From contig CM075987.1 of the NCBI GenBank assembly GCA_038087875.1, positions 27,344,001-27,408,000 of the forward strand: a stretch of DNA of 64,000 nucleotides, in the 5' to 3' direction. The translations under genes were made by a program, and so were the position numbers. The notes under the pieces are model-generated. The model was given only the letters and a program-made list of their open reading frames with translations, had not been told where the DNA came from and did no database searches. Positions 1-64,000 of this stretch are shown one piece after another (the first letter of the stretch is position 1; the number at the start of each line of letters is the position of its first letter). The stretch is from Malacoraja senta. Taxonomy: Eukaryota.

Positions 1-1130
1 TAGTAATTCACCATTCTCGGATTTAATTTTATTTATAGTATTTTCCTTTTCCTGTTTTTTCAATTGACGCGCCAACAGCTTATGTGGTTTGTCACCAAAC
101 TCAAAATGTTCCTGTTTTGTAAGTTGGAATAATCTTATTACTCTTGCCGAGAGAATTTGGTTAAGTTTAAATTTCAGTAGTATTATCTTATTATGTTTAT
201 CTATAGTGGGATCTTTAGCATTATCTAACTCTAACTGTCTTATTTCTTGTTCTAACAGCATCTGTTCTGTTTTATTCTTCTTATTTTGAAATATTTCATA
301 TGAAATTATAATTCCTCTAATAAATGCTTTAAAAGTTTCCCATATTAAAGAAGGTGAGGTACCTGGTGTATCATTTATCTCAAAAAATGATATAATTTGT
401 TGTTTCAAATATTGATAACCCTGTAAGTCATTTAATATATATGTGTTAAACCTCCAAAAAAAAATTCTTTCCCGGCATTCCTTCAAATTTTACTAAAAAA
501 GTCAATGGAGAGTGATCAGAAATACTACTAATATGGTAAGTTGGGTTAATTATATATGGCATTAATTTCCTATCCACTAAAAAATAATCAATTCTTGAGT
601 ATGTTTTATGTACCGAAGAGTAAAACGAGTATTCCCTTCCTGCTGGGTTAGCAGATCTCCATACATCTGTTATGTTAGTATTTTTTATATATGTATTTAG
701 AAATTCACTAGTCTTAGATTTTATATTACTCCTTCTTTGTTTTGCTGATTTGTCTAAGTATGGATCTAAAACACAGTTGAAATCCCCTCCTATTATGACA
801 TTTTGATAATTAAACTCCAGTATTATATCTATAATTTTCTCAAAGAATTGAGGGTTATCAAAATTCGGAGCGTAAATATTTACCATAGTTATTGGGGTAG
901 CATAAATTTCTCCCGAAACTATGATATACCTTCCCTCTTTATCTGATATAGTATTCTTTAATTTGAACAGTATACCTTTTCGAATAAGAATAGCCGTACC
1001 TCTAGATTTAGAAGTAAATGACGAATAATATGTTTGGCCTATCCACTTCGCCTTTAATCTCATTTGTGTTTCCTGTTTCATGTGAGTTTCTTGCAAGTAA
1101 ATTATGTCGCTTTTCAAAGATTTAGACTTC
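1..1130 (-). mobile_element. L1-clade LINE ORF2 fragment (APE endonuclease plus linker), 5'-truncated, runs off the window start
   Basis: ORF 446..1117 has the APE motifs YLQETH, NIYAPN, GGDFN, SRIDY and SDH. After a frameshift in a T-run (~455-464) the frame continues WRFN...WETFKAFIRG...EFGDKPHKLLARQLKK to position 1. Confidence 0.9.
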
Positions 1131-1562
1131 TGATCAATAAGAAATCCTGACTGACAAAATTATTTAAAACATTTTCTGTTATTGTAATAAATTAATAATT
1201 CTTTAAATGCCCAGTAAACCATAATCCAAAATCATACCCCTAAATTGATCCTGCACACATCTGATGTCAAGGAAATCAGCATTTTGTAACAGTATTTTCA
1301 CCAAACGCTGACATTTTTCTCTATCTTGTCCAGGGACATTGAAGCTAAATTTATCACTTCAATTTCTGTCTCTGCTGAGATCAGATAGTTCACCAAGAAT
1401 TAAACTCATGATATTTCTGATCTGTAAGCGATTAATTACAGCACCAAACAATTAATTTACTACAAATAAGCTGTCCAGGCTGACGATGCACCAAAGAACA
1501 TTGAACACAACCATTTCTATTTTAGCAAATAGACGTTAGCATTTAACTGTTAAAAGACTCAC

Positions 1563-1735
1563 TGAGTGCACCCTCACAGTCCAGGATGTGGTATCCATTG
1601 TGCATGCATGCCGCAAGCAGCAGACCTTCCTGACTTGGATGCCACTTCACCCTCCATACACCTCCCTGGACGTGGGTATCTGCCAACGGCCGCTTCATCT
1701 GCCGGGAATCCCAGATAAGAACATGTTCGTCATAA
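1563..1735 (-). CDS. DPH7: DPH7 (WDR85, diphthine methylesterase) coding exon 8
   Basis: ttcag|...[33 protein letters not shown]...LAACMHNG...|gtgagt; 173 nt; matches recalled DPH7 WD40 sequence. The final exon lies outside the window. Confidence 0.95.
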
Positions 1736-2122
1736 CTGAAAAGAAAAATAGAATGAATAAAATTGATCGTTATAAACAGAAACAAGTCTGTTCACATATT
1801 GAATTAGTTACATTCATGGTTAAAGTACACAATACTTTTTTTTTTAAAAGAAGCAATTTTTCTTCTCAATTTCCCCTTTAGCCATTGAACTCAAATTTCA
1901 CTGTACATTAATTGGTACATGTGACAATTAATTTGAATCTTGAACTAGCTTTCTCAAAAAATCACCAGGAAACATAACTTTAGTAAAGATGGAGAACTTT
2001 CAAGGCCAATCAGGATAGATTTGAGTAAAACTTTAATTTTAGTTAAATCATGTGCAGATCAACAAAATTCCCCGAAGAACAAAAAGCAAAGTTCCTCTCG
2101 TTTTAGTAAATAGAAATCGCAC

Positions 2123-2188
2123 CTTCCAGTAGCCAGTATGTGTTGTTTATGCGGATTGCTTTGGATACTGCACACACCCATCGAGTGC
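2123..2188 (-). CDS. DPH7: DPH7 coding exon 7
   Basis: tttcag|G HSMGVCSIQSNPHKQHILATG AG|gtgcga; 66 nt; phase-consistent with neighbours. Confidence 0.95.
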
Positions 2189-3182
2189 CTGAAAAACAAA
2201 TATTTGTTTGAGAAATAAAGGGCAACCCGAGATTTTAATTACCCTTTAAAACTTCAGTACTGTGAAGAGCACCAAAATCTGCCAGGTTCAGCAGCTGATT
2301 CATAACACATTAGTTATGTCATCCAACATTATGGTAGAAGTGGTATTATTGAAATGAAAAGGCTAGGACTAAACAGATAAAGTATCCATCAATCTCAGTT
2401 CAAAGTCTCTATGTAGATTACAGATATGATCAGGCTCCACACAGCGACAGATCACATACCAAGATTATGTATAATGCTGAATTAAATCAGAACACTGCTG
2501 TAATGCATCCAAAAAAGGTTATTGCTTTTTCCCTCAAGCCTCTACGCATTATTCTACAAAATGTTTCAACACGGACTTTCGTCCTTTCTCAGGACAAAAG
2601 CAAAAACGAGAATTTACAAAATGTAGAAAACTGACTTGCTAAAATTGCTCTGGATTGACCAGGAAAAGCAAGAGAATTGGCAGCAATTAAGCCACTTTAT
2701 TGCTCTAACTTCCAATCTATCAATCAGAAGCAGGTGACACAGTACCTGTTGATATTGTCCTTTCACCTGTGGGTCCTTTGCCGGCATCCTGCCCCACTGA
2801 TGGGGTAAAGCTTTTGTAATTAAGCTGTTATGGAAATCGAGTTTGAGATTGTCTGTCCCTGTCTTTGGGTGAAGTGTTTTAGTGCATTATTGTCCATAGA
2901 GCTGTGGACAGGGTCAGACTAATGGATGAGGATCTTTCTTAGGAATCTGAAATTTAAGCTGCGCCTGAAACCTGGAATTATTTAATACTAATTACATGTG
3001 TTCAATTCTCCAGGTAAAATACAACTCACCTAAAAGCTTAAAGCTTCACCAGGATATACAAAGTGAAGGATATACAAATTTAAAACACAAGCACCCATTC
3101 AGCTCCTTATAGCTGAGGAATTTATTAGAGTAGTTACAGAGTTGTATTAGAGGAGTAGCACTTTCAAACATTGTGCACATAC

Positions 3183-3255
3183 CTGGTGCTGATGAAGACT
3201 GGCTTATTGGTCCCTGTCCGCATGTCCCAACCTTTCAACTTACTGTCATCACCTC
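3183..3255 (-). CDS. DPH7: DPH7 coding exon 6
   Basis: ctccag|GA GDDSKLKGWDMRTGTNKPVFIST AG|gtatgt; 73 nt. Confidence 0.95.
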
Positions 3256-4267
3256 CTGGAGAAGGACAGAAAGGGAAATAAAATTAAACTAGCACACAAT
3301 CTTCTAAGCAGCTCACAAATACATTCTCATTGAAATATAAATTCTTTGTGGGCTTTTTGTAGAGCAGTATCTGGAGTTCCTTGTCTCATTACCCTCAAAA
3401 TATACTTGCCTCTCCATCTTTGGGCAAAGAAGCCAAGTGTTAAGCTAGGGAAAAGGTAAAATTTGACTGCTACCCTGTTGTGAACATGCAGGTACTCCTC
3501 TGGTGAGGTCAGGTCCGTGCTCGGTTATGATGCTTTTCATAAAGTGCATAAACTGCTAATATTTCTATCTTGGATTACACATGAAGCCTCTGTTAGCCAG
3601 TTAATATATTTCTGCAAGAATCAATCCTTGTAGAAAAGAGGTAAATGGTAGCGGTGGGGGGAATTTGGGAAAGGATGGTCGGGACAACACATTTGAAAAA
3701 ATTAACTGCACTTCCTAGGATCAATTCTACAATTCGACCAGCAACATTATATTTGGAGAACTAGAGCATTTATCAGTCTGACAGAGCAGGAATATTTGAG
3801 TTATTGACAGAATTCTGATGTAGATGATCTATAAAGACAAATTCCCTCAATTATTTTCTAAACAAAATATGATCTAATATTGGAAAACTCCTATTTCCTA
3901 CTTCTAGATTATTTTTTTCTTCTCATCAATCACAATTAAAATACCATGCATGCTCCTCTGATGGTTTAGGGAATAACACTGGGTTTGAGAAGATTAATAG
4001 TTCAGTACAAGGTTGGCTTCAAATTATTGAACCTTAGTTGAGATATTTGAATGGCATCAGCTGGAAGTGGAGATTCAGGGCAGTAATGGAATTTGAGGTT
4101 CTTCCCTTTCCCTTTCACTGGGGAAATGTCCTATATCTAGAAATCGGATGACACGAATTGACTCATTTAATATTTGGGGAATGAATGCTTTGAGAATGCA
4201 CTAAAGAGCACAACAAACTCGTACATCGCACATCATTAATGTACTGTGTCTTCAAGAGGGGAGAACA

Positions 4268-5216
4268 TCTATATAACTAAAAGTCTCATCTTGACCACTT
4301 CCTGTCTGCGCTGCATATTGATTTTAGAAAACAAGCTACCATATATCACTATGATTTTTGGCCATCTTACTCACAGTCCTCCTCCGCTGAGGCAGCCCCG
4401 AAGATATTTCCGATCGATGAAAAATAAAAAGGTTATGAGTGTTTACAAAATCTTGAGATCAGCTGATTGGTCCTCGCATGTCAATCACCACGATGAAGGT
4501 AACACCCCTTCCGGGGGGGGGGGGGGGGCAGGACTATAAAACCCCGGATGCCTAGACGTGAGTCAGTCACTCTGGAAGATCGTGAGGGAGAGTCCACAAC
4601 TGTGATTCTAAGCTGTGAATCAACTGAACTGTGAGTCTGCAATGTACTTGCAATAAATAATTTGTTAGTCCTTAATGACAATGCAATGAGTTGTTTGGCA
4701 ATTTGGTGGCCTGCACTCTGCTTGAAATGCTATGAAATTGAATTTGGTGGCCTGCACTCTGCTTGAAATGGAATTTCAAGGAATAGCCGTGAGTTAACTG
4801 CCAGTCCACCAGCCCTGAGTGACTGAGCTGCCAGCCCACCAGCCCTGAGTAACTGAGCTGCCAGCCCACCAGCCCTGAGTGACTGAGCTGCCAGCCCACC
4901 AACCCTGAGTGACTGAGCTGCCAGCCCACCAGGCCTGAGTGACTGAGCTGCCTGCCCACCAGGCCTGCGTGACTGAGCTGCCTGCCTACCAGGCCCGAGT
5001 GACTGAGCTGCCAGCCCACCAGGCCTGAGTGACTGAGCTGCCAGCCTACCAGGCCTGAGTGACCGAGCTGCCAGCCCACCAGGCCTGAATGACTGAGCTG
5101 CCAGACCAAGAATCCATTCGGCCCACAATGTCCATACTAGCCCTCTGGAAACCTGTCCCTTCGGCCCACAACACCCATACTAGCGCTCCAGACCCAACGG
5201 GTCCCGCTTAGTCTAG
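4268..5216 (+). mobile_element. Non-autonomous Helitron-like element
   Basis: 5' end a|TCTATATAACT, 3' end GACCC-aac-GGGTC hairpin (5191-5203) followed by CTAG|t. Inserted between A and T with no TSD. Contains an internal minisatellite. Confidence 0.75.
4789..5104. repeat. 30-bp minisatellite, ~10.5 copies
   Basis: Unit gtgactgagctgccagcccaccaggcctga read directly. Confidence 0.95.
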
Positions 5217-5327
5217 TTTAAATTATAAAGTTTACTAGTGTTGGTAAAGGAATAGTTCAGGCACAGATAAAAATGAGCATGTTTGGGGCTGACTTTCACT
5301 CAACTGCTCCGAACATGACCAAGCTAC

Positions 5328-5491
5328 CTGAATAAATAACATCTGTATTCCAGTAATTGAAAGCTGCAATCCAAGCTTCAAAGTCATGTGCCTTCCACTG
5401 GGAGACCACGGCCATTGCTGATCTACTGCTGTCCACAGATACCAGGCTCAAACATCCCTTTGAGTCACTGCTAATGATCTTGACAGGTTCA
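5328..5491 (-). CDS. DPH7: DPH7 coding exon 5
   Basis: ttcacag|[13 protein letters not shown]...[25 protein letters not shown]|gtagct; 164 nt. Confidence 0.95.
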
Positions 5492-5518
5492 CTGTGAACA
5501 CAAAAATGAAAAAGGTCG

Positions 5519-5960
5519 TAATAATAATAATAAACTTTATTTCGGACTCAAGGTCCAGACAAGGGACATTACATTAAAATACATTGCATATAAAAACACC
5601 ATAAAATACATATAAAATCTTAGTATATCACTTATAAAAGCATCATAAATTATATATAAAAAAACAATACATGATTTAAAATACAGAATAATAAAGAAAG
5701 ATCAGTGTTCTTCAACGGGACAGCGATACCAGTGTCTCCACAACTGGGATTGGTAGCGTGTAGTGCTAAACCTTATGTTTGACAAGGCCACAATAATTAC
5801 ATTTTTAGAGTCATTTATCCTGCAAATGAATTTATACACATGATTTCTTAGGATAGCTTCTAAAGTACTGACTCCTGCAGCCACAAACATGTTACTAGCA
5901 TTACACCATCTAGGTTTCCTTAGCAGTGTTCTCATGGCATCATTATAGGACACCTTTAGT
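5519..5960 (-). mobile_element. RTE-X-like LINE 3' fragment with (TTA)n tail
   Basis: ORF C-terminus RLKVSYNDAMRTLL...SNMFV...ILRNHVYKFICRINDSKN, AT-rich 3'UTR, AATAAA and (TTA)n tail. Clade assignment is from recall. Confidence 0.6.
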
Positions 5961-7021
5961 CTCTGCTGTGGGGTTCCACAAGGTTCCATCCTTGGCCCCA
6001 TTCTCTTCTCCCTGTATATGCTCCCCTTAGGCCAAGTCATTGAAAGGCACGGCATTTCCTTCCATTGCTACGCAGACGATACACAACTCTATCTCCCCCT
6101 GAAGCCCAAAAAACAATCAAATCTGCTTAACCTTACCCACTGCCTCGAGGATATAAAGTGTTGGATGCCCCAGAACTTCCTCCAACTAAACAAGAGTAAG
6201 TTTGAGGTCATCCTTCTCGGGCCCTCGGACTCAATCAAAATGATAGCAGGCAGCCTTGGAAGCCTTACCCCACTACTCAAACCTCACGTCAAAAACCTTG
6301 GCATGATATTTGACTCAGCACTGAAATTTGACAAACAAGTCAATGCCGTGGTAAAAGCTAGCTTCTTTCAGCTTCGGACGATAGCTAAAATAAAACAATT
6401 CCTCCAGTTTGATGACCTCGAAAAGATCATCCACACATTCATCTCCTCCCGCCTAGATTACTGCAACTCCCTTTACACTGGCATCAGCCAATCTTCCCTG
6501 TCCTGCCTGCAACTGGTCCAAAACGCCGCAGCGAGACCCCTGACGGGCTCCCGAAAAAGGGACCACATCACCCCGATCCTGGCCTCTCTCCACTGGCTCC
6601 CTGTGCGGTTCCGTATAAACTTCAAGATCCTCCTCCACGTCTACAAAGCCCTCAATGGGCTTGCCCCCACCTACATAAACAGTCTTCTCACCCACCACTC
6701 CACCTCCAGGCCCCTCAGATCGGCCGACTTGGGGTTGCTGAATATCCCACGGTCTAGGCATAAGCTCAGTTGCAGCCCCTAAACTGTGGAACAGCATCCC
6801 CTTTCCCATCAGAACTGCCCCCTCCATCGACTCTTTTAAGTCAAGACTAAAAACGTATCTATACTCCCAAGCCTTTCCTGATGTCCTCTGAGTGAGGGCT
6901 ACATGTATATATGTATGTAGTTTGTTTTGGTTATGCTATTATAACAAATGTAAAGCACTTTGGCCAACGAGAGTTGTTTTTTAAATGTGCTATATAAATA
7001 AATGTGACTTGACTTGACTTG
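5961..7021 (+). mobile_element. L2 LINE 3' fragment (RT C-terminal half)
   Basis: GVPQGSILGP, YADDTQLY, SRLDYCNSL, QLVQNAAAR, HITPILASLHWLPV; tail aataaa...(gactt)n. Confidence 0.9.
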
Positions 7022-7339
7022 TCTTTCCATAGTTCGACCACAGGTGCGCAGTATAGAGTGGTGTGTAATATGCTCTAAACTACGACATCTTCACCACATC
7101 TGTACACGCACCAAACTTACGTAAGATTACCCACACAACATTCTACATTTCAGGAACAACTCGAAAGTAGAACATAAACTTTGCAAAGAGGACATTTTAC
7201 CAACATTGATTAAGTTACTCAGAGAGCTTACACATTTAAAAATGAAGGAAATAATCAATAAATTACTCAAGAATACATAGTTTGAAATTCCCTTTGGAAA
7301 AACAAAAACAAAAGAGAATGAGCAGAAATAAAAACTTAC

Positions 7340-7431
7340 TGCCATTTTCCTGTTGACCAGTCCAGTGACAGAGCCAAGCTTTCTGGCCCTAACTTAACAC
7401 TGCACATGGGCTCCAATGAGCAGCTGTTTTT
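7340..7431 (-). CDS. DPH7: DPH7 coding exon 4
   Basis: tttcagcag|[32 protein letters not shown]|gtaagt; 92 nt; NAGNAG acceptor (alternative start 7434). Confidence 0.93.
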
Positions 7432-8875
7432 CTGCTGAAAGAAAAGATTTCATTGAGCCACAGAAAACTCTCCATTTTAATGTCCACATTTCAATTTGTC
7501 TTTAACACCATTTTTTTACCATTCCACATGTATAACAGAGTTTCACGCATATTAATTTTAAGGAGGCTTGAAACTGATTTACGTTTGCAAGGAGCTTTAT
7601 TGACAGGTCCATTCTTGTTTCCTCCATACATCTAATAGGCGCATTAAAAAGAGAGTAAAAACAAATACTGGACCAATTACCCCACCCTAATCCATGGTAG
7701 TGAGGGTAAATGACATCAGAACAACTTATTTAGATGCAGAGCTTTTGGAAGGAGTGGGTGTAAGGGAAGCAATTTCCAATAAAAGATGAAGCAACATCTT
7801 TAAGTAGCATTGATTTTTTTCCTGCAGCCCATGAAAGACAACATTTGATATTTTAGATTTCATTTTACAAAACCAAGATAGTTTTATCGTTAGCCTAAAG
7901 CAAGTAATAAAATCACTAACTGCTCCTTTGAAAGACTAGCCACACAAAGCCAAGACTGATCTGTGTAGTTTGTAGTGCTTTATTTTAATTAACACAAAAA
8001 ACATTCTTCAAACTCAAACACATTCAAAATATAAGACAATTGTTTTTAAATATCCATACAAATAATTACATTGAAAGACAAAGACGTCTCCATGATGAAT
8101 CGTAAACCAAAAGCATACCTTCATGCTTAATAAAACATAATTAACGCAAACTTCATTATTTGTGGTTAGCCATCAGAACCAGTTCCTATTCTAACCTAGT
8201 CAAGAATTCTCTCCACATTATTTCCACAAATAAATATCCATCTCACAAAGTATCAGAGATTGGGCCAGCAGCTCATATGAATGGATATAATTACAGTTTT
8301 TAATATATATTTGGATATGTAAGTGGATAGGGGAGGTTTAGAGTTAAATGGGCCAAATGCAGGCAAATGGGACTGGTACAGTATGTCAACTTGGTCAGCA
8401 TAGACAAGGTGGGCCTAAAGGACTGTTCCGTGCTGCATGACTGCATGACTCCAGCATTTTGTGTCTACCTTTGACTCTATCCCCTAATCCATTCCGTTAA
8501 CATAGATTATGAATATCTGGACTCTGACAACATTCCAAGTATTACAGCTTTCCAACCCAAAATTGCCTTTTTTTTCATTTTCTCTGTTAACTAATCATCA
8601 AAGCACACCAGCATAATAACCCTAAAACCAGGTATACTAACCTTGTTTAACAACCTTGTGTGTCAACTTATCGGAAATCTTTTGAAAATCACAAACTACC
8701 ACGTTAACTAGTTCACCCGTAACCAGTTAGTTACAACTTCCATTAAAATTTGCAAGAAATTTGGCAAACACTACTTCCTTTTGTAAATCCCTTTTAACTA
8801 TTATTTTCCATGTTCCTGATTACCATTTCCTTAAAAGATTTCAGCATTTTCTCCACTAAAAATAGTACACATGCC

Positions 8876-8963
8876 TTTATTTGGTGTTAGATTATACAGT
8901 TCCAGGCTTCCTTCAGCATTCGCTACACCAAGTACAGGATACCCAGCCATGGGCACATGACAC
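8876..8963 (-). CDS. DPH7: DPH7 coding exon 3 (donor site ambiguous)
   Basis: attgcag|G CHVPMAGYPVLGVANAEGSLELYNLTPNK; there is no GT at the phase-0 position (see findings). Confidence 0.85.
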
Positions 8964-9579
8964 CTGCAATCAAGATAGCTTTAGATTATTATTCCAATTT
9001 TCAGAAGAAAACTCATTATATAGTCATGCAAAATGTCAGTTAACCAAAAATACAGACAAGAATCAAGCTGTATCAAATCATGACAATACTTCCCATGTCT
9101 AATGTGTCGATTATGGTCATTTTAGGTTAGATCTCCAGTCTGCAGTGAATTACTATTATTTAGGATGAAAGTAGAAATGCAACTACAGTTTCCATTAATG
9201 TGTCAGATGTTCTAATTAGTTTGTTCAGTGTTCCTGTTCTGACAGCTACTAACTTACAAATTTCAGATCTACAGGAGTTTAATGTCACCAGTCTCTCCTG
9301 TAGGCAGATTGTTATTATTGTATAGAGAGTCATTCAATAACAGGTTAAATAACGCGTCCATGTTAAATGAGTTGAATTCTCATTATTTCTCAAGTTGAAC
9401 GCTCTTAAGTTCCAAAAACAAGTTCCAGATTTTTCATTAAATTAGAATGACAAAAAAAGCTGATTCAACTTGCAATAATATGCAAGTAAAAATGAAGCAG
9501 CATCCAACAGGAAAACAATCAACCCATACCAGCTCTGCAAAGAGCAAAGCTCTGTAGTTCTTCCACATTGAGTGTAAAA

Positions 9580-10200
9580 CATAAAAAAGCCATGCCGGTC
9601 TGTCACATGATGGTGGACAATTAAGCGGGTAACAGGAGGAGGTGGTTCTAAAAACATAACTATCCTGTAAAATGAGACTTGAAGGTACATGGTTACGGTG
9701 AAATCAAACCATGAATCAATGAGCAGGGCCCAGTAAATGATGGTTATGGACAAGGCTGAAACACTTGTGGTCCCTTTCACCCAAATGCCAAGTGATTTAT
9801 CCAAGTTTGAGTCCTCCCAAAATAACCACCATTCACAGAAGCCACTTCCAGCCAAGTTGGTTCTTGATAACACGTGAAGCAAAAGACTCAGAACACAAAG
9901 GTAGCAAAGGCTATGGGGCTATACAATATCTCAACACACACCAGAGCTGACTATGCTTCCAGCCAAGCTGCTCCAGATCAATCAAAACACTGGCATCTGC
10001 CCAACTATGTGGAACCCAGGGGTGTTGTGTTCACAAGCAGGGAAACTACAATCTTCACAATTAACATTCTGTCTTCTATCAGTCATCAGCAAAGTGATAC
10101 AAGATGTCAAGCAGCACTTACTCACCAAAGCTCTGCTCACTGATTACCAGTCTAGGTTTCACCATACCATACACCTTCAGGCCCCAGTACAGCCTTGGTG
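9580..10200 (+). mobile_element. Old degenerate CR1/L2-group LINE ORF2 fragment
   Basis: Broken remnants WWTIKRVTGGGG, PAKLLQ..NTGI.P..W, HLLTKALLTDYQSRF. Confidence 0.5.
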
Positions 10201-10224
10201 TAAACATTGATCAAAAGACTACCG

Positions 10225-11010
10225 TAATTGTTGTGAGGTGTGCATTTTGAGAAGTAAAACAAGGCAGGACCTTTACAGTGAATGGCAGTGTGTTGGGGAG
10301 TATTATAGGGCAAAGGGACCTAGGAATGCAGGTACACAATACCCTGAAAGTGGTTTCACAGAGAGATCGGGTGGTCAAGGCAGCTTTCAGTAGATTGGCC
10401 TTCATTATTCAAGGTATTGAGTACAGACAATGGGATGATATGTTACAGTTGTACATGACATTAGTAAGGCCACATTTGGAGTATATTGTTCAGTTTTGAT
10501 CAACCTGCTATAGGAAGGGTGTTGTAAAGCTGGAATTATTGCAGAGAAGATCTACGTGAATATTGCCAGGTATGCCTGAGCTATAGGTAAAGGTTGGACA
10601 GGCTAGGACTTTATTCCTTGGAGTGCAGGAAGCTGAGGGATGATCATATAGAGGTGTATAAAATCATGATGAGAATAGATAGAATGAATGCAGAGTCTTT
10701 TACCTAGAGTTTGGTAATCAAGAACCAGAGGACATAGGTTGAAGGTGCGAGAGGAAAGATTTAATAGGAACCTAAGGGGCAACTTTTTCCACAGAGGGTG
10801 GTTTGTGTATGGAATGAGCTGCCAAAGGTAGTAATTGAGGCAGGTATTATAAAAATGTTTAAAATCCATTTGGACAGGTACATGGATAGGACAGATTTAG
10901 AGGGATATGGGCCAAACAAAAGCAGGTGGGACTTACAGTGATGGGGCATCTTGGTAGGCATTGACAAGTTTGTCCAAAGGCCCTGATTCCATGCTGTATG
11001 ACTCCATGAC
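10225..11010 (+). mobile_element. Degenerate CR1 3' fragment
   Basis: RDLGMQVH..LKV, LYMTLVRPHLEY.VQF, RVV..WNELP and a CR1-type 3'UTR. Confidence 0.85.
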
Positions 11011-11751
11011 ATAAACTAGCTGTGCTGCCAGCCCCCCTCCCCCTCATCACATCCCTCCCAGAAAAAGTACCTCATCAAGTTAGTCAAATAGTCAACTTTG
11101 TCAAGCTCTGAATATTAGGGATTGGACATGCAAATTAGTTGCCAGTACATTAAAACAATACATAGAACATGTCAGTCTTTTCTACAAGGGTAGATTTTCA
11201 TGACTGAACGTGGAAGGAGTTATGTTTTCATGTACATTAAAATGCTTGAAATTAAAGTACAATTAATTACCAAGGCAAATGGATGACCTTTATATCTATA
11301 TGCAGTGAAATCATCTTACAAGTCTAGAAGGCATTGGTGAAATAATGTGTACCATTTGGTCTCCTATTAAGGAATTAACTTACATTTGAAGTAGTTCACA
11401 TATGCTTCACTTGATTCCTGGAATAAAGGGAAAGATTGAGCAGGTTGGGCCTATACACATTGAAGTTTAGAGTAAATAGATGGAATTCTTCGCCCAGAGA
11501 GTTATGACTCTTTGCAATTCTCTACTTTGAAAGTTGAATTACTGTACAAATCCAAAGCTGATTATTGAACTACTGGGGAGTCACGGTTTATGGGCAACAG
11601 ACAGGGAGAGTGGAATCAAGGCCAATATCAGATCAGCCATGATCTTACTCAATGGTGGACTAGCCTTTAGGTATGATCACATCCTGCTTCTATTTTGTGT
11701 GTTCATAAAAGCCCTTTGTGATACTTTATATCCAACCTCATTAACGCTTAC

Positions 11752-11891
11752 CATTTGAGATCTAATATTGCAGGCATTTCAATCCTCTGTACCTCTGTTA
11801 AAGGAGAATAAAGCTGTTTCTGTTGAAAGCAGTATAGGTAAAGCCGCCCCTGCCGGAGTTGAGGCTTATTAATTTCTGAGTCTCCTGACCC
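11752..11891 (-). CDS. DPH7: DPH7 coding exon 2
   Basis: ttttccag|GSGDSEINKPQLRQGRLYLYCF...PLTEVQRIEMPAILDLK TG|gtaagc; 140 nt. Confidence 0.95.
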
Positions 11892-12339
11892 CTGGAAAAT
11901 CAAAGTTATAAATAGTCAGTTCAAAATTATATTGTCATTACTAGACATCTAAATTTAAGAGATCTCTCTTTGAAAGGCTGTTTTGAGGGAATTCTTTGAA
12001 CCATGAAATGAATCAGTTATATCTGACCATGCTCTCCATTTCTATAGATTAATTCTGTCAAAGATCAATGGGCAGCAATGAACATGCTTTTCTACTGTAT
12101 TCACAGGCCAATTCCGAGGGTAATTGCAGTGACCCCACTCCTGCCCAGCCAATATTAGCACAGGCTTAAATTGAATCACTAACATTCCAAAAATATTATT
12201 ATCAATGTTACTCCTGTTTGATTCATTCGAAAACTTAATTACAGTCTTCAAATTAGGAAAGACCACAATATTCCTAATAATAACTAAAGTGAGATTTAAT
12301 TGCAAAAAACAATTTCCCTTCCTGTAAACAGCATTGTAC

Positions 12340-12480
12340 CTTCTCTTCAGGATTCTTTAATTGATAAGTACCACAGGTTAGTACATGATGCCACTTGTCA
12401 ATCGGGCACCACTCCACAGCATCTGCACTGTACTCTGTATCCACTACCTGGAGGGTTCGAGCTGTACGTCGAGCTTCCAT
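12340..12480 (-). CDS. DPH7: DPH7 first coding exon (exon probably starts at 12533 including 5'UTR)
   Basis: MEARRTARTLQVVDTEYSADAVEWCP...LTCGTYQLKNPEEK|gtacaa; upstream acceptor ttttcttttcag at 12534. Confidence 0.93.
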
Positions 12481-13931
12481 GTCAATAACTCATCGCAGGG
12501 CCTGATTTAATTGTCTAAAAATAAATGCTGCATCTGAAAAGAAAAAACTTGCAGTTATATTTCTATCTAAACTGTCCACAACAAAAATAGAAAAGTTATA
12601 CATAATTATTAGTACTCCCATTTGTGAATAACAAGTACTACAAAAGGCTATGTATGTCCATCAAAAACCTGGATAAAACACACACTTTGGGTTGTGACAT
12701 ATTGCAGTATTTACAGCATAAAACAAGGCTGCTCAGCTCGCCGGATACATGCTCCACACAAGCCTCATCCTTTATGCAAACTATAATACTAACCTATTTT
12801 CTTCTCCTACCTTCCAGTCAAACATTCATACATGGGTTAAACAAGATAGTTGAATGTTAAAGCAAAATGGTCTCCAAACTTCGCCTCATAGACTGCAGGC
12901 TGTCCAACCTGAAAATGGCAGCACCATATACTCTAGTATTATTGGTGAATAAATGCTAATCCCAGAAGAAAGATAGAATTTTGTACAAGCTGATGTAAAT
13001 GCAGAAAGTTTCAATCTTCCTGATGGCCCAAAATTTCTCATTGTGCACCCAAGTAGCACAAGGCAAAAAGTTTAAAATCTCTTGACATAGGTACAAACAC
13101 ACATTTAAATAATTTATTTTTCCCAGTTGTACTAACCTAGAAACTGAATCTATACTCAGTAAATATAAATTTATCTTCAGACACTTTTCTATTTAAAGTT
13201 AAGAGAAAAAGAAACATTTGCTTTTCAACACCGCAGTCAGATAACCAAAGCACTATTGAACCAAAACATGAGCTCCTGACTATTCTGTTCTGACAATGTG
13301 CTTCTCCCCCTCCCTTCATACAGCAAGTGATATTCCACCTTATATTGTTATTTGATCTCCAAACCAGCATTTTGCACTAGAAGTCTTTTGTGAGTCACTG
13401 GAACATTTAGGGCCATAGTTCCCAGTGAACTAAATTGATTTTTAGTATAATTCTCCTGATATTAGCCAAACCAGTACAAAATGAAAAGGAACAAATACTG
13501 TACAATTAATTCCCCGCCTTTCACACTAGTTTAAATACAAATCCCACGTCTCGTTGCATCCCCAAATCAAATGAATCACTACAGATTATTCAATAGCGTT
13601 TCCACACATTGTATCTAGCCTCCAGAGTAATGAAGCACCAATTTACAGTTTATACGATTACACCCATAATGTTACTGAACCGTCCTCTCACCAACTCAAG
13701 AGCGGCCCTCACCTCCCAGCTATATCATCGGAAACCTTTGAACTCTATTTAATCAGACCTTATCTTGCAGTAAATGTTATAGCCTGTATCTATACACTTG
13801 ACTGTGATCATGTATGGTCCTTTCTTTGACTGGATAGGACGCAAACCAAAGCTTTTCACAGTACCTTGCTACACGTGACAATAATAAACTGAACTAAGAG
13901 TGTGAACCGAAAGAAAACAATGAAATCCTTA

Positions 13932-14408
13932 AGGGCCTGTCCCACGAGCATGCGACTGCATGCGGCAAGCGCGACCTAACGTGGTCGCTTGAGCCGTACG
14001 GCCTCGCTGGGTCGGTCCCACTTCGTTCGCCGGAGACGTATGGAGTTGTGCGGAGTTGGTCCCGACGTCGCGCGGGGCTCCGAAAAACTGACACTGTCAA
14101 AAAATTCCGCGCGGCAACGGCCTGTCGGCCCGCAGCCGCATTGAGGCCGTACGCACCGCCTCGACGAGCGTGCGCAGCGTCTCGACACCGTACGTCAAGT
14201 GCAAACTTCCCGCGGACTTCGTTCGAACTTCACGTCAACTCGTACGGGATCACTCGACCTCCGCGCAGCCCCCGCTTCCGGTTTGGTCGCGCTCGCCGCA
14301 TGCAGTCGCATGCTGGTGGGACAGGCCCTGAATGGGGATCACCCGACCTCCGCGCAGCCCCTGCTTCCGGTTTGGTCGCGCTTGCCGCATGCACGTGGGA
14401 CAGGCCCT
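13932..14408. mobile_element. PIF/Harbinger-type MITE with duplicated right end
   Basis: TIR AGGGCCTGTCCCAC / GTGGGACAGGCCCT; TTA TSD at 13929-13931 and 14409-14411. Confidence 0.8.
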
Positions 14409-17400
14409 TTACTTGCAGCAGCATAACACAGTAAAGGGATGTGGGTCAATGCAGGCAAATGGGACCGGCATCGTGTCAGCACAAATAAATTGGGACGCAG
14501 TGCCCATTTCTGTGATGTGTAACTACGACTCTATAGCCAGGGCATAGACACAAAAATCTGGTGCAACTCAGCGGGTCAGACAGCATCTCTGGAGAAAAGG
14601 AATAAGTGATATTTCGGCTCGAGACCCTTCTTCAGAGAGCCAGGGGAGAGGGAAATGAGAAACATAGACGGTGTAATAGAGATATTAATAGATGAAATTA
14701 ATGAAAGATATGCAAAAAAGTAACGCCGATCAAGGAAAGGTGGCGCCCACAATGGTCCATTGTTGGCTGCGGGGAAGGTGATGACGAGTGGATACAGACT
14801 GTGAAACTAAACAGGACAACAGTGAAACTAGGAGACAGACACACAATATGCTGGAGTAACTCAGTGGGACAGGCAGCATCACTGGAGAGAAAAACTAGAA
14901 TTGAATTGAATTGAATAAATTGTATTAGCCATTACATTATACATACAAGGAATTAGCCTTGGTGCTTTGCTCGCAGGGATAACAACACGATATACAGCAC
15001 ACAATAAAAAATAAAACATGTGAAGAAATTTAAACATGTGAAGAATAACATACAATGCCAGAGCTAAGTGGAGCGAGGTGGAGGATAAATGCGTGTCTGA
15101 AGGACTGGTGCAGAAGGCAGGGATTCAAATTTCTGGATCATTGGGACCTCTTTTGGGACAGGTGCGACCTGTACAAAAAGGATGGGTTGCACTTGAACCT
15201 GAGGGGGACCGATATCCTGGCGGGGAGATCTGCAAAGGCTACTGGGGAGACTTTAAACTAGAATGGTTGGGGGGAGGGCATCAAATAGAGAAAGCTATTA
15301 GACAGTGTGTGAGGCAGGAGGCAGAGAAGGAAAGCACTCAGACCCAACATGTAGGGGGGAAAGAAGAAAACAATAATAAACAGAGAATAAGAGGTGGTGG
15401 GGTTCTTAAATGGGTGAGCAGAGAAACAGAGGGGTGTAAAATGCGGGCGGAAGCAATAGGTAGCAAGGTGAAAAGTAAAAGTGGCAGGCAGACAAATCCA
15501 GGGCAAAAATCAAAAAGGGCCACTTTTCAACATAATTGTATAAGGGGTAAGAGCGTTGTAAAAACAAGCCTGAAGGCTTTGTGTCTCAATGCAAGGAGCA
15601 TTCGTAATAAGGTGGATGAGTTGAACGTGCAGATAGCTATTAATGATTATGATATAGTTGGGATCATGGAGACATGGCTCCAGGGTGACCAAGGCTGGGA
15701 GCTGAACATCCAGGGATATTCAATATTCAGGAGGGATAGAGAGAAAGGAAAAGGAGATGGGGTAGCGTTGCTGGTTAGAGAGGAGATTAACGCAGTGGAA
15801 AGGAAGGACATTAGCTTGGAGGATGTGGAATCGGTATGGGTAGAGCTGCGAAACAATAAGGGGCAGAAAACGCTGGTGGGTGTTGTGTACAGGCCACCTA
15901 GCAGTAGTGGTGAAGTTGGGGATGGCATCAAACAGGAAATTAGAAATGCGTGCAACAAAGGCAAAACAGTTATAATGGGTGACTTCAATCTACATATAGA
16001 TTGGGTGAATCAAATTGGCAGGGGTGCTGAGGAAGAGGATTTCTTGGAATGTATGCGGGATAGTTATCTAAACCAACATGTAGAGGAACCAACGAGAGAG
16101 CATGCTATTCTAGACTGGGTATTGAGTAATGAGGAAGGGTTAGTTAGCAGTCTTGTTGTGCGTGCCCCCTTGGGCAAGAGTGACCATAATATGGTTGAGT
16201 TCTTCATTAGGATGGAGAGTGACATTGTTAATTCAAAAACAATGGTTCTGAACTTAAAGAAAGGTAACTTTGAGGGTATGAGACGTGAATTGGCCAAGAT
16301 TGACTGGCAATTAGTTCTAAAAGGGTTGACGGTGGATATGCAATGGAAGGCATTTAAAGACTGCATGGATGAACTACAAAAATTGTTCATCCCAGTTTGG
16401 CAAAAGAATAAATCAGGGAAGGTAGTGCATCCGTGGATAACAAGGGAAATCAGGGATAGTATCAAAGCAAAAGATGATGCGTACAAATTAGCCAGAAAAA
16501 GCAGCATACCAGAGGACTGGGAGAAATTCAGAGACCAACAGAGGAGGACAAAGGGCTTAATTAGGAAAGGGAAAATAGATTATGAAAGAAAACTGGCAGG
16601 GAACATAAAAACTGACTGCAAAAGTTTTTATAGATATGTGAAGAGAAAGAGATTAGTTAAAATGTAGGTCCCTTGCAGTCAGAAACAGGTGAATTGATCA
16701 TGGGGAACAAGGATATGGCGGACCAATTGAATAACTACTTTGGTTCCGTCTTCACTAAGGAAGACATAAATAATCTGCCGGAAATAGCAGGGGGCCGCGG
16801 GTCAAAGGAGATGGAGGAACTGAGTGAAATCCAGGTTAGTCGGGAAGTGGTGTTGGGTAAATTGAATGGATTAAAGGCCGATAAATCACCAGGGCCAGAT
16901 AGGCTGCATCCCAGAGTACTTAAGGAAGTAGCTCCAGAAATAGTGGATGCATTAGTGATCATTTTTCAAAACTCTTTAGATTCTGGAGTAGTTCCTGAGG
17001 ATTGGACGGTAGCAAACGTAACCCCACTTTTTAAGAAGGGAGGGAGAGAGAAAACGGGGAATTACAGACCAGTTAGTCTAACATCGGTAGTGGGGAAACT
17101 GCTAGAGTCAGTTATTAAAGATGGGATAGCAGCACATTTGGAAAGTGGTGAAATCATTGGACAAAGTCAGCATGGATTTACGAAAGGTAAATCATGTCTG
17201 ACGAATCTTATAGAATTTTTCGAGGATGTAACTAGTAGAGTGGATAGGGGAGAACCAGTGGATGTGTTGTATCTGGACTTTCAGAAGGCTTTCGACAAGG
17301 TCCCACATAAGAGATTAGTATACAAACTTAAAGCACACGGTATTGGGGGTTCAGTATTGATGTGGATAGAGAACTGGCTGGCAAACAGGAAGCAAAGAGT

Positions 17401-17855
17401 AGGAGTAAACGGGTCCTTTTCACAATGGCAGGCAGTGACTAGTGGGGTACCGCAAGGCTCAGTGCTGGGACCCCAGCTATTTACAATTTATATTAATGAG
17501 CTGGATGAGGGAATTGAAGGCAACATCTCCAAGTTTGCGGATGACACTAAGCTGGGGGGCAGTGTTAGCTGTGAGGAGGATGCTAGGAGACTGCAAGGTG
17601 ACTTGGATAGGCTGGGTGAGTGGGCAAATGTTTGGCAGATGCAGTATAATGTGGATAAATGTGAGGTTATCCACTTTGGTGGCAAAAACAGGAAAGCAGA
17701 CTATTATCTAAATGGTGGCCGATTAGGAAAAGGGGAGATGCAGCGAGACCTGGGTGTCATGGTACACCAGTCATTGAAAGTAGGCATGCAGGTGCAGCAG
17801 GCAGTGAAGAAAGCGAATGGTATGTTAGCTTTCATAGCAAAAGGATTTGAGTATA

Positions 17856-18728
17856 GGGGGGTTGCACGTAAGGTCACCGGGTCATAGGGCTTGACGCACG
17901 GAGCCGCTCAATCCATCTGGAAGACATCCGTCACTTCCGGTATATGTTATTAATACAAGAAACGCGTACTTTCCTACCTGTTAAAAAACGCCAAAATGTT
18001 GAATTTTTTCGCTGTAAAAAATTGTGGAAGTCGGGGTAAGTGTGAGTGACATGTACCCAACTTCAGAATTCCAAAAGTGAAGCGAAATGAAGGTAAAGAG
18101 AAGCGAGAGCTGAAGGGACAACAACAGCTAAAGTGCTTGGTGAACATTGGCCATGCAGATATCGGAATTGAAAATATCGGGATTTATCGCGTTTGTTCGC
18201 TGCATTTCATTAACGGTAAGGCATTATTTGTTTTGTTTTTTATTTCTTTGGTATCTAAAAAGTCTCAGAAGTGGTAAATCTGGTTGTAAATTTTGCTTCA
18301 GAGGCGTTTTATTTTTGTATGTAAAAACCCATGAGAACCAGGGGCGATTATCCCTTCTGAAACTTTTTAGATGCCAAAGGAATCAAGAAAAAACACAAAT
18401 AATGCCTTAGTTGATGAACTGCAGTGAGCAAACGGCCAATGTTCGCCAAGCACTCTGGCTGTTGTTGTTCCTTTCAGCTCTCGCTTCAATCTACCATAAT
18501 TTCTCCTCACTTTTTGAATTCTGAAGTTGGCTAAATGTCTCACGCTTATCCCGATTTCCATAATTATTTACAGTGCAAAAGTTGACCATTTCGGCGGGTT
18601 TTAACGGGCCCACTACGCTGGAAACAATGGTAAGTGCCTGCCTACAGTTCATCGCGTGTAATCCATTTGGCGTAGTGTAGCAACAGTACGGGTCATGGGG
18701 TCGTGACCCAACTGCCGTGAAACCTCCC
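17856..18728. mobile_element. Non-autonomous foldback DNA transposon inserted in CR1
   Basis: Interrupts CR1 gagtataggag. Terminal IR GGGGGGTTGCACG vs GGGAGGTTTCACG; TATA (or AT) duplication; long imperfect internal IRs ~17975-18152 and ~18434-18610. Confidence 0.8.
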
Positions 18729-18773
18729 TATAGGAGCAGGGAGGTTCTACTGCAGTTGTACAGGGTCTTGGTG

Positions 18774-18960
18774 AAACATAGAAACATAGAAACATAGAAA
18801 GTAGGTGCGAGAGTAGACCACCAGGCCCATCGAGCCCGCACCGCCATTCGCTCATGGCTGAACACTAAACAGACACCCTTACCCACAAACAGTAGACACA
18901 AGACACAGAACACAAGACACTACCCTCCCCTTTATATCACTATCACCCCTCTCCACCCCA
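18774..18960 (-). mobile_element. Short element with a CR1-type 3' tail inserted antisense into CR1
   Basis: Splits CR1 ttggtg|agaccacac; (tttctatg)n tail and CR1-like 3' stem, with an unrelated 5' part. Confidence 0.7.
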
Positions 18961-19959
18961 AGACCACACCTGGAGTATTGCATACAGTTTTGGTCTCCAA
19001 ATCTGAGGAAGGACATTATAGCCATAGAGGGAGTGCAGAGAAGGTTCACCAGACTGATTCCTGGGATGTCAGGACTTTCATATGAAGAAAGACTGGATAG
19101 ACTTGGCTTATACTCACTAGAATTTAGGAGATTGAGGGGGGATCTTATAGAAACGTACAAAATTCTTATGGGGTTGGACAGGCTAGATGCAGGAAGATTG
19201 TTCCCGATGTTGGGGAAGTCCAGGACAAGGGGTCACAGCTTAAGGATAAGGGGGAAATCCTTTAAGACCGAGATGAGGAAAAACTTTTTCACACAGAGAG
19301 TGGTGAATCTCTGGAACTCTCTGCCACAGAGGGTAGTTGAGGCCAGTTCATTGGCTATATTTAAGAGGGAGTTAGATGTGGCCCTTGTGGCTAAAGGGAT
19401 CAGGGGGTATGGAGAGAAGGCAGGTACAGGATACTGAGTTGGATGATCAGCCATGATCATATTGAATGGCGGTGCAGGCTCGAAGGGCCGAATGGCCTAC
19501 TCCTGCACCTATTTTCTATGTATCTATGTATCTATGTATCTAAAGGAGGCGACAGACTTTTGGCTGTTGACTGGTACAGCGACTAGGGTGCTCTATCACT
19601 AGGATACAAACAACAAGGATACAAAGGACATTTATTATCACATACACCAAATGGTGTAGTGAAATTTGACTTGCCAATGTAGCACACGAATAAAGATTAG
19701 ACACAATATTAAAGAATCTAACAACATAAAAACATCCTCCCACTGTGGGGGAAGGCAGCAAAGTCCAGTCCCATCCCCTGGTGGTGGAAGGTTTCCTGCC
19801 TCCGTCAGACAGACACCAAAAGCTGGAGTAACTCAGCGGGACGGGCAGCATCTATGGAGACAAGGAACGGGTCGAGACCCTTCTTCAGACTCACCAGCTT
19901 TCTGTTTCTATCTTCAGGTTTAAACCAGCATCTGCAATTCCTTCTCACACACTCAGCCC

Positions 19960-20500
19960 TCCGTCGTTTCGGATCTATGATTGCCCGTGCCCGTTCCCTC
20001 TCCTCCTCCTCCTCCTCCTCCTCCTCCCGGGGCTACTCTCCCGCCATTCGGCCCCGCGGGCGGGAGCGGGAGCGCGCGCCCCCTACCCCACCCCACCCCG
20101 CGCGCGTCCCCGAGCCCGAGGGCGGCCGTTTGTCCCTCCCCGCGCGCCCAACGGTCACTCACCCCATTCCCGCCAGCCTGCTCGTCCCCTCACTCCGCGC
20201 ATGCTCGCAGGTCGCCCCGCCCCGCCCCCCCCCCCGCCCATCGGAGGCGGGCCTTGCCGCGATTGGCAGCCGCGACGACCATTCCCACCGTCGCCCTCCG
20301 CTCGGCGCTGCGTGATCGACGGCAGCGGCCACCAATCACAGCAGCGAGTATCGTCACAGGTAGGCGGGCCTTTGACGGTCACGTGGTTCTCCCACCACGT
20401 GGTGGCGCTCGGCTTCCCCCCCCCCACCCTCACACACACACGTGACCTCGCGGCCGCTGGGCGTCGAGCGGTTGTCGGCGTGAAGCGGCCGCGGGAGTTT
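19960..20500 (-). promoter_or_regulatory. DPH7: CpG island, probable DPH7 promoter and non-coding exon 1 (donor after 20163)
   Basis: Very GC/CpG-rich; GGG|GTGAGT donor on minus; CCAAT at 20262 (rc) and 20332; GC boxes; CACGTG at 20380, 20396 and 20439. Confidence 0.7.
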
Positions 20501-20749
20501 AAAGCCCAGGCTAGACAAACAAATGCTGGTGCTCGCCAATACCAACTAAATGTACTGGGGTTTCGGCTCAGCAGATCGGGCAGCATCTATGGAGGGAATA
20601 TCCGGATCAAAGTGAATGGGATAAGCTGAACAACAAGCAATATGTGCTAAAGAAGAGAGGACAACAAGGGAACACGTCTGTGGCAGGGCGGAAAACAAGA
20701 GAAAATGGAGGGGACAAGCAAATTATCTTTATATCTTTGGGTACAAGTG

Positions 20750-21202
20750 GAGATGGACATGGAGTTAGACCTGGACCCGATTTGGACCTGCACTGGAGTT
20801 GGACCTGGACTGGAGTTGGACCTTCTGAATTTTGTAGTCGGCAGGGCAGTACTCTGCATATCGCCAACTTGGACAATTTTACATTTTTTATCAAGCCAAT
20901 AAACCCACAAACCTGTACGTCTTTGGAGTGTGGGAAGAAACCGAAGATCTCAGAGAAAACCGACGCAGATCACAGGAAGAACGTACAAACTCCATACAGA
21001 CAGCACCCGTAGTCAGGATCGAACCCGGGTCTCTGGCGCTGCATTTTGCTATAAGGCAGCAACTCTACCGCTGTGCCACGGTGACCTGGACTGGAGTTGG
21101 ACCTGGACGGGAATTGGGCCTGGACTGGGGTTGGACCTGGATCTGAAGTTGGACTGGATCTGAAGTTGGACCTGGACTGGAATTGGACGTGGATCTGGAC
21201 TG
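20750..21202. repeat. Degenerate (tggacc/tggact)-based tandem repeat split by a minus-strand tRNA-derived SINE (~20880-21082)
   Basis: Hexamer-periodic blocks on both sides of a SINE with A/B boxes. Confidence 0.7.
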
Positions 21203-22020
21203 AAATCAAAAACTTTATTTGCCATTTGTGCTTACACACATAGGAATTCTTGTGCGGTTGTTCAGAGAGTCAAATCAAGTCAAGTTAAAAAGACACACAG
21301 AAAAACACATAATCTATAAACTATAAACACATGTACTATGATATGTTATGAGGTGGGTCAGGACATCAGTTCATTTTGTTTTGGCCAAGAGTCTCACTGT
21401 GGCAGGGAAGAAGCTCTTGAAAAAGCGTGTTCTGTTTGTGACGATGCTGTCCGCTCGTCTGTGCCTGAGGTTGTATGTGCAGTTTTTGTGTTTGAGCAGG
21501 GAGTGCGCTGGATGTAGTGTGTCTCTGATGATTCTCTCTGCTCTTTTTTGACAGCGCTGTGTGTAGATTGTTTCCATGGAGGGAAGTTCCGTTCTGATAA
21601 TCCTCTCTGCAGTCTTTATGACTCTTTGCAGAGCCTTCCTCTCTGTCTGTGTGGTGTTTCCATACCACACCGTAATGCCTGTGGTGAGGATGCTCTCTAT
21701 CAGTCCTTTGTAGACCTGGGTGAGAGGGCGACAGTGCAGACCAGCTTTTCTGAGCAGCCTGATGAAGTACAGTCTCTGCTGGGCTTTTTTCACTGTTGCG
21801 GCAGTGTTCAAAGTCCAGTTCAGATCTGATGTTACTTGTAATCCCAGGTATCTGTAACTGTCAGCCCTCTCCACCACAGTCCCCTTGATGATGAGGGGCT
21901 GCAGGGGGGGTGGATTTTTTCTGGTCCATTATTATTTCTCTTGTCTCGTCTGTGTTGAGGCTTAGGTCGTTCACCTCACCATAGGCAAGAATGTCATTCA
22001 CCAGATTCCTGTAGCCCGAC
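21200..22020 (-). mobile_element. Rex1/Babar-like LINE 3' fragment
   Basis: ORF 21371..21877: YLGL, KKAQQRLYFIRLLRK, IESILT..ITVWYGN, HPAHSL, RFFKSFFPATVRLL. Confidence 0.8.
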
Positions 22021-22099
22021 TGGACTGGACATAAACGGTTTATGTGGACTGGACATGGACATAAACGGTTTAATATAGACAAAACTGTTTAATATAGAC

Positions 22100-23645
22100 A
22101 AAACATCTTTGGAGCGATGGAAATAGGCAACGTTTCGGGCCGCAACCCTTCTTCAGACTGATGTGTGTGGGGGGGGAGGGGGAGGGGGCGGGAAGAAAGG
22201 AAGAGGTGGAGCCAGTGGACTGAGGGAGAACTGAGAAGGGGAGGAGAAAGTAAGGACTACCTGAAATTAGAGAAGTCAATGTTCATACCGCTGGGGTGCA
22301 GACTGCCCAAGCGAAATATGAGGTGCTGCTCCTCCAATTTACGGTGGTCCTCACACTGGCCATGGAGGAGGCCGAGGACAGAAGGTCGGATTCGGAATGG
22401 GAGGGGGAGTTGAAGTGCTGAGCCACCAGACCAGGTTGGTTATTGTGAACCGAGCAGAGGTGTTCGGCGAAGCGATTGCCAAGCCGACGCTTGGTCTCAC
22501 CGATGTAGAGCAGCTAACACCTAGAGCAGCGGATGCAATAGATGAGGTTGGAGGAGGTGCAGGTGATCCTCTGCCGCACCTGGAAAGACTGCTTGGGTCC
22601 TTGAAAGGAGTCAAGGGGGGAGGTAAAGTGTAGCATTTCTTGCGGTTGCAAGGGAAAGTGCCCGGAGAGGGGGTGGTTCGGGTGAGAAGGGACGAATTGA
22701 CCAGGGAGTTACGGAGGGAGCGGTCGCTGCGGAAAGCAGACAGGGGAGGAGATGGGAAGGTGTGGCAAGTGGTGGGGTCACGTTGGAGGTGGCGAAAATG
22801 ACGGAGAATTATTTGTTGTACGTGACGGCTGGTAGGGTGGAAGGTGAGGACAAGGGAGACTCTGCCCTTGTTACGAGTGGGGATGGGGAGTGAGTAGAGT
22901 CACAGGGTATAGAAGAAACCCTGGTGAGAGCCTCATCTATGGTAGAGGAAGGGAACCCCCGTTCCCTGAAGAATGAGAACTTCTCCGATGCCCTGGTGTG
23001 GAACACCTCATCCAGGGTCCAGATGCGGCGTTGACGGAGGAAAATTGGAGTAGGGGATGGAGTCCTTACAGGAAGCAGGGTGAGAAGCAGTGTAGACCAG
23101 ATAGCCATGGGCGTCAGTGGGTTTATAGTGGATGTCGGTCAGGAGTCTATCCCCTGCGATATAGTGAGGTCAAGAAATGGTAGGGAATTGTCGGAAATGG
23201 TCCAGGTGTATTTGAGTGCCGGATGGAAGTTGGTGGTGAAATGGATGAAGTCAGTGAGTTGTGTGTGGGTGCAGGAGGTAGCACCAATGCAGTTGTCGAT
23301 GTAGCGGAGGTAGAGTTCGGGGATGAGGCCACGGTACGTCTGGAACAAGGATTGTTCGACGTACCCTACAAAGAGGCAGGCATAGCTAGGGCCCATGCGG
23401 GTGTCCATAGCTACGCCTTGTATTTGGAGGAAATGGGAGGAGTCAAACAAAGTTATTAAGGGTAAGGACCAGCTCTGCTAGGCAGTGGGCGGGGATTGGT
23501 TGCTTCTCTGGTCGAGGAAGAAACTGAGGGCTTTGAGACCCTCCTGGTGGGGGATGGAGGCGTAGAGTGACTGGACAACCATGGTGAAGATGAGGGAATG
23601 GGGGCCTAGAAAATGGAAGTCCTGGAGTCGACGAAGAGCGTGTGA
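22100..23645 (-). mobile_element. Penelope-like element (RT, GIY-YIG remnants and terminal repeat)
   Basis: LQIQGVAMDTRMGPSYACLFVG, LYLRYIDNCIG, LPFLDL; hammerhead-type terminus ~22128-22156. Confidence 0.85.
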
Positions 23646-24779
23646 CATAAACTGGACTGGAATGAAAGGTACACAAAAATGCTGGAGAAACACAGCGGGT
23701 GCAGCAGCATCTATGGAGCGAAGGAAATAGGTAACGTTTCGGGCCGAAACCCTTCTTGAACATTGACATGGGGAGGTAGGCACAAAATGCTGGAGTAACT
23801 CAGTGGGATGGGCAGCATCTCTGGAGAGAAGGAATGGGTGATGTTTTGTGTCGAGACCCTTGTTCAGCCTCGACCCAAAAAGTCACCCATTCCTTCTCTC
23901 CAGAGATGCTGCCCATCCCACTGAGTTACTCCAGCATTTTGTGCCGTATCTTCGATTTAAACCAGCATCTGCAGTTCTTTCGTACGCAGATTACTTTTGT
24001 GGTTCATCTGTAGAAGTGTGTAAGTCATTGGGGACATGCAGAATTTCCTGAAGTTCTGGTGTGCCTTGTTGGCTGTCACACCAATTAAGTTTGTTGGTAA
24101 TAGATTATTGGTAATATTAACACCAAGGAACATCAGCTATCATCTTTAGCAGAGCAATTTTTAAAATAAATTCCTTATATGAGAAAGATGCGTATTTACC
24201 TCCTATATGGACCCACTCCATATCCAATGTTATTCCCGTTTCCAAGGAAATTAGTTTCTGTATCTTATCCAACTAACCCTCAGATTAAAAAAAAAATCAT
24301 TCACCATTCTAAAACACAGGAACATTAATTTTTCATGCAACTTGTCAATTTAACTTCTAACCTTAGAATTATCAAACAAATCTGCACTATAACCTCCCCG
24401 AGGCCCATGTCTTTGAATTTTGGCTCTCAAAACTGAAGTGTTTCATCCCTTTGGTCTTGATTTTGTACAAGCATCACTTCCTTCTTTGAAGATAACGGTC
24501 AATATTTTATACTTGTTATTGTCCATTGGCTTTAGTGATTCACAAACATGGCCCCAAATCCATTTGCTCTTCCATTACTCCTATTAAAGAAGTTAAAGTT
24601 GTTTTTCTTGAATACAGGTTGTGGGTTCTTGGTACCATCAATCAATACTTGAAAAATGAACAGTAATCTTTCAGCTATTTCTGTGGATATGATTTAAATG
24701 CAATTGCCAGGGTTGAAAGACCACAAGCAGAAATAAAATGATTAAGATTGGTTTGCAGAGTCAAAAAGATTGATTCAGC

Positions 24780-27700
24780 TTTATTTAACAATTTTAAATA
24801 CAGGCAAGGAACTGTATTCAGTGCATGAAACAAACTGAGGGCACATCAACACTGAAGTGGCTAGTGATCTGCATTTGTTGCAGCTGACCACACAACATTG
24901 TAATTAGAATTGGAACAGCATCAACGCATTTCTGAATTTTTATTGGTCTGGCTGCTATTTGAACATCTCATCCGACTGTACTGGGCATAACTCGCATTTG
25001 ATGGAGCCAGTTGTATCACTAAATCAGTGACCCACAATAATCTGTACAGCAGAATGTGCTTCAATGGAATAAGTGGACTTGGAATAATTAAATTAAGCTG
25101 TATTATCAAACAATACCAAATTTAATTTAAGAATTTTGAGAAATCCAAGAGACATTACCGTAAGATTGTGTATTTCTTTGTGAATGTCAGAACTTAATGA
25201 ACCACAGCAGTTGCATTTAGTGTGAAATATCCCAAGCAGGAGCTTATTGGTTTCATTAGTTTGCAGGAAGTGTGAAAGACATTTCTATTTTGCACATCTA
25301 TTCACATGCAGCTGTATGGAAGCTGGCATAATCTGCTCAGTGACCAGAAAGCAGATAGCAAGCCCCAATAGTTGCAGTGACACATCCTGGGTTACACTGC
25401 CATACTGTTTAGATTATTCTTGGGATCCAGATGGTATGTTGGGTATGTTGATAATGCAATTTGGTTTACAAGGGAAAGTAAGAAAATTATTGCTAGATTC
25501 GACATAGAGGAAGAGATTGGAAATACAATGTAAGTCTTATCTGCCACTTTCCTTAAATATATCAAATTATAAAGTTATCAAACCCAACATCAAATATAAA
25601 CTAGTGCATCCTCAGGGCACATACATAAAAGGTGGCAAAACAATGTTTTGTGGAGAAAGTACCATGCTAAACCCACTTATTAAAGAGAAGGAAGCTGCAG
25701 TGAATCAAATGGGAGAATATTATACTGGCTTTATCTGCATTAAATGCACACCTGAAACATCTGAAACTGGAGCATCAAAATATTCCAGTTGGCAGGTTAA
25801 GTGGCAAGAGGTTGCACTGGCTTAGATCCGCAGTATTCCATTGTACATAAAAACAGGTATCTGAATCTTGAGAGAAAGAGCCTTGGCTTCAATCGGAAAA
25901 AAAGCAAAGCTTGGTGCAGCAACAGCACAATACAGTAACAGCAACCCATTTAAAACATGCACACAGGTACAGCAGCTTTCATATTAGTTCATGGGTCTCT
26001 GCTTGCCTGATATACTTCAACCAGCCTCCCTTCCAATCCAGAAATAAAAATCATTGCAAAATGGCAAGGAGACTTGTGCCAGTTTTCAAGTTCCAGACCA
26101 CAGTTAAAGTTTTGCCCCTTAACAGGAGGGAAACCATTTTGGGACTAACTGAACAAATCTTATTTTTAAAGTCCTTACAGAGTGTACAATTATGGCTATA
26201 GGGGAGCAAGACCTCCAAGGTGTACCCATCCACCGTCTATTATGTGAAACCCACCCAGCTGAGACATGCACAAAACCATCATGCTCTCAAGCACAGTGGA
26301 TAACCAGCAGCTTTTAAACTGGATACCAGCTGTCTGCTGACTCCAATGAAAATAACTTACTAATTTAAAAAAATATACTTAACACTTGTAAAAATGTCCA
26401 AAGATAAATAGGAATTTGTGCTGCATTAAAATGACACCTCCAAACTAGCCGGTTTCAGATACATGTAGTCAAGAGAGGAGCAAACAGAACTGAATACCCA
26501 GTGACGAGGAGAACGAGTACAAACTGCACTGTGTAATCTCCCATGTCATCTACCTTTCTTGGTCCATTCCCAACGGGACCCATCACATTCACAGATGCCA
26601 CGTCCCAGCAAAGGTGAACTGAAGCCATACATTCTTTTTTGGGGGGGGGGGGTGAAATTCTTTTAGGGAAGGGGGGGAAGAAACGGGTAAAAATCCAAAG
26701 TTTCGACTACATATGCCTAATACTTAGGAACTTGGCCATGGCAGCACTGAGGCACAGGACATTGGGAGGAATCAGTGAAGTACCGTCTGTAAACACATGG
26801 TATCACACTGTGCACCTGAACCAAATTCCATCTCGGAGTTGGATTTCAATTTCAAACCCACCTCCCATTCAGGAAATATGAACAAGTCATGGGCAGTTAT
26901 CAATTTCACCTTCTCCCTATAATGCCAGACAAGGAACAATTTGGCCCTATACTAATTAGATGGCTTCTCAGCAGGACCAGATACATTTAAAAAGCAATTC
27001 ACGCCACCAAGTGGATTCCTGTACCATTATTCCATACCCGCTGTGTCCTTAAAAACTATGTGCCTTTAGTAGGTCTTGAATTAAGAATGAGAAATAACTT
27101 CTAATTATTATGTTTCCCAATAGTCTGATACGACTTGAAAAAATACTGATTGAGAGCAGCACCACACCTGGAGTTTGATCAGTGCTACATTGAACATAAC
27201 CTCCAGCACAGAGACAAGTGGCAGACTGCATTGTGTGTTCAAAGTGGAGTACGAGAATGAAACCACAAAGATGCGTATAATTCATTCACTCCAGCAGCTG
27301 TCACTAATAATGCTTTCAACCGGTTATGTGTATCTCCCCCCCCCCACCCCCTTGCCTCGCCAAGTAAACAAGTTCCAGAGACCTGGCGTTAGTGTTATCT
27401 CTGGAACACACAGTAAGCTGGGTCTTTGTTTTCTTCTCTACAATCACGTTAGCAGCAAGCTGTCCCAGAGTCACATAATGCTACCGGAGCAAATTGCGTT
27501 TTTTTAGGTAACTCTGTTCAGCTACACGTTATTACCGAACTTCAAACAGATCAGATTTTACAACATAAAAAACTGTACATAAGATTTTGTTCAAATACAT
27601 ATCAACATATAAATATAGTCAGAAGCTCCCGACTGGGAACTTCCATAGTCTTCTTTAGCGATCAATCATAGGAAAAGCCCCAGCCCCCCTCTTCTCACAG

Positions 27701-27857
27701 AGACCTCCTCAAGTCCTTTCTGGTTTTTTTTTCTCTTCCTCAGTGCCTTTGGAACTTTGTGTCCAGACTGAATTGTGCAAAACAAAACTGACGCCACTGT
27801 TGAACCATGGCGAAAGCATGCGGGGCGAGGGTGAGGAGGGGCAGGGCAGAGGAGAGG
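24780..27857 (-). other. ZMYND19: Probable ZMYND19 3'UTR
   Basis: Repeat-poor stretch after the stop codon; minus-strand AATAAA at 24939-24944 and 24780-24785. Confidence 0.55.
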
Positions 27858-28046
<189 letters not shown>

Positions 28047-28392
28047 TCAATTCAACAGTAAGATCATTGTTATTGATCAATGTACTGTATATACGTGTAG
28101 GAAAGAACTGCAGATGCTCGTTTAAATCAAAGGTAGACACAAAATGCAGGAGTAACTGGCAGCATCTCTGGAGAGAATGGGCGACGTTTCGGGTCGAGAC
28201 CCTTCTTCAGACTGATGTCATGGGGTAATGTTTAGATTGTGTATGCAAGCAAAGAATTTCACTGTTGCTAGTCACATGTGACAATAAAGTATTCCTATTC
28301 CTATTCCACCAGCCAAATTTTCAAACTTTAGGTCAGCTGCTATCTCACTCAGTATGAGACTTCCATGAAACATCCTTGGATGTCTACAACTA

Positions 28393-28719
<327 letters not shown>

Positions 28720-28777
28720 TCAAACTAAGTTACACCATTGAAAAGATATTTGAATCGGTACATGGATAACAACGGTT

Positions 28778-29515
28778 TAATCATAATGATAATCATAATC
28801 ATACTTTATTAGCCAAGTATGTTTTGCAACATATGGTGAATTTGATACCAATAAAAAAACAAAACACACAAGATACATTTTAACATGAACATCCACCACA
28901 GTGACTACTCCGCATTCTTCACTGTGATGGAAGGCGAAAAAAAGTTCAATCTCTTCCCTTCTTTGTTCCCCCGTGGTCAGGGGCCTCGAGCCTTCCTTTG
29001 ACGAGGCGATCTTGGCTCCTGTAGCCAGCGGCGTTTGGGCCCTCGCGTCAGGGTGATCAAGCTCCCGCATCGTGGGGATCTCAGCTCCCCCGCGCCGAGC
29101 GATCTGACCCCAGGTTGGGGCTGGTCGAAACCTTCTGCATCGTTTGGAGCTCACGACATCGGTCTCTACCCAAGACGGCGAGCTCCTCAATGGTGAAATC
29201 CGCAGGTTGGAGCGTCGATCCCAGGCAAGGGATCGGCTCAGATGCTAAGTTCACACCCCACGATGGGGCTCAGTCAGTCCCAAGTAAGGCCGCCAGCTCC
29301 ATGTTTGGATGCAGAGTGACCGGAGATAGGATCCGGACAACAATCGCATCTCCGGCAAGGTAAGAGATTGAAAAAAGGTTTCCCTCCCCCGCCCCCCCAC
29401 ATAAAACAAACCAGAGAACATTAACACATACTTTTAAAACACACTAAATAAAACAAAAAAAAGACGAAAAGACAGAATAACTGTTGGCGAGGCTGCCATC
29501 GCTGCGCCACCCAGT
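28778..29515 (-). mobile_element. Non-autonomous retroelement-like repeat with (gattat)n tail
   Basis: GC-rich body and a short tandem tail; 3' part resembles the remnants at ~14900-15000 and ~19620-19800. Confidence 0.5.
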
Positions 29516-29839
29516 GGAACGGGTGCAGTTCTTTAGAGGGTTACAGGTCAAATGTTGGCAGGTGGAACTAGTATAAATGGGGTGTGGGCAAGTTGAGCAA
29601 AGGGGTTTATTTCCATGTTGTATGACTGTTTGCCTGAAATCTGCTAGAAACATTGAAAAGCACTAGCAGTGAGGAGTGGGTAGCATTGCAGATCACCCAC
29701 CATTTTAGATTACCTCCAGGTAGCATTTGCTGCTACAAGAGCAGATAGCCCTTGATGGCTACCAATAACTCAACCTTTACAAAGTTCTCAAACCAAGGCA
29801 GTTTATTTGAACAACCTGTAACACATCACCTTTAATTCA

Positions 29840-30124
<285 letters not shown>

Positions 30125-30699
30125 TTAAAAGCCTCTAATCTGAACATAAAGTACAAACAGATGGAAAAGCCACACAAGAAATTTCCCACTCCTCCAACAC
30201 AGGAAAATCATTTTTAATTTGAGGCACTCTTAACTGCCGCTCCACAACACCAAATTGATATAACTACTTAATGAAAAAATCAAATTTAAAATATACAAAA
30301 ACATGCATTTTAATATTGACAGAACAAGATGGACCTATCCAGGTGACTGAGCAAATCTAGTGAGCAAAAGGAATGAACAATTTATAACATCATTTTGAGG
30401 ATCAGATTTTAAAGTCAGCAATTGGATTGGTTGAGTCAGTATATTTCAGTGTCGGAGCAGCAGATTTCAAAAGGTGAACGGCTGAATTGGTTGAGTGATC
30501 AAAATTGACTAATTGAGCAGCTAATAAAAAGGCAAGACGTGGAGGGGAAGCTTGAGGCTTCGGCTCAAGAGAGCCAATGCTTTTTTGGCAAGGAAGCTGA
30601 GCAGAGGGGGACCGGAGGTAAAGATACAGATTCAAACTGCTGTTTCTTGTGTGTGATAGTTGTGCTATTTTTCCCCACTCTTGGTATTTAGTGCAGTGG

Positions 30700-32230
30700 T
30701 GATAGCAGGTAGAATAGTGCAACCTTCCTCCTGCAGGATGTGTGAAGTCAGGGAAACCGCTGGTATCCCTGATGACTACACGTGGGGACAGTATCCAGCT
30801 GCAGCTCCTCACACTCCGCATTCAGGAACAGGTGCTGCAGCCGGATGACCTCAGGATCACCCGGTAGAATGAACTTCATAGATAGGAGTTAAAACATTCA
30901 TGACTCTCGACTCCTTTGGATACTGTTGATGGGGATGATCAGCAGTAACAGTCAGGTCTGTGTTTGGATACTGTTGATGGGGATGAGCAGCAGTAACAGT
31001 CAGGTCTGTGTTTGGATACTGTTGATGGGGATGAGCAGCAGTAACAGTCAGGTCTGTGTTTGGATACTGTTGATGGGGATGACAGCAGTAACAGTCAGGT
31101 CTGTGTTTGGATACTGTTGATGGGGATGAGCAGCAGTAACAGTCAGGTCTGTGTTTGGATACTGTTGATGGGGATGACAGCAGTAACAGTCAGGTCTGTG
31201 TTTGGATACTGTTGATGGGGATGAGCAGCAGTAACAGTCAGGTCTGTGTTTGGATACTGTTGATGGGGATGAGCAGCAGTAACAGTCAGGTCTGTGTTTG
31301 GATACTGTTGATGGGGATGACAGCAGTAACAGTCAGGTCTGTGTTTGGATACTGTTGATGGGGATGAGCAGCAGTAACAGTCAGGTCTGTGTTTGGATAC
31401 TGTTGATGGGGATGACAGCAGTAACAGTCAGGTCTGTGTTTGGATACTGTTGATGGGGATGACAGCAGTAACAGTCAGGTCTGTGTTTGGATACTGTTGA
31501 TGGGGATGAGCAGTAGTAGCAGTCAGGTCTGTGTTTGGATACTGTTGATGGGGATGACAGCAGTAACAGTCAGGTCTGTGTTTGGATACTGTTGATGGGG
31601 ATGACAGCAGTAAGTCAGGTCTGTGTTTGGATACTGTTGATGGGGATGACAGCAGTAACAGTCAGGTCTGTGTTTGGATACTGTTGATGGGGATGACAAC
31701 AGTAACAGTCAGGTCTGTGTTTGGATACTGTTGATGGGGATGACAGCAGTAACAGTCAGGTCTGTGTTTGGATACTGTTGATGGGGATGACAGCAGTAAC
31801 AGTCAGGTCTGTGTTTGGATACTGTTGATGGGGATGACAGCAGTAACAGTCAGGTCTGTGTTTGGATACTGTTGATGGGGATGAGCAGTAGTAGCAGTCA
31901 GGTCTGTGTTTGGATACTGTTGATGGGGATGAGCAGTAGTAACAGTCAGGTCTGTGTTTGGATACTGTTGATGGGGATGACAGCAGTAACAGTCAGGTCT
32001 GTGGCACGGAGCCTGTTTCCGAGTCACCGTGGGCAAGGGAAATGTCAGGTAGACCCATAATGGTCTGAAAAAGGGCCTCGACCCGAAGTGTCACCTATTC
32101 CTTTTCTCCAGAGATGCTGCCTGACCCACTGAATTACTACTGCACTTTGTGTCTGTCTGTGGTAGAATACTTGTTAGTTAGCGGGGCAGCAATCTAGACT
32201 CCAGGATGGTGGGTTGCCTCCCTGGTGCCT
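30700..32230 (+). mobile_element. Old CR1 ORF1 remnant hosting a minisatellite
   Basis: SSCRMCEVRET..PDDYT...QLQLL zinc-finger-like remnant upstream, CLPGA remnant at ~32213. Confidence 0.6.
30914..32003. repeat. 47/48-bp minisatellite, ~23 copies
   Basis: Unit tttggatactgttgatggggatga(g)cagcagtaacagtcaggtctgtg. Confidence 0.97.
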
Positions 32231-32290
32231 GGAAGCCCAAGTGACTGCATGAAGAAAATAACTGTAGGAATCAACTGCAGATGCTGGTTG

Positions 32291-34690
32291 AAACCAACAT
32301 GTAGAGGAACCAACGAGAGAGCAGGCTATTCTAGACTGGGTATTGAGTAATGAGGAAGGGTTAGTTAGCAGTCTTGTTGTGCGTGGCCCCTTGGGCAAGA
32401 GTGACCATAATATGGTTGAGTTCTTCATTAGGATGGAGAGTGACATTGTTAATTCAGAAACAAAGGTTCTGAACTTAAAGAATGGTGACTTTGAGGGTAT
32501 GAGACGTGAATTGGCCAAGATAGACTGGCCAATGATTCTTAAAGGGTTGACGGTGGATATGCAATGGAAGGCATTTAAAAACTGCATGGATGAACCACAA
32601 CAAGTGTTCATCCCAGTTTGGCAAAAGAATAAATCAGGGAAGGTAGTGCATCCGTGGATAACAAGGGAAATCAGGGATAGTATCAAAACAAAAGAGGAAG
32701 GCTACAAATTAGCCAGAACAAGCAGCCTACCAGAGGACTGGGAGAAATTGAGAGTCCAGCAGAGGAGGACAAAAGGCTTAATTAGGAAAGGGAAAATAGA
32801 TTATGAAAGAAAACTGGCAGGGAACATAAAAACTCACTGCAAAAGTTTTTATAGATATGTCAAGAGGAAAAGATTACTTAAAACAAATGTAGGTCCCTTG
32901 CAGTCAGAAACAGGCGAATTGATCATGGGGAACAAGGACATGGCAGATCAATTGAATAATTACTTTGGTTCTGTCTTCACTAAGGAAGACATAAATAATC
33001 TGCCGGAAATAGTAAGGGACCGGGGGTTAAATGAGATGGAGGAACTGAATGAAATCCAGGTTAGCCGGGAAGTGGTGTTAGGTAAATTGAATGGATTAAA
33101 GGCCGATAAATCCCCAGGGCCGGATAAGTTGCATCCCAGAGTACTTAAGGAAGTAGCCGCAGAAATAGTGGATGCATTAGTTATAATTTTTCAAAACTCT
33201 TTAGATTCTGGAGTAGTTCCTGAGGACTGGAGGGTAGCTAATGTAACCCCACTTTTTAAAAAGGGAGGGAGAGAGAAAACGGGGAATTACAGACAAGTTA
33301 GTCTAACATCTGTGGTGGGGAAAATTCTGGAGTCAGTTATTAAAGATGGGATAGCAGCACATTTGGAAAGTGGTGAGTTCATTGGACAAAGTCAGCATGG
33401 ATTTATGAAAGGTAAATCATGTCTGACGAATCTTATAGAATTTTTCGAGGATGTAACTAGTAGAGTGGATAAGGGAGAACCAGTGGATGTGTAATATTTG
33501 GACTTTCAGAAGGCTTTCGACAAGGTCCCACATAAGAGATTAGCATACAAACCTAAAGCACATGGTATTGGAGGTTCAGTATTGATGTGGATAGTGAACT
33601 GGCTGGCAGACAGGAAGCAAAGAGTAGGAGTAAACGGGTCCTTTTCAGAATGGCAGGCAGTGACTAGTGGGGTACCGCAAGGCTCAGTGCTGGGACCCCA
33701 GCTATTTACAATATATATTAATGATCTGGATGAGGGAATTGAATGCAACATCTCCAAGTTTGCGGATGACAAGAAGCTGGGGGGCAGTGTTAGCTGTGAA
33801 GAGGAGGCTAGGAGGCTGCAAGGTGACTTGGATAGGTTGGGTGAGTGGACAAAGGCATGGCAGATGCAGTATAATGTGGATAAATGTGAGGTTATCCACT
33901 TTGGTGGCAAAAACAGGAAAGTAGACTATTATCTGAATGGTGGCCGATTAGGAAAAGGGGAGATGCAACGAGACCTGGGTGTCATGGTACACCAGTCATT
34001 GAAAGTAGGAATGCAGGTGCAGCAGGCAGTGAAGAAAGCAAATGGTATGTTAGCATTCATAGCAAAAGGATTTGAGTATAAGAGCAGGGAGGTTCTACTG
34101 CAGTTGTACAGGGTCTTGGTGAGACCACACCTGGAGTATTGCGTACAGTTTTGGTCTCCTAATCTGAGGAAAGACATTCTTGCCATAGAGGGAGTACAGA
34201 GAAGGTTCACCAGACTGATTCCTGGGATGGCAAGACTTTCATATGAGGAAAGACTGGATAGACTCGGCTTGTACACGTTGGAATTCAGAAGACTGAGGGG
34301 GGATCTTATAGAAACTTACAAAATTCTTAAGGGGTTGGACAGGCTAGATGCAGGAAGATTATTCCCGATGTTGGGGAAGTCCAGAACTAGGGGTCACAGT
34401 TTAAGGATAAGAGGGAAGACTTTTAGGACCGAGATGAGGAAATCATTTTTTACAACAGAGAGTGGTGAATCTGTGGAATTCTCTGCCACAGAAGGTAGTT
34501 GAGGCCAGTTCATTGGCTATATTTAAGAGGGAGTTAGATGTGGCCCTTGTGGCTAAAGGGATCAGGGGTATGGAGAGAAGGCAGGGATGGGATACTGAGT
34601 TGGATGATCAGCCATGATCATATCAAATGGCGGTGCAGGCTCGAAGGGCCGAATGGCCTACTCCTGCACCTATTTTCTATGTTTCTATGA
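32291..34690 (+). mobile_element. CR1 LINE, 5'-truncated ORF2 and 3'UTR
   Basis: ORFs 32343..33494 and 33498..34502 (RT) separated by an in-frame stop; (tttctatg)n tail. Confidence 0.95.
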
Positions 34691-36159
34691 AACTGAAGAT
34701 ACTCAAAATGCTGGAGTAACTCAGCAGACAGGCAGCATCTCTGGACAGAAGGAAAGGGACTCAACCCAAAATGTCACCCATTCTTTCTATCCAGAGATGC
34801 TGCCTGTCCCACTGAGTTACTCCAGCATTGTGTCTATCTTTGAAGAAAATAACTGATGGTTATTAATAACTGAGGCTCTATGGGTGGAGTTGAGGAATAT
34901 AAAAGGGATTGCCTTGACGGGAGTGTACCATAGGCTTCCAAACAGTCAACAAGAATTAGAATAACAAATATGCCAGTAGATTGCAGACAACTGCAAGATA
35001 AATAAGGTTGACATAATAGAGGATTTAAACGTCCCCAATATAGCATAGTGCCAAGGATTTAGACAGGGTGGAATTTGTCAAACATGTTAAGGAAACTTTC
35101 TTCAAGCAATATTTACAGGGGCAAAGCATGATCCACTCTTTGGAAATTGGGAAGAGCACGTGACTTAAGTGTCCATGGGCGAGCCTTTTGGGACCAGCAA
35201 CCACAATTCTATTAGCTTTAAAATAGTTATGGATAATGCCAGGGCAGGCCCACAAGTTAAACTCTGAATTGGAGCAAGGCCAACTTTGAAGGTATTAGAC
35301 AGGAACTTGCTCAAGTTGATTGGAGGGTTTAAGGCAGGTACTATAACATTGATAAAACATTTGGACAGGTACATGGATACGAAAGGTTTAAAAGGACACG
35401 GGCCACATGGCAGGTGGGCAGTTTTCCAGATGGGGCATCTTGATCAGCAAGGGCAAGTTGGACTGAAGGGCCTGTTTCTGTTCTGTATGACTTGGAATAT
35501 TCTAAAGAATTTTGAAGATTTGAAGTCCGGTCACCGTTCATCCAACACATGTACCACAAACTCCTACTAACAGTGTGGAGGAACTAGATGTATATTTTTT
35601 AAATTCATGGATAAAACGCGCTCTTTTTGTTTTAAACAGTTGCGGTTGTAAGAAATGGAGTTGGGTTTATGGTCTAAAGCATGTGAATAATTTGAACACA
35701 CTGCAGGCTGATAACAGCAGACAGTTGCACGTTTCAGAGATAACCAGAACAGAGCAGATAATGGAACACTGTATCAATCAACATGTGTTATTTAATTGAG
35801 AATGCCTCTGAATTGGTCATGTCTTTGAATACAGTTACCATTGAGCTGGTGTGGGAAGTTATACATGTGTATAACTGTGTACCAGGCATGAGGGAGTGTG
35901 GTCGAGTTTCTGGAAAACTGCCCATATTACAATTTCCCTTAATGTCAAGTCCAGTCATCGGCGCATGTAAAAAAAATGCGTTTAGAAAAATTGTGTTCAG
36001 GTACTTTTTCACCCACATAGAGATTTCTGAATTTTGTACTGACGAATTTCCCTTACCCCAAAGAGTTGCAAAGTGGGGAAGGCGTACTCGCCCTGGGACG
36101 CAGGGCAAGAGGAAAGGTTTTGCAAAGATTCTATCTTATTGTCACACAGTGGACACACA

Positions 36160-36585
36160 ACATATGATGAGCGTTTGACGGCACTGGGCCTGTACACAAA
36201 GTTTAGAAGAATGAGGGGGGACCTCATTAAAACGTACAGAATAGTGAAAGATCTGGATTGAATAGATGTGGAGAGGATGTTTCCACTTGTGGGAGAGTCT
36301 AGAACTTGAGGTCACAGCCTCAGAATTAAAGGACGTTGTTTAGGAAGGAAATGAGGAGGAATTTCTTTGGTCAGAGGGTGGTGAATCTGTGGAATTCTTT
36401 GCCACAGAGGGCTGTGAAGCGCGTCAATGGATAATTTGAAGGCAGAGATAGATTCTTGATTAGTACAGGTGTCAGGTGTTATGGGGAGAAGGCAGGAGAA
36501 TGGGGTTAGGAGGGAGAGATAGATCAGCCATGATTGAATGGTGGAGATGACTTGATGGGCCGAATGGCCTATTTCTGCTCCTTAC
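36160..36585 (+). mobile_element. CR1 3' fragment
   Basis: YDERLTALGLY..FRRMRGDLI, RVVNLWNSLP and CR1 3'UTR. Confidence 0.85.
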
Positions 36586-37701
36586 CACTTATATATGACC
36601 TTAAAGCTCTGTGCAACCAAATATACTGGTGTCATCAGATTCCTCCACTTTGATATCTTAGCAAATTAGTCTAGCACAATCAATTAAAATCACTAGCACC
36701 CATTAAATAGCAAGATAAATTGGAGGAAATTTCAATCTTCAGGCTCGCCAAAGACTGAATAGTTTCAAATTTCAATAATTGTGCAGAAGATACATGTCAC
36801 AAAAAGTTGCATCTCCTCCATTCCAATCTGAGTTAACTGACCTTCATTAATTTAACATTAAAAATTAGTCATGGAAGGAAAAGTGCCTTCAGAATTCTTA
36901 AAGGGGAGATGCAAACTGGATCTATCAGTGGAATCTTATTGAAAGTGACAGAATCTGAATGTAGGGGATATTTGAACAACGCCTTGAGAGCCCTGTCATC
37001 TCTGGATAGTGGAAATCAATGGTCAAGGAAAGCAGGTGATTTTCATTGTTCCGATTTGGGAATTATGACAATAAACCACCCTTGACCTTAAAGTCATTGA
37101 TGTGGAGAAATAACTCCACATTTCAAAGCAGAAATAAAATGCAGACAGAATTAGAAGCAAGGTGGGAGAGGTGTAGAGAAAATACATGCCAGAGCCGGTG
37201 GATGTCCAGAAAGGGAACTGTCAGAAGTAGACAATATTCAGCAAATTCTTGCAATTTCCTACAATTATGTGGAAAATTACTGGGATGAGAAGAAACATTA
37301 AACACTAAGTCAGAACGAGTTTCCCCAACACATTTCAAGTGGAATTGCTTGTTTTTTAAAGTGAATCAAAATATTGCATGGGGAGGCAGAAAATTAGGGA
37401 TAGAAAGGAGGCTCATGTGGCAAAATTTACTTAGGACAGGCTGCTGGGTTTTGGGGTGAGCAGGCACATTGCACAAAAGGATAATGGACATTTAACAGCC
37501 TAGCTTAATAGAAATGGCACTAAACATACACAGCAATCTTATTTACTGCTATCTTTAAAATATGCAAATCACTTTTACAGGCCTTTACCCAATAAACAGC
37601 ACTAGCTTTTATTCACTAAATATAAAAGAGGCTTTATTCACTAGTTCTGCTGACAAGTGCATCTTCATATGGGATTTAGTTTGGCATCAGTCAACAACTA
37701 T

Positions 37702-38115
37702 GATAGACACAAAATGCTGGAGTAACTCAGCGGGACAGGCAGCATCTCTGCAGAGAAGGAATGGGTGACGTTTCGGGTCGAGACCCTTCTTCAGACTGAT
37801 GTCAGGGGAGTGGGCTGTATAGAGATAAAATGTAGTTGGAGACAGTTAGACGGGTCAGACAACTGGGAAGGGGGAGGGGGTGGAGAGAGAGGGAAAGCAA
37901 GGGCTACTTGAAGTTCAAGAAGTCAATGTTCATACCGTTGGGATGTAAGCTACCCAAGTGAAATACGAGGTGCTGTTCCTTCAATTTACGCTGGGTCTCA
38001 CTCTGACAATGGAGGAGGCCCAGGACAGAAAGGTCAATGTGGGAATGGGAGGGGCAGTTAAAGTGTTGAGCAACCGGGGGATCAGGTAGGTTCAGGCAGA
38101 CTGAGTGGAGGTGTT
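37702..38115 (-). mobile_element. Penelope-like terminal fragment
   Basis: GIY-YIG C-terminal LKEQHLVF..GSL.P.GMNID remnant and hammerhead motif 37767-37794. Confidence 0.8.
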
Positions 38116-38601
38116 CTATGCTTGCTCTCTCAGAACTGTGGTAGGTTTTATGTATATGCAGACAGAAAGGGGATCAATTTTCTGGCTTAGGAACTGTCAG
38201 AAGAGTTTTAAACACTCCACATAACATCCCAGTAATGAGGTGCTAGTTCTAGTTTCACAACAAATCCTGACCTACTACTAAACAAATCACCATTGGGTTA
38301 ATGCTAACGCCATGAAGTATCTTTGATGCTATCAAATAATGACCGAAGATGCAGACTAAAGATTGAAGTATAGTTAGTATTTTAGGAAGGACCAGCAAAA
38401 TTGTTGTGCAGCACTCTTAAACAAGAGAACAGCCACATGTCCAAATTTAAGCAAGATTCCAGCATCTACAGTCTTGTGTCCACATTTCCAAGCTGGTGGC
38501 CAATACTAATCAAGGAGGGATTGAGTGTGCATTGGAAGATGTAGTGGCTTCGGAAGGATATGGATAAGCATCAAGCAACACTATCATTACTGTGGTACTC
38601 A

Positions 38602-38712
<111 letters not shown>

Positions 38713-39905
38713 TTAGGAAAAGGGCAAACAGCATATAAAAGTTTACAGATGATTTTATAGAACCAGGAGAAAACCTTCCACCCAGAAACCCATCCACTAT
38801 TCAAATAGGTTCCAAATAATTCAATCAATTCATTCGCTAGGTTTTTCCAGGCGATCTAGGACCAATCAGAAATGTTCATGGCTTCCTTAAATGTAGGCAA
38901 AATTGTAGTCGAACCAGAAATCGTGACATCCTGCAAACAATTTCTTGTTCGACTACAAAGCGAGTGACTACTGAATCCAGTCACATCGACAACACGCATG
39001 TTCTCAAAAGACAAAACCAGGAGTTATTTTTTCCATCCAAATGCAAATTCTGGTATTCCAATGCCAGCTTACTTGGCTGAAGTGAACCAGTTACGAACCC
39101 CAACACACACAGAAATACTCTCAAGCCAATTCCGCATATTTGAAAAAAATATCAGGTGTATACGGATAAATTCATCACACTGTTCACTTTATAACCTTGC
39201 AAGAAGCTGTGTCTTTGAAATATTAAAATCTAATACCAAACACAAATAATTATGTAACCACATTTAATACTTCCAAAAATACAAAAGATCTTGCCCAAGT
39301 TGGCGAAACACCTTGAAGAAGGGTCTTGACCCGAAACATCACATATTCCCTTTCTCCAGAGATGCTGCCTGACCCAGAGTTACTCCAGCATTTTGTGTCT
39401 ATCTTTGAGGAAGCATTCACTGCCATAACGTGAGCTAATGGGTGAGTATCTGTGATGGCAACTGCCTGCTGAAAGAAAGCCTTAGCAGAAATTCATTCTG
39501 AAATGTTGGCACATCTTTCAGGGTATCCCACGCAAAGCAAGATGGCCAACAGCCAGACATGGATCCTAGTGAGATGAGACAGAAACCCATTGGTCAGTTT
39601 TGTAAGGGGCAGTGAATCATCCAGTTGATGGAAAGTTATATTTCTCGATCAAATCATTTGTTTGGCCATATGATCTGCAAACAGGTGCAACTACAAATGT
39701 GGGTTTGGATTTTGCCCCCTTCCTAGTTGAATTAATAGCAATCACAAAATAAATGAGCCAAGCAGTGGAATGGAATCCATATTTAGGAGCAGCTGATCTT
39801 TAGGGCAATTCTGACACTGCTCCATTAATAGTTATCTCTTGTATTAACAGTGAAAGTAATTTGAATGCAAGTTACATTTCTCAGTGTTTTCACATGCCTG
39901 CTTAC

Positions 39906-39965
39906 CTCAAAGGTATAATTCTCCACCATTGGGATGTCTTGCTCATCTATCAGTGTGTATTTAGT
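39906..39965 (-). CDS. ZMYND19: ZMYND19 exon 2
   Basis: ttcag|TKYTLIDEQDIPMVENYTFE|gtaagc; 60 nt. Confidence 0.97.
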
Positions 39966-42900
39966 CTGAAAATGAAAAACAATACTGTTAGGTCCATTTT
40001 TTTGTTAAGAACGGCAATTAGAAATATTAGTTTGTTGCGCATAGAGAAAATCTACACACCATCTCATAATAGAACAGCACTTTTGGGGAAGATAAGCAGT
40101 GTTTGCATGTATTTCTGAGTGAAGCCTTGCCCAACAGAAAATTGGACTGGGCATGAATTTATCTGGGGAATAATGAAGATGATGTAAAGGAACTGCAGAT
40201 GCTGGTTATACAACGAAGATAGGCGACGTTTCTGAAGTTCTCAATCCGAAATGTTATAATTTTCTTCTCTCCAGAAATGCTGCCTGTCCCACTGAGTTAT
40301 TCCAGTATTTTGTGTCTCTCTTCAGTGACATGAAGATTTTTAAACTCCACATTCACTCATTTTATCATCCCAGATTTGTATTTGATTAAAAGTATCTGCC
40401 ACCCACAGCACAAGTTGACAGTGAAGTCCCTGGTGCCCTATTGCAGGACCAAGCTTGATCGTGACACTTGGTTTAATCAAGCCACTCTAAAGCTCGAGTC
40501 CCATGGGTTGTCAACACCACCCCTTCCTGATTTATATGTGCCCTATCCCATGACCATTTTTGAATGATAGGCCCACCAAGCCACAGTCTATGCAAAAATA
40601 TAGTAAATCACACTTGTACATTCCTAAACCATGGACCACTCAACTTTATTTATTTTTGCTGATCTCAGATTTAGTAACTTGATCCAAATTTAGGCAGTAG
40701 AGTTACAATAGATGTGTAGGAAGGAATTGCAGATGCTGATATAAATCGAAGATAGACACAAAAAGCTGGATGAGATTGAATCAAATATGTGTTCAAGTTA
40801 CTATATGTTCTTCTTGCCTCTCTCCCTTCTTGAACAGCAGTGTAACATTTCCAATTTTCCAGTCTTCGGGAACCACTACTGATTCTAGTGATTCTTGAAA
40901 GATCTCTACTAATGCCTTCACAATCTCTAAAGCCACCTCTTTCAGACCATAGGTGCAAGAGTAGGTCATTCGGCCCTTCGAGCCAGCACCGCCATTCAAT
41001 GTGATCATGACTGATTATCCGCAATCAGTGCCCCTTTCCTGCCTTCTCACCATATCCCTAAGAGCTCTATCTAACTCTCTTTTGAATGCATCCAGTGAAT
41101 CGCCCTCTACTGTCTTCTTTAGCTGAGAATTCCACAAATTTACAACTCTGTGTGAAAAAAGTAATATTTTCTGTAACAAACCCAGATTTGGAGGGACAGG
41201 AGCCCAACTTCTCCCACTTTGAGTTCTGTGTTTAGGAACAAACGACAACATTTCATAAGCCATTTGGATTACTTTCCAAACTATAGAGGACTCGCATGAC
41301 CTTTGGACTTTCTTCAACTCATTATCTTAAAAGCTTTTGTCTCTCCCTTTAAGGTTCAAGATAGATAACATTACATTTGCTATAAATGCATCAGTTATTC
41401 AAATTCCTTAGTATCTCTAATTTAATACTTTCTTCAACACGGCTTATAAAGGATCCATCTTTGTTTTATTTTCCAATTTAGGATGCAGTTTACTATTCCA
41501 TTATCTGTGCTAAAGAACAGATTAAAGCAATGAATGAATAAAGCAATAACATGCTACATAGTTGAGTAACTGCCCTTCAAAAAGCACAAGATTCATCAGT
41601 TGACCAATTTTAAATGGATCTATGCAAGCTCGCTGATCAACTGAAACATTTCAGGATGTTCACTCCCTATTGTTAATTATAAACTGTAGTAATTTTCCAG
41701 GCAACAGATGTTGGACTAATGGATCTGATATTTCCCTGGATTCCCTTTCACCTTTCTGAGATAGCAGTGACATCGACTGTTTTGCTTATTAATGGAATGA
41801 TTCACACATTGAGATAACTTTGTAGGTGCTCTGGGTATAAGCATCCAAAGTTCTCATTTACTTCCATTAAAATCCAGAGATTTAAACCATCTGGTCCTGG
41901 GATATGTCACTCTTTAGTGCCATTAACACCATTGTTATTGTTCTGTTTATAAAAATTTGGCAAACATGTGCCTCAATTCCATCAATTTTCTTGTAAAAAT
42001 GTTTATTTCATCCTTAGCATTGGTAAACTTTGTTTGAGATAAATACTGAACTAAGTATCACGTGTGTTCACCAATTCCCTAATCCCATTTACATCATTAC
42101 TGTTAATTATTTTTAAGAGAATTATCACCCCTTTTAATTTAAAAAGTTCTAATATTTAATGTTTGATCTTCTTAGACTCCCTTTGAGTCTTGATAACCTT
42201 CTGCTGTTTCTTGTCCTATTCTTAAGTCACTCAGATATACACTAGTTTTTGGTCTTGTCAGTTTAGTTTATTGTGTACCGAGGTACAGTGAAAAGCTTTT
42301 GTTGCGTGCTAACCAGTCAGCAGAAAAACAATACATAGAAACAAGATGCAAGAGTAGGCCATTCTAGCCAGCACCGCCATTCAATATGATCATGCTGATC
42401 ACTCAAAATCAGTACAGGGCAGTGGAGGCCAAAATCATTGGATGGATTTAAGAGTTAGATAGAGCTCTAGGGGCTATTGGAATCAAGCGATATGGGTAGC
42501 CATGATCACAATGAATGGTGGTGCTGGCTCGAAGGGCCGAATGGCCTCCTCCGGCACCTATTTTCTATGTTTCAAGCTTAACCTCCCCATTCTTGCACTC
42601 ACTGCCCCAATTAATGAAAGCCAGAATACCATTTGCCTTCTTAACCACATTATCTACCTACGCTGCCACCTTCAAGGGTCTTCAGACGTCAATACTCCCA
42701 AGGACTTTACCACTCAAGGTGTCTGTTCTAGTCTCATTAGTGAGCCTAAAATGCACAATTGCTCCAGTTTCTTTCCAACATACAAATTACTTGCTGTGCG
42801 ATTAAATGGCCACTGTAAATCACCCCATATCTTGTTAAATGTCAAAAGAATCAAAAGATATTGACAGCCACGTGACAGAGAATAAGTTACAGTATTAACG

Positions 42901-43227
42901 GAAAATAAGGGGAGAATATGATTAATAGGAATGCTGTGTGGGAATCTGATGGGCAAAATCATCTTTTTCCAGATTGCCATGCCAATAGCACCTGCAACAC
43001 TGGCAAGATGGATCCCAAGGACATGATGTGGCCACGGACAGTGAGGTACTGTACAATGCATGGCATGATAGTACATGGTAGACTACTGCCTTAGTGCGAG
43101 AGCTGAGTTCGGGCTTCCTGACTACGGATTCCTGACAACGGGCGCTGCCCATGCTAAAATTGTATTCCCCGTGGGGCATGTAGATTTTCTCTGGGTGCTC
43201 AAATTTCCTCCAACATGCCACCTCCAA

Positions 43228-44145
43228 CAGACATGGGGGGAGATGGGAAGATGTGGCGAGTGGTGGGGTCACGTTGGAGGTGGCGAAACTGACGGAGGAT
43301 AACTTGTTGTATGTGACGGCTGGTGGGGTGAAAGGTGAGAACAAGTGATCCTCCGTCAGTTTCGCCACCTCCAACGTGACCCCACCACTCGCCACATCTT
43401 CCCATCTCCCCCCATGTCTGCCTTCCGCAAAGACCGCTCCCTCCGTAACTCCCTTGTCAATTCTTCCCTTCCCTCCCATACCACCCCCTCCCCTGGTACT
43501 TTCCCTTGCAACCGCAAGAGATGCAACACTTGTCCCTTCACCTCCCCCCTCTACTCCATTCAAGGACCCAAGCAGTCGCTCCAGGTGCGACAGAGGTTCA
43601 CCTGCATCTCCTCCAACCTCATCTATTGCATCCGCTGCTCTAGATGCCAGCTGATCTACATCGGTGAGACCAAGCGGAGGCTTGGCGATCGTTTCGCCGA
43701 ACACCTCCGTCGGTCCGCAATAACCAACCTGACCTCCCGGTGGCTCAGCACTTCAACTCCCCCTCCCATTCCGTATCTGACCTCTCTGTCCTGGGTCTCC
43801 TCCATGGCCACAGCGAGCAACACCGGAAATTGGAGGAAATGCACCTCATATTCCGCTTGGGCAGTCTACATCCTGGGGGCTTGAACATTGAATTCTCCCA
43901 ATTCTGCTAGCCCTTGCTGTCCCCTCCCCTTCATCAGCCATCTGGTTGTCTCCTCCCCTCCCCCAGCCCTCGGGCTCCTCCTCCGCCTTTTTCCCTTTCT
44001 TCTCCCCACCCCCTATCAGTCTGAAGAAGGGTTTCGGCCCGAAACGTTACCTATTTCCTTCGCTCCATAGATGCTGCTGCACCCGCTGAGTTTCTCCAGC
44101 ATTTTTGTGTACCTTCGATTTTCCAGCATCTGCAGTTCCTTCTTT
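43228..44145 (+). mobile_element. Penelope-like 3' fragment (GIY-YIG) with an inverted 5' segment
   Basis: C..KRCNTCPF, NLIYCIRCSRCQLIYIGETKRRLGDRFAEH; inverted arms 43228-43300 and 43348-43420; hammerhead motif 44021-44048. Confidence 0.9.
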
Positions 44146-45321
44146 AACACAATGATCATCCATAGCCAGAATACAGGACCAGTTGCCAAGCAGTTCTAGA
44201 GACATTCGGCAAACATAGAAAATAGGTGCAGGAATCGGCCATTCGGCCCCTCGAGCCATTCAATATCATGGCTGATCATCCAAAATAAGTACGCCGTTCC
44301 TGCTTTCCCCCCATATCCCTTGATCCTAGGAGCTAAATCTAACTCTCTCTTAAAACCACAGCAGAGGCAGCAAAGCCAGAGTTGAAACTCCTTTTGTACA
44401 CTTACCTTTCATGAGATGCTGCCTGACCCTGAGTCACGACAGCATTTTGTGCCTACCTGGTGTAAACCAGCATTTGCAGTTCCTTGTTATTACTTCGATC
44501 TAAGCTACAGAGTGGATGAAGTTAGAACCGGCAAGATAGACACAAAATGGTGAGACGGGTGAAGAAGGGGTCTTGACCCGAAACATCACCCATTCCTTCT
44601 CCCCAGAGATGTTGCCCGCCCCGCTGAGTTACTCCAGCTTTTTGTGTCTACCTTGGGTGTAGTAGAGCAGTAGCTGCAGTCCCTTGAGCGGGCGGGCAGG
44701 CAGCGGCCAGAGCTCACACGTTGTGTGGAAGCCGGGGCAGCGGGCTGCTGGAGGAGGGCGGGGCAGAGAGACAAGACATGTGCTCCCAGTCCCACACCTC
44801 GACCGGCCACCTGAAATGGCGGGCAGCCCACCCTCCACACCGGGCAGAGGCAGCATGTGGCCGGGCAGAGGCAGCCTGGCGGTTGGGGAAGGGGAAAGAC
44901 AGAAAGACAGACAGACAGACAGACAGACAGAGCGCTCGGCCGCCAGCCTGTTCCCGGGGAGAAGCCACATGGCGGAGGGAGCACGAACATGGCCACCGGG
45001 GAGAGAGAGAGAGAGAGACGCCAGCACCGGGGAGGGAGGGAGGCCACATGGCGAGGTGCCGCCCAGCGAGTGGGTGAGGGACGGAGGGCACCGGTCTCCC
45101 GCCCTTCTTACCTCAGCGCCCGCCCGGCCGCCCCCGTCCCCTCCCCTCCCGCCCGCCGCTTCAGTCCCCCTTGGCCGGCCGGCCGGCGTCCCTCAGTCCC
45201 TCAGCCGCCGCCGCTCACCTTGCCGCCCCGCCTCAGCCCTAGACATAGACCGGCCTCAGTTGCCGCTGTCTCCTCTTCCTCTTCCTCCCCCCCCCTGTGA
45301 TTCCCCGCCGCCGCCGCTCAC

Positions 45322-45372
45322 CTTGCCGGCCGCCCGGCCGAGCCGCACGATGCCCAGCTTGAAGTCCGACAT
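45322..45372 (-). CDS. ZMYND19: ZMYND19 exon 1 (coding part)
   Basis: gcc[20 protein letters not shown]|gtgagc; the six exons total 684 nt = 227 aa plus stop. Confidence 0.97.
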
Positions 45373-45650
45373 GGCGCTTCCCCGCCCCGCCCCCCCAACC
45401 CCACGCACGCGCGCGCAAGCACACGGGCACGAGCACGGCCTCCTCCCCCTCCCCCTCCCCCTCCCGCTCCCGCCCGCGCGCGCGCCCGCCCGGCCCCGCA
45501 AACCCCTTCCGGAGCGCCGCCGCAGCCAATCGTGCCCCGTCACACGGGGCAACCGTTGCCATGGTGACGTCAGTTTCGCGGGAAGCTTCCCAGGTGGGTG
45601 CGGGTTGCCCCGCCGGCGTCCGCCTTCAAATCACCTGCTCCAGACCACTC
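45373..45650. promoter_or_regulatory. CpG-island promoter of ZMYND19, possibly bidirectional
   Basis: CCAAT 45526; X-box-like GTTGCCATGGTGAC 45555-45568; TGACGTCA 45565-45572; TTTCGCGG 45574. Confidence 0.75.
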
Positions 45651-45658
45651 CACACAGT

Positions 45659-46220
<562 letters not shown>

Positions 46221-46477
46221 CTTGAAGAGTCTGAAGAAGGGTCCCGACATGAAACATCAACAATCCCTTCTCGTTAACGATGCTGCCTGACCCGTTGAGT
46301 TACTCTAACACTTTGTGTCTATCTATTCCTGTTCTAACATTGAATAAGATTTTGAACAAAATTGCTTGCAAGAAACCTTGTCTCCCTGCCTTCCAGGGCT
46401 GATATGGTTATTGAAGATCTTTGACTTTAATGAAGATCTTTCACTCCATTATATTCAGCGATGGTGACCACATGTCA

Positions 46478-47006
46478 CAGTGGTGCAGCGGTAGAGCTGC
46501 TGCCTCACAGCGCTAGTGTTCCAGGTTCGATCCTGACTACGAGTTCTGTCCGTGTGCAGTTTGTACATTCTCCCTGTGATCGCGTGGGTTTTCTCTGGAT
46601 TTGTTTAGAGATACAGCACGGAAACAGGCCCTTCAGCCCACTAATTCCGCGCCGACCATCGATCCCTGTACACTAGCGCTATCCTACACATTAGGGACAA
46701 TTTACAATCTTTACCGAAGCCAATTAACCTACAAACCTGTATGTCTTTGGAGTGTAGGAGGAAACCGGAGCTCCCTGAGGAAACCCACGCAGCAAATCTA
46801 CAGCTGCGCCACCATGCTGCTCCGGTTTACTCCCACATTCCACTGATGTGCAGGTTAATTGGCTTCTGTAAATTGCTCCTCGTGCACAGGGAGAGGATGC
46901 AAAAGTGGGAAAACATCGAACTAGTGTGAACGGACGATCGATGGTCGATGTGGACTGGGTGGGCCGAAGGGCCTGTTTCCATGCTGTATTTCTAAACTAA
47001 ACTAAA
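46478..47006. mobile_element. Rearranged tRNA-derived (HE1/V-SINE-like) SINE cluster
   Basis: A box tggtgcagcgg, B box ggttcgatcc, (taaac)n tail, internal inverted segment. Confidence 0.7.
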
Positions 47007-48579
47007 CCCCTCCCCCGCCCTTTTGTGACATGGGTCTGTCTCACTGATGACCTTGATCAAGCTAGCCTGTTATCTGTGAACAGGTTCAACACAGCTTCAC
47101 TTGAACTTTTGTGTATTGCTAAAACTGTCTTCCTGCAACAAATGACGTAAGTCTCCACGTGTTTGTGTGTAGAATTGATGGATGAATGTGCATGTTTGTT
47201 GTAGAATTATAGAGAGATACGGCACGGAAACAGGCCCTTCGGCCCACCACGTTCATACAGGCAGATTTAGATCAATTTAACTTGGCATCATGTTCGGCAC
47301 AAACATTGTGGTCTGTAGGGCCCGTTCCTGTCCTGTACTGTTCTATGTGTAGGAAGGAACTGCAGATAAACCAAAGATAGACACAAAAAGCTGGAGTAGC
47401 TCTGCGGGTCAGACTGAAGAATGGTCTTGACCCGAAGCGTCACCTATTCCTTTTCTCTGTCGATGCTACCTGACCCGCTGAATTACTCCAGCTTTTTGTG
47501 TCTATCTTCTGTACTGTTCTGTGTACCTAAGAGTTAGGCCATCGGTAGTGGTTGGATTTAACTTGAGTTCACATAAACTTTTCACAAGTTTTGTTATTTA
47601 AACATGTATGTATCGAATGTAAGCCAGCATTTGTTGCCCATTCTTAATTATCCCTGAGAAGGTGGCGGTAAGTTGCCATCTGGAACCTCTGCAGACACTG
47701 ATGCTTTGGTCGACTTGTTCCCCCCGGGGAATAATGGATGGACGAGGAGAGGGATGTGGCATCCAAGGAAGGAGATGGCTGGAGGCCCTCAGCAGCTTGG
47801 AACCTGCTCCGGTTTCCTCCCACACTCCAAAGACGTACAGGTTTGTAGGTTAATTGGCTTCGGTAAAGATTGTAAATTGTTCCTAGTGTGTAGGATAGCG
47901 CTAGTGTACAGGGATCGATGGTCAGTGGGCTGAAGGGCCTGCTTCCGTTCTGTATCTCTAAACAAATCCAGAGAAAACCCACGCGATCACAGGGAGAATG
48001 TACAACCCGTACACAGACAGAACCTGGGACTCTAGTCGCTGCACCGCCATTACATGCGGCACTGCTCATATGCCAGGCTTTGTCCCATCCCAGCTTTCTC
48101 TCCCCTACTACAATCAATCAGCCTGACCTGAAAGTTCATTTATCCCTTTCCTTCACAGTCGCTGTCTGACCCGCTGAGTTAGTCCTGCAAAGATAGACAC
48201 AAAATGCTGGAGTAACTCAGCAGGACAGGCAGCATCTGTGGATGGAATGAGAAGGACTGGGTGATGATTCAGGTCAAGACCCTTCTCCAAACACTCAACA
48301 GGTCAGACAGCACCCATAGAAAAAGAATAATTTCACATTTTGGGTCAATGTTAAATTGTCAATGGCGTCCAAGGAAGGAGAAGGCTGGAGCCTCTAGACG
48401 GTTAGACGCCAACCGCCTGGCAATTGCCTGGGACAGGCAGAGAGTGTGGAATTTGAACATGGCGCCAAAACATGGCACCTCCTGCAAGCGACTCTGTAGA
48501 GTATTCCTGTACATTTGCTGATCGGAGGTGTAGTGATACTCTTCTGGACTGTTTGTAAGGAAAATAATTTCACTGTGTG

Positions 48580-49087
48580 GGAAGGAACTACAGATGCTAG
48601 TTTACTCCGACGGTAGACACAAAATGCTGGAGTAACTCAGCGAGACAGGCAGCATCTCTGGAGAGAAGGAATGGGTGACGTTTCTGATCGAGACCCTTCA
48701 TCAAACAGAGTCAGGAGATGGAGACATAGAGATAAGGAAGTGTAAGGTGTGAGAAGGATACATCAAAGGGGACGTAGTTCAAGTAGAATAGATCACTGTT
48801 AGCTGAAGAGAAGGTGACAACGAGGCATGCAATGTAAAATTTAACCAGGAGGACAGAAAAACTAGTTGGAGAACTTGGATGGGGGAGGGATGGAGAGAGA
48901 GGGAAAGCAAGGGTTACTTGAAGTTGGAGATGTCTATGTTCATACCGCTGGGGTGTAAACTACCCAAGCGAAATATGAGATGCTGTTCTTCCAATTTGCG
49001 CTGGGCCTCATTCTGACAATGGAGGAGGCCCAGGACAGAAAGGTCAGTGTGGGAACGGGAGGGGGAGTCAAAGTGTTTAGCAACCCA
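48580..49087 (-). mobile_element. Penelope-like terminal fragment
   Basis: Same family as 37702-38115. Confidence 0.8.
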
Positions 49088-49287
49088 TTTACTGTGTTAA
49101 CAATTAACATACGTGACAATAAAAAGCACTATTGACTTTAATAATTATTTTTACAATTAATTAAAAAAGTTAAATGTGCTTTAAAAAAATGTTTCTTTCT
49201 ACTAATCTTTTTCAAAATAACTTTTAAATTGTTTGTACTTTCACTATCTCCCCGTAATGCGTCTGTTCAGGAGAGAGATTGAGACTT

Positions 49288-49309
49288 ATGGACAGAGCCG
49301 AGAGTGCAG
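49288..49309 (+). CDS. STPG3-like gene, putative first coding exon (exon 49271-49309)
   Basis: ttcag|...ATG MDRAESA G|gtaagc; phase 1 joins exon 50504. Confidence 0.5.
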
Positions 49310-49489
49310 GTAAGCCAGTGTATCTCTAAACAAATCCAGAGAAAGCCCACGCGATCACAGGGAGATCGGTTACCTACACAGTGAGTGAATGATTTCAAGG
49401 CCACTCCAGATTAATGCCACTCCAGCCCCAAACAATGTTCATGTTTCATTTCAATGAACTTTCATCAAACCTGTTTTTTTTATCCACGT

Positions 49490-50042
49490 TGCACTTGCAC
49501 CTCCTCCAACCTCATCTCATCTACTGTCTCCGCTGTTTCAGGTGTGGGCTCGTATATATATATAGCGGTGAGACCAAGCGCAGGCTCAGCGAACGTTTCG
49601 CTGAACACCTCCACTCAGTCCGCCTAAGCCTATGCGATCTCCCAGTTGCTCAACTCTTTAACTCCCCTTCCCATTCCCACTCTGACCTGAGCCTCCTCCA
49701 CTGTCAGAGTGAGGCCCAGCGCAAACTGGAGGAACAGCACCTAATATTTTGCTTGAACAGCTTACACCCCAACAGTATGAATATTGATTTCTCTAACTTC
49801 AAGTAACCCTTGCTTTCCCTCTCTCTCCGTCCCTCCCCCACCCTAGTTCTCCAACTAGTTTCATTGTCCTCCTCATTAATTTTACTGATTGTATGCCTCA
49901 TTGTCACCGCCCCCTCAGCCAACAAGGAACCATTCTACATACTCTTGATCATGGTCTGCTTTGATCTGTAATTTTCATGCACCACCTTTGCATATCGCTC
50001 GTCTCTCTCTCCCCTGACTCCCAGTCTGAAGAAGGGTCTTGA
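49490..50042 (+). mobile_element. Penelope-like GIY-YIG 3' fragment
   Basis: LIYCLRC..CG.VY..GETKRRLSERFAEH...LEEQHLIF..MNIDFSNFK. Confidence 0.85.
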
Positions 50043-50503
50043 CATAGATACATAGACAATAGGTGCATGAGAAGGCCATTCGGCCCTTCGAGCCAGCACC
50101 GCCATTCAATATGATCATGGCTGATCATCCACAATCTGTACCCCGTTCCTGCCTTCTCCCCATATCCCTTGATTCTGCTATCTTTAAGAGCTCTATCCAA
50201 CTCTCTTTTGAAAGCATCCAGTGAATCGGCCTCCACTGCCGTCTGAGGCAGAGAATTCCACAGATTCACAAGTTTACATGATGATTATGGAGAGACTTAT
50301 ATTGGTTGGGAAAAACTCTCTCTTAAAATCGCATCCAGGCCTTTGTTATGTACATCTGATAGATCGTTAGTTTGACAGATCATTAGTTTAATATCTCATC
50401 CGTGAGACATCTTCAACTCCACAGCACACTGTTCAAAGGAAGATGTGTGTTATTGCAAGTGCTGTGAATGGTTAATGTTGACATTGCTCGCTTGCCTCTC
50501 TAG

Positions 50504-50951
50504 TGACAGCCAACTCAAGGATGAAGGTGGTGATCAATCTTCCCAGAACTGAGTCTTCATTTGAGGACTTCACCCAGGGAAGATCCAGGGACATCAAGCC
50601 GCACGTTGGTGGTAGGGGCTCCTATTTGCACATGGCCTTAAATAAAGAGGAACATGCCTTGGATGAAGATGGTGCCAAGGGCGACGCAGCTCCACCCACC
50701 CTGAAGAAACCGCGGCGTAAGGTATCTTTCCTGGACGTAGACCCCATGAAAGGAGATGAGCCTCCTGGGACCATCGTCCCTGGTTGTGACCAGATGAACA
50801 AAGCCAATAAGGTGCAGCAACTGACAAAGCCACAGACTCGGCATCTCCCGGATGGACCACTCCGTAACGTACCGCCCAACCTTGCCGGCTGTGACAAGCC
50901 GACAGATCCGAACCAACCTCTCAATGTCCAGCGCCTCCAGTTGGGATCAAG
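50504..50951 (+). CDS. STPG3-like gene exon B
   Basis: ctctctag| 448-nt open non-repeat exon (VTANSRMKVV...KKPRRKVSF...LGS AG|gtacaa), phase 1 to 2. Confidence 0.7.
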
Positions 50952-51109
50952 GTACAAAGACAATGAGTGACCTTCAAAGTGTGTCAGAGTGGCTTGGTTT
51001 GGTTTATTATTGTCACGTGTACCGAGGTGCAGTGAGAAACCTCATTGTCACGTGCTATCCAGTCAGCGAAAAGAATATATATGATCACAATCAAGCCGTC
51101 CACTGTAAA

Positions 51110-51415
51110 GGGGCGGCACGGTGGCACAGCGGAAGAGTTGCTGCCTCACAGCGCCAGAGACCCGGGTTCCATCCTGACCACGGGTGCTGTCGGTACGGAG
51201 TTTGTACGTTCTCCCTGTGAGCACGTGAGTTTTCTCCGGGTGCTCCGGTTTCCTCCCACATTCCAAAGACGTGCAGGTTTGTAGGTTAATTGATCTCAGT
51301 ATGTTGTAAAAACATTGTCCTTAGTTGTGAGTAGGTTAGATCACTGGTCGGTGCCGACTCAATGGATCTAACGGCCTGTATTACACCCAGTATCTCTATA
51401 GTCCAAAGTTTAAAC
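51110..51415 (+). mobile_element. tRNA-derived HE1/V-SINE-like SINE (similar copies at ~51771-52030 + and ~63445-63727 -)
   Basis: tggcacagcgg A box, ggttccatcc B box, central ctccggtttcctcccaca..ccaaagacgt. Confidence 0.75.
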
Positions 51416-51643
51416 AAAGGGCTTACCAGTTTCCAAAAACATGTTGACATTGCAGGTGCCGTCATTAATGCACATCTTAGTTCATAAGATATTTTTAAGT
51501 TCACAACTTGGTCTTTCTATTCCCCATTCTGCTTTTAGAGAATCATATTAGAAACAAAACAAAACTATTTTTAAATGCGAGTTGTGAAAACAAATCTCTC
51601 TAATTCTAAAGCAGTGACTTGATTTTTTTTTCTTTGGTCTTAG

Positions 51644-51693
51644 GCGAGAAGCGAATGGGAACCTCAATCCTGTCCCCCTGTCTAAACCAGTCA
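51644..51693 (+). CDS. STPG3-like gene exon C
   Basis: Poly-T...cttag|G REANGNLNPVPLSKPV A|gtgagt; 50 nt, phase 2 to 1. Confidence 0.65.
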
Positions 51694-52695
51694 GTGAGTA
51701 TACCAGAAGCAGACCAGTGGATGGGTGGTGTTGGGTCGGTGAAGGCTGCAAAGTCCAATTGTAGTTATTGTGGCGACACAGTGGTGCAGCAGGTAGAGCT
51801 GCTGCCTCACCCGCCATTGACCCGGGTCCAATCCTGACCTCGGGTGCTGTCCGTGTGGAGTTTTCACACTCTCTATGTGTCCACGTAGGTTTCCTCCGGG
51901 TCTTCCGGTTTCCTCCCACGTCCCAAAGACGTGCGGGTTTGCAGGTTAACTGGCTCTCTGTAAATTGCCCCTTACTGTGTGTGGAGGGGATGAGAATGTG
52001 GGATACCATAGAACTTAGCGTGAACGAGCCATCAATCTTTCACCATTTAGCTTCACCTTTTTACCAATGTGAACGTCACCTTTTTCCGTATTAATTGACT
52101 GATTACAATTACTTACCCTATTGTTTTATTACTTTGTTGTCACGTGTACTTGGTAAAGTGAAATTCTTTGTTTTGCATACAGTATGCAAATAATCGCTAC
52201 ATAAAGGGCACAGACAAAGTTACAAAAAGTATTCAATATAGTCCCAATGCTCGCTCTTCCATCTCACCCTCACCCACATACACTCCCAACCCCACTTCCA
52301 CCACCCCTTTCACCCCCACCCACACCCACTCCCAATCCCCACCTCCCCTTTCACCCCCACCTCCACTGTCCCCCACCTAAGATCCATTTTCCTGCACCAA
52401 CCACAGATCTTTCTTTCCCCGTCCTCCTTCACTCCCTGCTGGGTATCTCTTTGTCAAATTTTTGACGGTGGAGATAGATAGGTTTTTGATCGGTACGGGT
52501 GTCCGGGGTTACGGGGAGTAGGCAGGAGAATGGGGTTGAGAGGGAGAGATAGATCAGCCATGATTGAATGGCGGAGTAGACTCGATGGTGCCGATTGGCC
52601 TAATTCTGCTCCTGGAACTGATGAAGTGATGAACATCCATCATTCTCCATGTAGATGAAGCAGACGGCCTGACTATGTGAATGTATTTATTCCAG

Positions 52696-52781
52696 GGGTG
52701 GGGAGTCAAGCATCGTGGCAGTGGGACCTGCAACAACCCCGCGACCCTTTTATGAGGAAGATACCCAATGTCACTGTGAAG
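52696..52781 (+). CDS. STPG3-like gene exon D
   Basis: ttccag|GG VGSQASWQWDLQQPRDPFMRKIPNVTVK|gtgggt; 86 nt, phase 1 to 0. Confidence 0.7.
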
Positions 52782-53060
52782 GTGGGTGCCCAAAATCCTA
52801 ACACACTTGCAATAAAAACAACCTATATCCAGTATAGTCTTTAGCCTGTGTAAGAAAGAACTGCAGTTGCTGCTTTAAACCGAAGATGGACACACAATGC
52901 TGGAGTAACTCAGCAGGACAGGCAGCATCTCTGGAGAGAAGGAATGGGTGATGTATCGGGTCGAGAACCTTCCTCTGACCAGATCTGAATCGTCACCCAT
53001 TCCGTCTCTCCACAGATCCTGTCTGACCCGCTGAGTTACTCCAGCTTTTTGTGTCTGTAG

Positions 53061-53352
53061 TCTTTAGTCTGCTACCTATCCTCATCTGCAGCTACTTTGT
53101 GTGTATGTCCACACCCGGATCACAGTCCCCAGCTCACTTGTTGCTAGTGGAAGTCTTTACAACACACACACCAAAACAGACGTTTATTTCTCCTCTGTGA
53201 ATTGTTTCAAAGAAATGAACATCCCATGCCAGCTGTATTTCCTTTTTTTTTAATGCACTTTAATTGTGCTTATAAATAATTTTCTTTCAGTTCCAGTATA
53301 TTTCACTTTACTGATCCCCATTGAATTTGCACCCAAAACACAAACATGTTTA
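53061..53352 (+). repeat. 292-bp segment duplicated at 63152-63443
   Basis: Direct copy; 3 substitutions seen. Confidence 0.9.
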
Positions 53353-55976
53353 GTTCAGGAAGGTTTTAATCCGAAGATAGACACAAAAAGCTGGAGTAAC
53401 TCAGCGGGATAGGCAGCATCTCTGGAGAGAGGCATTCTGAAGAAGGGTCTCGACCCGAAACGTCACCCATTCCTTCTCTCCAGAGATGCTGCCTGTCCCA
53501 CTAAGTTACTCCAGCTTTTTGTGTCTATCTTCAACATATTTAGTTTAGTTTAGTTTATTGTCACAAGCACCGAGGTACCGTGAAAAGCTTTTGTTGTAGA
53601 AACATAGAAAAATACGTGCAGGAGGAGGCCATTCGGCCCTTCGTGCCATTACCGGCATTCAATATGATCATGGCTGATCATCCAGAATCAGTACCCCGTT
53701 CTTGCTTTCTCCCCATATCCCTTGATTCCCTTAGCCCTAAGATCTATATGCAGCTCTCTCTTGAATACATTAGTCACTAGTGTCTGAGGAAAGGTTTGTG
53801 TGCTATCCAGTCAGCGGAAAGACAATACATGATTACAATCGAGCCATTGGCAGTGTACAGATACATGATCTCCTTCCTGTACTCCATCTCATCATTATTT
53901 GCTTTACGGCCCACAATTGTGGTGTCATGCGCGGATTTGTAAATTGGACAATTTTTACATTGATACCAAACGTTGTGAATAAACGCTTTCTTTATTCAGG
54001 CATTATAGGTTAGATATACATGCACGTTTATTCCTCTCACACAAAGGTCATTGTTGCTGCTGCGAGGTTGTTGCTCCTGCTGAGGTGGCAGGACACTCAC
54101 ACGAAGAGAGAAGAAGAGGAAGAGAGAGGGGGGGAAGGTTGACCCGGGGTTCGTTAAATACTAAGGCACACCCCCATACCCCATGACAACTCCTTCCCGC
54201 CATTACCCACTCACGTCACCCTATCCCCGACTGCTGAGGGTTCGTGTAGCAAGTGGCCCACCCACCAGGTGGCGCCACAGAGGATGTTCAGACTGAAGAA
54301 GGGTTTCGGCCCGAAATGTTGCCTATTTCCTTCGCTCCATAGATGCTGCTGCACCCGCTGAGTTTCTCCAGCACCTTTGTCTACCTTCGATTTTCCAGCA
54401 TCTACAGTTTCTTCTTAAACATAATATACTTACACTGGCATTGATAACAGTGCAGAGCCAGCTTCATTTTGGTTCTAATTCCTACAGTTTAGTTGAGTTT
54501 AGTTTATTGTCACGTGTACCGAGGTACAGTGAAAAGCTTTTGTTGCGTGCTAACCAGTCAGTGGAAAGATAATACATGATTACAATCGAGCCATCCACAG
54601 TGTACAGATACACAATAAGGGAATAACGTTTAGTGCAAGGTAAAGCCAGCAAAGTCTGATCAAGGATAGTCCCAGGGTCCCCAATGAAGTAGATAGTAGT
54701 TCAGGACCGCTCTCTGGTTGTGGTAGGATGGTTCAGTTGCCTGATAACAGCTGGGAAGAAACTGTCCCTGAATCTGGAGGTGTGCGTTTTCACACTTCTG
54801 TACCTTTTGCCTGATGGGAGAGGGGAGAAGAGGGAGTGGCCGGGGTGCGACTGGTCCTTGATTATGCTGCTGGCCAATACGGACAGTACAGTACTGATTG
54901 GGAGAAACCTTGTCTGCTGGGAAATTTTAGTTTCGTTAAGTTTAGTTTATTATTATTGTCACGTGTACCGGGGTCCAGCGATAAGCTTTTTTGTTGCGTG
55001 CTATCCAGTCAGCGGAAAGACTACATGATTACAATCAAGCCGTCCACAGTGTGGAGAATAAGGATAAAGGGAACAACATTCGGTACAAGGTAAAGTCAGA
55101 TTAATAATAGTTGAAAAGCTCTCCAATGAGGTAGATAGCAATTCAGGATGGTTCAGTTGCCTGATAACAGCTGGGAAGAAACTGTCCCTGAATCTGGACA
55201 TAAGCATTTTCATACTTCTCTACCTGTTCATTTGTCTGTTTATTTATTGAGTATACGTGCATGTGTATATATACACACCAAACCTTTTTTCTCCGTTATG
55301 TACCAAGTTTACATATTCTGTTGTGCTGCAGCAAGTAAGAATTTCATTATCTTATCAGGGAATATGACAATAAAACACTCTTGATTCTTGCCTGATGGGA
55401 GAAAATGGAGTGACTGGGGTGAGACTGGTCCTTGATTACGCTACTGGCTTGCCCGAGGTAGTGTGAGGTGTTGATGGAGTCAATGGAAGGGAGATTGGTT
55501 TGTGTGACGGTCAAGGTGGGTTTTGAAATGATGTCTGAGCACTCGAATAGTGAAAGGCCTGGATAGAGTGGATGTGGAGAGGATGTTTCCACCAGTAAGT
55601 GAGTCCAGGACCAGAGGTCACAGCCTCAGAATAAAAGGTCGTACCTTTAGGAAGGAGTTGAGGAGGAATTTCTTTAGTCAGAGGGTGGTGAATCGGTGGA
55701 ATTCATTGCCCAGAAGGCTGTGGAGGCCAAGTCAATGGATATTTATAAGGCAGAGATAGATAGATTCTTGATTAGTGCGGGTGTTGGGGGTTATGGGGGG
55801 AAGGCAGGAGAATGGGGGTGGGAGGGAGAGATAGATCAGCCATGATTGAATGGTGGAGTAGACTTGATGGGCCGAATGGCCTGACTCTGCTCATAGAACT
55901 TCTGAACATGAGCACGCCATTGGTGTTTGCGGGGTACTGTGGTAACTAAAGGCAGCTTTGTTTCTCCCTCCTGTAG

Positions 55977-56076
55977 TGGGTGAGCGCATCGTGTTACCCC
56001 CGGCAACCACTGCTCATCCCCCAGCAGCTGGCCAGCCCACTGTATCCACGCTACACCATGGGGCAACAGATTCACG
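55977..56076 (+). CDS. STPG3-like gene exon E
   Basis: cctgtag|WVSASCYPRQPLLIPQQLASPLYPRYTMGQQIH G|gtaagg; 100 nt. Confidence 0.75.
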
Positions 56077-56411
56077 GTAAGGCAAAACCCTCGGAAAACA
56101 ATGTTGCCCCCGAGATATTACTGCATCTGCAAACGGCAGGTGAACGATCAATGCAACATCGTCATATTCCTCTGCTCACCTCCACTGACCTCCTATAGTT
56201 TAGTTTAGAGATACGGCGCGGAAACAGGCCCTTCGGCCCACCGGGTCCGTGCCGACCAGTGATTGCCGACTATTAACACTATCCCACACAAACACTAGGA
56301 CAATTTTTACATTGATACCAACCCAATTAACCTACATACCTGTACGTCTTTGGAGTGTGGAAGAAAACCAAATATTCGTACGGCTGGGTTGCCAGCCTAC
56401 ACTAACCCTAA

Positions 56412-56731
56412 TAGCCCTGTCCCACGGTACGAGTTCATTCCAAGAGCTCTCCCGAGTTTAAAAAAAATCTAACTCGTGGTCAGCACGGAGAATGAACGTA
56501 GCGGGCACGTCGGAGCTCGGGGACGTCTCTTAGTGCTAACGGCAGGTACTCGGGAAGACTCGCTAACGGCAGGTAAGCTCGGGAAGACTCGTGAAGATTT
56601 TTCAACATGATGAAAAATGTCCACGAGAGCCCCGAGTACCGACGAGCGGCCATTACCGTAAATCTCCGAGTTCGAATCAGGGCAAACTCGGGAGAGCTCT
56701 TGGAATGAACTCGTACCGTGGGACAGGGGTT
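56412..56731. mobile_element. Harbinger-type MITE
   Basis: Perfect 45-bp IR 56415-56459 / 56684-56728 beginning CCCTGTCCCAC; TAA on both flanks. Confidence 0.8.
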
Positions 56732-56833
56732 TAAACCTAATGATTCCAGGCTACATCTCTAGAACTGTGACTCTATGTTCTCCCTGTCACAAACTGCACT
56801 TTGGGTCAACAAGGTCTTTGTTTGTTTTCCAAG

Positions 56834-56947
56834 CCTACTTTCCTCGTGCGCCACTGATGTACGACCTGGTCCCAGTCGAGCAGCTGCCATTGCAGCCCCC
56901 TGTCACTCACACCATGGGGCAGCGCTTGCCACGGATCTGGAACAGAG
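56834..56947 (+). CDS. STPG3-like gene exon F
   Basis: ttttccaag|CC YFPRAPLMYDLVPVEQLPLQPPVTHTMGQRLPRIWNR G|gtaaac; 114 nt. Confidence 0.75.
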
Positions 56948-57000
56948 GTAAACACGCCAGCATCACGCATCATGTGGGGCTCAGCGAACAGAGACTCCGT

Positions 57001-57215
57001 GTACATGCACATTACATACATGATCTCTGTAGGACTTTACATACATGATCTCTGTACATGCACATTACATACATGATCTCTGTACATGCACATTACATAC
57101 ATGATCTCTGTACACACACATTACATACATGATCTCTACATGCACATTCCATGTATGGTTTCTACATACAAGAACTCTGCTTACATGGACATCACATACA
57201 TGATCTCTGTGTACA
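57001..57215. repeat. ~28-bp tandem repeat, ~7 degenerate copies
   Basis: Unit gtacatgcacattacatacatgatctct. Confidence 0.85.
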
Positions 57216-57493
57216 AGGACATTCAAGTTAAAGTGTTTGGTAACCGGGAGATGGCGTAGACCAAGGCGGACCGAGCGTAGGTGTTCGGCCCCAGTCTGCA
57301 CTTGATTTGCTGATATATATTCAGTGAAACGATCGCCCAGTCTGCGTACGTTACACTTGTGTCGTGCTGCACTTGCGCCAGTGACGCAGGGGAGGTGCTG
57401 GGGAAACTGCAAGCGTTGACCACCTCCCCACAGCAGACGCCTGGAGCGTGTGTTGCTCTGGGTCCACTGTGACTTGTCATGTTGTTGTTTCAG

Positions 57494-57624
57494 GAGCACC
57501 AGTGAGACCATGTGCCTACCGCATGGACAGAGCCCCATCCATCATGAGCTGTCCTGGCTACATGAACACAGGGCCAAGCAGTGAGGACCATCCAGACATG
57601 GAAACATCCACAACCTTCTTATAA
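57494..57624 (+). CDS. STPG3-like gene exon G (terminal coding)
   Basis: gtttcag|GA APVRPCAYRMDRAPSIMSCPGY...TTFL*; 131 nt. Confidence 0.65.
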
Positions 57625-58748
57625 ATCCCAGCACACTGACATGCCTGAGGAACTTAATCCAGCAACAATAAGTATCATTAACATTGCTCATACGTAAATT
57701 AAGTTTTATTATGACAGTATACAGTGCCTTGTGTCTTATTATCATTTGCCAAATAAGGTTCATTCTTTGGTAAATTCGATTATTTTTTAATAGTAAGGTA
57801 AATGTTTTTTACAGTTAATGATCAATAGACTAGTTCCAATCAGCCATTTTTGGTATATTAGTTTAAAAGGGTACTTAATGGTCAGTACTGACACAATGGG
57901 CCAAAGGGTCTGTTTCCATGCTATATGTTTCTGTGAAATCATCATATTCATATCAAGCTATATCATTGCTATCACGCAACACATCTCAGTCATCAACTGT
58001 GCCCAGATATTCCTAACAGACCACCCCGGCCACTCCCTCTTCTCCCCTCTCTCATCGGGCAAAAGGTACAGAAGTGTGAAAACGCACACCTCCAGATTCA
58101 GGGACAGTTTCTTCCCGGCTGTTATCAGGCAACTGAACCATCCTACCACAACCAGAGAGCGGTGCTGAACTACTATCTACCTCATTAGTGACCCTCGGAC
58201 GTTACTGGATTTTATCTTTCACTAAACATTATTCACATTGTTCTCTTTATCATGTATCTGTACACTGTGGCCGCCCGATTGTAATCAGGTATTGTCTTTC
58301 CACTGTCCGGTTAGCACGCAACAAAAGCTTTTCACTACACCTCGGTACACGTGACAATAAACTAAACTGAAACTGTGTGAGATCACAAACACAGCGCAGG
58401 TCTTGAGAAGACGGCATTGTCACAGTGCAGAAGCCCCGAGGAGCAGGAAGATGCTGATGTCTCTTCGTTGTTCTGTGCAGCGGCCTGACTCAGATCACTT
58501 CTATTAATCATTTCCTTTAAGACCTGAGGAAAATTGACCAGGAACGTTCTCAGAGCCGGACCTGTTTCTCTATCATAATTCCAGGGGTTTCTCTTCCATG
58601 AGATTGGAAGAGTTCCTTGATTAGTAAAGGTTTAGTTTAGTTTAGAGATACAACGCGGAAACAGGCCCTTCAGCCCACCGGGTCCGCGCCGACCAGCGAT
58701 CTCCACACAATAACACTATCCTACACACGCTAGGGACAATTTACACAT

Positions 58749-60248
58749 CGTCATCGGCGGTCACTTGAAAAGAGTATGACTGTCCTCTCATGGAGGATGC
58801 CTGTGCGCGACTTTGTTTAACGTGCGGAGACTGGTGCACAGACAGCCACCACATTGTCCTTGGCAAACAGGAAGCAAAGAGTAGGAGTAAACGGGTCCTT
58901 TTCACAATGGCAGGCAGTGACTAGTGGGGTACCGCAAGGCTCAGTACTGGGACCCCAGCTATTTACAATTTATATTAATGATCTGGATGAGGGAATTGAA
59001 AGCAACATCTCCAAGTTTGCGGATGACACTAAGCTGGGGGGCAGTGTTAGCTGTGAGGAGGATGCTAGGAGACTGCAAGGTGACTTGGATAGGCTGGGTG
59101 AGTGGGCAAATGTTTGGCAGATGCAGTATAATGTGGATAAATGTGAGGTTATCCACTTTGGTGGCAAAAACGGGAAGGCAGACTATTATCTAAATGGTGG
59201 CCGATTAGGAAATGGGGAGATGCAGCGAGACCTGGGTGTCATGGTACACCAGTCATTGAAAGTAGGCATGCAGGTGCAGCAGGCAGTGAAGAAAGCGAAT
59301 GGTATGTTGGCTTTCATAGCAAGAGGATTTGAGTATAGGAGCAGGGAGGTTCTACTGCAGTTGTACAGGGTCTTGGTGAGACCACACCTGGAGTATTGCG
59401 TACAGTTTTGGTCTCCAAATCTGAGGAAGGACATTATAGCCATAGAGGGAGTGCAGAGAAGGTTCACCAGACTGATTCCTGGGATGTCAGGACTTTCATA
59501 TGAAGAAAGACTGGATAGACTTGGCTTATACTCGCTAGAATTTAGGAGATTGAGAGGGGATCTTATAGAAACATACAAAATTCTTATGGGGTTGGACAGG
59601 CTAGATGCAGGAAGATTGTTCCCGATATTGGGGAAGTCCAGGACAAGGGGTCACAGCTTAAGGATAAGGGGGAAATCCTTTAAGACCGAGATGAGGAAAA
59701 ACTTTTTCACACAGAGAGTGGTGAATCTCTGGAACTCTCTGCCACAGAGGGTAGTTGAGGCCAGTTCATTGGCTATATTTAAGAGGGAGTTAGATGTGGC
59801 CCTTGTGGCTAAGGGGATCAGGGGGTATGGAGAGAAGGCAGGTACGGGATACTGAGTTGGATGATCAGCCATGATCATATTGAATGGCGGTGCAGGCTCG
59901 AAGGGCCGAATGGCCTACTCCTGCACCTATTTTCTATGTATCTATGTATCTATGACAGATCTGGGTCAGGATCCAGTGGCATGGAGTCCAAGACGACCTG
60001 GGACCCTTTTCTGCTGCAGCCTTCATCCGCCTTCCCAGCCGTCATGACGCTCCACTAAGGTCAGCCATCATCCTCCGCCTGTTCCACCGTTGAGGTCTTG
60101 GTTGGATTGCTCTTTGTCAGAGACCTCCCCCTCGACCTTACTTCCATGGGTGGCCCTACCAGGAGCATAACTCCAGACGGCATCGCTCTCAGGATCTCAG
60201 GTCCACACAAGCTTCTCCACCACGACAAGGTGACAATCCACGGAGAAG
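58749..60248 (-). mobile_element. Short non-autonomous RTE (Expander/Rex3-like) element split by a CR1
   Basis: 5' end caccttgtcgtggtggagaagcttgtgt resembles recalled RTE 5' ends; 11-bp TSD aatttacacat at 58738-58748 and 60249-60259. Confidence 0.7.
58862..59952 (+). mobile_element. Young CR1 3' fragment
   Basis: Uninterrupted RT C-terminal ORF, near-identical to the copy at 15055; (tatctatg)n tail. Confidence 0.95.
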
Positions 60249-60894
60249 AATTTACACATACACCTGTCCAATTAACCTACAAACCTGTGTATGAAAGAAC
60301 TGCAGATGCTGGTTTAAATCGAAGATAGACACAAAATGCTGGAGTAACTCAGCGGAACAGGCAGCATGTCTGGAGAGAAGGAATGGGTGACGTTTTGGGT
60401 CGAGACCCTTCTTCAGACTCTTAGAGAAGGGTCTCGACCTGAAACGTCACCCATCCTTCACTCCAGAGATGCTGCCTGTCCCGCTGAGTTACTCCAGCAT
60501 TTTGTGTCAAACTACAAACCTGTACGTCTTTGGAGTGTGGGAGGAAACCGGAGTGAGGGTTATGGGGAGAAGGCAGGAGAATAGGGTTGAGAGGGAGAGA
60601 TAGATCAGCCATGGCGGGGTAGACTCGATGGGCCGAATGGCCTAATTCTGCTCCTCGAACTTATGACCTTATGAGTGGGGAAATTTCCTGCCATTGTCTT
60701 TGCAATGCTGATGGCAATACCTGGACAGGCCACTGGGGGTCAGTGTGAACCCAGACATGGTCTGGTTCCCTGTGAATCCAGTAGTGCGATATGGTGGAGT
60801 AACTCAGGGGGACAGGCAGCATCTCTTGAGAGAACGAGCTGGCTGCAATTCTCAGGATGTCCGAACTGTCTTTCGATCCTTTCGTTAAAGCACA

Positions 60895-61430
60895 GACCGA
60901 CCGATCGTTTCACTGAACACCTCTGCTCAAACCGCCTTGACCTACCTGATCTCCCGGTGGCTCAACACTTCAACTCCCCCTCCCATTCCCACACTGTCCT
61001 GGGCCTCCTCCAATGTCAGAGTGAGGCCCAGCACAAATTGGAGGAACAGCACCTCATATTTCGCTTGGGTAGCTTACACCCCAGCGGTATGAACATTGAC
61101 TTCTCCAACTTCAAGTAACCCTTGCTTTTACTCTCTCCCTGTCCCCTCCCCCAACCTAATCGTCGTACTAGTTTCACCGTCGTCCCGTTGAGTTTCACTG
61201 TATCACTCGTTATCGCCTTCCCCACAGCCAACAATAGACCATTGTGTGCTCCTCTCCTTTGTCATCATGCCTTTTTGCATATTTTTAATTCATTTGTTCT
61301 ATTTTACTATTTCTCTCATTTCCCTCTCCCCTGACTCTCAGTCTGAAGAAGGGTCTCGACCCGAAACGTCACCTATTCCTTTTCTCCAGAGATGCTGCCT
61401 GACCTGCTGAGTTACTCCAGCTTTTTGTAT
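60895..61430 (+). mobile_element. Penelope-like terminal fragment
   Basis: DRFTEH...LEEQHLIFRLGSLHPSGMNIDFSNFK and hammerhead motif 61343-61370. Confidence 0.85.
61343..61370 (+). ncRNA. Penelope-type minimal hammerhead ribozyme motif (representative copy)
   Basis: CTGAAGA-A-GGGT(CTCG)ACCC-GAAAC-GTC. Confidence 0.7.
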
Positions 61431-61956
61431 CAGTCCTAAAGCATTCCTTTACTTAGCTACAAGATCATGAGGCTTAAATACTCTTGGGTCTCTTGCTGGA
61501 GTCCAATAAAGACCCTAAAGATGGCTTTGTTTAATTTAGTTTAGAGCTAGTGCGTGGAGACAGACCCTTCGGCCCAGCGAGTCCGTGCAAACAATTAATT
61601 GTAGCTGTCTCATAGAACATAGAAACAGAACCTCTGGCCCACAATGCCAAGAAAAACCAAACTCATCTGCCTGCAAGTGATTTATAGTCTTCCATTCCCT
61701 GCATATCCATGTGACCCAAAACATCACCTATCCATGTTCCCCAGAGATGCTGCCTGACCCGCTGAGTTACTCCGGCACTTTGTGCCCTTTTGTGTAAACC
61801 AATATCTGCAGTTCCTTGTTTCTGCAGGGTTCATAAAAAATTGCAGAACTGTCATGTTTCAGTAGTTACCGCTGCTGCCTCACAGTTCCAGAGACCCAGG
61901 CATAATCCCTCAACACGTGTGCTGGCTGTGTGGAGTTTGCACGTTGCATGGGCGTA

Positions 61957-62597
61957 ACATAGATACATAGATACATAGAAAATAGGTGCAGGAGTAGGCC
62001 ATTCAGCCCTTCGAGCCTGCACCGCCATTCAATATGATCATGGCTGATCATCCAACTCAGTATCCCGTACCTGCCTTCTCTCCATACCCCCTGATCCCTT
62101 TAGCCACAAGGGCCACATCTAACTCCCTCTTAAATATAGCCAATGAACTGGCCTCAACTACCCTCTGTGGCAGAGAGTTCCAGAGATTCACCACTCTCTG
62201 TGTGAAAACGTTTTTTCTCATCTCGGTCTTAAAGGATTTCCCCCTTATCCTTAAGCTGTGACCCCTTGTCCTGGACTTCCCCAACATCGGGAACAATCTT
62301 CCTGCATCTAGCCTGTCCAACCCCATAAGAATTTTGTACGTTTCTATAAGATCCCCTCTCAATCTCCTAAATTCTAGCGAGTATAAGCCAAGTCTATCCA
62401 GTCTTTCTTCATATGAAAGTCCTGACATCCCAGGAATCAGTCTGGTGAACCTTCTCTGCACTCCCTCTATGGCTATAATGTCCTTCCTCAGATTTGGAGA
62501 CCAAAACTGTACGCAATACTCCAGGTGTGGTCTCACCAAGACCCTGTACAACCGCAGTAGAACCTCCCTGCTCCTATACTCAAATCCCTTTGCTATG
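61957..62597 (-). mobile_element. Young CR1 3' fragment
   Basis: ORF 62057..62632 is almost identical to the C-terminus of the copy at 58862. Confidence 0.95.
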
Positions 62598-64000
62598 TAA
62601 CATGCTGGTTTCCTCACACATCTCAAAAACAAGCTGGAAGAGGAATTGTCCCTTTAACATTCTTCTAGATATACATTGTTCAGTTCAGTTTAGTTTTATT
62701 TGTCACACAGGGCCAACGGTACAATGAAATGTGTTTGACAAGACAACGGGTCAGCAATGATATTGCAAGGATAAAATTAAGATAAAATAAGATAAAAGTG
62801 ACATTGGTAGGTAAAAGACAATAATAAATAAAATAATCAACATATATGAAGTGTTTATGTTCAGAAGCCTGATGGCATGATGATAAAAACTGTATATACA
62901 TGTGCCAAAATATACATGTGGCAAAAGAATTAAAGTGTTGTTAATGGGGTTGTGAGGGAGAATAAGAAGCAGGGACATGTACTGAGTAGGAAGGAACTGC
63001 AGATGCTGGTCGCAACCCGAAACATCACCCATTCCTTCTCTCCACAGATGCCGCCTGACCCACTGAGTTACACCAGCACTTTGTGTCTATCTTCGGGACT
63101 TATGTTCTGTCGGGAGCTGACATTGACCAGGTGGGCTGAAAGGCCTCCTTCTCTTTAGTCTGCTACCTATCCTCATCTGCAGCTCCTTTGTGTGTATGTC
63201 CACACCCGGATCACAGTCCCCAGCTCACTTGTTGCTAGTGGAAGTCTCTACAACACACACACCAAAACTGACGTTTATTTCTCCTCTGTGAATTGTTTCA
63301 AAGAAATGAACATCCCATGCCAGCTGTATTTCCTTTTTTTTTAATGCACTTTAATTGTGCTTATAAATAATTTTCTTTCAGTTCCAGTATATTTCACTTT
63401 ACTGATCCCCATTGAATTTGCACCCAAAACACAAACATGTTTACTTTAGTTTAGAGTCCACACCAACCAGTGATCACCCGTTCACAGTAGGTCTATGCTT
63501 TCCCAGTTTTGCATCCACTCCCTACACTCTTGGGGCTATTTACAGAAGCCAATTAACCTACAAACCCGCACGTCTTTGAAGTGTGGGAGGAAACCAGAGC
63601 ACCTGGAGAAAACTCACGTGGTTACAGGGAGAACATACAAACTTTGTACAGACAGCACCTGTAGTCGGGATCGAACCCAGGTCTCTGGCGCTGTGAGGCA
63701 GCAACTCTACCGCTGCACCACCTTGCCACTACTGTGTTATCTTGTGATAGAATTGTAGGGAGATGCCGCAGGGAAATGGGCCCTTAGTCCCAACAATTCC
63801 CCATCAACCATATCACCTATTTTTAGAAAAATTACCTATTTAAACGCATCCTTCATTTCTGCTGCTGTCTTCCCTCCCATCCTGAATTAGGCACTAAAGA
63901 TATTTGAGCAACTTTGCAAAGTAACAGGTTATTTCCTTCTATGTGGCATAATTCCCCCCCAAAATCCCCTTAATTAGTTCATTGGCTTTACGTTAAACTA

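What the first reader, a model, noticed from the sequence alone, without database searches (positions are those of the whole stretch)
49288..57624. Seven-exon plus-strand gene: divergent STPG3-like sperm-tail protein with an RVxF motif
Seen: seven non-repeat exons (22+448+50+86+100+114+131 = 951 nt), all GT-AG and all phase-compatible, give one 316-aa ORF. It contains two related repeats (P.YTMGQ.I and P..HTMGQRL) and a third degenerate PVRPCAY...APSIM. The D/E junction SWQWDLQQPRDPFMRK...K|WVSASCY resembles my recollection of human STPG3 (AWQ...SPFTQK...QK|WPSPAHY). The N-terminal half looks lineage-specific and carries KKPRRKVSF, which fits both the PP1-docking RVxF consensus and a basic NLS. 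Inference: a fast-evolving axonemal/sperm gene that automated annotation could miss or leave unnamed.
Basis: partly seen in the sequence, partly recalled or inferred. Interest (0 to 1): 0.72.

Follow-up and report, generated by a model that had tools for sequence, protein, structure and literature searches.

The report
Skate STPG3 with eroded microtubule repeats
This is a real seven-exon skate gene that is very likely the orthologue of the sperm-tail gene STPG3; its protein has lost every intact copy of the family's PGP microtubule-binding motif and carries a skate-conserved motif that might dock the phosphatase PP1, but it is otherwise an ordinary, already-predicted gene.

Summary
Observation confirmed: seven GT-AG exons give one 316-aa frame. 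NCBI already predicts the gene, unnamed, in three other skates, and a 98%-identical protein lies on a 1,026-nt contig that must be intronless.

The STPG3 label holds. Stingray and shark orthologues bridge to coelacanth STPG3 (profile E=1.6e-18; shark vs coelacanth 40% over 241 aa). A shark+coelacanth profile scores the skate model 74.6 bits against at most 6.5 for shuffles.

Corrections: the large N-terminal exon is shared with sharks. The skate protein has no PGP motif and no Pfam SHIPPO hit, one repeat is missing, and three eroded repeats remain 36-37 aa apart. RKVSF occurs only in skates and ends a 41-aa block invariant at 40 of 41 sites versus about 64% elsewhere. PP1 binding, tissue of expression and microtubule binding are untested. 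Mouse Stpg3 knockouts are fertile (PMC7401030). Verdict: known gene, mildly unusual variant.

The parts
49288..49309 (+). Exon 1 coding part (ATG). Probably an alternative or internal exon: acceptor-like CAG at 49268-49270
   Evidence: same residues in Leucoraja X1 and Rhinoraja models; absent from Leucoraja X2 and Amblyraja models
50504..50951 (+). Exon 2 (448 nt): elasmobranch-wide N-terminal region, predicted disordered; conserved Met at 50521
   Evidence: (shark-only profile 27.6 bits vs max 4.6 of 500 shuffles)
50608..50730 (+). Skate-conserved 41-aa block (residues 43-83) ending in the RVxF-type motif RKVSF (50716-50730)
   Evidence: 40 of 41 sites invariant in 5 skate proteins; best-window permutation p=0.0004; motif scan
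51644..51693 (+). Exon 3; the first PGP repeat of coelacanth and Heptranchias STPG3 would follow here and is absent
   Evidence: no remnant found by tblastn in 49201-58000
52696..52781 (+). Exon 4, linker before repeat 2
55977..56076 (+). Exon 5: eroded repeat 2 (WVSASCY ... YTMG)
   Evidence: aligns with coelacanth LPSPFHY ... PSYTIG
56834..56947 (+). Exon 6: eroded repeat 3 (APLMY ... HTMG)
   Evidence: aligns with coelacanth APNWY ... HSIS
57494..57624 (+). Exon 7: eroded repeat 4 (RPCAY ... PGYMNT) and stop
   Evidence: aligns with shark PGPCTY/PGPCAY, the stretch that scores above the Pfam PF07004 cut-off in sharks
45555..45572 (.). Perfect RFX X-box (45555-45568) overlapping a CRE palindrome (45565-45572) in the GC-rich promoter of the head-to-head neighbour; may or may not serve this gene
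   Evidence: only exact X-box in 64 kb, 0.22 expected; only TGACGTCA, 0.58 expected; consensus patterns recalled
27861..45374 (-). Neighbour gene, ZMYND19-like (six coding exons), head-to-head with this gene; synteny marker
   Evidence: exons located; HNH_3-like and zf-MYND hits; gene name recalled
1546..12456 (-). Neighbour gene, DPH7-like WD40 protein (two coding exons located); synteny marker
   Evidence: (weak WD40 hits); gene name recalled

Best explanation
This spliced skate gene is very likely the orthologue of STPG3, and its predicted-disordered protein likely works as an accessory protein of the sperm tail that would lie along the outer surface of axonemal microtubules through three eroded PG-type repeats. 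Shown: the gene structure, the descent from STPG3, the loss of all PGP motifs and of repeat 1, and the retention of repeat tyrosines 36-37 aa apart. Inferred from relatives: expression in spermatids, a flagellar location, binding of one repeat per tubulin dimer (about 40 aa per 8 nm, as in Tetrahymena STPG1A) and a non-essential, fine-tuning role. Binding is probably weaker than in sharks because the PGP core is gone. The N-terminal RKVSF block may add PP1 docking (about 0.3); the main reading does not depend on it.
For: Chain of homology: skate profile to stingray E=1.6e-39, Heptranchias 8e-25, Chiloscyllium 2.8e-10 among 1.84 billion proteins. The elasmobranch C-terminal profile returned 7 hits at E<=10 among 1,386 candidates; the only non-elasmobranch hit was coelacanth C9orf173/STPG3 (85 bits, E=1.6e-18). 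The same profile gave at best 13.7 bits for a flagellar protein in PDB and did not reach CIMAP1A/1B at E<=10. Heptranchias vs coelacanth STPG3 is 40% identical over 241 aa, linkers and C-terminus included. A profile without skates scores the window model 74.6 bits vs max 6.5 in 500 shuffles; a batoid-only profile scores coelacanth STPG3 24.4 bits vs max 2.9. The tree groups batoids (100/98) and skates (100/99) as the species tree does. Linkage: the neighbours are ZMYND19- and DPH7-like; human DPH7, ZMYND19 and MRPL41 lie in 9q34.3 (PMC10765021), C9orf173 lies in the chr9 run TUBB4B-FAM166A-C9orf173-COBRA1-TOR4A-NRARP-EXD3 (PMC4074351), and NCBI files the Heptranchias protein under mL41. Function by family: the PG motif binds the outer microtubule wedge with about 40-aa spacers (PMC10105768); STPG3 appears only in the bovine and mouse sperm sheets of a cilia proteomics file (PMC11779644 supplement); it is testis-enriched and dispensable in mice (PMC7401030). 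Repeat tyrosines Y245 and Y283 are among only 8 invariant columns of 9 sequences.
Against: The skate protein has 0 PGP motifs and no Pfam family at E<=10, so the published binding motif is not met. Direct skate vs coelacanth similarity is weak (26% over 112 aa, E=5e-4 pairwise; hhalign probability 5.5%) and depends on shark intermediates. No tetrapod STPG3 sequence was retrieved, so the name rests on NCBI's label for one coelacanth protein. The tree has no paralogue outgroup. The search with coelacanth STPG3 found no STPG3 chain in PDB, only CIMAP1A/1B, so microtubule binding is inferred from paralogues. No tissue data for any elasmobranch. Gene order differs from human: directly beside ZMYND19 here, several genes away there.
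Confidence: 0.6

Rival explanations
1. Re-purposed STPG3: in skates the repeats no longer bind microtubules and the protein acts mainly as a PP1-targeting subunit in spermatids or sperm. It would dock through RKVSF and be switched off by phosphorylation of the Ser in the motif.
For: The motif matches the strict RVxF pattern (2.4% of shuffles), sits in a predicted disordered region, is present in 5 of 5 skate proteins and ends the most conserved block: 40 of 41 invariant vs 47 of 73 and 92 of 143 in the flanks. RVxF is in nearly 90% of validated PP1 regulators (PMC13545437). Human sperm STPG3 phosphorylation falls on capacitation (bioRxiv 10.64898/2026.06.22.733301).
Against: Absent from 3 of 3 sharks; the stingray model lacks that region. 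No SILK motif. The conserved block is mostly upstream of the motif and could be constrained for another reason. Repeat tyrosines and spacing are still conserved. No binding test.
Confidence: 0.2
2. Relaxed selection: a dispensable sperm gene drifting in batoids; the eroded repeats and the RVxF match carry no special function.
For: Long branches: about 0.98 changes per column from the shark/coelacanth node to the window vs 0.12-0.37 for sharks. Mouse knockouts are fertile. Loose RVxF matches arise in 17% of shuffles.
Against: The frame is intact in 5 of 5 skates and the stingray. The 41-aa block is far more conserved than chance allows (p=0.0004). There is no control gene for the branch lengths.
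Confidence: 0.12
3. A separate SHIPPO-family paralogue (CIMAP1/ODF3-like or an elasmobranch duplicate), not STPG3.
For: CIMAP1A/1B are detectable with the coelacanth protein and the 9-sequence profile; gene order differs from human.
Against: STPG3 scores 85 bits with the elasmobranch-only profile, which does not reach CIMAP1. Non-repeat linkers and the C-terminus align with STPG3. No second skate protein appeared.
Confidence: 0.05
4. A nuclear protein using KKPRRK as an import signal.
For: Basic cluster at residues 75-80, inside the conserved block.
Against: The pattern occurs in 20% of shuffles; mammalian STPG3 is in sperm proteomes.
Confidence: 0.03

Closest known systems
STPG3 / C9orf173 (coelacanth XP_005994519.1 and XP_014342984.1; mouse Stpg3)
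   Same: Collinear C-terminal repeats 2-4 with their linkers; same chromosomal neighbourhood as far as the recalled neighbour names go; similar size (316 vs 260-335 aa).
   Different: Repeat 1 is missing and no PGP is left (coelacanth has 2). The N-terminal 150 aa are not detectably related to either coelacanth N-terminus (75 and 593 of 1,000 shuffles score as well). Skate-only strict RVxF.
Unnamed skate loci LOC129712138 (Leucoraja erinacea), LOC116991063 (Amblyraja radiata), LOC144608364 (Rhinoraja longicauda)
   Same: The same gene, 73-94% identical and collinear.
   Different: Labelled 'uncharacterized'; they have one extra Ala at the exon 6/7 junction and differ in the start codon used.
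Shark orthologues (Heptranchias XP_067825649.1, filed under 'mL41'; Scyliorhinus XP_072343878.1; Chiloscyllium GCC36565.1)
   Same: Homologous exon-2 region and C-terminal repeats.
   Different: Keep 1-2 PGP motifs and pass the PF07004 cut-off; lack RVxF.
CIMAP1A/ODF3, CIMAP1B/ODF3B and Tetrahymena STPG1A/STPG2 (PF07004 proteins seen on doublet microtubules)
   Same: Distant paralogues with the same repeat unit and about 40-aa spacing.
   Different: They have intact PGP(G)xY motifs and structural evidence of binding; the skate protein has neither.

Membership tests
STPG3 orthologue group (by descent) | Best non-elasmobranch match is STPG3, well above other SHIPPO paralogues | tested here: met
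   85 bits for coelacanth STPG3; the same profile gave 13.7 bits for DMAP7 and no CIMAP1 hit at E<=10 in PDB. Word-index search; one bony-vertebrate hit only.
STPG3 orthologue group (by descent) | Collinear similarity outside the repeat cores | tested here: met
   Heptranchias vs coelacanth 40% over 241 aa; skate joined through profiles and shuffles.
STPG3 orthologue group (by descent) | Gene tree follows species tree, with paralogues as outgroup | tested here: inconclusive
   Topology fits the species tree, but no paralogue sequences were available as outgroup.
STPG3 orthologue group (by descent) | Conserved linkage with the human 9q34.3 block | tested here: inconclusive
   Neighbours have the domains of ZMYND19 and DPH7 (names recalled) and the human block is documented, but local order differs.
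STPG3 orthologue group (by descent) | Testis or sperm-restricted expression | not testable with these tools
   No tissue-labelled reads could be examined.
SHIPPO-rpt / PG-rich microtubule-binding proteins (PF07004) | Pfam PF07004 score above 20 bits | tested here: not met
   0 hits for 5 window exons and 3 full skate proteins and for the stingray. Met by Heptranchias, Chiloscyllium, Scyliorhinus X1 and coelacanth X2; coelacanth X1 19.3 bits.
SHIPPO-rpt / PG-rich microtubule-binding proteins (PF07004) | P-G-P-(G)-x-Y motif | tested here: not met
   0 PGP in 5 of 5 skates and the stingray; 1-2 in each shark and the coelacanth.
SHIPPO-rpt / PG-rich microtubule-binding proteins (PF07004) | About 40-aa spacing of repeat anchors | tested here: met
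   Anchor tyrosines at 209, 245, 282 (36 and 37 aa apart); benchmark from PMC10105768.
SHIPPO-rpt / PG-rich microtubule-binding proteins (PF07004) | No folded domain; extended chain | tested here: met
   AlphaFold2 of the Leucoraja orthologue: mean pLDDT 41.8, pTM 0.12, no helix or strand elements. A shallow 9-sequence alignment could also give this.
SHIPPO-rpt / PG-rich microtubule-binding proteins (PF07004) | Binds doublet microtubules | not testable with these tools
   Needs co-sedimentation or cryo-EM.
RVxF-type PP1 regulatory subunits | RVxF consensus in a disordered region | tested here: met
   RKVSF at residues 79-83; consensus patterns recalled.
RVxF-type PP1 regulatory subunits | Motif conserved across orthologues | tested here: inconclusive
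   5 of 5 skates, 0 of 3 sharks; coelacanth has only loose matches at unalignable positions.
RVxF-type PP1 regulatory subunits | Secondary docking motif (SILK tested) | tested here: not met
   No SILK match; other secondary motifs not tested.
RVxF-type PP1 regulatory subunits | RVxF-dependent binding to PP1 | not tested
   No PP1 sequence was held and no complex job was sent.

The most novel reading that the evidence does not exclude
In skates a sperm-tail microtubule-repeat protein has been converted into a phospho-switchable PP1-targeting subunit: the PGP cores eroded while a new, nearly invariant 41-residue docking module ending in RKVSF arose in the N-terminal exon. This would give skate sperm a lineage-specific phosphatase anchor and show that STPG-type repeats can hold their register without PGP.
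Probability: 0.2. Interest if true: 0.55.

Novelty: new variant of a known kind. Interest (0 to 1): 0.3.

Why it matters
It puts a name on unnamed or mis-filed elasmobranch gene models (one sits under the mitochondrial ribosomal protein mL41) and extends STPG3 to cartilaginous fishes, so to the jawed-vertebrate ancestor. The series coelacanth (2 PGP), sharks (1-2), stingray (GP remnant), skates (0) is a natural test of which residues a PG-rich repeat needs to bind microtubules. If RKVSF docks PP1, it would be a lineage-specific phosphatase anchor in sperm. The practical weight is modest, because the mouse gene is dispensable for fertility.

Tried and rejected
Pfam scans of window exons and skate proteins: nothing. 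PDB with the skate-only profile or Heptranchias alone: 0 hits. ESM Atlas with the skate C-terminus: no usable feature hit, structure rows TM<=0.35; with the shark C-terminus the 3 rows shown were PF07004 clusters at 0.95. Word-index searches with skate queries found only skates.

No whole genome is held, so paralogue search and wider synteny were not possible.

No remnant of repeat 1 in the introns (best E=0.19). No upstream coding exon matching the longer Rhinoraja N-terminus in 44001-49300. Homology of the coelacanth N-termini to exon 2 was not significant. MRPL41 was not found in 146 ORFs from 19.4-27.9 kb and 46.2-64 kb (146 of 147 listed, the exon-2 ORF left out) or by short recalled motifs. 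No AATAAA or ATTAAA within 700 nt of the stop.

RFX2 link: neither Stpg3, its recalled mouse alias nor Zmynd19 occurs in 4 supplements of PMC4498915, so the X-box cannot be assigned to this gene; with 1 mismatch X-boxes are at chance level. The human-mouse STPG3 alignment in the PMC7401030 supplement gave no sequence text. A PP1 complex prediction was not sent: no PP1 sequence was held and RVxF peptides tend to pass by likeness to solved structures. dN/dS was impossible without orthologue DNA.
Full report
OBSERVATION. The seven exons are at 49288-49309, 50504-50951, 51644-51693, 52696-52781, 55977-56076, 56834-56947 and 57494-57624 on the + strand. All six introns are GT-AG and the 951 nt give a 316-aa frame. 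Exons are free of window self-repeats while introns are 35-72% repeat. Exon 2 retrieved a Logan protein (P0001, 310 aa) and a Rhinoraja NCBI model. The P0001 cluster holds Leucoraja erinacea XP_055516332.1 and XP_055516333.1 and Amblyraja radiata XP_032905290.1, all 'uncharacterized'. The window model is 93-94% identical to these and 73% to Rhinoraja. P0001 needs 933 nt of a 1,026-nt contig, while exons 2-7 span 7,121 nt here. That contig is therefore intronless: most likely a spliced transcript of a close relative, though a retrocopy is not excluded, and its tissue is unknown. Two details differ from a simple reading. The other four skate proteins have an extra Ala at the exon 6/7 junction. 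The Met at 50521 in exon 2 is the start shared with several skate and shark models and has the better context.

IDENTITY. Skate proteins hit nothing in Pfam or PDB. A skate profile run over 1.84 billion representatives gave 5 hits at E<=0.001: the skate itself, stingray Hemitrygon (1.6e-39), Heptranchias (8e-25), Chiloscyllium (2.8e-10) and one repetitive contaminant that I dropped. The shark proteins pass the PF07004 SHIPPO-rpt cut-off; the stingray does not. A C-terminal profile of four elasmobranchs returned 7 proteins at E<=10 among 1,386 candidates: six elasmobranchs and coelacanth 'C9orf173 homolog' (E=1.6e-18), whose cluster mate is named 'protein STPG3'. Heptranchias and coelacanth STPG3 align at 40% over 241 aa. 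A profile of sharks and coelacanth only scores the window model 74.6 bits against at most 6.5 for 500 shuffles; a batoid-only profile scores coelacanth STPG3 24.4 bits against at most 2.9. Direct skate-coelacanth comparison is weak, which explains why the skate models are unnamed. Other SHIPPO proteins are much further away: the elasmobranch profile does not reach CIMAP1A/1B in PDB, and with the coelacanth added reaches CIMAP1A at 24.4 bits. A tree of the shared C-terminus (10 rows) recovers batoids and skates with strong support and long batoid and skate stems; it has no paralogue outgroup and no control gene.

SURROUNDINGS. On the minus strand lie a ZMYND19-like gene (27.9-45.4 kb, head-to-head with this gene; HNH_3-like and zf-MYND hits) and a DPH7-like WD40 gene. 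Both names are recalled. Human DPH7, ZMYND19 and MRPL41 are in 9q34.3 (PMC10765021, passages), and C9orf173 sits in the chr9 run ending NRARP-EXD3 (PMC4074351, passages). NCBI files the Heptranchias protein under mL41, probably a merged locus (inference). Linkage is thus consistent but local order differs. The GC-rich promoter at 45.4-45.6 kb has the only exact X-box in the window (0.22 expected) overlapped by the only CRE palindrome (0.58 expected). Each is unremarkable alone, and they may serve ZMYND19; mouse Stpg3 and Zmynd19 were not found in the RFX2 target tables searched (PMC4498915, supplements only).

ANATOMY. Coelacanth STPG3 has four repeat units, each a PGP-type core ending in Tyr followed about 20 aa later by a (P)xY[ST][IF]G-like half. 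Heptranchias keeps all four. In skates unit 1 is absent, with no remnant in the introns; it is also absent from the stingray and two shark models, so the loss may be older or partly a modelling effect. Units 2-4 survive as WVSASCY/YTMG, APLMY/HTMG and RPCAY/PGYMNT, with anchor tyrosines 36 and 37 aa apart, but no PGP remains. Exon 2 is homologous to the shark N-terminus (27.6 bits vs 4.6) but not detectably to either coelacanth N-terminus. Residues 43-83 are invariant at 40 of 41 sites in five skate proteins against about 64% elsewhere (permutation p=0.0004 for a 40-aa window, 0.002-0.035 for other window sizes; four of the five sequences are close kin, so this is mainly a comparison with Rhinoraja). 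The block ends in RKVSF, which fits the strict RVxF pattern (2.4% of shuffles) and is missing in the three sharks. AlphaFold2 finds no fold in the Leucoraja orthologue (pLDDT 41.8).

MECHANISM. In Tetrahymena the PG motif binds the outer wedge of doublet microtubules, one motif per tubulin dimer with about 40-aa spacers (PMC10105768, passages). CIMAP1 proteins occupy the outer surface of mammalian doublets (PMC11779644, passages). In that paper's proteomics file STPG3 occurs only in the bovine and mouse sperm sheets (one supplement file was unreadable). Mouse Stpg3 is testis-enriched, and knockouts have normal sperm and litters (PMC7401030, passages). A human sperm STPG3 phosphopeptide is 5.5-fold higher before capacitation (bioRxiv 10.64898/2026.06.22.733301, passages; its supplements are closed). 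I therefore read the skate protein as a non-essential sperm-tail accessory protein, likely still tracking microtubules through its eroded repeats (0.6 overall; orthology alone about 0.9). PP1 docking through RKVSF is about 0.3 in any form and about 0.2 as the main role. Every step from sequence to function is inferred.

NOVELTY. The gene is already predicted in public annotations. What I did not find in print is its identification as STPG3 in cartilaginous fishes, the PGP loss, or a PP1 link. The basis is the listings of searches for STPG3 (28 papers), C9orf173 (6), the recalled mouse alias (0), RVxF+sperm+PP1+testis-specific (3), skate testis transcriptome (8 of 9 listed) and elasmobranch sperm axoneme (12 of 23 listed); most were seen as listings only, and subscription journals are not covered. 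The scan's own notes held nothing on this gene. I file it as an STPG3 orthologue by descent, not as a canonical PF07004 protein, since the motif test fails. It is a mildly unusual variant of a known, dispensable gene: interest 0.3.

Noticed in passing
P0007/P0010-P0012 (Heptranchias perlo XP_067825649-654): NCBI names these STPG3-like proteins 'large ribosomal subunit protein mL41' isoforms, probably a merged gene model with neighbouring MRPL41. Isoform X5 skips the large N-terminal region, so exon 2 appears to be alternatively spliced in this shark.
   Followed up: partly
window 45555-45572: Perfect RFX X-box overlapping a CRE palindrome, with a CCAAT-like element just upstream (about 45526), in the head-to-head promoter. 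A donor-like CAG|GTGGGT near 45593 on the + strand could end a non-coding first exon of this gene, 3.7 kb upstream of exon 1.
   Followed up: partly
window 57491-57496: Exon 7 acceptor: the four other skate proteins have one more residue at this junction, suggesting a tandem (NAGNAG) acceptor whose upstream AG is absent in this genome.
   Followed up: partly
window 49257-49309 and exon 2: An out-of-frame ATG 31 nt upstream of the exon 1 ATG, on the intron side of the acceptor-like CAG; it would form an overlapping upstream ORF only if that stretch is retained in the mRNA.
   Followed up: no
window 20000-20480: CpG-rich island, likely the promoter and non-coding first exon of the DPH7-like gene, about 7.6 kb upstream of its first coding exon. 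On the minus strand it holds a 4-codon upstream ORF (about 20047-20061).
   Followed up: no
P0013 vs P0015 (coelacanth STPG3 X2 and X1): Two unrelated alternative N-termini; both isoforms carry loose RVxF-like matches (KVIKF in X2 only, KTIKW in both), at positions not alignable to the skate motif.
   Followed up: partly
window 15042-17887, 32292-34502, 58821-59855, 62057-62653: Several long, near-intact CR1-like LINE ORF2 copies (RVT_1 hit for 58821-59852), suggesting recent activity; also a 47-bp tandem array of 23 copies at 30915-32003 and a 30-bp array at 4798-5108.
   Followed up: no
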